A stretch of DNA of 64,000 nt from assembly GCA_964537505.1 (NCBI GenBank), contig CAZICK010000002.1:5975-69974 (forward strand), given 5' to 3'. Position numbers and translations under genes: made by a program. The notes under the pieces are model-generated. The model saw only the letters and a list, made by a program, of their open reading frames with translations. It did not search any database and was not told where the DNA came from. This document shows, in pieces, positions 1 to 64,000 of this stretch. Within the stretch, counting starts at the first letter, position 1, and each line of letters starts with the position of its first letter. Source of the stretch: an uncultured Pirellulales bacterium (lineage in GTDB: Bacteria; Planctomycetota; Phycisphaerae; Sedimentisphaerales; SM23-30).

Positions 1-245
1 ATCCATCATTTATTAAAGGGTTAGCGATAAAATAATCGGTCCGTCGCTGATTGATCTCGTCGTATCACGATTGTCTCTGTGCCAACCACAACTGTCAACA
101 GAAACATTGTCCTGGGACATCGGGCCTGATGATCAGTTGGCTGTGAGATACAACGACGGCGAATCTCGCCGCCGCCGCGGGTGGGCATGACAACATCCAA
201 CAACCTGATCCTGGAGATTTCATCCAATATGCGGCGATATGGAAC

Positions 246-319
246 CGTCCCCGGCGGGATTCGAACCCACAACCTCTGGCTCCGGAGGCCAGCGCTCTAT
301 CCAATTGGGCTACGGGGAC
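246..319 (-). tRNA. tRNA-Arg (anticodon CCG)
   Basis: Hand-folded cloverleaf on the reverse strand. Acceptor GTCCCCG/CGGGGAC, anticodon stem CTGGC/GCCAG with loop CTCCGGA, T-arm GTGGG-TTCGAAT-CCCGC. 74 nt, CCA not encoded. Confidence 0.9.
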
Positions 320-398
320 AGACAGTCTTATCTTATATGGTTTATTCGTAAAAAGCGACTATAATTTTTCGGTGGCCGGGAATTGAACAGCAAATAAT

Positions 399-490
399 AT
401 TGATGTTGGTGTCAAAAGTCGATATTCACGCCTAAAAACGCCATTTGGGCGTCAGAATCGACGTTTAACCATCCTTTTGGCGATGTCGTA
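399..490 (-). repeat. Dispersed ~92-nt intergenic element, copy 1 (5' box degenerate)
   Basis: The reverse complement reads ...tcgattctgacgcccaaatggcgtttttaggcgtgaatatcgacttttgacaccaacatcaat. It aligns with copies at 13742, 14069, 21549 and 56549. It lies about 80 bp upstream of tRNA-Arg in the same orientation. Confidence 0.6.
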
Positions 491-669
491 ACAATTGGCC
501 CTGCCGGGGATTATCATGCCCATTTTGCGGAATCGCCGCAAAATTGATGATGTGCTTGAAATATTGAACTTTAAGGACATAATTGCTCGGCGGCGGTGTA
601 GTGTCGCAAAAGATGTCTTTGAAGGCCGGTGATGGTGGTCAGATATGAACGAAAACCGTTTTTGCCATA

Positions 670-1244
670 TTGGCTGTGATTGCGGTATCAGGCTGTACTC
701 GACAGAAGCATGTATCGAGTCTGTTGATTGGCGGGGAACCGGGGCGATATACCAGAAAAACCACCAAAGATGAATTGCCCCGGTTTGCTGACAAAACAAC
801 TTTTGCGGATTGCCTGGCATACGCTGCTTTGAATAATGCCGGCCTTGAAGCGGCTTTTAATCGCTGGAAAACCGCCCTGGAAAAGGTGCCACAAGTAAAC
901 TCGCTGCCGGACCCGCAATTCAGTTATAGCTATGAAATCGAAACCCGTGTTGGGCCTTAACGGAAGAAAACCTTTTGCTGTTGGGCAGTCTGGAAGAAGT
1001 GGCTCGGAGTAAATACGAAAGCGGACAAACTTATCAAACAGCGGTATTGAGGTTCCAGATCGATATCGGTAGAATGGAAGATCGTTTGGTTGGGCTACGT
1101 GATTTGCGTGGGCCTGTGGTTGCTCAGCTTAATGCCGTTATGAATCGACCGATCTATGCGCCGTTGCCCTGGCCAGAGGAGATACCACAGGAGGAGGTAA
1201 ATTTCTCGGACGAACAATTATTTGTCGGGCGCATTTTAATCTGA
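670..1244 (+). pseudogene. Decayed TolC/NodT-family outer-membrane efflux lipoprotein (two out-of-frame fragments, C-terminal half missing)
   Basis: ORF 670-960 has a lipobox-like AVSGC followed by FADCLAYAALNNAGLEAAFNRWKTALEKVPQVNSLPDPQFSYSYEIE, typical of the N-terminus of CusC/NodT-type factors. ORF 975-1244, in another frame, continues with coiled-coil-like TolC sequence. Total length is far short of the ~450 aa expected. Confidence 0.6.
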
Positions 1245-1272
1245 AGCGTTGCGCTTCAGATTAAAATGCGCC
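1228..1272. repeat. Perfect 21-bp inverted repeat (hairpin, 3-nt loop) between convergent genes
   Basis: ggcgcattttaatctgaagcg-ttg-cgcttcagattaaaatgcgcc. It sits exactly where the TolC-like reading frame ends. No flanking T-run. Confidence 0.7.
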
Positions 1273-1399
1273 AAAGAATAAACGAGGGAAGAAGGCCTTG
1301 TGGGCTGATAGGCCGCCCAGGAGAAGATTGTTGGGGGTGAGAGTTGTTTTTTTTTGTTTTCCGCAACAGGAGCTAAACAACCGTTTGCCTGCGTATTGC

Positions 1400-2584
1400 T
1401 CAGATTCCCAGTTCTTGTTTAGCCTCGGCGAATTTTTCGACGGCAAGGTCCAGGTCTTCCCTGCTGTGCGCCGCCGATATCTGAACGCGAATACGGGCCA
1501 TGCCTTTTGGAACCACCGGATACGAAAAGCCTATAACGTAAATGCCCTTTTGCAAAAGCAGATCCGCCATTTTCTGGGCCAGCGTGGCGTCTCCCAGCAT
1601 AACCGGCACAATCGGATGCTCGCCGGGAACAACATCCAGTCCGATTTTGTTTATCTGCTCTCGGAAATAGGCGGTATTTTCGTGCAGTCTATCGCGCAAA
1701 CGCGTAGAGCTTGACAACAGTTCCAGCACCTTGAGCGATGCCGAGACGATACTGGGCGCCAGCGTATTAGAAAAAAGATAGGGGCGTGACCGCTGCCGAA
1801 GCATATCGATAATTTCTTTTCTGCCGCTGGTGTATCCGCCGCTGGCTCCGCCCAGGGCCTTGCCCAGTGTGCCGGTAATAATATCCATGCGACCCATTGT
1901 GCCACAATGTTCATGAGTACCCTTGCCATGTCGTCCCAGCACGCCCACCGCATGGGAATCGTCCACCATCACCAAGGCGTCGTATTTGTCCGCCAGGTCG
2001 CAAATTTTATCGAGCCTGGCAATCAGACCGTCCATGGAGAACACCCCATCGGTAGCGATCATTCGGAATCTTGCTGAGGAGGCTTCTTTAAGTTTGTTTT
2101 CAAGATCGGCCATGTCGGAGTTTACGAACCGCAGTCGCTGCGCCTTGCACAGCCTTATGCCATCAATTATGCTCGCATGGTTGAGGCTGTCGCTGATGAC
2201 CGCATCTTCGGCGGTCAGCAGTGTTTCAAAAAGGCCGCCGTTGGCGTCAAAACATGAACTATACAAAATCGTATCCTCGGTCCCCAGGAACTCGGTGATT
2301 TTCTGTTCCAACTGCTTGTGGATTTGCTGAGTACCGCAGATAAAACGCACCGACGAGAGTCCATAACCCCATTTGTTATAGCTTTCCCTGGCCGCCTTGA
2401 TTATTTCCGGATGATCGGCCAATCCCAGGTAATTGTTGGCACAAAAGTTCAGCACCTTCTGCCCACTCTGCACCGAGATCATAGCGGCTTGCGGACTGGT
2501 TATGATCCGTTCCGACTTGAAAAGACCGGCTTCGCTTATCTGTTCCAGTTCCTTTGAGAGGTGAGTTTTCATTGTGCCAAACAT
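1400..2584 (-). CDS. kbl: Glycine C-acetyltransferase / 2-amino-3-ketobutyrate CoA ligase
   Basis: 394-aa ORF of the class-II aminotransferase (AONS/Kbl) family: [34 protein letters not shown]-lysine context GTLGKALGG. Adjacent to tdh as in the canonical kbl-tdh operon. Confidence 0.9.
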
Positions 2585-2639
2585 GGCTTGCTCCTATGTT
2601 AAAATTTGTATTTATGGCACAGGTTGCGCCACTATTTTC

Positions 2640-3668
2640 TTATTCTTCCGCCCAGTCCAGAACGACTTTTCCGGATCGACCCGAAAGCATCGCTTCAAAA
2701 CCCTTCATAAACTCGGTATAGTGGAACCGATGCGTGATGACCGGCGATATATCCATACCGCACTGGATCAGGCTGGTTACTTTATACCACGTCTCGTACA
2801 TTTCCCTGCCATAAATGCCTTTGATGGTCAGCCCGTTAAAGACCACATAATCCCAGTCGATGGAGGTTTCGGGCAGTATTCCGAGTATGGCGATTTTACC
2901 ACCATGGCACATATTGGCCAGCATACTACGCAGAGCGTCCGGATTGCCGGACATCTCAAATCCGACGTCGAACCCTTCATGCATACCCAGTTTCTTGATG
3001 GCATCCTCAATTTTTTCGTTTTTGACATTGATTGTCAGAGTAGCTCCCATTTTCTTAGCCAGCTCCAAACGATAGGGATTGACATCGGTAATCACCACAT
3101 GACGTGCCCCGGCCTGCCTGGAGACTGCTACTGCCATTATCCCGATGGGACCGGCCCCGGTTATCAATACATCTTCGCCCACCAGATCGAAAGACAGGGC
3201 GGTGTGTGCCGCGTTACCCAGTGGATCAAAACAGCTAAGGACATCCAATGGTATATTACGATCACAGTACCATACATTCGTAACCGGGATAGACAAGTAT
3301 TCCGCGAACGCGCCGTCCCGATTAACCCCAATCCCTTTCGGATCCCGACACAAATGCCTCCGCCCGGCCAAACAGTTTCGGCAGCGACCGCAAACAACAT
3401 GTCCTTCGCCGCTGACCAGATCACCCGGACTGAAATCATGCACATTACTACCTATTTCTTCGATGGTTCCGACAAATTCATGGCCTATGGTCATAGGCGG
3501 CTTTATCGTCTTTTGGGCCCAGGCGTCCCAGTTATAAATATGAACATCAGTACCGCAAATAGATGTTTTCCGTATCTTAATAAGGACATCGTTGATACCG
3601 ATTACAGGAACGGGCACATCGCCCATCTCCAGACCGAGTCCCGGTCTCTTTTTCACCAGTGCTTTCAT
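2640..3668 (-). CDS. tdh: L-threonine 3-dehydrogenase (zinc-dependent MDR family)
   Basis: MKALVKK...[28 protein letters not shown] (structural Zn cysteines), ITGAGPIG. The start is set at the internal ATG (MKAL) preceded by aggag. The ORF is open to 3704. Confidence 0.9.
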
Positions 3669-3850
3669 TAGTTCAACTCCTAAACCGGCAAGGGCCGGAA
3701 CCAAACAGGGTTATGTGAGAATTTGTATTGAGGTAAATATTTTGTGACCATTTTGCGCACAAATCCACTTGTAAGAGACTAAACTATACTATAATTAGTC
3801 CCCGCAGGATACCGGATTTGCCCAGCCAAAGCAAGGGCCATTTGTACATA

Positions 3851-4612
3851 TTATTTCAGGGAATCGCGTTGGGCGGTGAGTACGGCCGCGAAAGTCACAG
3901 CGGCGGTCTCCACCCGAAGAATGGCATCGCTTAGGCGGACAGGTTGGCCGCCGTGGTCTCGCAGAAGCATTTGTTCCTCGTCGGTCAACCCGCCTTCAGG
4001 ACCGATAAATGCCACCACATCGCTGCCTTCGCCTGCATCACCATGCCCCTGCTGAACCAGCGGCCCTCCTTCAGGGCTGCCGAACAGAACTCGCATCTGG
4101 AGATAATCCTTTTTGACCGTTTCCAATATCTGATCCAGCGGCACGGGCAAGTCGAGTTGTGGCAGGAACAGCCGACCGGACTGTTTGGCCGCCGCGATTG
4201 CCAAATTCCGCCACCGCTGGGCGATTTCGGGATTCTTGGGTTGTTTGACGGTCCGTTCGAATAATATCGGACATATCCGATCGACGCCAAGCTCGGTGCA
4301 CTTGGCGATCAGCCAGTCAAAGCGATCGCCTTTGGCAACCGCCGGGGCGATGATTATTCGCTGGTCTTTGGGTCTGGGTACAACCTGTAACTGTTCCACC
4401 TGCACTGTAGCTTTACGGGTCCTGGCGGTTGTCACTGTGGCAACCGCCAGCGTTCCACTGCCATCGAACAGCTCGACCTTATCACCTGCCTGCAATCTCA
4501 GCACCGCAGCCAGATGATGAGCCTCAGTGACAGAAAGCTCTATAGAGGCCTTTTTTATCGGACGACAATAAAAACGAAATATTTTCACAGCCACTCCCCA
4601 TTTATTTATCAC
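3851..4612 (-). CDS. rsmE: 16S rRNA (uracil1498-N3)-methyltransferase RsmE
   Basis: RFY motif near the N-terminus, PUA-like N-domain (AHHLAAVLRLQAGDKVELFDG), SPOUT C-domain (IGPEGGLTDEE). The real start may be the GTG at 4588, behind a ggggag RBS. Confidence 0.8.
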   Translation of the reverse strand: MINKWGVAVKIFRFYCRPIKKASIELSVTEAHHLAAVLRLQAGDKVELFDGSGTLAVATVTTARTRKATVQVEQLQVVPRPKDQRIIIAPAVAKGDRFDWLIAKCTELGVDRICPILFERTVKQPKNPEIAQRWRNLAIAAAKQSGRLFLPQLDLPVPLDQILETVKKDYLQMRVLFGSPEGGPLVQQGHGDAGEGSDVVAFIGPEGGLTDEEQMLLRDHGGQPVRLSDAILRVETAAVTFAAVLTAQRDSLK

Positions 4613-4831
4613 AATTATCTGACAGGCCCTAGATTACCAGTGTTTTTCAGCCGATAGAGGCTAAAGCGTTTAGTCTGGGTGAAATTGTGCCCGGAAGGAC
4701 GGTAAAATATTTATGTTAGTTCGAATTCACACAACTCCGTTTGGTTCTGAGTTTTCGTTTGGCTGGATGCTATTGCCAACATTATATGTTTAACCTCGGT
4801 TTTGCAAAACCCTAATTAGAAGATAAAAAAT

Positions 4832-5779
4832 ATGTCTGAGGAATCGTCAAAAGATAAAGATTCGGTTAACCGCGATCCGGAGACGCCGGCCGCTGATAAC
4901 AATTCTGAAGATTCGCCAGGTCGGACCACAGATTCTTCGAAGGACCCGGCAGATAAATCTAAATCCGACAAAACCCCCTCGAAAAGGACAAACCCGTCCG
5001 ATATAGACAGTCTTTTGTCGGACGTAACAGCCTCCCTGGATGACTTAGAAAACCAGTTAGGCGAATCGAGCAGTGACCCTGCGATGGACTTAGTGGATAC
5101 TACCGGCGGGTCCACACCCAACCGTAAAATAACCGGGGGAGAGAAGAACATGGATCTGACCCAAAAGAGTGACAAGCTCGACCAGGTTGACAGTACCCTG
5201 GAAGAACTGGAAAAGGAGCTTAGTAACCTGACCGAGGGAATAAACATCGAACAAGACGACGCAGAAGTATCCTCCGAGAGTGAAACTGTCCAGGAGAAAG
5301 GGTCGCCTTGTCAGGAAGAAATTAGTGAAGATAACATCGATGACTTTTTGTCCCAGGCTGCCCAGGAGATAACAGAGGACGAAGAAATCGACGAAGCACT
5401 GTCGATCATCGATCAGTTGCCAGACCTGGCAATGGACTCGCAGGAAGAGGAAAAAACAACAGACACACAAGCTCAATACACCACGGTCGAAGTGGACGAA
5501 GATACCGAGGAAAGCCAAGCCCAGCGGATAGTAACGGAAGAACCGGCTGAGATCGAGGGCAAAGAACAAACATCCAAACAGCAGCCGGAACGAACCACAA
5601 TCGACGATTCCGGCCAGTTTGGTCTGCCACAACGGGTGCTGATACAATCACTGGAGACGGCAAATAAACCGTTCGGCTTTGTACCGGAAGGGTTCAAGGA
5701 CACCCTTGGTCTCGTTGCGGTAGTTACTCTGCTTGTTGCCACAGTTGCCGCAGTACTGATACTTTGGGCCAGCAGTTGA
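4832..5779 (+). CDS. Highly acidic, low-complexity protein with a single C-terminal transmembrane helix (hypothetical)
   Basis: 315-aa ORF rich in D/E/S/T, ending in GLVAVVTLLVATVAAVLILWASS. No recognisable domain. Confidence 0.55.
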   Translation: MSEESSKDKDSVNRDPETPAADNNSEDSPGRTTDSSKDPADKSKSDKTPSKRTNPSDIDSLLSDVTASLDDLENQLGESSSDPAMDLVDTTGGSTPNRKITGGEKNMDLTQKSDKLDQVDSTLEELEKELSNLTEGINIEQDDAEVSSESETVQEKGSPCQEEISEDNIDDFLSQAAQEITEDEEIDEALSIIDQLPDLAMDSQEEEKTTDTQAQYTTVEVDEDTEESQAQRIVTEEPAEIEGKEQTSKQQPERTTIDDSGQFGLPQRVLIQSLETANKPFGFVPEGFKDTLGLVAVVTLLVATVAAVLILWASS

Positions 5780-5836
5780 CGGGGAAGAAGATCGGCTCTC
5801 ACCGCTTGAAGCCCTGTCATGCTGTTTGTTGTCATT

Positions 5837-5950
5837 TCACCCGCCATCGCCGCGTTTTTTGAGAATCAGTGCCGCTACAATCAAAACAACACCAACGATT
5901 GCAACAACCCATTGCCAGGTAGCAGCAACAATCAAGTTTAAATTTTCCAT
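5837..5950 (-). CDS. Small (37-aa) single-pass membrane protein, hypothetical
   Basis: ATG preceded by agaggag. Translation is MENLNLIVAATWQWVVAIVGVVLIVAALILKKRGDGG. Below the ORF-track size cut-off. Confidence 0.4.
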   Translation of the reverse strand: MENLNLIVAATWQWVVAIVGVVLIVAALILKKRGDGG

Positions 5951-6201
5951 AGTGTAAGCTCCTCTAAAACCTCATCAAACCATCCCATTTACAAATACCA
6001 AACACTTTTTTACGTGGGCGCAATTCTACCGGTCTAATCGGCCCGGTCAAGTCTTTTTATTTCAATTTCCTTGGAGAAAATGGCTGGATAAACACGATAT
6101 TATAGTCGAGGAATATGTGTGCAGGCGGTATCTGTACGCTGATATCGCCGTTTTCAGTACTGGCAACCGCATTTGGAGTTTTTGTTGTGGGAGACAAATA
6201 A

Positions 6202-7539
6202 ATGAATTCTGTCGGACACATAACAGTACTGTTGATTTTGTCAGTGGTGGTTTTGTTTCTGCACAGTCAAGCGGCGGCACAAAGCAGGGAAGATTACGGC
6301 TCTCTGGTAAAGCAAGTAGATATTTTACTGGGTGATACGGAAGAAGTCAGCCATTTGCCAAAGGAGAATATACCGAAAATCCACGGTTTTTTGGAGGGTC
6401 GGGTCGGTTATCGACTGGTCAAAGACGCGTTTGAAGACGACATGTTGATGGGAGAAACCCGGCTGCAACTTCAGACGTCCTCGAGGTTGAGTGCAATCGA
6501 ACTGAACTTTAAGGGCGATGCGATTGGGGATATGGTAACTGAACAGGGCGAATTCGATCTGCGTGAAGGGAATATCGCCTTTAACCTTTTTGGTTTTTCG
6601 GATGTCACCGTGGGAAGGCAGATTCTTACCTGGGGAACCGGCGATCTGGTGTTTATAAACGATTTGTTTCCCAAAGATTGGCGGTCGTTCTACATTGGTC
6701 GAGATGAGGAATATCTCAATGCCCCTTCTGACGCCGCCAAGCTGACACTCCACGGCGATTGGGCCAATCTTGATGTGGTTTACACTCCAAAATTCGATCC
6801 TGACCGCTATCCGACCGGTCAGAGACTCTCGTTTTACGACCCTTTATTTGGCGGGATCACCGGCGATCCCGTTATCAGTACTGACACACCAGATCGTTGG
6901 TTTCAGGATGATGAGATAGCAGTGCGGTTGTATAAGAACATTGACAATTGTGAATATGCCATTTACGCATATCGTGGGTTTTGGAAAAGTCCCAGCGGCA
7001 CAATACTATTCGAAGAGGTTTTTTTCCCTGATCTTAGTGTTTATGGCGCCAGTTTGCGTGGCGACATGGTCACCGGTACGGGCAATGTGGAATTTGGTTA
7101 TTATCAGTCCGACGACAACGAAAGCGGCAATGATCCTCTCGTAAATAATTCTGAACTGCGATTTCTGACCGGCTACACCAGCGAACTTTCCGAAGGTTAT
7201 ACGGCCAGCCTGCAATATTACCTGGAATACATGACCGACTGGAGCACTTACTATGCCAACCTGCCGATAGAACTACCTTTACGGGACCGTACCAGGCATC
7301 TGATAACCATGCGGCTGACCAGACTGCTGCTGAAGCAAAATCTGCGTCTGGACATGTTCACCTACTTCTCCCCGACCGACAAGGACGCATACTTACGGCC
7401 GAGCGCGAGCTACAAAATTAACGACAACCTGACCGTCGAATGTGGAGCAAATGTGTTCCTGGGAGATTACCCCAACACTGCCTTCGGACAGCTTCACAAT
7501 AACACCAATATTTACTCGGCGATCCGATACAGCTTCTAG
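6202..7539 (+). CDS. Putative outer-membrane beta-barrel (porin-like) protein
   Basis: Signal peptide (LLILSVVVLFLHSQAAAQ), alternating hydrophobic beta-strand pattern throughout, and a C-terminal ...YSAIRYSF with terminal Phe typical of BAM substrates. Confidence 0.6.
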   Translation: MNSVGHITVLLILSVVVLFLHSQAAAQSREDYGSLVKQVDILLGDTEEVSHLPKENIPKIHGFLEGRVGYRLVKDAFEDDMLMGETRLQLQTSSRLSAIELNFKGDAIGDMVTEQGEFDLREGNIAFNLFGFSDVTVGRQILTWGTGDLVFINDLFPKDWRSFYIGRDEEYLNAPSDAAKLTLHGDWANLDVVYTPKFDPDRYPTGQRLSFYDPLFGGITGDPVISTDTPDRWFQDDEIAVRLYKNIDNCEYAIYAYRGFWKSPSGTILFEEVFFPDLSVYGASLRGDMVTGTGNVEFGYYQSDDNESGNDPLVNNSELRFLTGYTSELSEGYTASLQYYLEYMTDWSTYYANLPIELPLRDRTRHLITMRLTRLLLKQNLRLDMFTYFSPTDKDAYLRPSASYKINDNLTVECGANVFLGDYPNTAFGQLHNNTNIYSAIRYSF

Positions 7540-7557
7540 CAAACACTACTACGATTG

Positions 7558-10500
7558 TCAATTCTCGTGCCAGCTTGTCATCCGGGACCAATCATCGATA
7601 AACAAGGCAAAGTCCGCTAAATCAACCGTACCGTTTCGATTCAAATCACCAGGCTGTTCTTCCCGGGTTACAAGCCAATCCGACGACTGTTTGCTGAAAT
7701 CTTCCAAATCGACAACACCGTCATTGGTTATATCCGCCAGCATCGCCCAACCATGCGGAGCCATACTCGCCTCGGTCGTGCCGCCGTAAGCGCCCATATT
7801 AAGCCGTAAGTTTACCCCCCATTGATTATCCGGATCGTCCGGCACGCTAATCGGCTCGTCACCTAGCGATGATGCCGGATTGCCCGCGTCGATACACCTG
7901 CTGGTTACCGTATCCTGTACCCAACTTTCAGCCTGGGCATCCCAACGCCAGCCTTCGCTTTTCAAATGGTAATCGCCGCCTGCAGTATCCACAAAAAACG
8001 GATCGACGTTGATATTATACACGCCGGAATAACCACCACGAATGTCACTGTATGAAATCGAAGCGTCACCGTCCACTTCGGTTATCCCCTCCACGCCACC
8101 ACCCCAGAGAATGCAGTTGGTGATAACCGCCCCGGCACCATATAAACTCCTGCCGCCATCCGCAATATTTCCGGCAAATGTGCAACTGGTTATGATTGGT
8201 TTGCTGCCATCCCTGCAATAAACGCCGCCGCCCATCCAGGCCGTGTTATCGCTGATCATTGAGTTGGTGATCGTCGGGGCACTGGCAAAGTTGAAAATCG
8301 CCCCACCTTCGTCGGCAACATTCTCGCTGAACGTACAGTTAATAATCGTTGCGTCGCTGTAGTAAATGTTGCGTATTCCACCGCCCCAGTCCATAGCAGA
8401 GTTACCGATAAAAACGCAGTCCACGATAGTGGGACTACTGGAGTAAATATTATTCATCCCGCCACCGTCGTTTCCGACCGCCGCATTACCGATGAATGTG
8501 CAATTGATAATCGTCGGACTGCTGCCGGTGTTATCTATCGCCCCGCCGTCCATACCAGCGGAATTTCCAATAAACATACAGTTGATAATTGTCGGACTAC
8601 TGCCGTCACAACGGATCGCGCCGCCACCGGGACGTACATCAAAATCGCCGTACGCATAACCGTTGGTAATGGTAAAACCGTCCAGGACAGACTCTTCGTC
8701 TTCCTCCCCGTGAAAATAAAACCCGCGATGAGGCTCCGCTTCCGTGCCGCTCGGATCGATGATACAATTGTCAGGACCGTTTTCACTTTTTACCGTGATA
8801 GCCCTTCCACCAAAATCAATATCGCGATTTCCCGTTCCGATGTATCTTCCGTCTGCCACCAGCACGGTGCCGCCGTGCCATGACCGGTCGATTGCCTCCT
8901 GAATAGTATCGCATTCGCCCGGAACATAGACTTCACCCGGCCCATTGGTGGTAAACGGATAGCATAAGCTGGTTGTCTTATTACCGGCGGCATCGGTAGC
9001 CTCGACAACAAAGAAATAATCCGTCTCTGGCAGGACACCGATTAATTCTATGCTATGGCTGGTCGCCGGACTCATGCGCACGCGCACGATCTCATTAGGC
9101 TCAGAGCAACTCTGACCACACAGCACCAACACTGATGCAGGCTCATTGGTTTCAAAGGTGACTTCAGGCTTAGGACCTGCCGGGTCAATCTCGACATTAC
9201 TTATAACCGGGCTTTCACAATCGGCCGCGGCCGTATCGGTTGCCACTGCCGAATTACCCGTGCCGTCGTCTTGATCTTCGTACGTTGCTGTGATAACGTC
9301 ATTATGGACCATTTGCAGTGTCCCGTCTTCAACGCTCACAGTGTCGGACGAACTCGAAATTGCCACGCCAAAAACACCGATACCAGCGATCGTTTCGGTC
9401 AAGCTGACCGTTTCCAAATCTCCGCTGGTGGTGGAAAGAGACACCTCCTCGATACCGCCGCCGGCCAGATCACCATCGGCCAGCCATATATCTATTGTGC
9501 CGGAACACGAATAAAAATCATCCTCAATCTTAACCACACCTGCAGAAGGGGCAGACGAAAGCACAGCGTTAAAAATATTAATGCGTCCATCTGACAGACA
9601 AATCCCGTCGGCGATAGGATCGGACGTCTCCATCAGAATCTCATATACGTCCGTGCAACTCAGGGTCGGATTCACCGCCAGTAACAGCGCGCAGGCGCCC
9701 GCGACATACGGACAGGCCATCGATGTGCCTGAGATAATTGTTGTGTAACCGTCATATACTGTGCCTCTCGACGTTCCGGCAGCCCGTAAAGACAAAATGT
9801 CAACTCCAGGCGCCGCCACGTCAACCAGGTTACCATAATTGGAAAACGGCGCTTTTTGATCGTTCGAATCGGTCGCCGCCACGGAAATCATATATTCGTA
9901 ACTGGACGGATAATGGACTTCATTGGTATTGTCGTTACCCGCCGCCGCTACCATTATCACACCCTGACTATGAGCATAATTAATCGCTTCCGCCATCGCT
10001 TCGGAATAATCGCCCCCGCCCCAACTGTTGGATATAACATCAGCCCCTTCCTCCACCGCGTAGTAAAGTGCTTCCATCGCACCGCTTGTCGGGCCGAATC
10101 CATCTTCATTCATAAACTTAAGACCCATTATCTGACCGTCCCAGCAGACCCCGCTGATATCCAAACCGTTATTGCCCTGAGCCGCAATTATCCCCGAACA
10201 GTGACTGCCGTGACCATGATCGTCGATAGGATCGCTGTCGCGGTTGACAAAGTCGTAGCCATATATGTCATCGATATAGCCGTTGCCATCATCGTCAATC
10301 CCAGTGCCTCCGTTCGCTTCCAGTTCATTGACCCACATATTGTTTTGTAAATCCCTGTGATTGTAGTCCACCCCGGTATCGACAACCGCAACCACAACAT
10401 CCGAACCACCGGTATATATATCCCACGCCTCGGGTGCGTCTATATCACAACCGTCAGTCCCAGGCGGGTGATTATATCTGCCGCTTTCCGGGTAATCCTG

Positions 10501-11157
10501 TCCCGTATTATTCAGCGGCCATTGGATAGGATAGTCAGAATCGTTTGGCGTGACGCATATCGAAACGATATAATTCAATTCGGCGTACTCGACATCCGGA
10601 TTGTCGTTATACGCCTCCACCACATCTTCCAGTGACTCTCCCGCATCAAGCTCAACTTTCAGTTTATATATCCCCGCCAGATCGGGAACCTCCATTCCCT
10701 CAGGCGCCCGCCTTAGCCTTTTGAGCCGGCGTCTTTCTTTTTTGCTCAGCGAGGAATTATCTTTGCTTTTCAGGGCTTCTAACCGTTTCCTTTTGGCTTC
10801 GAAGTCCTTGAAAACATTACTGATCTTTTTAACTTGATATCGCCGGTGCAACTCATCAAGACCCACGCCCAGCCCCGCTTCATCTAACCTTTTCCCCTGA
10901 GCCAGGTTCTTTCTCAGCTTCTCAGCCGCACCATTACTATATTTAACAACTATTTCATTCGCAACGTATCTTAAAGGCTTTTTGCCCGTTCCTTTATATG
11001 TCTGACTGTCCTGACCGCGATGGCTACCTGGCGATTTCCACATCCCGCCATCCGGAGCACCCGCCCGATTTACATCCCCGTTAGCCGACATTACCGCCAA
11101 GACCGATAATATCGCAAACCACACCGTCAGAATGGATATTTGATTAGATATTCGCAC
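7558..11157 (-). CDS. Secreted multidomain subtilisin-like (S8) serine protease with right-handed beta-helix repeats and a C-terminal dockerin-like pair
   Basis: Catalytic triad contexts VAVVDTGVD (Asp), HGHGSHCSGIIAA (His), SGTSMACPYVAG (Ser). Repeated SSPTIINC.F.GN.A...GGA parallel beta-helix units. C-terminal DITNDGVVDLEDF / DLNRNGTVDLADF calcium-loop pair. N-terminal signal peptide. Confidence 0.85.
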   Translation of the reverse strand: MRISNQISILTVWFAILSVLAVMSANGDVNRAGAPDGGMWKSPGSHRGQDSQTYKGTGKKPLRYVANEIVVKYSNGAAEKLRKNLAQGKRLDEAGLGVGLDELHRRYQVKKISNVFKDFEAKRKRLEALKSKDNSSLSKKERRRLKRLRRAPEGMEVPDLAGIYKLKVELDAGESLEDVVEAYNDNPDVEYAELNYIVSICVTPNDSDYPIQWPLNNTGQDYPESGRYNHPPGTDGCDIDAPEAWDIYTGGSDVVVAVVDTGVDYNHRDLQNNMWVNELEANGGTGIDDDGNGYIDDIYGYDFVNRDSDPIDDHGHGSHCSGIIAAQGNNGLDISGVCWDGQIMGLKFMNEDGFGPTSGAMEALYYAVEEGADVISNSWGGGDYSEAMAEAINYAHSQGVIMVAAAGNDNTNEVHYPSSYEYMISVAATDSNDQKAPFSNYGNLVDVAAPGVDILSLRAAGTSRGTVYDGYTTIISGTSMACPYVAGACALLLAVNPTLSCTDVYEILMETSDPIADGICLSDGRINIFNAVLSSAPSAGVVKIEDDFYSCSGTIDIWLADGDLAGGGIEEVSLSTTSGDLETVSLTETIAGIGVFGVAISSSSDTVSVEDGTLQMVHNDVITATYEDQDDGTGNSAVATDTAAADCESPVISNVEIDPAGPKPEVTFETNEPASVLVLCGQSCSEPNEIVRVRMSPATSHSIELIGVLPETDYFFVVEATDAAGNKTTSLCYPFTTNGPGEVYVPGECDTIQEAIDRSWHGGTVLVADGRYIGTGNRDIDFGGRAITVKSENGPDNCIIDPSGTEAEPHRGFYFHGEEDEESVLDGFTITNGYAYGDFDVRPGGGAIRCDGSSPTIINCMFIGNSAGMDGGAIDNTGSSPTIINCTFIGNAAVGNDGGGMNNIYSSSPTIVDCVFIGNSAMDWGGGIRNIYYSDATIINCTFSENVADEGGAIFNFASAPTITNSMISDNTAWMGGGVYCRDGSKPIITSCTFAGNIADGGRSLYGAGAVITNCILWGGGVEGITEVDGDASISYSDIRGGYSGVYNINVDPFFVDTAGGDYHLKSEGWRWDAQAESWVQDTVTSRCIDAGNPASSLGDEPISVPDDPDNQWGVNLRLNMGAYGGTTEASMAPHGWAMLADITNDGVVDLEDFSKQSSDWLVTREEQPGDLNRNGTVDLADFALFIDDWSRMTSWHEN

Positions 11158-11408
11158 GATCTCTTTTCTCTTTGCCCCATAATTACCTGCCTCGCCTCCG
11201 GGAGGCCATAACTACACACATGAGATAGTATGGTACCACACTCGGCTCATGTATGTCAAGCAAAAATTAGCCCGATAAACCAATCCCTGCGAGTCCGCAA
11301 AATTTTTGTACTGCCCGTCCTGGGCTTGCCGAAGCGAGTCTGCCAAAGGGAGCGATCCTCGAGCCGGCTTTACGAACAACCTGTATCAGCCGATAACCAT
11401 AACAGCGG

Positions 11409-12080
11409 TTATACGCCATACTGTCGTAAATATTCCTCCATTTTCTCTTTTGTCGCATCGTCTATATAGACTTTACCATCGATGGCCCGGTTGTGCAGAT
11501 GGTCAATAATCTCTTTGACGTTAACGATGGAGTAAACCGCCAGATCGAATTTCCGCCCGATCTCCTGAACCGCTGACAGATCACCCTCTCCGCGTTCCAT
11601 ACGGTCCACCGAAACGATCACTCCGACAACTTGACCGCTGCCTTGACAGGAAAGCAACTCCATCGACTCGCGTACGCTCGTCCCGGCGGTAATAACATCT
11701 TCGATAATCACCACCCGCTCGGCCCCTTCATACCGATGTCCGATCAGCGCCCCTTTTTCACCGTGGTCCTTTGCCTCTTTGCGGTTATAGCTGACCGACA
11801 CATCATAGTCATGCTCTTCGCTCAACGCGATCGAAGCAGTGACCGCCAGCGGAATGCCCTTATAAGCCGGCCCATAAAGATTATCAAATTCACGCCCGAA
11901 ATACTCTATCAGAGCCGAGGCGTAAAACCGTCCCAACTTCGCCAACTGCCGGCCCGTACGGTATTTTCCCGTATTGATAAAATAAGGCGTCTGCCGCCCG
12001 CTCTTTGTAACAAAATCGCCAAAGGTCAAAACATCGGACCTGACCAGAAACTCTATAAATTCTGTTTTGTATCGTTGCAT
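11409..12080 (-). CDS. pyrE: Orotate phosphoribosyltransferase
   Basis: 223 aa with LTFGDFVTKSGRQTPYFIN at the N-terminus and the PRPP-binding loop VVIIEDVITAGTS. Confidence 0.85.
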   Translation of the reverse strand: MQRYKTEFIEFLVRSDVLTFGDFVTKSGRQTPYFINTGKYRTGRQLAKLGRFYASALIEYFGREFDNLYGPAYKGIPLAVTASIALSEEHDYDVSVSYNRKEAKDHGEKGALIGHRYEGAERVVIIEDVITAGTSVRESMELLSCQGSGQVVGVIVSVDRMERGEGDLSAVQEIGRKFDLAVYSIVNVKEIIDHLHNRAIDGKVYIDDATKEKMEEYLRQYGV

Positions 12081-12146
12081 ACCTGACTCACCTTAAGTTT
12101 TTGACTTTTTAAATATTGCTTCCACGATTGTGTGTTGTGTACCGGT

Positions 12147-13253
12147 TTATTTTGTGTTTTGATCGTCGATAAATATTTTCACCTGCTCGATCAGTGCATC
12201 GACAGCCATCTCGGCAGCTACGGTAGCGACTTTTTGTCCGCCGCGGTAAATAGCGGCCTTATTTTTTCCGCCACACAGAGCCACATCCGCCCCTTCCGCT
12301 TCGCCCGGCCCGTTCACCACGCATCCCATGACCGCCACGGTAATGGGCGATTTAATATCTGCCAGTACCTTTTCCACTTTCTCGGCCATAGCCGCGACAT
12401 CGATTTCAGTTCGTCCGCAGGTAGGACAGGCGATCAACTCCGGTCCCTGCCGGTCGCGCAATTTCAGCGTGTTTAGAATCTCCCACGCCACGGCAATCTC
12501 CACCAACGGATCACCGGTCAGCGAAACGCGAATGGTATCTCCGATACCTTCGGCCAATAGTGTGCCCATCCCAACCGCCGAGCGCACCGCACCTGTTCGG
12601 ACGGTCCCCCCGTGCGTTACACCCAGGTGCAGTGGATAATCGAACTTTTCACTTATCGCCCGATTAACTGCGATACAACCTGCCGCGTCATGGCACTTGG
12701 CCGAAAGCACCAGATTATCAAAATCGTTATCTTCAAAAATTCTTACGTATTCCCCCAACTTATCGATCATCAATGTGGCAATATCCTTACTGCCGTCCTC
12801 ACCAGAGCGATCACTGCCGCGTGGGCGGATACTCCCCTGATTGACCCCAACCCGAATAGCCACACCATTGGCCCGGCAGGCACTGATAACCTCTTCCACC
12901 TGCCTGCGATCACTGATGTTACCGGGATTGAGCCTGATCTTGCTAACGCCCGCCTCTATTGCTTCAATCGCACGCTGGTAATGAAAATGAACGTCGGCAA
13001 CTATCGGCACCGAAACCTGCTCCAGAATCTCCCTCAAGGCAGCGGTATCAGCCTTGGTCGGCACCGCCAGACGAACCACTTCACAATTCTCCCGAACCAT
13101 TCGCCCGATCTGCTCTACGCACCTGTCAACTTCATGCGTCGGCACGTTGGCCATACTCTGCACCAGTATCGGCCCGCCGCCGCCCACAAACAAATCACCT
13201 ATTTTGACCTTCCTGGTCACCCGTCGCGGTCCCAATGTCCTTGTAATACTCAT
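12147..13253 (-). CDS. ispG: 4-hydroxy-3-methylbut-2-en-1-yl diphosphate synthase (flavodoxin)
   Basis: 368 aa with VKIGDLFVGGGGPILVQSM, RINPGN-like RLNPGNI, and cluster cysteines in ACPTCGRTE and GCVVNGPGE. Confidence 0.9.
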   Translation of the reverse strand: MSITRTLGPRRVTRKVKIGDLFVGGGGPILVQSMANVPTHEVDRCVEQIGRMVRENCEVVRLAVPTKADTAALREILEQVSVPIVADVHFHYQRAIEAIEAGVSKIRLNPGNISDRRQVEEVISACRANGVAIRVGVNQGSIRPRGSDRSGEDGSKDIATLMIDKLGEYVRIFEDNDFDNLVLSAKCHDAAGCIAVNRAISEKFDYPLHLGVTHGGTVRTGAVRSAVGMGTLLAEGIGDTIRVSLTGDPLVEIAVAWEILNTLKLRDRQGPELIACPTCGRTEIDVAAMAEKVEKVLADIKSPITVAVMGCVVNGPGEAEGADVALCGGKNKAAIYRGGQKVATVAAEMAVDALIEQVKIFIDDQNTK

Positions 13254-13367
13254 ATTTGCTTACCATAAACCCTCGGAACGGATAAGTCAAGCGAGCACAA
13301 GCCCCAATTTTTAGAGGTTCCCTTTAGTTGATCAGGCTTTCTTCAATCGCCTGCGGGCTTTCTGTTT

Positions 13368-13733
13368 TCACGTTATGCGAAAAACAGAATCGTCGATAAT
13401 TTCGCCGCAGTAGATACATGCCGCATGTCGCGGCGAAATGCTGCGCTGACAGTTAGGACAACTGACCGCCGCAGATCGCTGGTTCTTACCGTCCAACTGA
13501 CCGTCACGCATATCGATCATATAAAGCATTTCGTTAAGGTCGTCCTCGGTCAATTTGTGTTGACTCTTCATTATTTCCCACAGCGATTCATTGATCATCA
13601 AGGCCTTAGCCAGATTATCCTCCAGTATTCTCATCCGATGCTGCAGATCGGAAACCTTAGCCGCTGCCGACGAATCTGTCCGCGTGCTCGTACCGGATGC
13701 CGATAAACCGGATATTGAAAATATTCCTTTCAT
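13368..13733 (-). CDS. Hypothetical protein with coiled-coil segment and C-terminal zinc-ribbon (CPNC...CIYC)
   Basis: 121-aa ORF with an aggag RBS. CxxC-N12-CxxC motif. No family recognised. Confidence 0.5.
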   Translation of the reverse strand: MKGIFSISGLSASGTSTRTDSSAAAKVSDLQHRMRILEDNLAKALMINESLWEIMKSQHKLTEDDLNEMLYMIDMRDGQLDGKNQRSAAVSCPNCQRSISPRHAACIYCGEIIDDSVFRIT

Positions 13734-13741
13734 AGCAAACT

Positions 13742-13833
13742 CCTGATATTGGCGTCAAAAGTCGATACCCACACCCAAAAAACGCCTTTCGGATAACAGG
13801 ATCAGTGCTTTAAAATACTTTTGGCGCTGACAC
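13742..13833 (-). repeat. Dispersed ~92-nt intergenic element, copy 2
   Basis: The reverse complement reads gtgtcagcgccaaaagtattttaaagcactgatcctgttatccgaaaggcgttttttgggtgtgggtatcgacttttgacgccaatatcagg. Its 3' end runs into the RBS of the 13733 gene. Confidence 0.6.
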
Positions 13834-13884
13834 CCTCATTGTAGCGATTCCCCCATCAAATTGAAACAAAAACCGACCAGCGTA

Positions 13885-13990
13885 CCCTAGCCGAGGCTGT
13901 GCGTTCACCCATGCAGATCAATGTGACCGTCCCATTGACCGGCGTTACAGTCAAAGCCGGCTCGGACGAGCCGTGGCAGGAACGAGAATA
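13885..13990 (+). pseudogene. Orphan 3' fragment (last ~35 codons plus stop) of a B-type cassette gene
   Basis: cctagccgaggctgtgcgttca... matches the B1 tail (17727 onward). ...tgtgaccgtcccattgaccggcg..cagtcaaagccggctcggacgagccgtggcaggaacg.gaatag matches the B2 tail (21404-21471). No upstream coding sequence precedes it. Confidence 0.8.
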
Positions 13991-14068
13991 GCCCCTGAGG
14001 CGCCCAGGGCCTGACGGCGATCTTTGTGTGACATTGCCCACATCCAATAAGTCGCGAATCTGTAAGTT

Positions 14069-14162
14069 TTGACGCCGACATCAAAGGTATTTTGGAGTTT
14101 TGATTCTGGGACCAAAACGGCATTTTCGGACGTTAGTATCAACTTTTGAGACCAACATCAAT
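14069..14162 (+). repeat. Dispersed ~92-nt intergenic element, copy 3
   Basis: ttgacgccgacatcaaaggtattttggagttttgattctgggaccaaaacggcattttcggacgttagtatcaacttttgagaccaacatcaat, immediately upstream of the A1 promoter. Confidence 0.65.
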
Positions 14163-14191
14163 TTGGAAGTTTTTCAATCACTGAAAAACAG

Positions 14192-14220
14192 TTGAGTAGT
14201 GGGCTGTAATGTTGTATGAT
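14192..14220 (+). promoter_or_regulatory. Sigma70-like promoter of cassette 1 (TTGAGT-17-TATGAT)
   Basis: Hexamers with a 17-nt spacer, 65 nt upstream of the A1 ATG. An identical motif occurs at 21673-21701 upstream of A3. Confidence 0.5.
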
Positions 14221-14284
14221 TGTACCCAGTTACCCAGTTTTGGGAATTGTTGCGATTCAGTGAGAATTATGGTTTGCCGATTAT

Positions 14285-16129
14285 ATGAAGGTGGAAGCAT
14301 CTAGTCAGTGTCGATGTGGAAGGCAGGGTGAGCGTTTGCCGGTTTGTACGGCTGCCTTTTTTTGTTTGTACTGGCTCTACGTCTGCTTACGTATTGAGCC
14401 GACTCTCATTTATCACGGTCATGGTTCGCTACTGAAGTTTCCGGTTTTTTTCGTGGACGGCTCTTTTATCAAGGGCTTTCTGGTCTGCCCTGGCGGCCTG
14501 GCTGAATGCCTTTTTGCGTTTTTGAGTCAGTTCTATTATTATTCCTGGGCAGGGGCGCTGGTCATTACCGTGACAGGATGGCTTTTTTATCTAGCGGTGG
14601 GTGCGATTGTCAGGGCCTTTACCGGTCGGGACGTTTACCTGTTGCGTTTTGCTGCCGCTGTGGGATTGCTGCTGGCCTATAATCAATACATTCACTGTCT
14701 GGAAGGAAGTATCAAGATATTGTCGGCGTTGTTGTTTGCGTTGGTTTATATCAAGATGCCGTTACGCCACGGCTGGATGCGATGGGCGGTTTTTTTATTT
14801 CTGTTTGTTTTACTTTACTGTGGGGCGGGTAACGGTGGTTTGCTTTTTGCCTGGTTCTGCGTACTGTTTGAGATCCGGCGTCGCAGGTTCATAACCGCCC
14901 TGTGGTGTTTTGTCTCCACTACGGCGGCAGCGTATATATTGGCAAATTATTTTCTCGACAGCATTTTGAGCAAAATGTGGTTGATTTTTCCAGAGGAGCA
15001 AACGCTTAACGATCCCAGAATAGCAAAAGTTGTGGTCTGGTCTTATCTGGTTTTTGCTTTAGTGGTTGTGGTGTTGACTTTTTGGCCGCGCCGGCAAGCG
15101 TCCACCGTAAAGAAAAACAAGACCGCCATGTCTGGTGAAGAAAGCTCTTCCGGCAACGCTAAACTGCGGTTGATTTTGAGCGTGTTTGTTCTGCTGGCCA
15201 TGACTATAACAATCTTTTTTTCGTTAAATCGCGTTAAAAGGTACCAATCGCAAATAACTTATTATGGCTACTACCGAAAATGGCCTGAGCTTTTACGCCT
15301 GGCGAATGGGATACCATTCGAAGAGTATAATATTTTTCTTGTTCATTACGTTAATAGAGCGCTCTTTCATACAGGAAAGCTTGGTTGTGAGATGTTTTCA
15401 TATCCACAAAGTCCGGATGCTTTTGGGGTTATCTACCAGGGACGTCGTAACTTCGTAGCCGCCGAGCAGTTTTTCGAAATCGGGTTGGTTAACGATGCGG
15501 CGCAACTGGCCCACGAATCGCTGGAAGTTTTTGGCAGCCATCCGACGACCCTGAAACAATTGGCTTTAATTAATGTCGCAAGAGAACAAACCAATGCCGC
15601 CCGCGTTTTTCTTAATGCCCTGAGCAAAGATTTGATATTCGGCCGATGGGCTCGCGATTGTCTCAAACGTCTTGAGACCGATCCGCTGCTTCTGGAAGAC
15701 GAGCGGATGCGTCGCATCAGCACATTGCGAACGATTGGTGAACCGCTCAAACCGGCCAATCTTCCAAGTGTGCAGTTCCAGAGGCTGCTGGAGCACAATG
15801 GGAAAAATAAAATGGCATTTGAATATCTGATGGCCGATTATTTGTTGAACAGGCGGCTTGAGATGTTCATAGGCCAGCTTCATCGTCTGGACGATTTTGA
15901 CTATCCGGATATTCCCCGCCATTATGAAGAAGCGATTTTGATTTACACTATGCTGACTAAAAAAACGGTTGACCTTGGGAATCGCAAGATCAACCCTGAG
16001 ACAATACGACGGTCTCGCGATTTTTATCGAATCTGTGCGATTTACGGGAATAACACACAAGCCGCGTTAGAAGAGCTGGAAAGAATGGGTTTTTCTGACA
16101 CATATTTCTTCTATTACAGTTTCCAATAA
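14285..16129 (+). CDS. Cassette protein A1: polytopic membrane protein with C-terminal helical-repeat domain (uncharacterised)
   Basis: 614 aa. The N-terminal ~300 aa has many hydrophobic helices (e.g. AAFFCLYWLYVCL, WAGALVITVTGWLFYLAVGAIV, LLFAWFCVLFEI). The C-terminal ~320 aa looks alpha-helical and TPR-like. Paralogous to 18005, 21772 and 25354. Confidence 0.85.
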   Translation: MKVEASSQCRCGRQGERLPVCTAAFFCLYWLYVCLRIEPTLIYHGHGSLLKFPVFFVDGSFIKGFLVCPGGLAECLFAFLSQFYYYSWAGALVITVTGWLFYLAVGAIVRAFTGRDVYLLRFAAAVGLLLAYNQYIHCLEGSIKILSALLFALVYIKMPLRHGWMRWAVFLFLFVLLYCGAGNGGLLFAWFCVLFEIRRRRFITALWCFVSTTAAAYILANYFLDSILSKMWLIFPEEQTLNDPRIAKVVVWSYLVFALVVVVLTFWPRRQASTVKKNKTAMSGEESSSGNAKLRLILSVFVLLAMTITIFFSLNRVKRYQSQITYYGYYRKWPELLRLANGIPFEEYNIFLVHYVNRALFHTGKLGCEMFSYPQSPDAFGVIYQGRRNFVAAEQFFEIGLVNDAAQLAHESLEVFGSHPTTLKQLALINVAREQTNAARVFLNALSKDLIFGRWARDCLKRLETDPLLLEDERMRRISTLRTIGEPLKPANLPSVQFQRLLEHNGKNKMAFEYLMADYLLNRRLEMFIGQLHRLDDFDYPDIPRHYEEAILIYTMLTKKTVDLGNRKINPETIRRSRDFYRICAIYGNNTQAALEELERMGFSDTYFFYYSFQ

Positions 16130-16142
16130 TCCGGTGATTTAG

Positions 16143-16239
16143 TTTTGGTGCGATTTCGCTTGCGCGGCTCTACGTGTCGCACTTTTTCTTGTGTGTTGCT
16201 TATACGCAAAGTTGTGTCGAAAAAACCGCGAGAGTTAAG
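16143..16239 (+). mobile_element. 97-bp MITE-like insertion between A1 and B1, with a hairpin+T5 core
   Basis: Absent from the otherwise collinear A3/B3 junction (23601-23625). Flanked by imperfect direct repeats, ttagttttgg / taaggtttgg. The 66-nt core recurs at 44317-44382. Confidence 0.5.
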
Positions 16240-16249
16240 GTTTGGTAAA

Positions 16250-17833
16250 ATGAATAAATATCGCCGCTATCTGCTTTTGCCGATTACAGTTGCCATATTG
16301 GCTATTGTTTCGCTCTATTGTATTCTCTCTGCTGCGGACCAACCTGTCCACGACGCCACTTTAATTGACCGATCTCCCCTGATTTGCCCTGACTACACGA
16401 ATACGGCCATTCCCCCGAATATCGCACCGCTGAACTTCACAGTGGATGAACCTGGCAGGCGATATTATGTCAGGATATACTCAGATAATGGCAAAGATAT
16501 TAACATCTACAGCAAGAAACCGCAGATAGTGATCCCCCTGAAACCATGGAGAGAGCTGTTGCACCTCAACCGAGGGAATAAACTGTATTTTGATGTGTGC
16601 CTCGAAGATGAAAATGGTCAATGGCGGCGGTTCTCCCCTGTTACCAACATGATCGCCCCGGACGATACCGACGAATATCTGGTTTATCGGCTCATCAAAT
16701 CAATATATCAGGACTGGTTTGACACAGGTATTTACCAACGACATCTGTCAAGCTATGACGAGTCGGTCGTGCTGCGTGGGCTAAGTTTCAGGGAACAAAA
16801 CTCCGGAGGTTGCGTTAACTGCCATGCGTTTTGTAATAATCAAACAGATAAGATGACGATCGGCATCCGGGATGAGAATTATGGTGTTTCCACGCTGCTG
16901 TCCCAAAACGGTAAGGTAGCCAAGATCGGCACCAAGTTTGGTTATACCGCCTGGCACCCCAGCGGGCAGATAATCGTGTATTCGCTGAACAATGTGCGGC
17001 AATTCTTCCACATGACCGGAGTAGAGATCAGGGATGTAGTCGATCTCGATTCGGCTTTGGCGTACTATGACCTCAAATCGCAAACAGTCAAGATGCCTCC
17101 ACAACTGGCTGACAAATCTCGGTTGGAAACTTATCCGACCTGGTCTCCGGACGGCCGGTATTTGTATTTTTGCAGTGCGCCGATGTTATGGTCCGATCAC
17201 AATAAAGTGCCGCCAACAAACTTCGAAAAACTACGCTACGATCTTGTTCGAATCAGCTATGATATTGACACGGATAGCTGGGGTCAGCTTGAAACAGTTC
17301 TTTCCGCCGGCCAGACACACAAAAGTATTCTGCTGCCCCGAATTTCACCGGACGGGCGATTCCTGATGTTTTGTATGTGCGATTATGGCTGCTTCCCCAT
17401 CTATCAGCCCAGCAGTGACTTGTGTATGATGGACCTGGAAGCCGCCCGACAAACGGGCAATTTTACTTACCGTCGCCTTGAAGTCAACAGTGACCGGAGC
17501 GAGTCATGGCATTGTTGGTCGAGCAATGGACGGTGGGTAGTTTTCAGCAGTAAAAGACGTGATGGAGTCTTCACACGCAGTTACATCAGCTATGTAGATG
17601 AGGATGGCAAGGTATATAAGCCACTGCTGCTGCCACAGAAGGATCCCGCCTTCTACGATTCGTTCCTGAAAACGTACAGTGTTCCTGAATTTGTCATAGA
17701 ACCAGTTCGGACCCGGGAAAAAGACCTAGCCGAGGCTGTGCGTTCATCCGCTCAAATCGATGTGGCTATGCCCCTGACCGGCGCCACCCAGAAGGCCGGT
17801 CCATCCGATCCCTGGCAACAAGATCGGGAATAG
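16250..17833 (+). CDS. Cassette protein B1: N-terminally anchored CxxCH (c-type heme motif) / PD40 beta-propeller protein (uncharacterised)
   Basis: 527 aa from the ATG homologous to the B3 start. The 35-codon extension in the ORF track is translated repeat DNA. Anchor LLLPITVAILAIVSLYCIL, GGCVNCH motif, TolB-like repeats TWSPDGRYLYF, RISPDGRFLMF, WSSNGRWVVFSSKR. Confidence 0.85.
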   Translation: MNKYRRYLLLPITVAILAIVSLYCILSAADQPVHDATLIDRSPLICPDYTNTAIPPNIAPLNFTVDEPGRRYYVRIYSDNGKDINIYSKKPQIVIPLKPWRELLHLNRGNKLYFDVCLEDENGQWRRFSPVTNMIAPDDTDEYLVYRLIKSIYQDWFDTGIYQRHLSSYDESVVLRGLSFREQNSGGCVNCHAFCNNQTDKMTIGIRDENYGVSTLLSQNGKVAKIGTKFGYTAWHPSGQIIVYSLNNVRQFFHMTGVEIRDVVDLDSALAYYDLKSQTVKMPPQLADKSRLETYPTWSPDGRYLYFCSAPMLWSDHNKVPPTNFEKLRYDLVRISYDIDTDSWGQLETVLSAGQTHKSILLPRISPDGRFLMFCMCDYGCFPIYQPSSDLCMMDLEAARQTGNFTYRRLEVNSDRSESWHCWSSNGRWVVFSSKRRDGVFTRSYISYVDEDGKVYKPLLLPQKDPAFYDSFLKTYSVPEFVIEPVRTREKDLAEAVRSSAQIDVAMPLTGATQKAGPSDPWQQDRE

Positions 17834-17910
17834 CATTGCCGGTTTCGGTGCAGGTGCATGAATATCATACGCAACACACAGCGGTTTTTGTGAAATCGGT
17901 GAGTATGCTG

Positions 17911-17939
17911 TTGAATAATTATTCATGGTATTGTACAAT
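17911..17939 (+). promoter_or_regulatory. Sigma70-like promoter of cassette 2 (TTGAAT-17-TACAAT)
   Basis: 66 nt upstream of the A2 ATG. A homologous motif lies upstream of A4. Confidence 0.5.
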
Positions 17940-18004
17940 CGTCCCCAATAGCTTACTGGTCAGTATTGCCGGCGCCGGTAGCAGCGAAATTTACCGGAGG
18001 ATGA

Positions 18005-19897
18005 ATGAAGGTAATAGAGCCTATTCAGTGCAAATATATACGGCAAAGTGTTTTTTTGCCGGTTTGTACGGCTGCCTTTTTTGGCTTGTACTGGCTCTAC
18101 CTCTGCTTGCGTATTGAGCCGACCCTGATTTATCATAGTCACGGTCTGTTGCTGAGATTTCCTGTTTTTTCCGCGGATTGGGCTTTCATCGAGAGTTTCC
18201 TGTCTCGGCCGGGAGGTCTGGTCGAATGCCTTTTTGCGTTTTTGAGTCAGTTCTATTATTATTCCTGGGCCGGGGCGATGGTCATTACCCTGATAGGGTG
18301 GCTTTTTTATCTGTCGATTGGTGCGTTTGTCAGGGCCTTTACCGGGCGGGACGTTTACCTGCTGCGTTTTGTTCCCGCTGTCGGATTGCTGCTAGCCTAT
18401 AATCAATACATTCACTGTCTGGAAGGAAGCATCAAGGTATTGCTGGCGTTGTTGTTTGCGTTGGTTTATATCAAGATGCCGTTGCGCCGCGGGTGGATGC
18501 GGTGGACGGTTTTTTTACTGCTGTCTGCTTTACTTTATTGTGGGGCTGGTACCGGTGGTTTGCTTTTTGCCTGGTTTTGCGGACTATTTGAGATTCGGCG
18601 TCGCAGGTTCGTGACCGCCCTGTGGTGTTTTGTCTGTGCTACGGCGGCGGCATATATATTGGCAAATTATTTTCTCGACAGCCTTTTGAGCAGAATGTGG
18701 TTGATTTTTCCGATGGAGCAATCGCTCGATGATTCGCGAATAGCGAATATTACGATTTGGTCTTATCTGGTTTTTGCGTTGTCGGTACTGGTGATGGTGT
18801 TTTGGCCGCGGCGGAAAATCGTGGTGGCGCAGATCAACGAGAATAAGGCAGATCACAAAAACAGGCGATTCCCCCCGATAAGATGGTATGTCAGTTTCCG
18901 AACAAGTAAGTTCAAATTGGTTTTTCAATGGCTGATTTTGCTGATCGTGAGCGCAACGGCTGTATTTTTTTCGTTTGATCGCAGCAATATGGTTGGTCAC
19001 CGGGTATTATATTATGCGTATTACCGGAAGTGGCCTGAGTTGTTGCGCGATGCGCAGCAGGTGCCGCGTGAAAAATATAATATGGTTCTTAACTGTCAGA
19101 TTGACCGAGCTTTGTTTCATACCGGAGAGCTTACTAGCAGGCTGTTTTCTTATCCGCAAAGACCACAGGGGCTTTTGGGCGTTCGCCTGCAGTCCCACTA
19201 TTTGATAGCCGCCGAGTTGTTTCTGGAACTCGGCCTGGTTAACGATGCGGAGCACCTGGCCCATGAGTCGCTGGAAATCTACGGCAGTCATCCGATGAAC
19301 CTGAAGCAATTAGCTCTGATCAATATTGCCAAAGGTCAGAGTGATACGGCACGTGTTTTTCTCCGTGCGATGAGCAGGGATTTGGTGTTCGGTCGATGGG
19401 CCCTCGACTGCCTGGAACGGCTCGAAAAAAAACAGCTTCCGGCCGACGAGCGGATACGCCGGATCAATCCGTTTATAATTGTAAATGATGGGTTAAGTGT
19501 AAGTACCTTTTTTAATGTGGATGAGATATTAGGAAAACTGCTGCGTCATAATCCGAAAAACCGAATGGCATACGAATATCTGATGAGCTGGTACTTGTTG
19601 ACCAACCAACTTGATATGTTTGCCAAAAATGTCCATCGTTTGGACGATTTTGACTATCTTGGTATTCCCCGGCATTACGAAGAGGCGATCCTTTGCCACA
19701 ATGCGATGACTGGAACCTGGATTAATCTCGGGAATCGCAAGATCAGCCGCCAGACAGCTCAGCGATTTGAGGATTTTGTGGCTATGAGCATAACTTACAG
19801 AAACGATCCGAAAAAAGCACGAAAGATGCTGGTAAAGGATTTTGGCGATACGTATTACTACTATTACTCGTTCGGCCATTTGGAAGAGGCAAAATGA
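18005..19897 (+). CDS. Cassette protein A2 (paralog of A1)
   Basis: 630 aa with a ggagga RBS. The membrane core is nearly identical to the other A copies. The stop overlaps the B2 start (ATGA). Confidence 0.85.
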   Translation: MKVIEPIQCKYIRQSVFLPVCTAAFFGLYWLYLCLRIEPTLIYHSHGLLLRFPVFSADWAFIESFLSRPGGLVECLFAFLSQFYYYSWAGAMVITLIGWLFYLSIGAFVRAFTGRDVYLLRFVPAVGLLLAYNQYIHCLEGSIKVLLALLFALVYIKMPLRRGWMRWTVFLLLSALLYCGAGTGGLLFAWFCGLFEIRRRRFVTALWCFVCATAAAYILANYFLDSLLSRMWLIFPMEQSLDDSRIANITIWSYLVFALSVLVMVFWPRRKIVVAQINENKADHKNRRFPPIRWYVSFRTSKFKLVFQWLILLIVSATAVFFSFDRSNMVGHRVLYYAYYRKWPELLRDAQQVPREKYNMVLNCQIDRALFHTGELTSRLFSYPQRPQGLLGVRLQSHYLIAAELFLELGLVNDAEHLAHESLEIYGSHPMNLKQLALINIAKGQSDTARVFLRAMSRDLVFGRWALDCLERLEKKQLPADERIRRINPFIIVNDGLSVSTFFNVDEILGKLLRHNPKNRMAYEYLMSWYLLTNQLDMFAKNVHRLDDFDYLGIPRHYEEAILCHNAMTGTWINLGNRKISRQTAQRFEDFVAMSITYRNDPKKARKMLVKDFGDTYYYYYSFGHLEEAK

Positions 19898-21471
19898 ATA
19901 AGTTCCGCTGGTATATATTTGTGCCGATTATTGCCGCCGCCCTGGCAATTGCCTGGTTGTATTTCGTTTGGTACGACTTCGATGGACATATTGAGGATGC
20001 TACGAGAATCGCCAGGCCCGCTCAAATTCGCCCTGACTATAACAATACCGTTATTCCGCCGAATATCGCCCCGTTAAACTTCACAGTGAACGAACCCGGC
20101 AGGCGATACTATGTCAGAATATACTCGGATCAGGGCAATGGTATTGACATTTATAGCAGAAAACCGCAGATAGTAATTCCGCCAAAACGCTGGAGAGAAT
20201 TGCTCCGTCTCAATCCCAAAGGCACGTTGTATTTTGATGTTTGTCTCGAAGATAAAAATGGTCAATGGCAGCGGTTTGCCCCTATTACCAATACAATTGC
20301 CGAGCCTGATATAGACGAATACCTGGTCTATCGGCTTATTAAACCGGTGTACAATATCTGGTACGAGATGGGCATTTACCAACGCCATCTGGCCAGCTAC
20401 GACCAATTACCGGTATTGCGCGGACGGACGTTCGTGAAAAATGAGGCCGGGGGCTGTGTCAACTGCCATACGTTTTGTAATAACCGGACGGATAAAATGA
20501 CCATAGGCGTGCGCAGCGACTACGGCGCTTTTGCCCTACTTGCACAGGGTGACGAGATAGCTAAAATCGGGACGAAAATCAGCTATACCGCCTGGCATCC
20601 AAGTGGGCGGCTCATAACGTATTCTATGAACAAAGTACAGTTGTTTTGCCACCTGGCGGGGGTCGAAATACGTGATGTGGTTGATCTCGATTCGGCTCTG
20701 GCGTGCTATTATCCCGAATCGCAGACGGTTAAGATACCACCGCAGTTTCGGGGAAAAGATCGGCTGGAAACTTATCCAGCCTGGTCACCGGACGGTTGCT
20801 TTCTATATTTTTGCAGTGCGCCGATCTTGTGGTCCGATCGTAACAAGATGCCGCCGAAGAACTATGAAAAGGTTCGTTATGATCTCGTGCGAGTTAGTTA
20901 TGATCTCGACAGTGACACCTGGGGCCAGATCGAAACCATCATTTCCGGTAGGCAAACCGGCAAAAGTATTATGCTGCCCCGAATTTCGCCGGATGGTCGA
21001 TTTCTGATGTTTTGTATGTGCGATTACGGCTGTTTTCCCATCTATCAACCCAGCAGTGACCTGTATATGATGGACCTGGAAGCCGCTCGACAAACGGGCA
21101 ATTTTACTTACCGCCGTCTGGAGGTCAACAGTGATCGGAGTGAGTCATGGCATTGTTGGTCGAGCAACGGACGATGGGTGGTTTTCAGCAGTAAAAGACG
21201 CGACGGAGTTTTCACACGCAGTTACATCAGCTATGTGGACGAAGATGGCAAGGTATATAAGCCACTGCTGCTGCCTCAAAAAGACCCGGATTTTTACGAT
21301 TCATTTCTCAAGACGTACAGTGTTCCCGAATTTGTCGTAGAACCAGTTCGGACCCGGGAAAAAGACCTGGTTGATGCTGTGCGTTCGCCAATTCAGATCG
21401 ATGTGACCGTCCCATTGACCGGCGCCACAGTCAAAGCCGGCTCGGACGAGCCGTGGCAGGAACGGGAATAG
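19894..21471 (+). CDS. Cassette protein B2 (CxxCH / PD40 propeller)
   Basis: 525 aa with GGCVNCHTFCNN, AWSPDGCFLYF, RISPDGRFLMF, SSNGRWVVF. 4-nt overlap with A2. Confidence 0.85.
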   Translation: MNKFRWYIFVPIIAAALAIAWLYFVWYDFDGHIEDATRIARPAQIRPDYNNTVIPPNIAPLNFTVNEPGRRYYVRIYSDQGNGIDIYSRKPQIVIPPKRWRELLRLNPKGTLYFDVCLEDKNGQWQRFAPITNTIAEPDIDEYLVYRLIKPVYNIWYEMGIYQRHLASYDQLPVLRGRTFVKNEAGGCVNCHTFCNNRTDKMTIGVRSDYGAFALLAQGDEIAKIGTKISYTAWHPSGRLITYSMNKVQLFCHLAGVEIRDVVDLDSALACYYPESQTVKIPPQFRGKDRLETYPAWSPDGCFLYFCSAPILWSDRNKMPPKNYEKVRYDLVRVSYDLDSDTWGQIETIISGRQTGKSIMLPRISPDGRFLMFCMCDYGCFPIYQPSSDLYMMDLEAARQTGNFTYRRLEVNSDRSESWHCWSSNGRWVVFSSKRRDGVFTRSYISYVDEDGKVYKPLLLPQKDPDFYDSFLKTYSVPEFVVEPVRTREKDLVDAVRSPIQIDVTVPLTGATVKAGSDEPWQERE

Positions 21472-21548
21472 CCCCTGAGGCGCCCAGAGCCTAGCGGCGA
21501 TCTTTGTGTGACATTGCCCATATCCAATAAGTCGCGAATTTGTTAATT

Positions 21549-21642
21549 TTGACGCCAGTGTCAAAGGTATTTTGGAGTTTTGATTCTGGTATTCAAACGG
21601 CATTTTCGGACGTTAGTATCGACTTTTGAGGCCAACATCAAT
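21549..21642 (+). repeat. Dispersed ~92-nt intergenic element, copy 4
   Basis: ttgacgccagtgtcaaaggtattttggagttttgattctggtattcaaacggcattttcggacgttagtatcgacttttgaggccaacatcaat. Confidence 0.65.
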
Positions 21643-21672
21643 TTGGAAGTTTTTTCAATCACTGAAAAACAG

Positions 21673-21701
21673 TTGAGTAGTGGGCTGTAATGTTGTATGA
21701 T
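21673..21701 (+). promoter_or_regulatory. Sigma70-like promoter of cassette 3 (TTGAGT-17-TATGAT)
   Basis: Same sequence as 14192-14220. Confidence 0.5.
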
Positions 21702-21771
21702 TGTACCCAGTTACCCAGTTTTGGGAATTGTTGCGATTCAGTGAGAATTATGGTTTGCCGATTATACGAAA

Positions 21772-23601
21772 GTGGAAGCACTTAGTCAATGTCGATGTGG
21801 GAAGCATGGACCGGTTTGTACAGCTTCCTTTTTTGGTCTGTACTGGCTCTACGTCTGCTTACGTATTGAGCCGACTCTCATTTATCACGGCCATGTTTCG
21901 CTGCTGAAGTTTCCAGTTTTTTCCCTGGACTGGGCTTTTGTAGAAGACTTGCTGGTCTGCCCTGGCGGCCTGTCTGAATGCCTTTTTGCGTTTTTGAGTC
22001 AGTTCTATTATTATTCCTGGGCAGGGGCGCTGGTCATTACCGTGACAGGATGGCTTTTTTATCTAGCGGTGGGTGCGATTGTCAGGGCCTTTACCGGTCG
22101 GGACGTTTACCTGTTGCGTTTTGCTGCCGCTGTGGGATTGCTGCTGGCCTATAATCAATACATTCACTGTCTGGAAGGAAGTATCAAGATATTGCTGGCG
22201 TTGTTGTTTGCGTTGGTTTATATCAAGATGTCGTTGCTCCGCGGGTGGACGCGATGGACGGTTTTTTTGTTACTGTCTGCTTTACTTTATTGCGGGGCCG
22301 GTACCGGTGGTTTGCTTTTTGCCTGGTTCTGCGTACTGTTTGAGATTCGGCGTCGCAGGTTCATAACCGCCCTGTGGTGTTTTGTCTCCACTACGGCGGC
22401 GGCGTATATATTGGCAAATTATTTTCTCGACAGCAATCAGAGTAGAATGTGGTTGATTTTTCCAGAGGTGCAAACGTTTGAGGATCCAAGAATAGCAAAA
22501 GTTGTGGTCTGGTCTTATCTGGTTTTTGCTTTAGTGGTTGTGGTGTTGACTTTTTGGCCGCGCCGGCAAGCGTCCACCGTAAAGAAAAACAAGACCGCCA
22601 TGTCTGGTGAAGAAAGCTCTTCCGGCAACGCTAAACTGCGGTTGATTTTGAGCGTGTTTGTTCTGCTGGCCATGACTATAACAATCTTTTTTTCGTTAAA
22701 TCGCGTTAAAAGGTACCAATCGCAAATAACTTATTATGGCTACTACCGAAAATGGCCTGAGCTTTTACGCCTGGCGAATGGGATACCATTCGAAGAGTAT
22801 AATATTTTTCTTGTTCATTACGTTAATAGAGCGCTCTTTCATACAGGAAAGCTTGGTTGTGAGATGTTTTCATATCCACAAAGTCCGGATGCTTTTGGAG
22901 CCATCTACAAGGGGAGCCGTAACTGCGTAGCCACTGAGCAGTTTTTCGAAATCGGGTTGGTTAACGATGCGGCGCACTTGGCCTACCAGTCGCTGGAAAG
23001 ATTTGGCAGCCATCCGACGACCCTGAAACAATTGGCTTTGATTAATGTCGCAAGAGAACAAACCAATGCCGCCCGCGTTTTTCTTAATGTCTTGAGCAAA
23101 GATTTGATATTCGGCCGATGGGCGCGCGATTGTCTCAAACGTCTTGAGACAGATCCGCTGCTTCTGGAAGACGAGCGGATGCGTCGCATCAGCACATTGC
23201 GAACGGTTGATGACCCGCTCAGAGCGGTCAATATTCCTGGTATGCAGTTACAGGTATTGCTGGAACACAATGGGGAAAATAAAATGGCATTTGAATATCT
23301 GATGGCCGATCATTTGTTGAACAGGCGGCTTGAGATGTTCCTGACCCAGCTTCATCGTCTGGACGATTTTGACTATCCGGATATTCCCCGCCATTATGAA
23401 GAAGCGATTTTGATTTACACTATGCTGACTAAAAAAACGGTTGACCTTGGGAATCGCAAGATCAACCCTGAGACAATACGACGGTCTCGCGATTTTTATC
23501 GAATCTGTGCGATTTACGGGAATAACACGCAAGCCGCGTTAGAAGAGCTGGAAAGAATGGGTTTTTCTGATACATATTTCTTCTATTATAGTTTCCAATA
23601 A
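21772..23601 (+). CDS. Cassette protein A3 (paralog of A1; GTG start)
   Basis: 609 aa. The ATG of A1 is ACG here, so the GTG two codons downstream is the first available start. Long tracts are identical to A1. Confidence 0.8.
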   Translation: MEALSQCRCGKHGPVCTASFFGLYWLYVCLRIEPTLIYHGHVSLLKFPVFSLDWAFVEDLLVCPGGLSECLFAFLSQFYYYSWAGALVITVTGWLFYLAVGAIVRAFTGRDVYLLRFAAAVGLLLAYNQYIHCLEGSIKILLALLFALVYIKMSLLRGWTRWTVFLLLSALLYCGAGTGGLLFAWFCVLFEIRRRRFITALWCFVSTTAAAYILANYFLDSNQSRMWLIFPEVQTFEDPRIAKVVVWSYLVFALVVVVLTFWPRRQASTVKKNKTAMSGEESSSGNAKLRLILSVFVLLAMTITIFFSLNRVKRYQSQITYYGYYRKWPELLRLANGIPFEEYNIFLVHYVNRALFHTGKLGCEMFSYPQSPDAFGAIYKGSRNCVATEQFFEIGLVNDAAHLAYQSLERFGSHPTTLKQLALINVAREQTNAARVFLNVLSKDLIFGRWARDCLKRLETDPLLLEDERMRRISTLRTVDDPLRAVNIPGMQLQVLLEHNGENKMAFEYLMADHLLNRRLEMFLTQLHRLDDFDYPDIPRHYEEAILIYTMLTKKTVDLGNRKINPETIRRSRDFYRICAIYGNNTQAALEELERMGFSDTYFFYYSFQ

Positions 23602-23624
23602 TCCGGTGACTTAGGTTTTGTAAA

Positions 23625-25208
23625 ATGAATAAATATCGCCGCTATCTGCTTTTGCCGATTACCGTTGCCATATTGGCTATTGTTCCGCTCTATTGTATTC
23701 TGTCTGCTGCGGACCAACCTGTCCACGACGCCACTTTAATTAACCGATCTCCCCTGATTCGCCCTGACTACACGAATACGGCCATTCCCCCGAACATCGC
23801 ACCGCTGAACTTCACAGTGGACGAACCCGCCAGGCGATATTATGTCAGGATATACTCGGATAATGGCAAAGATATTAACATCTACAGCAAGAAACCGCAG
23901 ATAGTGGTCCCCCTGAAACCATGGAGAGAGCTGTTGCACTTCAACCGAGGGAATAAACTGTATTTTGATGTCTGCCTCGAAGATGAAAATGGTCAATGGC
24001 GGCGGTTCTCCCCTGTTACCAACACGATCGCCCCGGACGATACCGACGAATATTTGGTTTATCGGCTCATCAAACCACTGTACGGTAACTGGTTTGACAC
24101 AGGTATTTACCAGCGTCACCTGGTTAACTACGATCAGTTACCTGTTTTGCGCGGTCGGAGCTTCAGGAAACAAAACGACGGAGCTTGCGTTAACTGCCAT
24201 GCGTTTTGTAATAATCGAACAGATAAGATGACGATCGGCGTGCGGAGCTGGGATTATGGTATCTCTACGCTGTTGTCCCAAAACGGCACAGTGAGCGAGA
24301 TGGACGTCAAGTTCGGTTATACCGCCTGGCACCCCAGCGGTCGGATAATCGTGTATTCGATGAACGATGTGCAGCAATTCTTCCACATGACCGGAGTAGA
24401 GATCAGGGATGTAGTCGATCTCGATTCGGCTTTGGCGTACTATGACCTCAAATCGCAAACAGTCAAGATGCCTCCACAACTGGCTGACAAATCTCGGTTG
24501 GAAACTTATCCGACCTGGTCTCCGGACGGCCGGTATTTGTATTTTTGCAGTGCGCCGATGTTATGGTCCGATCACAATAAAGTGCCGCCAACAAACTTCG
24601 AAAAACTACGCTACGATCTTGTTCGAATCAGCTATGATATTGACACGGATAGCTGGGGTCAGCTTGAAACAGTTCTTTCCGCCGGCCAGACACACAAAAG
24701 TATTCTGCTGCCCCGAATTTCACCGGACGGGCGATTCCTGATGTTTTGTATGTGCGATTATGGCTGCTTCCCCATCTATCAGCCCAGCAGTGACTTGTGT
24801 ATGATGGACCTGGAAGCCGCCCGACAAACGGGCAATTTTACTTACCGTCGCCTTGAAGTCAACAGTGATCGGAGCGAGTCATGGCATTGTTGGTCGAGCA
24901 ACGGACGGTGGGTAGTTTTCAGCAGTAAAAGGCTTGACGGAGTTTTTATACGCAGTTACATCAGCTATGTGGACGAAGACGGCAAGGTGTATAAGCCACT
25001 GCTGCTGCCTCAAAAAGATCCGGATTTTTACGACACATTTCTGAAGACCTACACTGTTCCTGAATTTGTCGTAGAACCAGTTCGGATCCGGGAAAAAAAA
25101 CTAGCTGATGCTGTGCGTTCACCCGCTCAAATCGATGTGTCTATGCCCCTGACCGGTGCCACCCAGAAGGTCGGTCCGCCCGATTCCTGGCAGCAAAAGC
25201 AGGAATAG
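23625..25208 (+). CDS. Cassette protein B3 (CxxCH / PD40 propeller)
   Basis: 527 aa with GACVNCHAFCNN. The central ~170 aa are identical to B1. Confidence 0.85.
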   Translation: MNKYRRYLLLPITVAILAIVPLYCILSAADQPVHDATLINRSPLIRPDYTNTAIPPNIAPLNFTVDEPARRYYVRIYSDNGKDINIYSKKPQIVVPLKPWRELLHFNRGNKLYFDVCLEDENGQWRRFSPVTNTIAPDDTDEYLVYRLIKPLYGNWFDTGIYQRHLVNYDQLPVLRGRSFRKQNDGACVNCHAFCNNRTDKMTIGVRSWDYGISTLLSQNGTVSEMDVKFGYTAWHPSGRIIVYSMNDVQQFFHMTGVEIRDVVDLDSALAYYDLKSQTVKMPPQLADKSRLETYPTWSPDGRYLYFCSAPMLWSDHNKVPPTNFEKLRYDLVRISYDIDTDSWGQLETVLSAGQTHKSILLPRISPDGRFLMFCMCDYGCFPIYQPSSDLCMMDLEAARQTGNFTYRRLEVNSDRSESWHCWSSNGRWVVFSSKRLDGVFIRSYISYVDEDGKVYKPLLLPQKDPDFYDTFLKTYTVPEFVVEPVRIREKKLADAVRSPAQIDVSMPLTGATQKVGPPDSWQQKQE

Positions 25209-25258
25209 CATTGCAGATTTGCGTGTATGGGTATAGCTCAATCGTCATGAGTATGCTG

Positions 25259-25288
25259 TTGAATAATTGTTCATGATATTGTTATAAT
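25259..25288 (+). promoter_or_regulatory. Sigma70-like promoter of cassette 4 (TTGAAT-18-TATAAT)
   Basis: 66 nt upstream of the A4 ATG. Homologous to the A2 upstream region. Confidence 0.5.
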
Positions 25289-25353
25289 CGGTCCCAGTGG
25301 CTTAATCTCCAGTATTGTCGGCGTCAGTAACAACGAAGTTTACCGGAGGATGA

Positions 25354-27252
25354 ATGAAGGTGATAGAGCCTGTTCAGTGCAAATATATACGGCAGAGTAT
25401 TTGTTTGCCGGGCTGTACCGCTGTTTTTTTCGGCTTGTATTATCTTTACGTTTACCTGTGTATCGAACCAACACTTATTTATCATGGTCATATCTTTAAT
25501 CTGAAGTTTCCAGTTTTTTTCGTGGACGGCTTTTTTATCAGGAGTTTCCTGGTCCGCCCGGGCGGTTTTACTGAATGCCTGTCAGCATTTTTGAGCCAGT
25601 TCTATTATTATTCCTGGGCAGGAGCGATGGTCATTACCCTGATAGGTTGGCTTTATTATTTGGCGGTAGGTGCGCTTGTCAGGGCCTTTACCGGGCGGGA
25701 TGTTTACCTGCTGCGTTTTGTCCCCGCCGTCGGATTACTGCTGGCCTATAATCAATACATTCACTGTCTGGAAGGAAGCATCAAGATATTGTTGGTATTG
25801 TTGTTTGCATTGGTTTATGTCAAGATGCCGTTGCACCGCGGGTGGATGCGGTGGACGGTTTTTTTGCTGCTGTCTGCCTTACTTTATTGCGGGGCCGGTA
25901 CCGGTGGTTTGCTTTTTGCCTGGTTCTGCGTGCTTTTCGAGATTCGCAGGCGCAGGTTTATAACCGCCCTGTGGTGTTTTGTCTGTGCTACGGCGGCGGC
26001 GTATATATTGGCAAATTATTTTCTCGACAGCCTTTTGAGCAGAATGTGGTTGATTTTTCCGATGGAGCAATCGCTCGATGATTCGCGAATAGCGAATATT
26101 ACGATTTGGTCTTATCTGGTTTTTGGTTTGATGGTAATGGTAATGACCTTTTTGCCGCGGCCCCAGACGGCGACCGCAAAGGTCAACAAAAGCAGTTCCG
26201 GCGGCACAAGCAGGCATTCGTCGTCCACCGGGTTAGCCGTTAAAGACCAGAAAAGTAAAATGCCGTTTGTTATTCGATGGTCGGTCTTACTTGCCATAAC
26301 AGCGGCAATCATCTTTTTCACGTTCGATCGCACAGAAAAAAAACGCTTGCGAATATATTATTACGGATACCACCGAAAGTGGCCTGAGCTTTTACGCCAG
26401 GCGCGTGGGATACCAGTTGAAGAGTATAATTTTTTTCTTATTTCTTACATTAATAGAGCGCTCTTCTATACCGGCAAGCTTAGTTGTGAGATGTTTTCAT
26501 ATCCTCAAACAAGCAGCGGACGTGTTATCATGTCGCAAGGTCGTGTTCGTCTGGCAAACGTCGGGCTGCGTTTCGAACTCGGATTGGTTAACGATGCTGA
26601 GCAGTTGGCACATGAATCGCTCGAACTTTTTGGCAGTCATCCGATGACGCTGAAGCAACTGGCTTTGATCAACATTGCCAAAGGCCAAACCGAGACAGCC
26701 TGCATTTTTCTTGGCGCTCTAAGCAAGGATTTGATATTCGGCCGGTGGGCTCGCGATTGTCTCAAACGTCTTGAGATCGATCCGCTGCTCATGGAAGACG
26801 AGCAAATTCGTCAAATCAGAACATTCATTGTTACCACAGAGCCGTTGGAACGGGTCGATATTTTCACAGTGCAGTTGCAAAAACTGCTTCAATACAATAT
26901 GAAAAATAAAATGGCATACGAATATCTGATGGCGGATCATTTGTTGAACAAGTGGTTTGATGCCTTCGTCAAGCATATCCGGTATCTGGACAATTTTGGC
27001 TATGAGGATATCCCTCGTCATTATCAGGAAGCCATTCTGGTTTATACCGCCCAGACTGGAAAACCCATTGATCTCGGAAACCGCAAGATCGCCTACGAGA
27101 CTAAGCGACGGTTCGATGATTTCAGGAATATCGTTAGAGCTAACAAGAACGAGCCGGTAACCAAACAAAAAGTATTGTTAAAGGATTTTTCCGATACCTA
27201 CTACTATTATTGTTATTTTACGAGTATCGATGATTCAGGACGGGCAAGATGA
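25354..27252 (+). CDS. Cassette protein A4 (paralog of A2)
   Basis: 632 aa with a ggagga RBS. The stop overlaps the B4 start (ATGA). Confidence 0.85.
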   Translation: MKVIEPVQCKYIRQSICLPGCTAVFFGLYYLYVYLCIEPTLIYHGHIFNLKFPVFFVDGFFIRSFLVRPGGFTECLSAFLSQFYYYSWAGAMVITLIGWLYYLAVGALVRAFTGRDVYLLRFVPAVGLLLAYNQYIHCLEGSIKILLVLLFALVYVKMPLHRGWMRWTVFLLLSALLYCGAGTGGLLFAWFCVLFEIRRRRFITALWCFVCATAAAYILANYFLDSLLSRMWLIFPMEQSLDDSRIANITIWSYLVFGLMVMVMTFLPRPQTATAKVNKSSSGGTSRHSSSTGLAVKDQKSKMPFVIRWSVLLAITAAIIFFTFDRTEKKRLRIYYYGYHRKWPELLRQARGIPVEEYNFFLISYINRALFYTGKLSCEMFSYPQTSSGRVIMSQGRVRLANVGLRFELGLVNDAEQLAHESLELFGSHPMTLKQLALINIAKGQTETACIFLGALSKDLIFGRWARDCLKRLEIDPLLMEDEQIRQIRTFIVTTEPLERVDIFTVQLQKLLQYNMKNKMAYEYLMADHLLNKWFDAFVKHIRYLDNFGYEDIPRHYQEAILVYTAQTGKPIDLGNRKIAYETKRRFDDFRNIVRANKNEPVTKQKVLLKDFSDTYYYYCYFTSIDDSGRAR

Positions 27253-28832
27253 ATAAATACCGCTGTTACCAGTTCTCGTTGATCGCCGTGGCGGCATTGG
27301 CAGCCACTTTGCTGTATTACTTTTTATGCGATTCCAACTGGTCCGTCGATGGTGCAACTATGATTGATCGGCCTGCTCACATCCGCCCTGATTATACGGA
27401 CACTGTCATTCCGCCGAACATTGCGCCTTTGAACTTCGTAGTAAAAGAGCCCGGCAGGCGATATTATGTGAGGGTACACTCGACCCGAGGCTGCGATATC
27501 AACATACACAGCAAAAAGGCCTCTATAGTTATCCCTACAAAACCCTGGAAGCAATTGCTGCAAGACAACCAGGCGGATAAGTTGTATTTCGATGTTTATG
27601 TTGAGAACAATGATGGCGTGTGGAAGCGATTTGGCTCCATTACCAATAAGATTTCCCAGGTTGCTATAGACGACTATTTGGTTTATCGGCTCATCAAACC
27701 ACTATATTATAACTGGTTCGACGTAGGTATTTACCAACGGCATCTGCCAAGCTACGACGAGTCGGCCGTGCTTCGTGGTCAAAGTTTCGGGAAACAAAAT
27801 GAAGGAGGATGTGTCAACTGCCACTCCTTTTGTAATAATCGGGCAGATAAGATGACGATAGGCATCCGGGACAGTAATTATGGTGCTCCTACATTGCTGG
27901 CCCAAAACGGTAAGGTAACCAAGATCGCAACCAAGTTCGGTTATACCGCCTGGCACCCCACCGGTCGAATAGTAATATATTCACTAAACAAAGTGCGGCA
28001 GTTTTTTCACATGAAGGGCCTGGAGGTTCGGGATGTGCTTGATCTCGATTCTGCTTTGGCGTACTATGATCTCAAGTCGAAAACAGTCAAGGCGCCCCCA
28101 CAACTGATCGACAAATCTCGGCTGGAAACTTATCCGACATGGTCTCCGGACGGCTGTTATTTGTATTTTTGCAGTGCGCCGATGTTATGGTCCGATCGCG
28201 ATAAAGTGCCGCAAAAAGACTTTGAAAAAGTACGCTATGATCTCATGCGAGTCAGCTATGATATTGACACGGATAGCTGGGGCCAGCTTGAAACAGTTCT
28301 TACCGCCGAGGAAACGGGCAAAAGTATTATGCTGCCCCGAATCTCTCCGGACGGCCGATTCCTGATGTTTTGTATGTGCGATTACGGCTGTTTTCCCATT
28401 TATCAGCCCAGCAGCGACTTGTATATGATGGACCTTGAAGCCGCTCGACAAACGGGCAATTTTGCTTATCGTCGCCTGGAGGTCAATAGTGATCGGTGCG
28501 AGTCATGGCATTGTTGGTCGAGCAACGGACGATGGGTTGTTTTTAGCAGTAAAAGGCGTGGCGGAGTTTTCACACGCAGTTATATCAGCTACGTAGATGA
28601 GGATGGTGAGGTGTATAAACCCCTGCTACTGCCCCAAAAGGATCCCACTTTCTACGATTCGTTCCTCAAAACGTACAGTGTTCCTGAATTTGTCGTAGAA
28701 CCCGTTCAAACCAGGGAAAAAGACCTGGCCTACGCTGTGTGTTCACCCGCTCAAATCGAAGTAACCCTGCCGCTGACCGGCGCTACTCCGAAAGCCGGCC
28801 CTTCCGATACCTGGCAACAAGATCGGGAATAA
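27249..28832 (+). CDS. Cassette protein B4 (CxxCH / PD40 propeller)
   Basis: 527 aa with GGCVNCHSFCNN, TWSPDGCYLYF, RISPDGRFLMF, SSNGRWVVF. Confidence 0.85.
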   Translation: MNKYRCYQFSLIAVAALAATLLYYFLCDSNWSVDGATMIDRPAHIRPDYTDTVIPPNIAPLNFVVKEPGRRYYVRVHSTRGCDINIHSKKASIVIPTKPWKQLLQDNQADKLYFDVYVENNDGVWKRFGSITNKISQVAIDDYLVYRLIKPLYYNWFDVGIYQRHLPSYDESAVLRGQSFGKQNEGGCVNCHSFCNNRADKMTIGIRDSNYGAPTLLAQNGKVTKIATKFGYTAWHPTGRIVIYSLNKVRQFFHMKGLEVRDVLDLDSALAYYDLKSKTVKAPPQLIDKSRLETYPTWSPDGCYLYFCSAPMLWSDRDKVPQKDFEKVRYDLMRVSYDIDTDSWGQLETVLTAEETGKSIMLPRISPDGRFLMFCMCDYGCFPIYQPSSDLYMMDLEAARQTGNFAYRRLEVNSDRCESWHCWSSNGRWVVFSSKRRGGVFTRSYISYVDEDGEVYKPLLLPQKDPTFYDSFLKTYSVPEFVVEPVQTREKDLAYAVCSPAQIEVTLPLTGATPKAGPSDTWQQDRE

Positions 28833-29576
28833 CTATATGCCACGATCACTGTCGTCATCACCACCTTCGGTCTCTTCGGCTTCGTCGTCAATTTCTCCGG
28901 GAGTGATGGCTGTTGCTTCCAGGATACGGTTGATTTTTTTTCTTACCAGAGGCAGTAGTGGAACATGGGGGATTCTTCGCAGCTCCCTTCTGCCGGTAGA
29001 ATCAAAAATTACAAGATCACCGGCCATGCAAAGCAAAAGCTCAAAAAAGTCAGGATAACTGGAACGCACGCGTTTGGCGCCGCGGGCCAGAGAATCATCC
29101 ATTCTGCCGAACTGATAGTGCTCGAATTCGTTGTGTGTAATCCGCCATTTTGAATTCACCCGCGTCCATATCCACATGACCAGATAAAGAACCGAAAGCA
29201 CAATACTTATCATAGCTCCCAGATTTCTCGAATAGGACGGGTCGAGGTCGGCAAAGAAATCGTAGATATCAGAAAATATTCTGACTCTTTTTACGTCCCG
29301 AAGCCATATAACCAGAAACCAGATGCCGCCTATCAGCACCAGCCAAAAAAAAGTGTAGTTACGGCTCAGATCAAAGCCCACCGTCACCATAACCACCAGC
29401 AGTGTTATAGCCCAAATCCACGCCAGAGTTTCTGTGTCGGCCACGCTGTAATAGTCAAGAATCCACAAAAGAAAACCCATAAGTATAAGAGGCCAGCAAA
29501 ACAAAAACTTTGGATATGTATAGAAAACTACTTCGTGTCTTGCTTTTTGCCGCTGTTTGTCGGTTCGATTGGTCAT
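28833..29576 (-). CDS. Hypothetical membrane protein (4-5 TM helices, acidic C-terminal tail)
   Basis: 247-aa ORF. Its stop codon directly abuts the B4 stop (28832/28833). The cytoplasmic domain after the TM region could be bPH-like, but this is unverified. Confidence 0.55.
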   Translation of the reverse strand: MTNRTDKQRQKARHEVVFYTYPKFLFCWPLILMGFLLWILDYYSVADTETLAWIWAITLLVVMVTVGFDLSRNYTFFWLVLIGGIWFLVIWLRDVKRVRIFSDIYDFFADLDPSYSRNLGAMISIVLSVLYLVMWIWTRVNSKWRITHNEFEHYQFGRMDDSLARGAKRVRSSYPDFFELLLCMAGDLVIFDSTGRRELRRIPHVPLLPLVRKKINRILEATAITPGEIDDEAEETEGGDDDSDRGI

Positions 29577-29732
29577 AGCAGATTCTCCTGAACAATATGT
29601 TTAGTATGCCCAATGGGCATTAACCATAATTATTTGGACTGGGCCTTGTCGGATGGACCGCTTTTTGAGCCAGGCTCGTCCGGCAGATCGACCAGACTGA
29701 TCAGTATAACTATTCTCCGACAATTTGAGTTT

Positions 29733-30773
29733 TCAGGATGCGAACTCGATCAGGGCTTTGATCACACCATCGCTGTACTGAGCCACCATATCGAAGGCTT
29801 TTTGGGTCTGCTCGGGCGTAAACTTATGAGTTATCATAAAGTCAACATCAAGCTTCCCGGCAGCGATCATCTCAATCGCCTCTTGAACACAATTCCTTTG
29901 TCTTCTTACATTTATAACAGTAATTTCCTTACGGCGGAGTCTGTCGATAACAAACGAAATCCGCTCATCCCGGGGAATGCCGATCAGCATCAGTTTGCCT
30001 CCGGGTTTGAGCAACTCTACTGCCTGGTCGATGCTTTCTTGCTGACCGGCACACTCAAAAACCGCATCCATTCCTCGTGATTGCTGTTGGTTGATAGCTT
30101 CAACAACATCCTGACGGTCGGGATTACCTGCCCAGGTACATTGAGCCTTACGCGCAGCCTCGACCCTGGCGTCAATCTTGTCAGTCACGTAAATCTCGTT
30201 AACTCCTTCACTATAAGCAGTTACAAGCACACTTAGCCCTATGGGACCCGCCCCGAGAATCGCGATAGCAGCCTTGGGTGGCAATTGGGCTTGCCTAACC
30301 GCATATACACCGATCGATAGCGGTTCGCACAAAACGGCCTGATCGAGTGTGATCTTACTTTCGAGCCGATAGAGGCTGGTTTGGTCCATGACGATATATT
30401 CACACAGACAGCCCTCGGCCTGATCAGGACAACCTAAGAATCTGAGGTTACGACAGGTGTTTTCCCGGTCCGCCAGGCACTGATCGCAACGATGACATAC
30501 CATCGCGGGGTCAACGGCAACTTGATCGCCGACCTTAACACGCTTAACACAACTGCCTATATCAACTACAGTTGCGGCGCATTCATGGCCGAGTTTGAAT
30601 GGAAACTCGACAACCTGATCGCCGATTCGACCTGTTTCCCAGTAGTGTACATCGGAACCGCACACGCCCACCTTCTCGATCTTCAGCAGAACATCGGTTT
30701 CGCCGGCAATAGCTGGATGGGGAACATTCTGCAATTCCATTTTTCTGATATCTGTCAAAACAATAGCTTGCAT
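29733..30773 (-). CDS. Zinc-dependent alcohol/polyol dehydrogenase (MDR family, sorbitol/threonine-dehydrogenase-like)
   Basis: VCGSDVHYW, GHECAATV, CHRCDQCLADRENTC (structural Zn), ILGAGPIG. Start set at MQAIVL. The ORF is open to 30842. Confidence 0.8.
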   Translation of the reverse strand: MQAIVLTDIRKMELQNVPHPAIAGETDVLLKIEKVGVCGSDVHYWETGRIGDQVVEFPFKLGHECAATVVDIGSCVKRVKVGDQVAVDPAMVCHRCDQCLADRENTCRNLRFLGCPDQAEGCLCEYIVMDQTSLYRLESKITLDQAVLCEPLSIGVYAVRQAQLPPKAAIAILGAGPIGLSVLVTAYSEGVNEIYVTDKIDARVEAARKAQCTWAGNPDRQDVVEAINQQQSRGMDAVFECAGQQESIDQAVELLKPGGKLMLIGIPRDERISFVIDRLRRKEITVINVRRQRNCVQEAIEMIAAGKLDVDFMITHKFTPEQTQKAFDMVAQYSDGVIKALIEFAS

Positions 30774-31068
30774 TTTATGCTGCTCCAGCAGGAGTTTATA
30801 TAGTGTGCTCTTAGTACCGAACATACCGTAACATATTATCATTTAAGTAATTATGATCGGCGTGGCGGGCCGATCCCACTTGTAATAAGTATATTCAACT
30901 GCGAACAACAATCAAGAAACTTCTAGTACACTTAATGTCACCCTCGCGCAGGCGCTTTTGACGAAGAAACTGTTTTTTTGTTTTGACAACGCCCCGGATA
31001 TCTCGGTAAACTTACAGTCAGTCGTAGTTTTTTGTCAATCTTTCTAACTAACTAAAGGAGTCTGAACC

Positions 31069-31563
31069 ATGAGATATTTAACATTGTTTATTGTTGGTAT
31101 GGGATTGTTGGTTGCCTGTGGATGCCAAAACAAAGAATTGTTGCAGTGCCAGGACCAGTTGACAAAGGTTCAACAGGAAAGGGCCAATGAAAAGGAAACG
31201 TCTGAGAGTTTATTCGAGAGTATCTTGGCCAAGAGCAAAGAAGATATGGACAAGATAAAGAACCTGGAAGCCAAAGTGACAGATTTAGAGGCAGAAAAAA
31301 CCGAATTGGATCGGTTGCTAAAAGAAACCCGGACCAAGATGGACAAAGTTTCGACAAACCTTATTCAGGAAAAGGTACAACTGAAAAATGAGATTGAAAA
31401 GCTCACAAAAGAGCTGGCAGCGACAAAGAAGATATTTGAAAATTCCAGTAAAATAGCACTAGGACTGGAAGAGGAGAACAACAAACTGCGAGCCAAGATT
31501 AGCGAGCTTGAAAAAGAAAAACAGGTGCCAACCGCCACCGAAACACCATCTGAAGACAAATAA
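31069..31563 (+). CDS. Coiled-coil lipoprotein (hypothetical)
   Basis: Lipobox LLVACGC and an aggag RBS, then heptad-rich K/E sequence. The N-terminus is paralogous to 35389-35637. Confidence 0.65.
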   Translation: MRYLTLFIVGMGLLVACGCQNKELLQCQDQLTKVQQERANEKETSESLFESILAKSKEDMDKIKNLEAKVTDLEAEKTELDRLLKETRTKMDKVSTNLIQEKVQLKNEIEKLTKELAATKKIFENSSKIALGLEEENNKLRAKISELEKEKQVPTATETPSEDK

Positions 31564-31980
31564 AACGCTCAGTTTGGGTTTTATGCTCATAACGATTGAG
31601 TTTCCCTGTTTTTTTTATTATGTATTTACTTATCCTGAAAGCCGTTATAGTTGGCCCTGCCAGGAATTATCATACCCATTGGGTAAACTTTCCAACTGGG
31701 ATTGGTTAGCCAATCCCAGTTGGAAGTTGGCATCAAATTTCAGTCGGGACTCAATGGTTGATTTGCGCGAGATTCTTCCGGTAAGGGCGATTTTTTTTGG
31801 GTCATTTTTGATATAATCAAGTGGCTTAATATGTCCGATACCCACCGTATAGGCATTAGCTGTGTTTTGTCTTACAATTGTTTTTTCGGCAAGCGTAACG
31901 CGTAACATGTTGCGGTATAAGTGGTTACGGTAAACGGCGATTTTGGCACGGTTTTCTATAGCAAAGGAAGGCGAGAGGAT

Positions 31981-34900
31981 ATGAGGAGGATTGCGTGTTT
32001 ATTTGTGTTTTTTACCGGCCTGACATATCTGGTTCGTGGGGCCGATGCGGATATATGGCAGGTCCACCAAGGTCAAGACACTATTCAACAGACGATAGAA
32101 GTTGCCGCCGATGGCGACGTAATCATTGTCAATCCAGGCACTTATAGCGAAAATATCAATTTCCTTGGCAAAGAAATTACCCTCACCTCTACCAATCCGG
32201 ACGATCCTAATATTGTTCGAGCTACCGTAATTGATGGCAGCCTTACCGGCGACCCCAATAATGGTTCTGTTGTGACATTTAACAGTGGTGAGAATAATTC
32301 TTCTGTATTGACAGGATTCACCATCACCGGAGGTATTGGCACTTGGCTGGTGATTGCCTGGGAGCTTCATGAGCCTTATTGGAACCTTTGTGGCGGCGGG
32401 GTGGTTTGCTATAATATGTCACAGCCCACCATCTCCAGGAATATTATCCGGGATAATACCGCCGGCGAAGGTGGTGGGGTGTATGTCTATGGTGATCCGG
32501 TAAATATAAACGCCCCCAGTAACCCGCCAGTCCACATAACCCCGGTTATTGCGGATAACACTTTTTTGAATAATTCTGCCATAAAAGTTCACGGATATCC
32601 CCCCCCAGACAACGATTATCCTGCCGCCGAGCATGGCGACGGCGGTGCGATCGTATGTTTTCAGGGTGTTGATGCTGCTATTACCGGCAATACTATCCAG
32701 AATAATCATGCCGACTTTTACGGCGGCGGGTTGCACCTGCGTCAGTGGAGCAATGGCGAAATATCAAACAATCAGATAATCAGCAATGATTCTGCGCTTG
32801 GCGCAGGTGTGCATATAACATACATGTCCAGCCCAACCATCCGAAGAAACACTATCCAAGGCAACTCAGCCGGCAACTTCGGAGGTGGCGGTATATTTGT
32901 ATATTACAATTCAAACCCACTAATTGAACGCAATCGTGTGCGAGCAAATTCTTCCCTGACAGGAGCAGGAATTTCCATTAATTATGGTAGTGCCGGAATA
33001 GTCCGAAATAATCTGATCGATCAAAATTTATTAGGCTCAGCGATTCAACTTGCCGGATCTTCACCGTGGATTAATCATAATACGATTGTTTACAATGTGG
33101 CTAAAAAAGGCACGTCAAGATACGCAGGTATCGAATTTATTGGCAATTCTTTTCCTTTAGTGGAAAATAACATTATTGCTTTTACCAGTTCCGGATATGG
33201 TTTGTATGTAAGTGGAAATGCTATTCCTGTCATGCGTTATAACAACCTTTGGGAAAATGAATTGGGCCATTACGGACCCGGGTTAACGGACCAAACCGGA
33301 ACAGCGGGAAATATTTCTGTCGATCCCGATTTGATTTGCGATGTGGACAAATGTTTACGATTACATTATCTGTCACCTTGCGTAAATACCGGCGATCCCA
33401 ATTATACATCAGGTGGAACGGTGGATTTTGACGGTGATCCGCGTGTCGTGCTCAGCCGCACAGATATTGGTGCGGATGAAGTCTTACCCGTGTGGAATAT
33501 CGCTTCCGGGCAACAATATCTGACGATTCAAGCGGGGATTGACCAGGCCGATACCGGCGATATTTTAGTAGTTCTGCCCGGTCGATACGCGGAAACCATA
33601 AACTTTAATGGCCGGGTCATTACCTTGCAATCTACTATGCCGTCAGACTGGACAACAATAAGCCAGACGATAATCGATGCGGAAGGTTCGGACAACCCGG
33701 TGGTGAGCTTTTCCGGGACGGAAGACCCTAATTGTCAATTAAAGGGCTTTACCATTACCGGCGCAGGTCACAATGGCAATGGTGGCGGTGTATATGGGCA
33801 AGGAACACAAGCGTCTATTACCAACTGCATAATCACGAATAATTACGCTTCCAATGGGGCGGGTATATATGATTTTGATGGCTTTATTTATAAATGCCAA
33901 ATCCTCACTAACAACGCCCAGTTTGATGGTGGTGGGATTGGTTTGGGTGATGGAGCGATTTTCAGTTGCGTCATTGCCCACAATCAGGCTGACCAGGGAG
34001 GGGGTTTGCACGCATATACCGGGGACATGGTGAACAATACCATAGTCGATAATACTGCTGTTAGTAGTGGTGGAGGGGCGCAGGATTGTGTCGGGAGTAT
34101 AACTAATTGTATTTTCTGGGGTAATTCGGCGCCTGATGGTTCTGACTTAAAAAACTGTTATACGCCCCAATACTCCTGTGTGCAGCAAGGCACTGGCGGC
34201 AATGGCAGTATTGATGATGATCCGTTTTTTGTGGACCCCGATCATGGAGATTATCATCTTACCCTTTTTTCGCCCTGTGTCGATTTAGGCAATAACAGTG
34301 CCGTCCCGGCTGCCGCGGCAACCGACCTTGACGACCAGCAGCGAATATTCGCCTTTGACCCGGGCAAGCCACCCATCGTGGACATGGGAGCCGACGAGGT
34401 AGTCACCAATCCTGTGGATGTAAACATGGATGCCTGGGTGGATATTTACGAGATGACCTTATTGACCGAACAGTGGCTCATGCAGGGCGAAAATCTCCTC
34501 GCAGACTTTTTCCCCGACGACATGGTCGATATGAAGGATTTTTCAGCCCTGGCAAGTCAATGGCTCTGGCAGGGCTATTGGTATAAACCACCTGCCGGCG
34601 CATTAGAATTCGATCATGATTCGGATGGTTACGTTTGGATTCATACTCCCGAAGGGAACATCTTAAACAATGTTTACACTTTCACCTATACCGCGTGGAT
34701 ATATCCATTAAGTTTTTCTTCCGGCAATGCCCGGATAATTGGCAAAAACGAAAGGGCCCTCACGATATCCTATGGCGGTACACTTTTTGGTTATTCCAAT
34801 GGTTTTTATACAGCGGCCAGCCATTCCCAACCAGGCACGTTAGAGACAAATAAATGGTACTTCGTGGCCATGACCCGTGATGCTTACGGTGATAGTAAAA

Positions 34901-35280
34901 TACGCTTTTACGTAGATGGTAATGAGGCTATTTACCAAACTCAATTAGTTTCGACCCAAATGACCCATCCTCACCCGGACTGGCGAGCTGAAGGCCAGTG
35001 GGATCTTATGATCGGTTCGCAAGCATGGACCCCAGGGAATGATATACCTGACGCGATTATCGATGAAGTGGCCATATTTGATCGCGTCTTAAGCATAGAT
35101 GATATAAAATACCTTTATAACATTGGTTATGGACGATCTGTACCGTTATCGATGTATCCGATAGGACTGTGGCATCTCGACGAGGGTTCCAATTCTACCG
35201 CAATAGACAGTTCCGGCCACGGCAACCACGGGGCTTTGATAGGCGCCCAGCCCCCTCAATGGGGCACTGGAAAGTTCTAG
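31981..35280 (+). CDS. Giant secreted right-handed beta-helix repeat protein with dockerin-like segment and C-terminal LamG (concanavalin-like) domain
   Basis: Start at ATG 31981 (MRRIACLFVFF signal). Repeated SPTI..N.I..N.A...GGG beta-helix units in two blocks. LamG-like FTYTAWIYP...WYFVAMTRD...IDEVAIFDRVLS. Confidence 0.8.
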   Translation: MRRIACLFVFFTGLTYLVRGADADIWQVHQGQDTIQQTIEVAADGDVIIVNPGTYSENINFLGKEITLTSTNPDDPNIVRATVIDGSLTGDPNNGSVVTFNSGENNSSVLTGFTITGGIGTWLVIAWELHEPYWNLCGGGVVCYNMSQPTISRNIIRDNTAGEGGGVYVYGDPVNINAPSNPPVHITPVIADNTFLNNSAIKVHGYPPPDNDYPAAEHGDGGAIVCFQGVDAAITGNTIQNNHADFYGGGLHLRQWSNGEISNNQIISNDSALGAGVHITYMSSPTIRRNTIQGNSAGNFGGGGIFVYYNSNPLIERNRVRANSSLTGAGISINYGSAGIVRNNLIDQNLLGSAIQLAGSSPWINHNTIVYNVAKKGTSRYAGIEFIGNSFPLVENNIIAFTSSGYGLYVSGNAIPVMRYNNLWENELGHYGPGLTDQTGTAGNISVDPDLICDVDKCLRLHYLSPCVNTGDPNYTSGGTVDFDGDPRVVLSRTDIGADEVLPVWNIASGQQYLTIQAGIDQADTGDILVVLPGRYAETINFNGRVITLQSTMPSDWTTISQTIIDAEGSDNPVVSFSGTEDPNCQLKGFTITGAGHNGNGGGVYGQGTQASITNCIITNNYASNGAGIYDFDGFIYKCQILTNNAQFDGGGIGLGDGAIFSCVIAHNQADQGGGLHAYTGDMVNNTIVDNTAVSSGGGAQDCVGSITNCIFWGNSAPDGSDLKNCYTPQYSCVQQGTGGNGSIDDDPFFVDPDHGDYHLTLFSPCVDLGNNSAVPAAAATDLDDQQRIFAFDPGKPPIVDMGADEVVTNPVDVNMDAWVDIYEMTLLTEQWLMQGENLLADFFPDDMVDMKDFSALASQWLWQGYWYKPPAGALEFDHDSDGYVWIHTPEGNILNNVYTFTYTAWIYPLSFSSGNARIIGKNERALTISYGGTLFGYSNGFYTAASHSQPGTLETNKWYFVAMTRDAYGDSKIRFYVDGNEAIYQTQLVSTQMTHPHPDWRAEGQWDLMIGSQAWTPGNDIPDAIIDEVAIFDRVLSIDDIKYLYNIGYGRSVPLSMYPIGLWHLDEGSNSTAIDSSGHGNHGALIGAQPPQWGTGKF

Positions 35281-35388
35281 CGGCCTGTTTATCCTTTCGT
35301 TTTGGTGGTTGACGAACCGATTTAAGGATATTACACTGCCGGTTTGGGATGATGGTATTTCAAAGTAAAGTCCAATGGAGTCTCTCTT

Positions 35389-35637
35389 ATGAACGCATTC
35401 AAATTACTTATTGTAGCAATTGGGATGTTGGTTTTGATTGGCTGTCAGACCACAGGTGAGCTTGACGATTGCCTCAGCAAAAACCAGGAATTAACCAGCC
35501 AAATCGAAAAACTTCAGCTTGATTTGCAGGCTAAAGATGTGGAGCGCCAAGAGATGTTAGGGTTCATCAGCAGCTTACTGAAAACCATCGAAGAGGCAAA
35601 GTTAAACCCTTCCGATAGTCTTAAAGGTTCCAAATAG
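35389..35637 (+). CDS. Short coiled-coil lipoprotein (paralog of 31069 N-terminus)
   Basis: Lipobox LVLIGCQ, 82 aa. Confidence 0.55.
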   Translation: MNAFKLLIVAIGMLVLIGCQTTGELDDCLSKNQELTSQIEKLQLDLQAKDVERQEMLGFISSLLKTIEEAKLNPSDSLKGSK

Positions 35638-35649
35638 GGCAATTAGTCA

Positions 35650-35854
35650 GGATGCGGTTAAAAAGATTTCTGGCAATCACAGAGGACAGAAAAATCTGCC
35701 ATCTGACTTCCGCCTTTTGACCTTTGACTTCTGCCATCTGAGACAGGTGGTTTTACAAAAAAAAGCGAGGCAAGTCATTACAACTTACCTCGCTTATCTT
35801 TTTGTCAGCTTGCCTTAATTAAAGACAAACCAAACTTTCGGTCATCAAACCAAA
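35650..35854 (-). repeat. 205-bp 3' flank repeat, copy 1 (near-identical to 36940-37144)
   Basis: Both copies read ggatgcggttaaaaagatttctggcaatcacagaggacagaaaaatctgccatctgacttccgcc...ttaattaaagacaaaccaaac. Confidence 0.85.
35757..35793 (-). terminator. Intrinsic terminator of PEP-CTERM gene 1
   Basis: The minus strand reads gcgaggtaagt-tgtaatga-cttgcctcgc followed by T8. Confidence 0.65.
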
Positions 35855-36535
35855 TTAGGCGCGACGACGACGAAGCAGAGCCAGGCCGCCAAGACCAAGC
35901 AGACTCATAGTCATCGGTTCAGGAACGTGAACAATTATACTATCCATTACCGTTCCTGGTAGAATGATAGGTTGCGAGCCAGTAAGAATACCAACCTCAT
36001 CATCATATAACAACTTTGATATACCATAAGGTGCAACCAATTCAATTGTTATATCGGTCATTGTCAGACAATGGAAGTCCAGGCCATCCATCAGTACTGG
36101 ATAGCTCAATGCCGGTACCGCAGGAATAATCGGCGGGAAACCGGCATAAGGTTCGGCGTTATTGGTCGAATTCCAACTAAGACTTCCACCAGACATCATG
36201 TATTCCGTGGGAGTATCCTTCACTGTCATATATGTGATCCCCGTCGGAGAGTCATCCTGTAGAGTCCACATCCCGAAGGTGTACGTCTTCATAGTCGCAA
36301 GCGGGAACACTACTCCACTACCATCCAGAGCGCCTTGATTATTGCTCAACCTGATGGCAAAGTCACCGCCATTGAACACAGTACCCGGCTCTATATGGAT
36401 GTCCAGTGTTATGTGCTGAGATGGCTCTATTTCAATCACATCCGGCGCCGGCTGTCCATAAACACTCAGTATGAAACCAGCCTGTGCCATCGAAACCATG
36501 CCTAAAACCAATAAAAACACCAACAACTTCTTCAT
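35855..36535 (-). CDS. PEP-CTERM sorting-domain secreted protein
   Basis: Signal peptide MKKLLVFLLVLGMVSMAQA. C-terminus VPEPMTMSLLGLGGLALLRRRRA gives the PEP motif, a TM helix and an Arg cluster. Confidence 0.85.
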   Translation of the reverse strand: MKKLLVFLLVLGMVSMAQAGFILSVYGQPAPDVIEIEPSQHITLDIHIEPGTVFNGGDFAIRLSNNQGALDGSGVVFPLATMKTYTFGMWTLQDDSPTGITYMTVKDTPTEYMMSGGSLSWNSTNNAEPYAGFPPIIPAVPALSYPVLMDGLDFHCLTMTDITIELVAPYGISKLLYDDEVGILTGSQPIILPGTVMDSIIVHVPEPMTMSLLGLGGLALLRRRRA

Positions 36536-36550
36536 AATAATCACTTCCTC

Positions 36551-36715
36551 CCGCGGGAAATCCCGCAAACGAAACCCACACATTCAAAAAAACGTGTGTC
36601 AAAATAAACCACAAGAACTCCTTTACATCCCTATCATAGTTGAAACATACGACCCGTGTCAACCCTTTTTTTTGATTTTTTGCAAAAAAAACACACTTTT
36701 CCTCAAAAAACGGGT
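36551..36715 (-). promoter_or_regulatory. Conserved promoter+leader, copy 1 (TTGACA-18-TATGAT at 36662-36633, ~95-nt leader)
   Basis: About 165 bp collinear with 39048-39212. The leader contains cacac...gtgtg and gcggg-attt-cccgc hairpins just before the RBS ggaggaag. Confidence 0.5.
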
Positions 36716-36939
36716 AATCTTAAACGTTCCAAAGGGGACAATTAGCCCGCATATTTCATACCCCTTGGCGAAATGTGACCTAACTTTTTGTTAATAAAGA
36801 AATTACACATATAACCCAAAATTACACCCTGTAAATTACCACAAAATCACAAAAACACCATAACATTTTTAATATAAAGCAGTTACATTCTCCAAGACCT
36901 CTGTGCCCTTGTGACTATGAAATATTCGGGGGTTAGCCC

Positions 36940-37144
36940 GGATGCGGTTAAAAAGATTTCTGGCAATCACAGAGGACAGAAAAATCTGCCATCTGACTTC
37001 CGCCTTTTGACCTTTGACTTCTGCCATCTGAGACAGGTGGTTTTACAAAAAAAAGCGAGGCAAGTCATTACAACTTACCTCGCTTATCTTTTTGTCAGCT
37101 TGCCTTAATTAAAGACAAACCAAACTTTTCGGTCATCAAACCAA
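36940..37144 (-). repeat. 205-bp 3' flank repeat, copy 2
   Basis: See 35650-35854. Confidence 0.85.
37047..37083 (-). terminator. Intrinsic terminator of PEP-CTERM gene 2
   Basis: Same hairpin plus T8 as 35757-35793. Confidence 0.65.
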
Positions 37145-37828
37145 TTAGGCACGACGACGACGAAGCAGAGCCAAGCCACCAAGGCCCAGCAGGCTCATGG
37201 TCATCGGTTCAGGAATCTGATGAATCACAATGCTGTCCATCACTGTTCCATCTTGAATGATTTTTTCTGAGCCAGTCACAACGCCAGAGGCATTATGTAA
37301 CAACCTTGATATACCATAAGGTGCAATCAGCTCGACTACTACGTCAGTCGCTTCCACGCAATGTAAGTCCAGGCCATCCATCAACACGGGATAACTGTTT
37401 GCTTCTACGGCAGGAATGTAGCCACCAAACCAAGGCCCTTCGGTCGTGGCGTTATTGGTCGAATTCCAGGTAAGGCTACCACCAGAGAGCATGTATTCAT
37501 TGGCAGTATCCTTCACTGTCGAATACGTGATCCCCGTCGGAGCGTTGTCTTCCAGCATCCATAGACCCATGTTAAACGTCCTCATAGTCGAAAGCGGGAA
37601 AACAACATCAGCACCGTTCAGAACGGCTTGATTATTGCTCAACCTTATGGCAAAGTCACCGCCATTGAACTCAGTACCCGGCTCTATATGGATGTCCAGT
37701 GTAATATGCTGAGATGGCTCTATTTCTATCACATCCGGCGCCGGCAGTCCGCCGACACTCAGTATGAAACCAGCCTGCACCATCGAGGCCATGCCTAAAA
37801 CTAACAAAAGTGCTAACAACTTCTTCAT
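37145..37828 (-). CDS. PEP-CTERM sorting-domain secreted protein (paralog)
   Basis: Signal MKKLLALLLVLGMASMVQA. C-terminus IPEPMTMSLLGLGGLALLRRRRA. Start set at the paralogous ATG. The ORF is open to 37960. Confidence 0.85.
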   Translation of the reverse strand: MKKLLALLLVLGMASMVQAGFILSVGGLPAPDVIEIEPSQHITLDIHIEPGTEFNGGDFAIRLSNNQAVLNGADVVFPLSTMRTFNMGLWMLEDNAPTGITYSTVKDTANEYMLSGGSLTWNSTNNATTEGPWFGGYIPAVEANSYPVLMDGLDLHCVEATDVVVELIAPYGISRLLHNASGVVTGSEKIIQDGTVMDSIVIHQIPEPMTMSLLGLGGLALLRRRRA

Positions 37829-37960
37829 AACAAATTCTCCTTTGTTTCTAAAAATCAACTTTTCGCTGCCTCCGAAAAAACCTCCACACAAGGACATTTT
37901 TCTATAGCAGGCAGCAACAACAAAATTCACACAAAAAACCTTTTTTATTGCCAAAGGCAA

Positions 37961-38824
37961 TTATGGACAAGGAACGGGACATACGGGAGATCCCTGGAAG
38001 GCCGTAAACAAGGCCATTACATCACCAGAGAACGTCAGTAGTCCATCCATGTTCCAGTCGCTACGTCCCGTGAGGGACAAAGGTGACGTAGGATTCTGGA
38101 AGTCACCATACGCCATCATCACGTCACCGGCAAAGGTGACAAGGCAGTCGCCATTGACATCACCTTGTAGCCAGCAGGCGCCACACCAATTTTGTGGCTC
38201 ACCCCAGGCCTTCCATGCTGCAACCTGTGCCGGAGTACCGGTGAAACACTCTTCGTCGTCTGTTACATCAATCGTATTGTCGCCGGGCGTACCATTACCG
38301 TCCAGATCGAAAACGATATCGACGGGACTACCAACGGCGCCGCCACGAAGGGTATCGGCTGCAACAGTAACGGTGCAAGCGCCTGAAAACGCTATTGTGC
38401 ACAGTTCCTCAGGGGCTCCCGCACTTCCGGCAGGAACTCCACCCTGCGCGCCACTTTCATCAACCATGCCTACGCAGATCGAGAAGTCGGAAACATCGCC
38501 AGCCGGTACGCCGGGGCCATCAACTTTGGCCAAAGGTCCGCCGTCACCCAGATTGTAAGTTCCCTCAGCGGTGACAACATCGTAGGCATAATCCAGGCAA
38601 ACGTTCCAGTTCTCACCGGCGGTTGTGCCTGCAGCATTGGTAGTGGCATCGCCGGAATTAAGCGTCAAAGCGACGCCACGCAAATCCCCATTGACGTAAT
38701 ACTTAAGCGTCAACTCCTTTGGCACAGACACGTCACCGACAATCGTGACGGTCGCTGCTAAAACAGGAGCGGTCATTACTAAAACCGCTATCAAACACAC
38801 TAAAGTCTTCATAAGAGTCTCCAA
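37961..38824 (-). CDS. Secreted protein with C-terminal dockerin-like EF-hand pair (hypothetical)
   Basis: Signal peptide LIAVLVMTAPVLAA. GDVNGDCLVTFAGDV and SDWNMDGLLTFSGDV calcium-loop-like repeats. Confidence 0.65.
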   Translation of the reverse strand: METLMKTLVCLIAVLVMTAPVLAATVTIVGDVSVPKELTLKYYVNGDLRGVALTLNSGDATTNAAGTTAGENWNVCLDYAYDVVTAEGTYNLGDGGPLAKVDGPGVPAGDVSDFSICVGMVDESGAQGGVPAGSAGAPEELCTIAFSGACTVTVAADTLRGGAVGSPVDIVFDLDGNGTPGDNTIDVTDDEECFTGTPAQVAAWKAWGEPQNWCGACWLQGDVNGDCLVTFAGDVMMAYGDFQNPTSPLSLTGRSDWNMDGLLTFSGDVMALFTAFQGSPVCPVPCP

Positions 38825-38882
38825 TAAATGAACAGATTAGCCAAATACTTACTGTTCTACGATCAAATTTTGACTGCTTGTT

Positions 38883-38919
38883 GTTAACTTCGCCTCAATT
38901 GTCGTTAACTTCGCCTCAA
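38883..38919. repeat. Exact 16-bp direct repeat (gttaacttcgcctcaa x2, period 21 bp)
   Basis: Read directly from the sequence. It lies between the conserved promoter (39131-39160) and the 38824 start codon. Confidence 0.8.
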
Positions 38920-39047
38920 ACCCATTAAGCAACAGGGCTTAGTCAAAACCGATCATAACAAAAAAACCCTAATCTCTAATTTCTTCCCGTCTCCACCTTC
39001 CTTTCTCGCCTCTTAGCCAGAACTCCTAAGATCAGACCCGCTTTCGT

Positions 39048-39212
39048 CCGCGAAAAATCCCGCAAACGAAAACCACGTATCCAAAAAAAGTGTGTGTCAA
39101 AGTGAACTACAAGAACTCCTTTACATCCCTATCATAGTTGAATCATATAACCCGTGTCAACCCTTTTTTTTGAAATTTTGCAAAAAAAACCACTTTTCCT
39201 TAAAAAAAAGGT
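39048..39212 (-). promoter_or_regulatory. Conserved promoter+leader, copy 2 (TTGACA-18-TATGAT at 39160-39131)
   Basis: Collinear with 36551-36715, but here about 300 nt upstream of the start codon. Confidence 0.5.
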
Positions 39213-39725
39213 AAAAAATCGGCTCTTTCTCCAAAAAAGGGCATAATCTCCTCTCTCTTTCTCCACACACACGGCAAAAGTCTCTCACACCTTCACATTC
39301 CCACGCCATTCTCTATATTTAATGGCAAAAAACAAGCCAAAAAAATAAAAAAACAAAATATTTTTTATTATTGCGATAACGTCTTTTTTATAAAGGTGTT
39401 ATGAATCTTATTCCGATGAGAAAGATCACAGGCGTTTCGTTTTACGATCAGGTCTGTCGAAAAAAAACAACGCCAAAAATAAGGTTATAACGCATAACCA
39501 ACTTGTACTTAAACACTTATGTAAAATGATGCCTCGTGGCAACACCTGACTGTGAACTCAACACAACCAACAATAGCTTTTCGCAGAGCCGACGCACCTG
39601 GCAATGCCGCCAGTCTTCCTGCTGCGACTACTTTATCATAGTTCGGTAAACTAGATAAGGTGCTATAATCAGGATGAAATAAATATTTGCAGCCAAGACG
39701 AGGTGCCGGGAGGACCTTAAGTAGT

Positions 39726-42700
39726 ATGTCTGGTTCAGCCGACAACATTATTTCGATAGAATACTCACCCGATTCGAATCGTAACTTGTTGCAATACTCG
39801 GTGTTACGTATTCGGGTAAAGGTTCGCCAGCGCCAATTGGGCCATAGCGGACCGTTTACGGTGGTTATACGGACGAACCTGAACCAGGCCGGTCGTATCC
39901 GCCGGCAGGTGATTGATCTGGTTGAGAAGGGCCAGAGCTCCTCGACGGATTATTATGATATACCAACCAGTTACGACGCCCAGCGGGACGAATATGGGGT
40001 GGATGTGCTGCTTGGAGAAGTGGGCTACTTTGAGTTTAAGGTGCGCGTGGAGTCGGTTCAGCGGGATCGGCCGTGGGTGAAATGGGCCGACGGCGCCAAC
40101 GTGGGCATTTCTGTAACTCCTTTAGAATACGGACGTAACAATTCAATTTATTGTGCGTTTATTCGGCAGTATGGATCTGACAAGGATCAGGCCGACCTGC
40201 ACAATGAGGCATTAGAGACGCGGATCATCACTCTGGAGGCCGAAGGCGCCTATGTGCTGCCGCCTGGAGGCAATTTCGAGACGTTCAAGGACTGCCTGCC
40301 TTTTATAATAGAACAATTAGGCATGAAGATCATACATCTGCTGCCGATCAACCCAGTTCCGACCTCGTATGGGCGGATGGGAATGTACGGCAGTCCTTAC
40401 GCGACCACGGATTATTTTGGGATCGACCATACTTATGGGACGTTCAGCCAATATAAGACCATTGAGGATCAGTTTATCGATCTGACCTCGACCATCCACG
40501 GATTAGGGGCCAAGGTGTTTCTCGATATGGTGATCAACCATACCGGTTGGGCCAGCAGTATCCTTTTTGCGCATCGACAGTGGATCAAAGTAGGACATGA
40601 CCGAAAGATTATTTCACCCGGAGCGTGGGGTGTTGTCTGGGGCGACCTGGTAGAGTTGGACTACAGTCATCTGGATTTGTGGAAGTATATGGCTGATATG
40701 TTTTTGACCTGGTGCGGGCGGGGCATTGACGGATTTCGCCTGGATGCGGGCTATAAGGTGCCGTTAGGGGTGTGGCGATACATAATTTCCAGGGTTCGCC
40801 AGGAATTTCCGAACACTATGTTCCTATTGGAGGGATTGGGTGGCCCATGGCAGACAACCGAAACACTCCTTACGGAAGGACAGTCAACCTGGGCATACTC
40901 CGAACTGTTTCAAAATTATTCGCGCCAGGAAATAGTGGACTATCTGGATTATGCTCAGCGGGTTTCCGGGGGCAAAGGAGTGATGGTACACTATGCGGAA
41001 ACGCACGATAACGATCGACTGGCCAAAAAGGGCAGGATTTATACGCTGATGCGATTGCATCTTTGCGCTTTCACCTCGTTTTCGGGGGCGTGGGGCTTTA
41101 CTAACGGGGTGGAATGGCTGGCTACCGAAAAGATCGACGTGCACCGTAATACAGCTCTCAACTGGGGCAGCGATAACAATCTGGTAAAAGAGATTACGAG
41201 AATTAATAAAATCTTGGCCGAAAACCCCGCTTTCTGGGAGCTGGACAATCTGGAGATATTTAATACGAACAATGACGAGGTCCTGGGCTTTGTCCGCAGC
41301 AATAAAGATCACAGTAATGTTATAGCCTGCATGATCAACCTGAACACGCAGGAAAGCAAAAAAGCCAAATGGCCCTGGTGGCAAAGCCGATTCAACGAGA
41401 TGATAGAAACAGACAGCGTCGTGTGCAATCTACTCAACGACCAGATCGATGAATTGCCCCAGGATCGCATCAGCCAGAGTGTACTGGAACCTGGCGAATG
41501 TGTGGTTTATCGGTTAGAAAAAAAAGAACAGCCAATACGCCCGACGATACCGGCAATATTTGAGATCGACTGCGAAGCGATATCGTTGATATACCAAATA
41601 TTACTGAGCCGATTCAAACCGTACGAACTCGGCCGAATCGATCAGGAGAAGCTCTTACGCAAGGTGACCGATTACAGAAAGTTCATTGTGCTGGTCAATA
41701 CGGTAAGTGTGGAATATCTGATTCAGCACGATCTCTCCGAGGCATTGGCGAGAATAGAAGACGATATGGTGGAGCGGTACTCGTCCGTATGGACGTTTCG
41801 GGAGAGCAGTAAGGAATTTATCATATCGGGCGACAAGTGGCTCGTGGTGCACACGTTCGTTCCGTGTACGGCGTATCTGAAAACAGGGCAGGAGTCGCTT
41901 CGCGTCGAGTCAATTCCATGTCCGGATGGGGTGGGGCATTTGGCGTTTTTCCCACCTCGGGGCGACAACCAAAGAGCCGTGTTGAGTTTCAACTGGAAAA
42001 TTGAGCGAAACAAAAAAGTGATACGACAGCTTCAGGAAGAGGAATATCCTGTTTTTTCGTTGCCTCCGGGCCGAGAGAAACCGCGAGAACGAAAAATTTA
42101 TCCGATCAAACTGGACAAAGAGCATCTCCATGCGGATGGTGCTACGGTACTCTTGACCAATGGGATAGGCGGCCTTTCTCAATGTCCGGCGCGCCCCGGC
42201 GTAATCAACAGTAAATATGATGCCCTTTTCGCCGTGACGCCCGACAGCTCTCGGCCGGAGCATCGTCTCTCGCTTATCAAGACAACCAAAGAAACGATTC
42301 AGGTGGGGCAGAAATTTTTCGATCTGGATGAGAGCTTTCTCAACAGCTTTACTCGCTATCCGCAGCCGCTATGGGAGTTTATCTACGATGATGGAGAATA
42401 CTATCTTATAATCGAGCGATCTGTGGTTATGCCTTATGGGGAAAATAAACTTTTCGTTCGCTATAGGATAAAGGATGCCAGTACCGCTGTCACCTTGACG
42501 AGCAAATGTTACATAGAATGCCGTCGTGTACACGATCAGATGAAAGCGGCCGAGAATAAAGAGTTACGGCTATGGATAGAGCGGTCATGCCGAACGACCT
42601 CTACATCGAACGGAGTGGTCTTTACGCCCTGGAAGGGAATGCGGCTGACGGTCACAGCCGAAAATGCGAACTTCATTGAACAGCCGCACTGGATATATGG

Positions 42701-44255
42701 CTTGGATTGTCCGCAGGATGCCCAGTGGGGGCTGCAAGATAAAAGTGATGTCTTTGCGCCAGGCATGTTTAATTTTGAACTGGTCAAAGGCGACAGCGCC
42801 ATAATCGCGATAGACCTTGCCCTCCAGGATTCCGCCGATCCCAGGCAGGATGAACAGGATGAACGCGATGAACAGTCCACTCGCAAAGACCTGCTCCAGC
42901 GATCCATTCGGGCCGCTGAAACCTCACAGAATAAACGCGTTAAAAACTTGCTTGCTCAACTGCCGGTAGAAAAAGCGCAAAAAGACCCCTTGGTGAAAAT
43001 GCTCACTCATGCGATGGATCAGTTCCTGGTGCATCTCAATAATGAGTGGCAGATCATTGCGGGGTATCCGTGGCTGGGCGTGCGGGTGAGAGATTCGCTA
43101 CACTGCGTCAACGGACTGATGGCAGTGGGAAGAGAAGATGTGGCACGCGATGTCATTATGCAGGCGGCACGCACCGAATCGGACGGACTGCTGGCCGACT
43201 GGCTGGGACCGGCAACGGACCGGCGGACCAGCACCGAAGCTTCATTACGACTGTTCCTGGCCGGACAAAATTACGTTAAACATGTTTCCGCTGGCGATGA
43301 TACGCCATTCTGGGACAAGGACCTCGGCACAAAACGCTCTTTACGTGAGATATTGGCAAGCATCTATGAAAGTTTCCGCCAAGGCAAAGGCAATGGGCCG
43401 ATGATAGACCAAAGTAGCGGATTGCTTTTCAGCCCATCCGGGTTCAGTTGGATGAATACCAGCTATCCGTGTGCGACACCGAGGGGCGGATTCCCGATCG
43501 AGATACAGGCTCTGTGGTTTCAGGTGTTGGCCGTGCTGGCAGAGGTTTGTCCGGCTTATGCCACGGAATCGCAGCAACTGCATAAGCAAATCGCGGAGAA
43601 ATTCATCTCATTGTACTGGAATGAAAAACGTGGGTATCTGGCCGATGTCCTGATAGCACAGAAACATACAGTTGCCGAGAAGGCATTGGCTGACACTTCA
43701 CTGCGTTTTAACCAGTTGGAGGCCATAAACGCCGGCCTGGTACCGCTGGACCAGGCACGTCAGGTCATCGATCTGATTACAAGGCGGTTGTTGGTCCCGG
43801 CGGCCGTGCGATCGCTGTCGGAGGATCCGCTGGCAGTACCATTGAAGATTGTGGATGATCGAGGCATTCTGCTGGCCGATCCACGAATGCCGTATCAGGG
43901 TACGTGCAGCGGGAACGAGACCACTCGGCGGGTGGCATACCACAACGGTACGGCCTGGCTGAACGTATATCCGGGTTTTATCGAGGCAAGGGCATCTGTC
44001 TTCCGATTTACCGACTTGGCGGTAAGACAGGCACTGGCGTTTTTCGAGCCGATCAAAACACATCTGATGGAAAATGGTATCGGCACTATTTCGGAGATGA
44101 AAGACGGCAATTATCCCCACCAGGCGAGGGGCTGCTACGGATACGCCCTGAGCGTAGCAGAGGCCCTGCGAGTTTACATGCTGCTGAAATATCAACAACG
44201 CCCGATGCAATTCGCAAAGAAAGAATTTCCCGCTGCCGCACAAACTCAGAAATAG
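39726..44255 (+). CDS. Fusion protein: GH13 alpha-amylase-family catalytic domain + amylo-alpha-1,6-glucosidase (GDE_C-type) domain
   Basis: GH13 regions I-IV are present: FLDMVINHTG, GFRLDAGYK, FLLEGLG, YAETHDNDR. The C-terminal third has AGYPWLGVRVRDS and EIQALWF, typical of glycogen-debranching six-hairpin domains. ATG at 39726; the ORF is open from 39687. Confidence 0.8.
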   Translation: MSGSADNIISIEYSPDSNRNLLQYSVLRIRVKVRQRQLGHSGPFTVVIRTNLNQAGRIRRQVIDLVEKGQSSSTDYYDIPTSYDAQRDEYGVDVLLGEVGYFEFKVRVESVQRDRPWVKWADGANVGISVTPLEYGRNNSIYCAFIRQYGSDKDQADLHNEALETRIITLEAEGAYVLPPGGNFETFKDCLPFIIEQLGMKIIHLLPINPVPTSYGRMGMYGSPYATTDYFGIDHTYGTFSQYKTIEDQFIDLTSTIHGLGAKVFLDMVINHTGWASSILFAHRQWIKVGHDRKIISPGAWGVVWGDLVELDYSHLDLWKYMADMFLTWCGRGIDGFRLDAGYKVPLGVWRYIISRVRQEFPNTMFLLEGLGGPWQTTETLLTEGQSTWAYSELFQNYSRQEIVDYLDYAQRVSGGKGVMVHYAETHDNDRLAKKGRIYTLMRLHLCAFTSFSGAWGFTNGVEWLATEKIDVHRNTALNWGSDNNLVKEITRINKILAENPAFWELDNLEIFNTNNDEVLGFVRSNKDHSNVIACMINLNTQESKKAKWPWWQSRFNEMIETDSVVCNLLNDQIDELPQDRISQSVLEPGECVVYRLEKKEQPIRPTIPAIFEIDCEAISLIYQILLSRFKPYELGRIDQEKLLRKVTDYRKFIVLVNTVSVEYLIQHDLSEALARIEDDMVERYSSVWTFRESSKEFIISGDKWLVVHTFVPCTAYLKTGQESLRVESIPCPDGVGHLAFFPPRGDNQRAVLSFNWKIERNKKVIRQLQEEEYPVFSLPPGREKPRERKIYPIKLDKEHLHADGATVLLTNGIGGLSQCPARPGVINSKYDALFAVTPDSSRPEHRLSLIKTTKETIQVGQKFFDLDESFLNSFTRYPQPLWEFIYDDGEYYLIIERSVVMPYGENKLFVRYRIKDASTAVTLTSKCYIECRRVHDQMKAAENKELRLWIERSCRTTSTSNGVVFTPWKGMRLTVTAENANFIEQPHWIYGLDCPQDAQWGLQDKSDVFAPGMFNFELVKGDSAIIAIDLALQDSADPRQDEQDERDEQSTRKDLLQRSIRAAETSQNKRVKNLLAQLPVEKAQKDPLVKMLTHAMDQFLVHLNNEWQIIAGYPWLGVRVRDSLHCVNGLMAVGREDVARDVIMQAARTESDGLLADWLGPATDRRTSTEASLRLFLAGQNYVKHVSAGDDTPFWDKDLGTKRSLREILASIYESFRQGKGNGPMIDQSSGLLFSPSGFSWMNTSYPCATPRGGFPIEIQALWFQVLAVLAEVCPAYATESQQLHKQIAEKFISLYWNEKRGYLADVLIAQKHTVAEKALADTSLRFNQLEAINAGLVPLDQARQVIDLITRRLLVPAAVRSLSEDPLAVPLKIVDDRGILLADPRMPYQGTCSGNETTRRVAYHNGTAWLNVYPGFIEARASVFRFTDLAVRQALAFFEPIKTHLMENGIGTISEMKDGNYPHQARGCYGYALSVAEALRVYMLLKYQQRPMQFAKKEFPAAAQTQK

Positions 44256-44316
44256 AACAGATGTTCCACTCCTAGCCCAAGTTACGCTACTAAAAATATG
44301 CCATTCTTATAGTGTT

Positions 44317-44382
44317 AACTTTGTGTATAGACAATACACAAGAAAAAGTGCGACATGTAGAGCCGCGTAAGCGAAATTGCAC
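44317..44382 (-). repeat. Second copy of the 66-nt core of the 16143 element
   Basis: The reverse complement, gtgcaatttcgcttacgcggctctacatgtcgcactttttcttgtgtattgtctatacacaaagtt, matches 16148-16213 with 6 substitutions. Confidence 0.75.
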
Positions 44383-44399
44383 TTTGTGAGAAGTGCGGG

Positions 44400-44801
44400 C
44401 TAATCGGTCGTGAGGGCTTCGTCGCGCAGAGCCTGTGCCCGCTCGATGAGAGCGTCGGTATCCGTTGGGCTTGTGGGGGTCAACTGATAATGCCAATGGT
44501 GGCGGTCCACCAGCCGAAATGGCAGTAAGGTTTCAGAAAAAAAATCAAGGATCGGCCATTGATATAACGGCACCAGGGTTTTGCGGGATGTTTTGATGGT
44601 TTGAAATCCTTGTTTTCGCACGGCTAATTCGTATCGGCCGTACCATGTGAAAGGTACCGTTACCGGGGTGACGCCTACTTCCTGGTCGTTGAGCCAAACA
44701 AGAGCGCCGGGCGGATCGGTTGATACCTTGATCAGCCGTTCGACACAGCCGGTCAGGGTCCAGCAGATCAAGAGCAAAGCAGTGAGTAATCCGTATTTCA
44801 T
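44400..44801 (-). CDS. PEGA-domain lipoprotein
   Basis: Lipobox TLTGC. IKVSTDPPGALVWLNDQEVGVTPVTVP is a PEGA-type beta-sandwich signature. Confidence 0.7.
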   Translation of the reverse strand: MKYGLLTALLLICWTLTGCVERLIKVSTDPPGALVWLNDQEVGVTPVTVPFTWYGRYELAVRKQGFQTIKTSRKTLVPLYQWPILDFFSETLLPFRLVDRHHWHYQLTPTSPTDTDALIERAQALRDEALTTD

Positions 44802-44965
44802 ACCTCGTCCGGCATCTGCTCAGAGGTTTCTTTTTTCTCAGCGGTCAGCGCCCGGTAGAGACACCAGATCAAACCGCCGACGATGATAAGGAGCATCCCA
44901 GCTAAAATCAAATAAGCTTCGGTGGACAGCACCCCGTCGTAATCTATTTTTGCAAGTATTTGCAT
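44798..44965 (-). CDS. 55-aa single-pass membrane protein, hypothetical
   Basis: MQILAKIDYDGVLSTEAYLILAGMLLIIVGGLIWCLYRAL.... The stop overlaps the PEGA gene start (ATGA). Below the ORF-track cut-off. Confidence 0.4.
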   Translation of the reverse strand: MQILAKIDYDGVLSTEAYLILAGMLLIIVGGLIWCLYRALTAEKKETSEQMPDEV

Positions 44966-45075
44966 GACAAGACCTTAGAAGGATATCAGCGTTAATGAAA
45001 TTCCTACAGCATCTCCAAAACTTTTATGTTGGTCGCTGGTTTCACGATCGCTTAGCATAGAAATATTAAATTTAC

Positions 45076-45103
45076 TTGTCAACCAGGAAAATCCCGCTAG
45101 AAT
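45076..45103 (+). promoter_or_regulatory. Sigma70-like promoter upstream of asnA (TTGTCA-16-TAGAAT)
   Basis: Hexamer match only. It would give a ~100-nt leader. Confidence 0.35.
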
Positions 45104-45201
45104 GACAGGGCTTGGGGATTTCAGAGATGGGGTCCGATCTGCGTGGGGCATAGGATCCTTCGCGGCATTGTTATTGTTGAGCTTGGAAACAGGATAAGAT
45201 T

Positions 45202-46254
45202 TTGGAGGTGCAGAACGTGTCAGAATTAATTATCGATGAAAACTATGAGTCGAAGTTGTCAGTGCGAGAAACCGAAAAGGCAATCAAATTCATTAAAGAC
45301 TGTTTTCAGAATAATCTTGCCAAAGAACTGAATCTCCAAAGAGTGACGGCGCCACTATTCGTAGCCGGCGGTACGGGCGTAAATGACGATCTCAACGGTG
45401 TTGAGGCAAAGGCGTCGTTCACCGTAAAGGTTACGGGAACGGTTGGAGAATGTCTTTTTTCGCTGGCCAAGTGGAAAAGAATGGTGCTGGCTGACTATGG
45501 CTTTAATCATGGTGAAGGATTATATACGGATATGAATGCGATTCGTCCTGATGAGGAGTCGCTCGATAATCTTCATTCGGTATATGTGGACCAGTGGGAC
45601 TGGGAAAAGGCCATAACCAAAGAACAGAGGAATCTGGATTTCCTGAAGGAAACCGTCAGAAAAATATACAATGTGATGAGAAGCACGGAAAAGGCAGTCT
45701 ATGGCCAATATCCGTATCTGCAACCCGTTCTGCCGGAGGATATAACATTTGTTCATACGGAAGATTTGGTGGAGATGTATCCGAAACTAGACCCCAAGCA
45801 AAGGGAAGATAAGGTTACGGAGAAATATGGCGCGGTCTTTCTGATAGGCATTGGCGGACAGTTGCCCGACGGCCGATGGCACGAAGGCCGGGCGCCGGAT
45901 TATGACGACTGGACGACCGACACCGGCAACGGCAGGAAGGGACTCAACGGGGATATTTTATTGTGGTATCCGCTGTTAAATAAAACCTTCGAGATCAGCT
46001 CCATGGGAATCAGGGTGGATAAGGAGGCAATGCTGCGACAGTTAAAGATAAGAGGCTTTGAAGACAGGAAACAGCGGGAATGGCATAAGAGACTGCTAAA
46101 CGACGAATTTCCCGAGTGCGTGGGCGGCGGTATCGGTCAATCGAGGTTGTGTATGTTCTTTCTGCGGAAGATGCATATCGGCGAGGTGCACGCCAGCATT
46201 TGGCCGGATGAAACAATAAAAAAATGCAGGGAAGCCGGGGTCAGGCTGTTATAA
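45202..46254 (+). CDS. asnA: Aspartate-ammonia ligase (asparagine synthetase A)
   Basis: AsnA family: ETEKAIKFIKD.F, RVTAPLFV, class-II aaRS-like core, SSMGIRVD. The likely true start is the GTG at 45217, 8 nt after ggagg. Confidence 0.85.
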   Translation: MEVQNVSELIIDENYESKLSVRETEKAIKFIKDCFQNNLAKELNLQRVTAPLFVAGGTGVNDDLNGVEAKASFTVKVTGTVGECLFSLAKWKRMVLADYGFNHGEGLYTDMNAIRPDEESLDNLHSVYVDQWDWEKAITKEQRNLDFLKETVRKIYNVMRSTEKAVYGQYPYLQPVLPEDITFVHTEDLVEMYPKLDPKQREDKVTEKYGAVFLIGIGGQLPDGRWHEGRAPDYDDWTTDTGNGRKGLNGDILLWYPLLNKTFEISSMGIRVDKEAMLRQLKIRGFEDRKQREWHKRLLNDEFPECVGGGIGQSRLCMFFLRKMHIGEVHASIWPDETIKKCREAGVRLL

Positions 46255-46319
46255 CTTAGGGAACCTCTAAAACTACAAACGGCTGCAATTCCCGCCAGCG
46301 TCAATTTTATGTAAAAAAA

Positions 46320-47834
46320 ATGGTTAAACTGACTATCGACAATCGGCAGGTGGAAGTGGCTCAGGGAGCGACGGTCCTTGAGGCGGCCTGGAAACTGGGG
46401 ATTGATATCCCGGTGCTGTGCTTTCGGCAGGGGTGTGAAGCATCTACATCGTGTATGGTGTGCGTGGTGAAGATAAACGGTCAGGACCGGCTTGTGCCGT
46501 CGTGCGCTACTGTGGCGGTGGACGGTATGCAGATAGAAAGTGAGTCGGTGGAAGTCCGGCAGGCAAGAAAGGCGGCGCTGGAACTACTGCTGAGTGATCA
46601 TCTGGGAGACTGCATAGGACCCTGCCAAAGTACGTGCCCGGCGGGAATGAATATTCCGCTGATGATCCGTCAGATCGCGGCAGGAGATATGCACGGGGCT
46701 ATCGCAACGGTCAAAGAGGATATCGCGATGCCGGCGGTACTGGGGCGGATTTGTCCGGCGCCGTGCGAGAAAGGATGCCGAAGGGCAGGTTACGATAGTG
46801 CGGTGGCAATCTGTGTGCTGAAACGATATGTGGCGGATGTCGATCTGGCGAGTGAACGGTCGTATCTGCCCGTGCGGGAGCCGGCTAAGAATAAAAAAGT
46901 CGCAATCGTCGGAGCGGGACCGGCAGGGTTGGCCGGTGCGTTTTATCTGCTGAGGAAAGGGTATGCGTGCACGATCTTCGACGAACATGAGAAAGCGGGC
47001 GGTATGCTCCGATATGGGGTCAGTGAAGATAAACTGCCACGAGATGTGCTCGATGCCGAGATCGCGTTGATTGAAAAACTCGGTGCTGAATTTTGCCTGG
47101 CGAGGAAGATTCCAACGGACGCATCGGCTGCGGGTCTGCAAAATGATTTCGACGCGGTTCTGATCGCGACCGGCGAGGGGAAAAGCTATCAGGGTTCGGG
47201 ACCGGGGGTATTTGCCGCGGGGGATGTGGCCCGCATGCGAAAATTGGCGGTGTGGGCGGTGGCTGATGGTAAAGCGGCTGCTGATTCCATAGAACAATAT
47301 CTGTCGGGTCTTGAGGTGACAGGCAGGCATAGGCCGTTTAATGTTCATATAGGCCGATTGCAGAAAGATGAGATGGCTGAATTTATGGCCGGCGCCAGCC
47401 GGGCGGAGCGAGTTGAACTGCCGGGCGATTCAAAAGAGGGACTGACCGACGAGCAGGCACGGAAGGAAGCAGGACGGTGTCTGCACTGCGATTGCCGCAA
47501 ATTAGACGAATGCAAGCTGAGACGCTACAGCGATATTTACGGTGCCAAACCGAGTAGGTATAAAGGTCAGCGGCGGCGTTTCGAACAACAACTGCAGCAT
47601 CCGGAGGTGATCTACGAACCCGGTAAGTGCATCAATTGCGGTTTGTGCGTTATTCTCGCGGCCAAAGCGTCGGAAGAACTGGGGCTGACATTTATCGGGC
47701 GAGGTTTCAACGTGCGAATCGCGGTGCCGTTTGGCGAGAGTCTCGAAAAAGGACTCAAAAAAGCCGCTGTGGAGTGTGTAAACGCCTGTCCCACCGGGGC
47801 GATTGCATTTAAGGATAGCCTATCAAAGATGTGA
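46320..47834 (+). CDS. Iron-sulfur flavoprotein: N-terminal 2Fe-2S (NuoG-like) domain + GltD-like FAD/NAD(P)-binding region + C-terminal 4Fe-4S ferredoxin motif
   Basis: MVKLTIDNRQVEV...PVLCF...CMVCVV. GltD-like CPAGMNIP...CPAPCEKGC. Rossmann motif VAIVGAGPAGLAGA. CINCGLCV...CPTGA. Confidence 0.7.
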   Translation: MVKLTIDNRQVEVAQGATVLEAAWKLGIDIPVLCFRQGCEASTSCMVCVVKINGQDRLVPSCATVAVDGMQIESESVEVRQARKAALELLLSDHLGDCIGPCQSTCPAGMNIPLMIRQIAAGDMHGAIATVKEDIAMPAVLGRICPAPCEKGCRRAGYDSAVAICVLKRYVADVDLASERSYLPVREPAKNKKVAIVGAGPAGLAGAFYLLRKGYACTIFDEHEKAGGMLRYGVSEDKLPRDVLDAEIALIEKLGAEFCLARKIPTDASAAGLQNDFDAVLIATGEGKSYQGSGPGVFAAGDVARMRKLAVWAVADGKAAADSIEQYLSGLEVTGRHRPFNVHIGRLQKDEMAEFMAGASRAERVELPGDSKEGLTDEQARKEAGRCLHCDCRKLDECKLRRYSDIYGAKPSRYKGQRRRFEQQLQHPEVIYEPGKCINCGLCVILAAKASEELGLTFIGRGFNVRIAVPFGESLEKGLKKAAVECVNACPTGAIAFKDSLSKM

Positions 47835-48102
47835 AGTTGACTAACTGTCCAAGATGCGAAACTTGCTGCCGCCAGGAAAGCTCGCAAAGCCAAAAGACAT
47901 GCGTCGTAAGAAAAAGAAACTCGACAATAATTTGTCAATAATTGTACACCCGACAAGAATAGTATCGTCTGGCCAAACGGAAGTAGGCTCTGCCCAGGTA
48001 CAACCTGCCAGGAACAATCAGCCGGGATGGCGGAATACCGTCCGGGTGGGCTTTAGTGTCCACCCACTTCCTTCAAAATGTATTCTTGATTCCCTTATGC
48101 CT

Positions 48103-48132
48103 AAAAAAACCTTGATTTGCCAAAGGCAAATC
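48103..48132 (-). terminator. Intrinsic terminator downstream of the tRNA-Cys/tRNA-Pro unit
   Basis: The minus strand reads gatttgcc-ttt-ggcaaatc, then aagg and T7. Confidence 0.55.
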
Positions 48133-48262
48133 AGATAAAAATAGGTGTAAACAATTAAATGCGTTTGTCCAATTCACGCTCAACCAGTACATCCTTCCCT
48201 ACTGGTTTTTCATCCATTGCGGCGATAGCCGCACTGTTCCACTCTCTACTTTCTCCTGCTCT

Positions 48263-48298
48263 AGTTGGCTGGCAGGGTTTGAACCCTGCCAGCCAACT
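48263..48298 (-). other. 15-bp perfect hairpin with TTCAAA loop directly abutting the tRNA-Pro 3' end
   Basis: agttggctggcaggg-tttgaa-ccctgccagccaact. The loop and closing pairs resemble a tRNA T-arm. Confidence 0.7.
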
Positions 48299-48372
48299 CG
48301 GGGCGACAGGACTTGAACCTGCGACCTCGTGACCCCCAGTCACGCGCGCTAGCCAAACTGCGCCACGCCCCG
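48298..48372 (-). tRNA. tRNA-Pro (anticodon GGG)
   Basis: Acceptor CGGGGCG/CGCCCCG, anticodon stem CGTGA/TCACG with loop CTGGGGG, T-arm GCAGG-TTCAAGT-CCTGT. 75 nt. Confidence 0.9.
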
Positions 48373-48476
48373 TACAGTTGAAATCTTCACAAGTCAGTCA
48401 TCGTAATCGGCGGTCGGCCACGGTTTTTCCGCAGCCGACAGTCAACTATCTTTCTGCTCACGAGAACTCAGCACAC

Positions 48477-48550
48477 AGGCGGCAGTGGGATTCGAACCCA
48501 CGAATAACGAATTTGCAATCCGTCGCCTTAAACCACTTGGCCATGCCGCC
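48477..48550 (-). tRNA. tRNA-Cys (anticodon GCA)
   Basis: Acceptor GGCGGCA/TGCCGCC, anticodon loop TTGCAAA, T-arm GTGGG-TTCGAAT-CCCAC. 74 nt. Confidence 0.9.
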
Positions 48551-48766
48551 CTAATATATCACCTTTAACCAGCTTACGCTGGACCTCCTTGTGTCAAGAC
48601 GATGGTATCGTGCTACTTAGTTTATATCTGCTTTTGAAGGCAATGTCAATATCCCTATTACTGAATTATGCTGTCCATTTGTAAAGGACTAAAAAAAGGC
48701 TGCGCCCGCAAGGCACAGCCCTGAATTTTCCGTTTTATCGTAAGAAATAGCTGTTCAGACTCTATT

Positions 48767-49957
48767 TCACACCGCCACACAAGCCTGTCGGCACCGGCTG
48801 CGAAGATTGTCCATCACGTTCATAAAGTTGATATATGAATCGTACGGGCTATTGTAAGGATTAAAGTACTTGTGTACGTCACCGTCGGCAAACCACTTGG
48901 TGCACATATAATAAAAATGATCGGAGGTCTGCATTTTTCGCCAATCGTCGATGATCTCCGGGTTTTCTGTCTCCTTGATCTGCTTTTCCATCTGAAAGAG
49001 TTCGTGCAGCGCGTTAGACTGCATAGCGTTACCCAGCCACGCCGACAGATCCCTTTCGATATCAGCCCAACTGACCATATGGGGCACGTCGATCTCCCCC
49101 GCGGCGTCGTAGTCCCGTATAACCTCCGATGGAGTCTTGAAATCATTATCGGGATGTTTGAATATCTCGTCGGGCAGATGTTCCAGGAAATCGAATATCC
49201 CTGTGTCTTCCCACTGGTGCTCTCCCAGCGTTTCGTAGTCCATGAAGAGGTTTACCGTGTTTCCGTTACCGTTGACATCCGATATCCAGCGTGCGAATTT
49301 CGGAGCTGTCAGCGGCCATTCCGCCCAATCTCTGTTGGAAAAGCGAAAGGCAATATCGTCACTCAATCGATAGTTTTTCAGCAGCAGCTTGATGCCGCTC
49401 ACACCTGGTGGTTTGTACACAAAATTCGGACTGCGATAACCAAGCAGATGATCCGCTCCCTCACAAAGCACTCCCTTAAATCCCATTTCTTTGATAAAAT
49501 GAGCCAGGTCGTTATTGTAAACTAATTCGGTATTTCGGAAAACAGTGGGTTCCTGCCCAAAAAGCTCACGTATTGTCTTCTGTTGCATCCGAACCTGCTC
49601 TGCAAACTCCTGCCTCGAATACAGGAACGATAAAGTGTGGTGATATGTTTCACATAGAAACTCTACACACCCCGTTTGCGCCAAAGCGTGAAACGTGCTC
49701 AACACCTCAGGAGCATATTTTTCCAACTGCTCTATCAAAACACCGGTAATACTATATGCAATCTTGAATCTGCCTCCATGCTTCTGTATCAGCTTGAGCA
49801 TCAGCCTGTTGGCCGGCAAATAGCACTTACGCGCCACTTTACAGCAGATTTCAGCGTTTTTGTAATCGTCAAAATAGTTGTGACCAGTATCAAAAACACT
49901 GTAACGACGCAAACGAAACGGTTGATGCACCTGAAAGTAAAAACATACTGATGCCAT
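48767..49957 (-). CDS. Glycoside hydrolase family 57 protein (alpha-amylase / alpha-glucan-active)
   Basis: N-terminus CFYFQVHQPFRLRRY, then FKIAYSITGVLIEQL and MDYETLGEHQW, as in GH57 (beta/alpha)7 barrels. Confidence 0.75.
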   Translation of the reverse strand: MASVCFYFQVHQPFRLRRYSVFDTGHNYFDDYKNAEICCKVARKCYLPANRLMLKLIQKHGGRFKIAYSITGVLIEQLEKYAPEVLSTFHALAQTGCVEFLCETYHHTLSFLYSRQEFAEQVRMQQKTIRELFGQEPTVFRNTELVYNNDLAHFIKEMGFKGVLCEGADHLLGYRSPNFVYKPPGVSGIKLLLKNYRLSDDIAFRFSNRDWAEWPLTAPKFARWISDVNGNGNTVNLFMDYETLGEHQWEDTGIFDFLEHLPDEIFKHPDNDFKTPSEVIRDYDAAGEIDVPHMVSWADIERDLSAWLGNAMQSNALHELFQMEKQIKETENPEIIDDWRKMQTSDHFYYMCTKWFADGDVHKYFNPYNSPYDSYINFMNVMDNLRSRCRQACVAV

Positions 49958-50134
49958 ACTTTTCTGTCCCTCGAGTGATATTATCTATATTGCCTGTCCA
50001 AGAGGCTATGTCAAAATCCACTCCGAAACGCGATTTTAAGCATTGAAACTGCCGTTTTTCGCCGTCTTGCCGGAGTGATCGAACAACTCACCGCTTTGTC
50101 CCACTCTTGGTATCCGCAAGTGCGAAGCTCAGCC

Positions 50135-51451
50135 TCATACTACCGCAGCTTCTAATACTGACTCGTAAACCGCCAGGCACTGCTTGGCCGCGTCGTCCCA
50201 GGAGAGCTTACGTACCTCAAAATTGCCGTGCTCCCGTAGCGTCGAGTGAAGCGGCGGGTGACGCAACACAGCAATGATCTTATTTGCCATCTCGTTGATG
50301 TCCCAAAAATCCACTTTCAGAGCGTGAGTGAGCACTTCTGCTACTCCACTTTGCTTACTGATCAGGACCGGAACATCATTTCTCAGTGCCTCAAGCGGCA
50401 CTAATCCGAACGGTTCCGATACCGAGGGCATCACAAACAAATCCGCCATTCGGAAGATTTTATCGACGTCGTCGCCCCGTAAGAACCCTGTGAATAAGAC
50501 TTTATGTCCAATACCCATCTCCGCGGCCATTTCGATAGTCCGCTCTACCATATCACCCGAACCAGCCATTACGAATTTAACATTGTCCATAACCTCAAGC
50601 ACTTTCTTGGCTGCTGCCAAAAAGTACTCTGGTCCTTTTTGCATAGTGATCCGTCCCAGGAACAACACGATTTTTTCGTCTTTTTGGACAGCCGGCCCAC
50701 CGGCATCGACGAAGCTTCCGCTCCTTTCGATTGCATTGTAAACCACCGAGACCTTCTCGCTGCTAATTCCATAGCGATTAACGACGATATTCTTGGTCAG
50801 ATGACTGACCGCAATCACCCTGGAGGCGTAATGAAGACCTTGTCTTTCAATGTCGTACACCATCTGGTTGACATTTTCGCCGCTACGGTCAAATTCGGTT
50901 GAATGAATGTGCACAACCAGAGGTTTTCCGGTCAGTCCGGCAATCGTTATTCCAGCCGGGTAAGTCATCCAATCATGTGCGTGGACAACATCGAACTCCT
51001 CCTCGCGCGCTATTATCGCTGCCAAACGGGCATACCGCTGCACCTCCTGGTAAAGATTGCCTCCGTAATTCGCTGACAAACCCAAGCTTTTTACATTTAG
51101 CAATTCCTTGATCGTTTCTTCTTGTATTTGCATCTCGCCCGCTAGTTGACGTAATAATTCATCATACGTGGTGTCACTCTGGTATGGCTGAATCAGAGAG
51201 TCAATGGTACGGAAACAGACAGTTGAAAACTCCTCCAGCCCGAAAAGTTTCCGTCCCGATATCTTTTGACCTATTAAAGAAGGACTGGCCAGTTTTACAT
51301 GGCTGGCGTATTCCGATGAGACAGGATGTGGTAATACAAATGTTATCTCCGCACCGTACCGGCCCATTGCACGCGTCAGCCCATAACAAGCTGTACCCAA
51401 ACCGCCCGATATAAACGGTGGAAACTCCCATCCAAGCATCAAAATTTTCAT
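50135..51451 (-). CDS. GT4-family glycosyltransferase (glycogen-synthase-like)
   Basis: MKILMLGWEFPPFISGGLGTAC at the N-terminus and the E-x7-E region PSVSEPFGLVPLEAL. Adjacent to GH57. Confidence 0.75.
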   Translation of the reverse strand: MKILMLGWEFPPFISGGLGTACYGLTRAMGRYGAEITFVLPHPVSSEYASHVKLASPSLIGQKISGRKLFGLEEFSTVCFRTIDSLIQPYQSDTTYDELLRQLAGEMQIQEETIKELLNVKSLGLSANYGGNLYQEVQRYARLAAIIAREEEFDVVHAHDWMTYPAGITIAGLTGKPLVVHIHSTEFDRSGENVNQMVYDIERQGLHYASRVIAVSHLTKNIVVNRYGISSEKVSVVYNAIERSGSFVDAGGPAVQKDEKIVLFLGRITMQKGPEYFLAAAKKVLEVMDNVKFVMAGSGDMVERTIEMAAEMGIGHKVLFTGFLRGDDVDKIFRMADLFVMPSVSEPFGLVPLEALRNDVPVLISKQSGVAEVLTHALKVDFWDINEMANKIIAVLRHPPLHSTLREHGNFEVRKLSWDDAAKQCLAVYESVLEAAVV

Positions 51452-52214
51452 CGCACCACCATCCTTAAGTTTTCCCGGCCAAGTTGCTATGCGATAAGCT
51501 ACTTCCCAAATGTAACGATGGCGTTACATATCCAATTGTCATAGGCCGACATTTCATACAGACAGCCCCTCTTAGCCCAACCCCAGGCCTCCCAAAAATA
51601 AAAGCCTGATATTATCCATGCAACTGTATTATTACCGAAAAAATCGACAAAGCAAGCATACTTTTTCAAAAATACGTCCATTTTTAAATAATTTTATTCG
51701 ATTATACGGAAATCCTTCAGTTTACCAGTGCAGCAACCCACGATCCTCATGACAAGACTGGCCAACTTTGCAGATGACACCTGTTAACATAGCGGTTTCC
51801 CGGCTTGCCGCGGCAGCAACCTACGATCTATCCGGCGAAGGTGACCAACTCCACAGGCGAAGCCGTACACCAACACGTCCCACCGTCTCCCTTGCCAGGT
51901 TTTGTATCGGCATGGACCGACCGTCAAGATTAGCAAATTTTTAATATTAGCTCTTTACGAGTAAAATCGTACGCGAAATAGTCATAAAATATTTACCTCA
52001 CTGCAAATTCTTACACAACCCTATCCGGTTTCAGTGCCTTGCCTGGCAGGCTCAACAAAATCGTTTTTATCATGTTTTCTATGAGTTATCTCTTTGAGGT
52101 TGATTATTTTGTAACCTCCACTTATACTTGACTTTCATAGTTTTTTAGGCCCAATTTTCATTCGACATGGCCTGTTGTGCGAAAGTGGGCTTTTATGTGA
52201 TTGAGGATTATCTG

Positions 52215-54182
52215 ATGTATGAAAACCTTACTTACAAGATATTGCGTAGTCATTTGGTGGACGGTCGTCTCGAAGCTGGCTGTGAAATCGGCATCCGTAT
52301 AGATCAGACCCTCACTCAGGATGCCACCGGCACAACTGCTATGCTGCTTTTTGAGTCGATGGGCGCCGGTCGTGTTGCGACCCAGCTATCTGTCAGCTAT
52401 GTCGATCACAATATGGCCATGTTTGGTCCGGAAAACCATAATGACCACCTGTATCTCCAATCGATTGCCCGAAAAATCGGCGTTTATCACAGTCGCCCGG
52501 GCAACGGTATCTGCCATCAGGTCCATCTCGAGCGGTTCGCCCGTCCCGGTGCCACCCTGCTCGGCAGCGACAGCCATACCCCTACCGCCGGTGGAATCGG
52601 CTCGCTTGCTATCGGGGCCGGCGGTCTTGATGTTGCGGCAGCTATGTGCGGCGGCCCTTTTTATCTGACCGCACCGAGAGTTATCGGCATAAGACTCACC
52701 GGGACCCTTTCCGACTGGGTCTCATCCAAGGACATAATCCTCAAGGTTCTGGGCATACTATCCACCCGCGGCAACGTGGGCTGCGTGGCTGAGTATTTCG
52801 GTCCTGGGGCAGCCTCGCTCACCGTTCCCCAGCGGGCTACTGTCACTAATATGGGTGCCGAACTGGGTGTGACCACCAGTCTTTTTCCCGCCGATGAGCA
52901 GACCGAGTCATTCCTCAAGGCTCAAAAACGTCTGGATACTTCTTATCAACCGTTGAAAGCCGACCCCGATGCCAATTATGACCGTGTTATCGAGATTGAC
53001 CTGTCTCAATTGCAGCCTATGTGTGCCTGTCCATCGTCACCTGATAACATCAAAACCATAGCTGAGTTGAAAAACGTCAGTGTCCACCAGGTTCTTATCG
53101 GCAGTTGTACCAACAGCAGTTATCGCGACCTTATGACCGTCGCTGGTATCGTCAAGAACCAAACCGTCCATTCCAATGTGGAGCTGGCAATTGCCCCCGG
53201 TTCACGTCAGGTGCTCAATATTCTCGCCCAAAATGGGTCCTTGAGCGATCTGATCGCCGCCGGGGCCAGAATTCTGGAAAGTTCCTGCGGCCCGTGTATC
53301 GGTCAGGGCCAATCTCCCGGCCATGACAAGGTCAGCGTTCGCACCTTCAACCGCAATTTCAAGGGTCGCAGCGGTACCACTGACGACCAGGTTTACCTGG
53401 TTAGCCCTGAAGTAGCGTCTGCTGCGGCTCTGACCGGCCGGCTTACCGATCCTCGCCAATTACCCGATCTGTTTGGGATCGACTATCCCCGGATCGAAGA
53501 GCTTACCGAGATACACATTGATGACTCACTGATCGAACCGCCTCTGCCGCCTGAACAGGCCCGGGGCTGTCAGGTCATCCGCTCTGATTCCATCGTTACC
53601 CCACCCACCGGCCAAGTTCCGCCCAGGCATCTCCTTGGCAAGGTATTGCTCCATTGCGGCGATAAGATTACGACCGACCATATTATGCCCGCCGGAAGCC
53701 TGCTGAAATTACGTTCCAATGTACCCGAATACGCTAAATATGTTTTCAATTGCTTCAATGAACCTGACAAGCCTTCCTTTGCCCAGCGTGCGCTGGCCTT
53801 GCGCGATGCCGGGGGGCATGGCATTATCGTAGCCGGCGACAGCTATGGGCAAGGTTCAAGCCGCGAGCACGCCGCCCTGTGTCCGATGTACCTGGGCATC
53901 AAACTGGTCATCGCAAAGACCATCGAGCGCATCCACCACGCCAACCTGATTAATTTCGCCATTACCCCGGCTACTTTCGCCGACCCGGCCGATTTCGACC
54001 GTATCAGTCAGGACGACCAACTTGAAGTATCCGATTTCCTCCAACTGCTCACCAGCGATGAGACCTTTGCTGTAAAAAACGTTACCGCCGGGTTCGAGTT
54101 CCACTGCCGGTTGAACCTGACCTGCCGCGAACGCGACATCCTCCTGGCCGGCGGCAAACTTAATTACGCCAGTAGCTTATAG
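52215..54182 (+). CDS. Aconitase-family hydratase (fused large+small domains, ~655 aa)
   Basis: DQTLTQDATG, GSDSHT, cluster cysteines in IGSCTNSS and SCGPCIGQG, swivel-domain GDSYGQGSSREHAA. Start set at ATG 52215. Confidence 0.8.
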   Translation: MYENLTYKILRSHLVDGRLEAGCEIGIRIDQTLTQDATGTTAMLLFESMGAGRVATQLSVSYVDHNMAMFGPENHNDHLYLQSIARKIGVYHSRPGNGICHQVHLERFARPGATLLGSDSHTPTAGGIGSLAIGAGGLDVAAAMCGGPFYLTAPRVIGIRLTGTLSDWVSSKDIILKVLGILSTRGNVGCVAEYFGPGAASLTVPQRATVTNMGAELGVTTSLFPADEQTESFLKAQKRLDTSYQPLKADPDANYDRVIEIDLSQLQPMCACPSSPDNIKTIAELKNVSVHQVLIGSCTNSSYRDLMTVAGIVKNQTVHSNVELAIAPGSRQVLNILAQNGSLSDLIAAGARILESSCGPCIGQGQSPGHDKVSVRTFNRNFKGRSGTTDDQVYLVSPEVASAAALTGRLTDPRQLPDLFGIDYPRIEELTEIHIDDSLIEPPLPPEQARGCQVIRSDSIVTPPTGQVPPRHLLGKVLLHCGDKITTDHIMPAGSLLKLRSNVPEYAKYVFNCFNEPDKPSFAQRALALRDAGGHGIIVAGDSYGQGSSREHAALCPMYLGIKLVIAKTIERIHHANLINFAITPATFADPADFDRISQDDQLEVSDFLQLLTSDETFAVKNVTAGFEFHCRLNLTCRERDILLAGGKLNYASSL

Positions 54183-54191
54183 TATCCACTC

Positions 54192-54776
54192 ATGAAAGTA
54201 ACAGCGTTAATATTTGATCTTGATGGTACTCTGACACGTCCTTATCTGGATTTTGGCTTGATACGGGCTGAAATCGGCAATGTCACCGGTCCGCTGCTGG
54301 AAGCTATGGATCGGATGAAACCCGATCAAAAGCAAAAAGCTCTGGATATATTGCATCGGCACGAAAAAGCCGCCGCGGAGAATTCCCAGTTGAATCCCGG
54401 CGTTCACGAAATATGTGCCTGGCTGCGTGAGCGAAAATTGGCGATCGGACTGGTTACCCGCAATCAGCGTCGTAGCGTTGAGCACATCTGCCAGGTTCAT
54501 AATCTCAGTTTCGATGGTATCGTCACCCGTGAAGACGGACCGGTCAAACCCGACCCGTTCCCGGTTCTTCAGGTCTGCCGTCTTATGAATGTCCAGCCGT
54601 CACAGTCGGTGGTAGTGGGCGATTATTTGTTCGATCTGGTCAGCGCCAGAGACGCCGGGGCCTGCAGCGTGTTGCTGAGCACGAACGAGAACTATGCCGA
54701 TTTTGCCCATGAGGCGGATTACGTTATTGCCAGCCTCAATGAATTGCCTGCCATAATCGATAATATGAATGATTAA
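54192..54776 (+). CDS. HAD-superfamily hydrolase (phosphatase-like)
   Basis: Motif I FDLDGTL, motif II VTRN, motif IV VGDYLFD. Confidence 0.75.
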   Translation: MKVTALIFDLDGTLTRPYLDFGLIRAEIGNVTGPLLEAMDRMKPDQKQKALDILHRHEKAAAENSQLNPGVHEICAWLRERKLAIGLVTRNQRRSVEHICQVHNLSFDGIVTREDGPVKPDPFPVLQVCRLMNVQPSQSVVVGDYLFDLVSARDAGACSVLLSTNENYADFAHEADYVIASLNELPAIIDNMND

Positions 54777-54796
54777 TGTTGGAGTTAAAAGTTAAA

Positions 54797-55672
54797 ATGA
54801 AAAAAAACGTTGCTGTACCAATGTTGGTTTTACCTGTACTAATCGGCTCGGCTTTCGCACGCGGCCAATGTTCTCCGGCCGAACCGCCGGCTACTCCAAA
54901 AACAGCCCAATCGTCCCCAACCTCCGGGACCGCTGAAAATACGGATAAACCGATTTCCGACCAACTAAACCGGTTGCTCGATAAAATCGAACAAGCGGGC
55001 GCCAAGCTGCAAAGCTTTCAGGCGGATATGACCTTCAAACAAAAAGACCTGTTACACGAAAGCCTTACCCTCCGTAACGGAAATTTGTATTACCGTGTGG
55101 ATAAAGATACCGTTCGTTTCCGTATTCACTTTAAGGATCTTCAACAACAGTACCTTGAAGAAGAAACTGTTGCCAAACCGGTCAAGTTTGATGAAGACTA
55201 TGCCTTCGACGGTCTGTGGGTCACCCGCCGTAACGGGCACACCAGGCAGATACAGATGTGGGAGGTCTCCAAACAGCACAGCGACAAAGAAACGTTCCGC
55301 CTTGGCAAAGGTCCGTTTCCGCTGCCCTTTGCCATCAAAAAGAAAGATGTCCTCGAGCATTTCGAAATTGAGCTTGTTGCCCCTGACCCCAATGATCCGG
55401 CCAGTACCGATCATTTGAAACTGCTGCCCAAAAAGAAAAGTCCATACGCCGAGGAATACGTTCAAATGAACCTTTGGATCTCCAACGCCGACGCCCTGCC
55501 GGTCCAGGTCAGCTACGAAAAAGACAACTATGAAATTACGACCGTAAGGTGGTCCAAAATCGAAATCGACAAAAAGATAAAAGACGAAATTTTCAAGCTC
55601 AAACCTGCCGGCAAAGGCTGGTCTGTCGAGAAAAACCCCCTGGAAGAAACACCCAAAAAACCACCGAATTAA
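54797..55672 (+). CDS. Secreted LolA-like / outer-membrane lipoprotein-sorting-like protein (hypothetical)
   Basis: Signal peptide. LQSFQADMTFKQKD...LRNGNLYY resembles LolA-fold proteins. The assignment is tentative. Confidence 0.5.
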   Translation: MKKNVAVPMLVLPVLIGSAFARGQCSPAEPPATPKTAQSSPTSGTAENTDKPISDQLNRLLDKIEQAGAKLQSFQADMTFKQKDLLHESLTLRNGNLYYRVDKDTVRFRIHFKDLQQQYLEEETVAKPVKFDEDYAFDGLWVTRRNGHTRQIQMWEVSKQHSDKETFRLGKGPFPLPFAIKKKDVLEHFEIELVAPDPNDPASTDHLKLLPKKKSPYAEEYVQMNLWISNADALPVQVSYEKDNYEITTVRWSKIEIDKKIKDEIFKLKPAGKGWSVEKNPLEETPKKPPN

Positions 55673-55775
55673 CGACCGACATAAACACATCCGACAAATC
55701 TGGGGACATCCGGCCGCCCCTCCTTCTTGCTCATGTCTTCAGTGGCATGTTTTCGGACGGCCAAACAGCTACAGA

Positions 55776-56438
55776 TTACTCATCAACCAAATCGAATGAA
55801 GTAAGCCCTGCCCGAACAGCGTACTTGGCCAACTCCACTACGTTACGAATATTCAGTTTGCGCATTATGTGCTCGCGGTGCGTAGCCACCGTCTTGCCAT
55901 CTATATTCAGACTACTGGCTACTTCCTTGGTTGTCATGCCTTCCGCCATGAGCTGAAGCACCTCCCGCTCCCGGCGGGACAGCACCGAGCAAGGCGATGC
56001 TCTATCACCCGAAAGATGATTTACATAATCATCTACTACAATACTGGTTATATCCGAACTCAGATAGGAATGGTTCGACATCACTGCCTGAATCGCATCG
56101 ACCAATTCCTCAAAAGCGCAGTTCTTCAACAGGTAACCAGACGCACCTGCTTTGAGCATATAAGAAATAAATTGCTTGTCGGAATGTATCGACAGTCCTA
56201 GCACTTTGACCTTCGGACACTCCTTTACAATCTGCCTGGTAGCGTCAATACCATTCAACACCGGCATGGTAACATCCATAAGTACTATATCCGGTGCCAG
56301 TTCCAACGCCAACTGGACCGCCGTTCGTCCGTCCCCAGCCTCACCCACCACTTCCATGTTCGGCTGTTTATCTATTAAGCTGCGCAACCCCTCCCGTATA
56401 ACACGATGATCATCAACCAACAAAATCTTTATACACAT
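55776..56438 (-). CDS. NarL/FixJ (LuxR-HTH) family response regulator
   Basis: Receiver domain ILLVDDH...DIVLMDVTMP...K. C-terminal LSRREREVLQLMAEGMTTKEVA...T.THREHIMRKL. Confidence 0.85.
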   Translation of the reverse strand: MCIKILLVDDHRVIREGLRSLIDKQPNMEVVGEAGDGRTAVQLALELAPDIVLMDVTMPVLNGIDATRQIVKECPKVKVLGLSIHSDKQFISYMLKAGASGYLLKNCAFEELVDAIQAVMSNHSYLSSDITSIVVDDYVNHLSGDRASPCSVLSRREREVLQLMAEGMTTKEVASSLNIDGKTVATHREHIMRKLNIRNVVELAKYAVRAGLTSFDLVDE

Positions 56439-56548
56439 CCTATTTAGCCCTTACTATTACAGCACCGGTTCAGCCTTGGCCAGTTTGTCTTGTTCAGACC
56501 TTCCACGTAACCCGATTATTCCCACATCCGTAAAATTTTTCCACTAAC

Positions 56549-56640
56549 TTGACGCCGGCGTCAAAACTATTTTGATACGTTGATTCCGGCACCTAGAGGG
56601 TGTTTTTAGGCGTGAATATCGATTTTTGACGGTATCATCT
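56549..56640 (+). repeat. Dispersed ~92-nt intergenic element, copy 5 (5' box is a perfect 16-bp palindrome)
   Basis: ttgacgccggcgtcaaaactattttgatacgttgattccggcacctagagggtgtttttaggcgtgaatatcgatttttgacggtatcatct. Confidence 0.65.
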
Positions 56641-57258
56641 AACTTACGAAAATTTCTCAAAAAATACTTCCCGTCACATCGTTTGTTCCATCTCAACGCT
56701 ATTCCAGTCGCTTATGCTTTTGCAATTTTCTGTCCTTCCCGGCTACCAACATACCAAAGTGGGCCGCCCATAGTGGCCGATAGAAAATAACAAACTTCTG
56801 AACTTAATATCGATGTCAATTTAACAAAGATCTCAAAATATGTCAAAAACAGTAAGAATGCGGAAACACAGTCATTATTAGCATAAATAGCTTGCAATAG
56901 CAAATGTTTAAAAGACACATTCACGAACATAATACTGATACGACCCTTCTAAAGCCTCTGAGCTGCCATGAAAATCGGCAATGCCCGAGAAGAAGCCATT
57001 TATCACTCATGTAATACGGATAGCCTGACGCTGACAATATGCAGCGTTTTGTCCCCTTTGCCCTGGGAAAGTTCTATGGTTATTAGCAATAATCTAGCGG
57101 GCCAAATCCAGCAAAAGCTGATATAATCAACCAAAGGTATATGGAGTCTTGCGTAGATGGAGCCTTATTGAGATACCGGGATATGTGTGGTCGGTATCGA
57201 TTAAGTTCGCTTCATTAGTATTACAGGTTCAAGCACATTAGAGGCGGTTGAAGTCAAA

Positions 57259-57912
57259 ATGAGTATAAAAATACTACTTGTCGACGATTATACTATGGTT
57301 CGTGAGGGACTTTACGTTTTATTCCAGGATCAGCCGGATATCGAGATTGTTGGTCAGGCCGAAGACGGCCAGACAGCCATTGATCTCGCTTATGAATTAC
57401 AGCCGGATCTGGTTATTACAGAAGTCAAACTGCCAGGTACAGACGGCATTGAGGCTACCAAACAGATTACCAGCAAGTGCCCTAATACCAAAGTGCTCGC
57501 TTTGTCCATACATTCTAACCGATCTCCCGTGATGGACATGTTCAAAGCCGGCGCATCCGGATATGTGCTCAAAAACAGCTCCTTTGAAGATTTGCTTTAC
57601 GCAATCAAAACTATCATGTCGGATGAGTTCCCTTACATAAGCCCACAGATAGCCGGCCTCATGATCGATTCTTATGTGGATAGGAGTGGTCTGAAAAATA
57701 ATAAATCGGCCTATTCTGCTCTTACCGAACGAGAAGCCACAGTTCTGCGATATCTTGCCGAAGGCAGATCACCTAAAGAAATCGCCGGACTGATCCAAAT
57801 GAGCAGCAAGACTGTCGATGCCTGTCGCCGACAACTAATGAACAAGTTGAAAATCGAGGACTTGGCCGGCTTGGTCAAACATGCCATCCGTGAAGGTTTG
57901 ACCTCTCTGTAA
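57259..57912 (+). CDS. NarL/FixJ (LuxR-HTH) family response regulator
   Basis: ILLVDDY...DLVITEVKLP. C-terminal LTEREATVLRYLAEGRSPKEIA...T.DACRRQLMNKL. Confidence 0.85.
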   Translation: MSIKILLVDDYTMVREGLYVLFQDQPDIEIVGQAEDGQTAIDLAYELQPDLVITEVKLPGTDGIEATKQITSKCPNTKVLALSIHSNRSPVMDMFKAGASGYVLKNSSFEDLLYAIKTIMSDEFPYISPQIAGLMIDSYVDRSGLKNNKSAYSALTEREATVLRYLAEGRSPKEIAGLIQMSSKTVDACRRQLMNKLKIEDLAGLVKHAIREGLTSL

Positions 57913-58185
57913 TGTGACGATCTCACCCTTAGCAAATTGGTTGGTTGTCCCTGCTCGCACATCCTTCCCTGACGTGGATACGCCAAGAGCTTTCCGGAAC
58001 ACCACCAAGTCTGGAATTTGTCATTTGTAAACCATCGGTTCACCAAATACCGCATTCCCATAACAAAGTTAAAAAAACACTTTACAAATTAATTATCCGA
58101 TATACAATGGTCCAAGCTGACTGTTTTATGTTGGCGGATGCGCGCAACTACTTCATGGACACTTAGTTATAAGTCATAGGCACAA

Positions 58186-58259
<74 letters not shown>

Positions 58260-58380
58260 ATTTGTAACATTAGTGTTGACAGTCGGTTACGTTTAACGGT
58301 CTTTTTTGGCAACCGCTGCTGCCTCTGGGCGACTCAACAAAAACCGTGCTCAACCTGCCTTCCATCCAGGAGGATCGATC

Positions 58381-59721
58381 ATGTCACGAAACAAACTCAC
58401 CATCTTAGCCATAATGATTCTTGTTACGTTCTCCGCCACTCCAGAGATATCACGAGCCACCACTGAATCGGATTACACCATGTTCGATCCACTCGTTGAC
58501 GTGGCCGATCTGATTGAGAAATACTATGTCAGCGAAACCGATCAAAATGAGCTGATTATAGGCGCCCTTAATGGTATGCTGCACAAACTCGATCCCTATA
58601 GCGAATATATACCCGCCAAGGATCTCCAGGAGTTTCAAAAGCAGGTCAGCGGCAATTATGAGGGCCTCGGCATCGGTATTGACGTTCAGAACGGCTATCT
58701 TACCGTCATCAGTCCGTTTGAAGGCTCTCCTGCTTACCAGGCCGGCATTCTGCCAGGCGATATTATTCTCAAGGTGGACGACCGATCAACCGAAGGCTGG
58801 TCCGGCACCTATGCTGTAAAAGAACTTACAGGGTCGGCCGGTACCGATGTCACGCTCAAGATTCTTCATCGCAACGGTTCCGAAGAAACCATCAACGTTA
58901 CCCGCAGGCAGGTACATGTTCCCACCGTCAGAGGATGGCGATGCAACACCACCAGCGGCACCTGGCAATATATGATAGATGCCGATCGTCGTATCGGCTA
59001 TCTTCGTGTCATCCAATTTACCGACGATACTGCATCGAACTTCGATCAGGCCATGACTCAACTTCTCTGTCAAAACATGCAGGCTTTGATAATTGATCTT
59101 CGCAGCAATCCGGGCGGATTAATGCCCGCGGCCATCGACCTGGTGGACCGCCTGATCGAACACGGTGTTATCGTTTCCACCCGCGGCGCCAACTCACCTG
59201 TCGAGCTTCAGGAAGCGCACCAGCCGGGTACATATAGTTATTTCCATCTTGTGGTGCTTATCGATCAGGGCAGTGCCAGCGCTTCTGAGATCGTCGCGGG
59301 TTCTCTACAGGACCACAATCGCGCTGTTATTGTCGGCAAACGTTCTTGGGGCAAAGGCTCGGCACAACGAATATTCAAACTGCCCAACTCCGGCGATTCA
59401 GTCAAGCTCACTACCGACTATTATTATCTACCTAAAGGACGCTGCGTCCATCGCCTTGACAACGCCGATTCATGGGGCATCACTCCCGATATCGAGGCGG
59501 AAATCGATCCTGAAGACGTTTCGGAATTACGCGACCTTATGAGAAAACTGGACCAGCCTCCTTCACCAGACGATCAAACCACGGAAAAGCAACTTGCTGA
59601 AAAACTGCTCCAACTCGATGACCAACTCGACCAGGCCGTCAAACAGTGCATAGGTCTCATTCGCACCAAACCTGCCGAACAGGCGGTCTGTGAAACCACC
59701 ACAGAAACTGGGAACAATTGA
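58381..59721 (+). CDS. ctpA: S41 family C-terminal processing (tail-specific) peptidase
   Basis: Signal/anchor, PDZ (GLGIGID...GSPAYQAGILPGDIILKVD), catalytic region GSASASEIVAG and SWGKGS. ATG 58381 follows aggagg. Confidence 0.8.
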   Translation: MSRNKLTILAIMILVTFSATPEISRATTESDYTMFDPLVDVADLIEKYYVSETDQNELIIGALNGMLHKLDPYSEYIPAKDLQEFQKQVSGNYEGLGIGIDVQNGYLTVISPFEGSPAYQAGILPGDIILKVDDRSTEGWSGTYAVKELTGSAGTDVTLKILHRNGSEETINVTRRQVHVPTVRGWRCNTTSGTWQYMIDADRRIGYLRVIQFTDDTASNFDQAMTQLLCQNMQALIIDLRSNPGGLMPAAIDLVDRLIEHGVIVSTRGANSPVELQEAHQPGTYSYFHLVVLIDQGSASASEIVAGSLQDHNRAVIVGKRSWGKGSAQRIFKLPNSGDSVKLTTDYYYLPKGRCVHRLDNADSWGITPDIEAEIDPEDVSELRDLMRKLDQPPSPDDQTTEKQLAEKLLQLDDQLDQAVKQCIGLIRTKPAEQAVCETTTETGNN

Positions 59722-59846
59722 CACTAGAGCACTGTTCAGTTACACTCAATGGGTATGATAATTCCTGGCATGGCCGATTGTAGAGGTTTTAAGGACAAAA
59801 AAATAAGAAAACGGAAAAACTCAATCTTTATGAGTATAAAATTGAG

Positions 59847-59929
59847 GCGAGCGTGGCGGAACTGGCAGACGCGCAAGACTTAGGATCTTGTACCCTAGTG
59901 GTGTGGAGGTTCGAGTCCTCTCGCTCGCA
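59847..59929 (+). tRNA. tRNA-Leu (anticodon TAG)
   Basis: Acceptor GCGAGCG/CGCTCGC, anticodon stem CAAGA/TCTTG with loop CTTAGGA, long variable arm, T-arm GGAGG-TTCGAGT-CCTCT. 83 nt. Confidence 0.9.
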
Positions 59930-59937
59930 GTGGCATA

Positions 59938-61296
59938 CTAAGTCAGATCATATTCTTTAATTTTTCGGTAGAGGGTTCTCTCGCCGATGCCGAGCATTTT
60001 AGCGGCCGCTTCGCGGTTTCCGGCGACCATCTCCAAAGTCCGCTGGATAGCGGTTTTCTCCAACTCGTCGAGACTGACCCCAGCCAGATTGCTTAAGTTG
60101 TCTTCGCCGGTGGTCTGCCGATGTATCTCAAATGGCAGGTCCGCCACACCCAGCAGTTCCGACTCAGCCAAAACGACCATGGTCTTGATGCAGTTGCGCA
60201 GCTCCCGAACGTTGCCGGGCCAATCGTAGCTTTTCAGAATCCGCAGCGCCACCGGGGTGAAACCTTTGACCGGCCGACCTTCCGATTTGGCAAATTCGTT
60301 TACAAAATAGTCCAGCAGCAGTGGAATATCTTCACGCCTCGCTCGTAGCGGCGGTATCTCGATGTTCACACCTCTTATACGAAAGTACAGGTCCTGACGA
60401 AATTTTTTCCCCTCCACCATTTTTTCCAGTTCCTGATTGGTAGCGCTGATAATGCGAACATCGACCTTGACGCCGGCGGTAGAACCTACCGGTGTTACTG
60501 TCTGGTCTTCGAGAACCCTCAGCAGTTTAGCCTGCATCTGCAGGGGCATGTCACCAATCTCATCGAGGAACAGCGTGCCTCCGTCGGCCATTTCGAAAAA
60601 ACCCTTTCGGTCGGTCATCGCTCCGGTGAAAGAGCCTTTGATGTGTCCGAATAGTTCACTTTCCAGCAGGGTATCGCTCAATCCGGCACAATTGACGGGC
60701 AGAAAAGCCCTTGATTTCCGTGGCGAATTGTAATGTATCGCCTCTGCCAGCAGTTCTTTTCCGGTTCCGCTTTCTCCCTGAAGCAGTACGGTCACATTGG
60801 AATCGGCGGCACGTTGCAGCTTATCGAGGATACGCAGCATTACCGGCGAGTCGCCGACCACTCCGCTAAAGTCGAACTTCTCTTCCAGTCGCGATTGAAG
60901 GCGTCGATTATCGCGTACGAGATCTACCTTTTCCAAGGCTCGCCTGACTACCGCCCGGAGCATCTCCAGATCGATGGGTTTTTCAATATAGTCGTATGCC
61001 CCATCTCGCAGGGCCTGCTTGCAGGTGTCTATCGAACTGTGTGCGGTGATCAGCACGACTTCGCATGACCGCGAGCTTTTGACAATCTCGTTGAGTACGT
61101 CCAGCCCGTCCGTCGAACCGCCGAGTTTCAGATCGGTCACCACCACGTGTGGATCACCTGCCCGGAACTTGGCAAGTCCCTCCTCACCGTCAGCGGCGGT
61201 GGTAACATTGTAGCCTTCCAGCCCCAGGGCCTCGGCCAATATCTCGGCATGGGCCGCTTCGTCTTCAATCACCAATACCGGTTTCTTATCACTCAT
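59938..61296 (-). CDS. Sigma-54-dependent response regulator (NtrC family enhancer-binding protein)
   Basis: Receiver domain (VLVIEDE...VVTDLKL), AAA+ Walker A GESGTGKE, GSFTGA sigma-54 contact loop, C-terminal Fis-type HTH LGIGERTLYRKIKEY. Confidence 0.9.
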   Translation of the reverse strand: MSDKKPVLVIEDEAAHAEILAEALGLEGYNVTTAADGEEGLAKFRAGDPHVVVTDLKLGGSTDGLDVLNEIVKSSRSCEVVLITAHSSIDTCKQALRDGAYDYIEKPIDLEMLRAVVRRALEKVDLVRDNRRLQSRLEEKFDFSGVVGDSPVMLRILDKLQRAADSNVTVLLQGESGTGKELLAEAIHYNSPRKSRAFLPVNCAGLSDTLLESELFGHIKGSFTGAMTDRKGFFEMADGGTLFLDEIGDMPLQMQAKLLRVLEDQTVTPVGSTAGVKVDVRIISATNQELEKMVEGKKFRQDLYFRIRGVNIEIPPLRARREDIPLLLDYFVNEFAKSEGRPVKGFTPVALRILKSYDWPGNVRELRNCIKTMVVLAESELLGVADLPFEIHRQTTGEDNLSNLAGVSLDELEKTAIQRTLEMVAGNREAAAKMLGIGERTLYRKIKEYDLT

Positions 61297-61348
61297 ATCT
61301 GCATTCTAATCAGATTTGGCAGAATCAACCAGTAAAATTTCCCCATAT

Positions 61349-61408
61349 TTGACACTGGCGTCATATTTTGGTTCTGCCGTAAAAGATATTTTTCACGGCT
61401 TCAATACG
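61349..61408 (+). repeat. Dispersed intergenic element, copy 6 (shortened/degenerate)
   Basis: ttgacactggcgtcatattttggttctgccgtaaaagatatttttcacggcttcaatacg aligns with the 5' two-thirds of the element. Confidence 0.45.
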
Positions 61409-61466
61409 CTGTCCTGTCGGCGATAGGCTGATTTAAGAATCGCTCACCACGTTTTAGGGGTTCTCT

Positions 61467-63473
61467 TTAGTCTTTGGTTTTTTCGAGCAGGGCGTCGAGT
61501 TCGCCCCGGGCTTGCGGATAGTCTGGGTCGATCTGAAGGGTTTGGCGATAAGCGGTGATGGCGAGGTCCTTTTTGCCCTGCCTGGTGAAAACAACGGCCA
61601 TGTTGTAATAGGCTCTGGCAAAACCAGGATCAAGCTCAAGGGCCTTGGAAAAGTTGGCCAGGGCCGCCTCGTATTTGCTCTGGGAAGACAAAACAGAGCC
61701 AATATTATTGTAAATAGGGGCATAATCCGGTTTCAACTTGAGAGCTTTGGAATAGTTGTCAAGGGCCGGCCCGTGCTTACCCTGCAGGAACAAGACATTT
61801 CCCAGATTATTGTAAGCCAGGGCATGATCCGGTTGTAGCTGAATTACTTTATTATAGCAGTCGATCGCTTCTTCGAATTTGTTTTCCCCGGCAAGAGCGT
61901 TGGCCTTACTATATAATTGGGCTGCGGTCGTTTTTTTATGCTGAGCTAACAGACGGTTAATTTCTCGGCTGACATCACTGTCGTTCGGCCTGTATTTGAG
62001 CACCTCACGGAAATGAGCAATGGCCTGATCGATCTTACCTTGGCGGGCAAGTATGACGGCCAGGTTCTTGCGAATGGTGACCTGGTCTGGTCTGATTTGC
62101 AATGCCTCGGTCCAGTGTTTGACGGCTTGGTCTGGTTTTTCCTGTTGTAAGTACAACTGGCCGAGATTGCTGTGCATGATATCGTTATTGTCGGTAACAG
62201 CGACCGTATGCTCATATAAAGTGATGCTGTCGGTCCAGTGCCCCAACTGCAGCCAGGTGAGAACCGTTAAAACCGAAAGCACCATGACGGACCCTGCCGC
62301 CAACACAAAATTCCCAAACCTGTACCGGCCAAGCAGATCACCGCCGAGCCAGGCAACGATGATAAACAAACCGATAAACGGGATATATGTATATCGGTCG
62401 GCCATTGACTGGAGTCCGACCTGAACCAGTCCGATTACCGGAACGAGAGTTCCCAGATACCAAAGCCATCCTACGATCAGATAGCGGTGACTGCGACAGT
62501 AGCGAATCGCCAGAACCGACAAACACAACAGCATCGCAATAGAAGCCAATATCTGCCATAGAGGTAAGCTGGCTTCGGGATGTGGATAAAGGACCCCCAG
62601 GCGAACAGGACAAAACATCTTGACAATGTATTTCGCATAGGCGACCAGGGCATTTGCCAGACGATACGCCATGGGTATCTCAAATGTGCTCTTTACCACC
62701 GTAGCCTTGGCCTGGACAAGATAAACTACCACGCTGGCCAAAGCGGACAAAAACAAAAGCGGCAGCTTTTCCAGAAAACATCCGGCAAAAGAATTTGATG
62801 CTAGAGTCGTTTTCGCCTTTCTGTTTCGTTGGCGACGTTCCTGGCGACCGACCGCAAATCGCTCCAGCGGCCAATAGTCCAGCAAGAGCAGCACCAGGGG
62901 AAGGGTAACCAGCATTTGTTTGGCCAGCAGTCCTAAAGCAAGGGCAAAGAAAACCGGCAGATACCTGCCGATGCACGGCCGATGCGTATAACGAAGGTAA
63001 AACCACATAGTCAGCATCCAGAAAAATGTGCTCAGCACATCCTTACGCTCAGCAGCCCAGGCAACCGACTCGACATGAACGGGATGCAGAGCAAATAAAC
63101 CCGCGACAAAGGCGCTGGACCATAATCTGCCGGTCATTCCGCTGAATACTACAAACAAAAGCACCGTATTTGCAATATGCAAAAATACATTGGTGAGGTG
63201 ATGGCCGGCGGGATCAAGACCGTAAATCTGACAATCGAACGCATGAGATATCCAGGTTAGCGGATGGTAATTGTAAGCCTCATTGGTGGTGAAAGCCCAT
63301 TTTACGCCCGTCCAGCTCAGACCTTTCTGCACGTGCTGGTTGTCGGTGAGGTAAAGATCATCGTCAAAGTCAATGAAATCGTGACGATACACCTGCCCAT
63401 AAACCGCGATAGTTATAACGGCGAGAAAAACCGCGATCAAAACAACTCGCTGTCTGTCTGAGAGGTTGCTCAT
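61467..63473 (-). CDS. Polytopic membrane protein (GT-C / PMT-TMTC-like N-terminal domain) with C-terminal TPR repeats
   Basis: 668 aa. The N-terminal ~400 aa has about 10 TM helices, with a DFDD acidic motif in the first loop. The C-terminus has about 7 canonical TPRs (A..Y..AL...P....A..NLG). Confidence 0.75.
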   Translation of the reverse strand: MSNLSDRQRVVLIAVFLAVITIAVYGQVYRHDFIDFDDDLYLTDNQHVQKGLSWTGVKWAFTTNEAYNYHPLTWISHAFDCQIYGLDPAGHHLTNVFLHIANTVLLFVVFSGMTGRLWSSAFVAGLFALHPVHVESVAWAAERKDVLSTFFWMLTMWFYLRYTHRPCIGRYLPVFFALALGLLAKQMLVTLPLVLLLLDYWPLERFAVGRQERRQRNRKAKTTLASNSFAGCFLEKLPLLFLSALASVVVYLVQAKATVVKSTFEIPMAYRLANALVAYAKYIVKMFCPVRLGVLYPHPEASLPLWQILASIAMLLCLSVLAIRYCRSHRYLIVGWLWYLGTLVPVIGLVQVGLQSMADRYTYIPFIGLFIIVAWLGGDLLGRYRFGNFVLAAGSVMVLSVLTVLTWLQLGHWTDSITLYEHTVAVTDNNDIMHSNLGQLYLQQEKPDQAVKHWTEALQIRPDQVTIRKNLAVILARQGKIDQAIAHFREVLKYRPNDSDVSREINRLLAQHKKTTAAQLYSKANALAGENKFEEAIDCYNKVIQLQPDHALAYNNLGNVLFLQGKHGPALDNYSKALKLKPDYAPIYNNIGSVLSSQSKYEAALANFSKALELDPGFARAYYNMAVVFTRQGKKDLAITAYRQTLQIDPDYPQARGELDALLEKTKD

Positions 63474-63585
63474 GGTAATCTTGTTAACCGGACTTTTGCA
63501 AAATTTAGGTCAGGCATTAGTTAACTTAACATCGGTCAGTTTGACCACTTAAGAAAATCTGCTTTCGTAGCGGCCCCAGGGAAAC

Positions 63586-64000
63586 TCAGTTTTTATCCGC
63601 CAGCGGCAGCTCAATGGTAAAACACGTGCCTTTGCCCGGTTCGCTGTGCAACTCTATGTGACCGTGGTGTTCTTCGATAATCCGCCGACAGGTCGGCAGA
63701 CCCAGCCCTGTGCCGCCGCTACGGGTAGTATAATACGGATCGAATACCTTTTCCTGCTCTTCGGGCGGTATGCCGGGACCGGTGTCGATCACTTCTATCA
63801 GGACCAACTGCGACTTGAGGTTACTGCGAATCATTAGCTCTCCACCCTGTCCCATTACCTGAACAGCATTGATAAAGAGATTCAAAAACGCCTGCTTGAA
63901 CAGGTCTTTATCGACCCGGCACACGGCGGGCACTTCACTGAAACTGCGACGGACCTGCACTTGTTTGCTCAGGGCCTGCGGCTCGTAAAAATCTATCAGA
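63586..64000 (-). CDS. Sensor histidine kinase, C-terminal HATPase_c part (5' end beyond window)
   Basis: N-box FLNLFINAVQ, G1 VIDTGPGI, G2 GGTGLGL. The frame is open to the window edge. Confidence 0.85.
   Translation of the reverse strand, partial: LIDFYEPQALSKQVQVRRSFSEVPAVCRVDKDLFKQAFLNLFINAVQVMGQGGELMIRSNLKSQLVLIEVIDTGPGIPPEEQEKVFDPYYTTRSGGTGLGLPTCRRIIEEHHGHIELHSEPGKGTCFTIELPLADKN

Follow-up and report, generated by a model that had tools for sequence, protein, structure and literature searches.

Copies of the repeat in the window

The window, by which we mean the whole 64,000-nt stretch of DNA analysed, carries at 14071-14159 (+ strand) an 89-bp repeat of subfamily B (defined below), located 125 nt upstream of a DUF6057 gene (14285-16129). 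This copy, whose locus is L031 among the collected loci, is flanked by AGTTTT (14065-14070) and AATTTG (14160-14165), which are identical at four of six positions. The region 14285-28832 comprises four tandem gene pairs, each encoding a DUF6057 membrane protein (about 610-630 aa) and a PD40 beta-propeller protein (about 525-560 aa). The pairs are arranged as two 7.48-kb units, with which the 14071 copy was duplicated, and what is left of a fifth PD40 gene, 93 nt from its 3' end, is found upstream at 13886-13978. The copy at 21551-21639 (+ strand, 89 bp; flanks AATTTT and AATTTG, 5/6 identical) lies in the same segmental duplication, in which 13886-14328 corresponds to 21366-21809 with 90-95% identity. 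Since both copies are carried within this 7.48-kb duplication, they represent one insertion rather than two, and the elements at 14069 and 21549 that the sequence-only reading had counted separately are paralogues and not independent.

The copy at 56551-56639 (+ strand, 89 bp) sits between divergent response-regulator genes and is bounded by a perfect direct repeat, TAACTT (56545-56550 and 56640-56645). The remaining full-length copies are older and have poor flanking repeats. One of them, at 402-490 (- strand, 89 bp), is upstream of the tRNA-Arg gene (245-320, minus strand) and has a degenerate 5' terminal repeat (TACGACATCGCC) and the flanks AATTGT and AATATT, 4/6 identical. The other, at 13745-13834 (- strand, 90 bp), is degenerate with the 5' terminal repeat GGTGTCAGCGCC, and its flanks agree at 1/6 positions. 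The 3' end of the latter abuts the AGGAG ribosome-binding site of a 121-aa gene, 13368-13733 (- strand), ending one base before it (window 13739-13745); because the copy adjoins this site, transcription of the gene must be expected to start in the element or to pass through it. The gene encodes a zinc-ribbon protein and heads an ispG (GcpE) gene cluster.

A profile built from these five full-length copies was run on the window with nhmmer and recovered exactly the same five (393-499(-), 13735-13842(-), 14061-14170(+), 21542-21649(+) and 56541-56648(+)), with E-values from 6e-28 to 8e-31, all below 1e-27. A 27-nt core pattern, TTTTNNGNNGTNNNTATCRAYTTTTGA, also matched these five copies, compared with 0.00 matches expected from 100 shuffles. 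The presence of a dispersed repeat, as previously claimed, is thus confirmed at all five places, with five full-length copies in 64 kb against none expected by chance, plus one half-copy. The internal landmarks TATTTTG, TTGATTC, GGCGTTTTT and GTGAATATCGA were found as described, and so was the perfect 16-bp palindrome TTGACGCCGGCGTCAA at 56549-56564.

The half-copy differs from the description given earlier. A shortened copy had been placed at 61349-61408 on the plus strand, where the profile gave no significant match, but a remnant of the 5' half does exist on the minus strand at 61318-61362 (GACGCCAGTGTCAAATATGGGG...GGTTGATTCTGCCAAAT). The minus-strand match covers 61318-61368 (E=0.004, profile search of the window) and reads from 61362 down to about 61318. 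The remnant is directly upstream of, and points at, a sigma-54 activator gene (59938-61296, minus strand). Its strand had been misassigned because the end of the element is palindromic.

Other repeats were also observed in the window. A second dispersed intergenic repeat of about 100 nt, unrelated to the 89-bp element, is present in inverted orientation at 3690-3790(+) and 51940-52040(-) with about 80% identity; another mobile element, a shared promoter or an RNA are candidates for its nature. A third, of about 110 nt, occurs at 31580-31690(+) and 59740-59845(-), also inverted and about 79% identical, and its second copy abuts tRNA-Leu (59847-59929). A 66-nt inverted repeat (16148-16213 and 44317-44382, 89% complementary) links the beginning of one PD40 gene to the region where a PEGA-domain gene (44400-44801, minus strand) starts, and is probably a shared N-terminal or signal-peptide coding segment. 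In addition, two adjacent paralogous genes for PEP-CTERM proteins (35855-36583 and 37145-37960, minus strand) produce stretches of 85-99% identity about 1.29 kb apart within 35643-37747.

Terminal inverted repeats and target-site duplication

The consensus sequences of both subfamilies are exactly 89 bp long and end in 17-nt imperfect terminal inverted repeats (TIRs), 5'-GACGCCAGCGTCAAAAG ... CTTTTGACG(CCAA/GTTC)C(A/G)TC-3'. The 5' end, GACGCCAGCGTCAAAAG, matches the reverse complement of the 3' end at 14 of 17 positions in subfamily A and 13 of 17 in subfamily B. Hence the repeat itself stands as first noticed while its limits do not: instead of about 92 nt, the element measures 89 bp (90 in the degenerate copy). 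With about 29 codons it is non-coding and too short to encode a transposase.

When 55 copies were aligned, the bases outside GACGCC... and ...C(G/A)TC were alike on the two sides of a given copy but different between copies, for example TAAGTT|element|TAAGTT, AAAGTA|...|AAAGTA, AATTAA|...|AATTAA and AAACTT|...|AAACTT. This 6-bp AT-rich direct repeat is perfect in 21 of 57 copies and agrees at five of six positions in 11 more. Altogether, 251 of 342 flank positions match, against 138.6±7.6 (maximum 164) when the flanks were shuffled between copies, and only the 6-nt register gives such agreement (73% of positions, versus 27-41% for registers 3-5 and 7-9). We concluded that the flanking 6-bp repeat is a target-site duplication (TSD). 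The T's preceding GACG and the A's following CGTC, being part of this duplication, are host DNA, and the reconstructed target is AT-rich, roughly c|AAWNWT|a.

In a separate observation, metagenome contig L057 (7081-7100) has two tandem versions of a copy's 5' palindrome (TGACGCAAGCGTCGTT + TGACGCCAGCGTCAAAAG) when compared with the same locus in contig L096 (12745-12760), which looks like local slippage at the palindromic end.

These results bear on the function first suggested for the repeat, namely that its two dyad boxes, separated by about 75 bp, serve as operators for a dimeric regulator. On such a reading the regulator could be of the NarL/LuxR type, and the copies would mark its regulon. 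Each end does contain a 7-2-7-like palindrome, TTGACGC-CA-GCGTCAA, and the one at the 5' end is very well conserved (97% of cells paired). The 56551 copy is flanked by two response regulators of the GerE type, and divergent promoter regions hold 16 of the 37 sites with called neighbours. The TTGAC...GTCAA boxes are indeed present; however, their outer TT and AA are the variable target duplication and do not belong to the element. The 3' TTGA-N8-TCAA box that had been assigned to all five full-length copies is complete in only three, and its last AA is contributed by the flanking DNA. Subfamily B, to which the window copies belong, has a broken 3' palindrome (GACGCCAACATC), and the pair 89-97 is kept in 22 of 55 copies. 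The 55-nt interior is as conserved within subfamilies as the boxes are, and the distance to the downstream gene start varies from 11 to more than 600 nt, with 7 of the 37 sites lying between convergent genes. Outside the element, stand-alone TGACG-N4-CGTCA sites (at most one mismatch) number 2 in the window against 1.7 expected, and the presence of the element varies between near-identical strains. The likeness of TTGAC-N6-GTCAA to the FNR site TTGAT-N4-ATCAA and to the 16-bp 7-2-7 heptamer pairs of NarL is superficial: the half-sites are spaced as TTGA-N8-TCAA in the element but as TTGA-N6-TCAA in FNR sites, and, unlike in those dyads, the outer bases are target duplication and stand-alone sites beyond chance are lacking in the window. 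With flanking DNA in the boxes, a degraded 3' dyad and no stand-alone boxes beyond chance in the window, we consider a pair of operators very unlikely, while some copies may have been co-opted secondarily as regulator sites.

Copies in related genomes and an empty insertion site

The scan beyond the window that had been proposed did yield further copies, in two metagenome-assembled genomes (MAGs) and in metagenome contigs. A scan of species-representative genomes with the core pattern detected 16 copies in two Planctomycetota MAGs, the remaining matches being single chance matches. The element is present on ten contigs of the MAG 'Planctomycetota bacterium UR.bin216' and on three of an 'uncultured Pirellulales' MAG. 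Scanning of metagenomes gave 73 loci, mostly from anaerobic-digester or activated-sludge and freshwater-sediment samples, and the profile search of all collected loci gave 73 matches. From these, 57 non-redundant full-length copies were obtained, window copies included, which have 46 distinct flanking contexts; several related uncultured genomes thus harbour the element, at no fewer than 46 intergenic sites in all.

Two subfamilies can be told apart, A from digesters and UR.bin216 and B from sediment and the window, with identities of 87% within A, 80% within B and 62% between A and B. Such a structure is typical of what bursts of copying would leave. A near-identical variant of the 56551 copy is found at another site, with the TSD ATTCAT, in contig L084.

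An empty site was found by way of contigs encoding exactly the response regulator beside the 56551 copy; none was found among the other collected loci. Among the matches listed, two independent assemblies, L123 (ENA ERZ27248074) and L124 (Logan SRR9617119), have an intergenic region that is 95-96 bp shorter. The alignment showed that the empty allele of ERZ27248074 and SRR9617119 reads ...TTTTTCCAC TAACTT ACGAAAA..., whereas the filled allele of the window, GCA_036732785.1 and JGI Ga0105101 reads ...CCAC TAACTT [89-bp element] TAACTT ACGAAAA.... Exactly 95 bp are missing from the former, i.e. the 89-bp element and one TAACTT, and the flanks of the two alleles are identical except for one SNP. 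The insertion is carried by the window and, among the matches listed, by nine other assemblies. This precise presence or absence of 89 + 6 bp in near-identical strains demonstrates a recent transposition.

The sequence-only reading had given a REP- or MITE-type repeat the same weight as the operators. The MITE part of this suggestion agrees with the TIRs, the variable 6-bp TSD and the empty site. A palindromic repeat of the REP or BIME type (for instance two CGTC-tagged REPs joined head to head) that had spread through a RAYT (an IS200/IS605-like tyrosine transposase) or by recombination would share with the element the short GACG...CGTC palindromes in both ends, but the architecture is different: here CGTC is inside a 4-6 bp stem, and the unit has a fixed length of 89 bp with a unique interior. 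A 6-bp TSD together with a clean empty site is what staggered-cut transposition characteristically leaves behind, and REPs are not known to carry target-site duplications. In PMC3733652, where no term for target-site duplication occurs, REPs are stem-loops of 20-40 bp whose stems measure 8-9 bp and which bear a GTAG or CGTC tag that stays unpaired. For the widespread superfamilies of CGTC-tagged REPs no dedicated transposase is known (PMC3733652), and these repeats resemble the element in being short GC-rich CGTC palindromes that are intergenic and multicopy. They are, however, single stem-loops with an unpaired tag, whereas the element has TIRs, a TSD and an empty site. A REP origin is therefore regarded as extremely unlikely.

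Analysis of RNA structure

We also considered whether the copies might be multicopy small RNA genes, as one of the earlier suggestions would have it, or a structured cis-acting RNA (a 5' or 3' UTR element, terminator or attenuator). The features in keeping with an RNA are the orientation bias relative to flanking tandem genes (11 versus 3), the better folding of some single copies as compared with shuffles (z about -2.6 to -2.9), and a short hairpin followed by a T-run in some copies, e.g. ACGCC-CAAAT-GGCGT-TTTT in the 402 copy. The single-copy folds are inconsistent, however: both strands fold about equally well, and other copies gave z from +0.3 to -1.1. The consensus obtained with RNAalifold keeps only a 4-bp hairpin in the 5' TIR (-3.55 kcal/mol, covariation term -0.03). 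A hand-built model of four helices and 21 pairs was 75.8% paired in the copies and 74.6% in shuffles, with the central hairpin paired in only 60%. Pairs with a double change numbered 7 against 7.1 after shuffling, so that the proposed check for compensatory changes revealed no excess in the alignment. The window and MAG copies had no Rfam match at the gathering threshold or at E<=10, in agreement with the earlier statement that the repeat is not a described ncRNA family. An RNA gene, moreover, does not explain the TSDs or the empty site. Lacking an Rfam match, a consensus fold and covariation, the small RNA reading appears highly improbable.

Genomic position and orientation

Every copy lies between genes. 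Crude gene calling from long ORFs gave both neighbours at 37 sites, of which 16 are between divergent genes, 11 between tandem genes with the element co-oriented, 7 between convergent genes and 3 between tandem genes with the element in the opposite orientation. By a hand tally of a different crude ORF call, the co-orientation in tandem pairs was about 15 versus 2. The 11:3 co-orientation is suggestive, being the sole feature that a purely neutral MITE does not predict, and for this reason it hints at selection on orientation or at an added function. The earlier remark that five of six copies point toward a downstream gene holds as a description but carries little weight, because three of the sites are divergent intergenic regions in which either orientation points at a gene start.

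Where a co-oriented gene lies upstream, the element begins less than 30 nt from its stop codon at 13 of 20 sites, and in several cases the stop codon is T|GA, made up of the final target T and the GA with which the element begins. Since the element begins with GA and ends with TC, such a stop can arise at either end, on the opposite strand at the other. The preference for intergenic DNA and for the vicinity of stop codons would follow from the AT-rich target.

An outward hybrid promoter, in which the TTGACG of the TIR serves as the -35 hexamer and the flank supplies the -10, was rejected: at 46 sites, -10-like hexamers at a spacing of 16-18 nt were not enriched (4 and 3 observed versus 4.9 and 3.5 in the background). 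The 56551 copy does show matches to the -35/-10 consensus on both sides. Any effect on neighbouring genes, whether by read-through or by promoter or terminator activity, would be secondary.

Search for a parent insertion sequence

Neither the window, nor about 1.1 Mb of collected loci, nor IMG/VR yielded an autonomous partner, by which we mean a transposase gene enclosed by this pair of inverted repeats. The ORFs of the window contained no transposase domain, and no RAYT gene was found there. In the collected loci, TIR-like 17-mers outside the known copies revealed no parent insertion sequence (IS), and inverted 9-mer pairs 0.5-4 kb apart in 1.09 Mb gave noise only, with no additional TIR pairs. 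A blastn search against plasmids returned no match.

Scanning of IMG/VR with the 17-mer identified, instead of the element, a phage family that shares only 22 nt with it. What these viral contigs (L106-L114, L119 and L121) have in common is TTTTGACGCCAGCGTCAAAAGCTCGCC, which agrees exactly over 22 nt with the subfamily A 5' end, and they lack the remainder of the element. The identity is probably coincidental, because it is mostly forced by the 17-mer used for the scan.

Two further candidates for a transposase were rejected. The conserved 3' subterminal stretch ...TTTTTRGGNGTNAATATCGACTTTTGA might have been a remnant of the C-terminal coding region of a transposase (..FL[D/G]VNIDF*), but the protein search gave nothing useful; a translation of the element matched a single database protein, a 65-aa ORF that lacks Pfam domains and comes from a contig of 1,372 bp, and this match is taken to be spurious. 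The genes of about 350 aa beside many copies are mutually unrelated.

Nature of the element

Taken together, we conclude with high confidence that the repeat is a miniature inverted-repeat transposable element (MITE), an 89-bp non-coding and non-autonomous DNA transposon. It has terminal inverted repeats and a fixed 6-bp TSD, is inserted at many sites, and shows insertion polymorphism with a precise empty site. Its spread into the AT-rich intergenic gaps of uncultured Planctomycetota-like bacteria is recent. As mobile DNA the element is of an ordinary kind, although the family appears to be undescribed; full-text literature searches turned up neither an account of MITEs in Planctomycetota nor any paper with the end sequences of the element.

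The element belongs to the same kind as other bacterial MITEs, i.e. Correia/NEMIS of Neisseria, RUP of Streptococcus pneumoniae, ERIC/IRU of enterobacteria, Nezha of cyanobacteria and the Tn3-derived TIMEs. With these it shares a short length (70-300 bp), the non-coding and multicopy nature, TIRs and a TSD, as well as intergenic location near gene ends, subfamilies within and between genomes, and presence/absence polymorphism among strains. No sequence similarity to any of them was detected or is known, and the element is unlike these MITEs in its 6-bp TSD, in the internal palindrome of each TIR and in its uncultured Planctomycetota-like hosts. The duplication is TA in Correia and RUP elements and 5 bp long in the Tn3 family, TIMEs included. 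Among insertion sequences, the TSD is 5-6 bp in IS1634, 6-7 bp in the ISDol1 group of ISNCY, 4-15 bp in IS481 and 4-8 bp in IS21. A 6-bp TSD would be compatible with IS1634, ISDol1-like elements, IS481 and IS21, with which the element also shares DDE-type ends bearing TIRs, and is not diagnostic of one IS family. The TIR of the element starts with GA, in contrast to IS481, with TGT ends, and IS21, with TG ends.

By analogy with such systems, a DDE transposase acting in trans presumably moves the MITE. Its gene would lie in a related, full-length insertion sequence at another place in the genome, and the enzyme would bind the 17-nt inverted repeats and then excise or copy the element. Insertion would take place by 6-bp staggered cuts, giving rise to the 6-bp TSD, and a preference for AT-rich targets would confine the element to intergenic DNA, often less than 30 nt from a stop codon or in divergent promoters. 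The two 'dyad boxes' would then be the two transposon ends, each with an internal GACG-N4-CGTC palindrome that a T-rich or A-rich target duplication would extend.

A more novel reading is that the transposase is of an uncatalogued lineage, that copies have been recruited as portable modules (regulator-binding sites, promoters or terminators) which rewire expression, or both. The former is suggested by the palindrome-containing ends, the 6-bp duplication and the lack of a recognisable parent IS, and the latter by the strongly conserved 5' GACGCCAGCGTC dyad, the excess of divergent sites and the 11:3 co-orientation; nevertheless, we think it unlikely.

Identification of the repeat as a MITE explains a conspicuous intergenic sequence that could otherwise be mistaken for the signature of a regulon or for a small RNA family, and copies of it should not be annotated as operators. 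Together, the consensus of 89 bp, its TIRs and the target c|AAWNWT|a provide a probe for strain typing and a handle for hunting the parent transposase, and they help to explain contig breaks in MAG assembly. Copies that abut a ribosome-binding site, as the 13745 copy does, or a stop codon are candidates for effects on the expression of neighbouring genes. For a poorly studied uncultured lineage of freshwater sediment, anaerobic digesters and activated sludge, the finding reveals a recently active MITE whose presence or absence differs at the level of strains.
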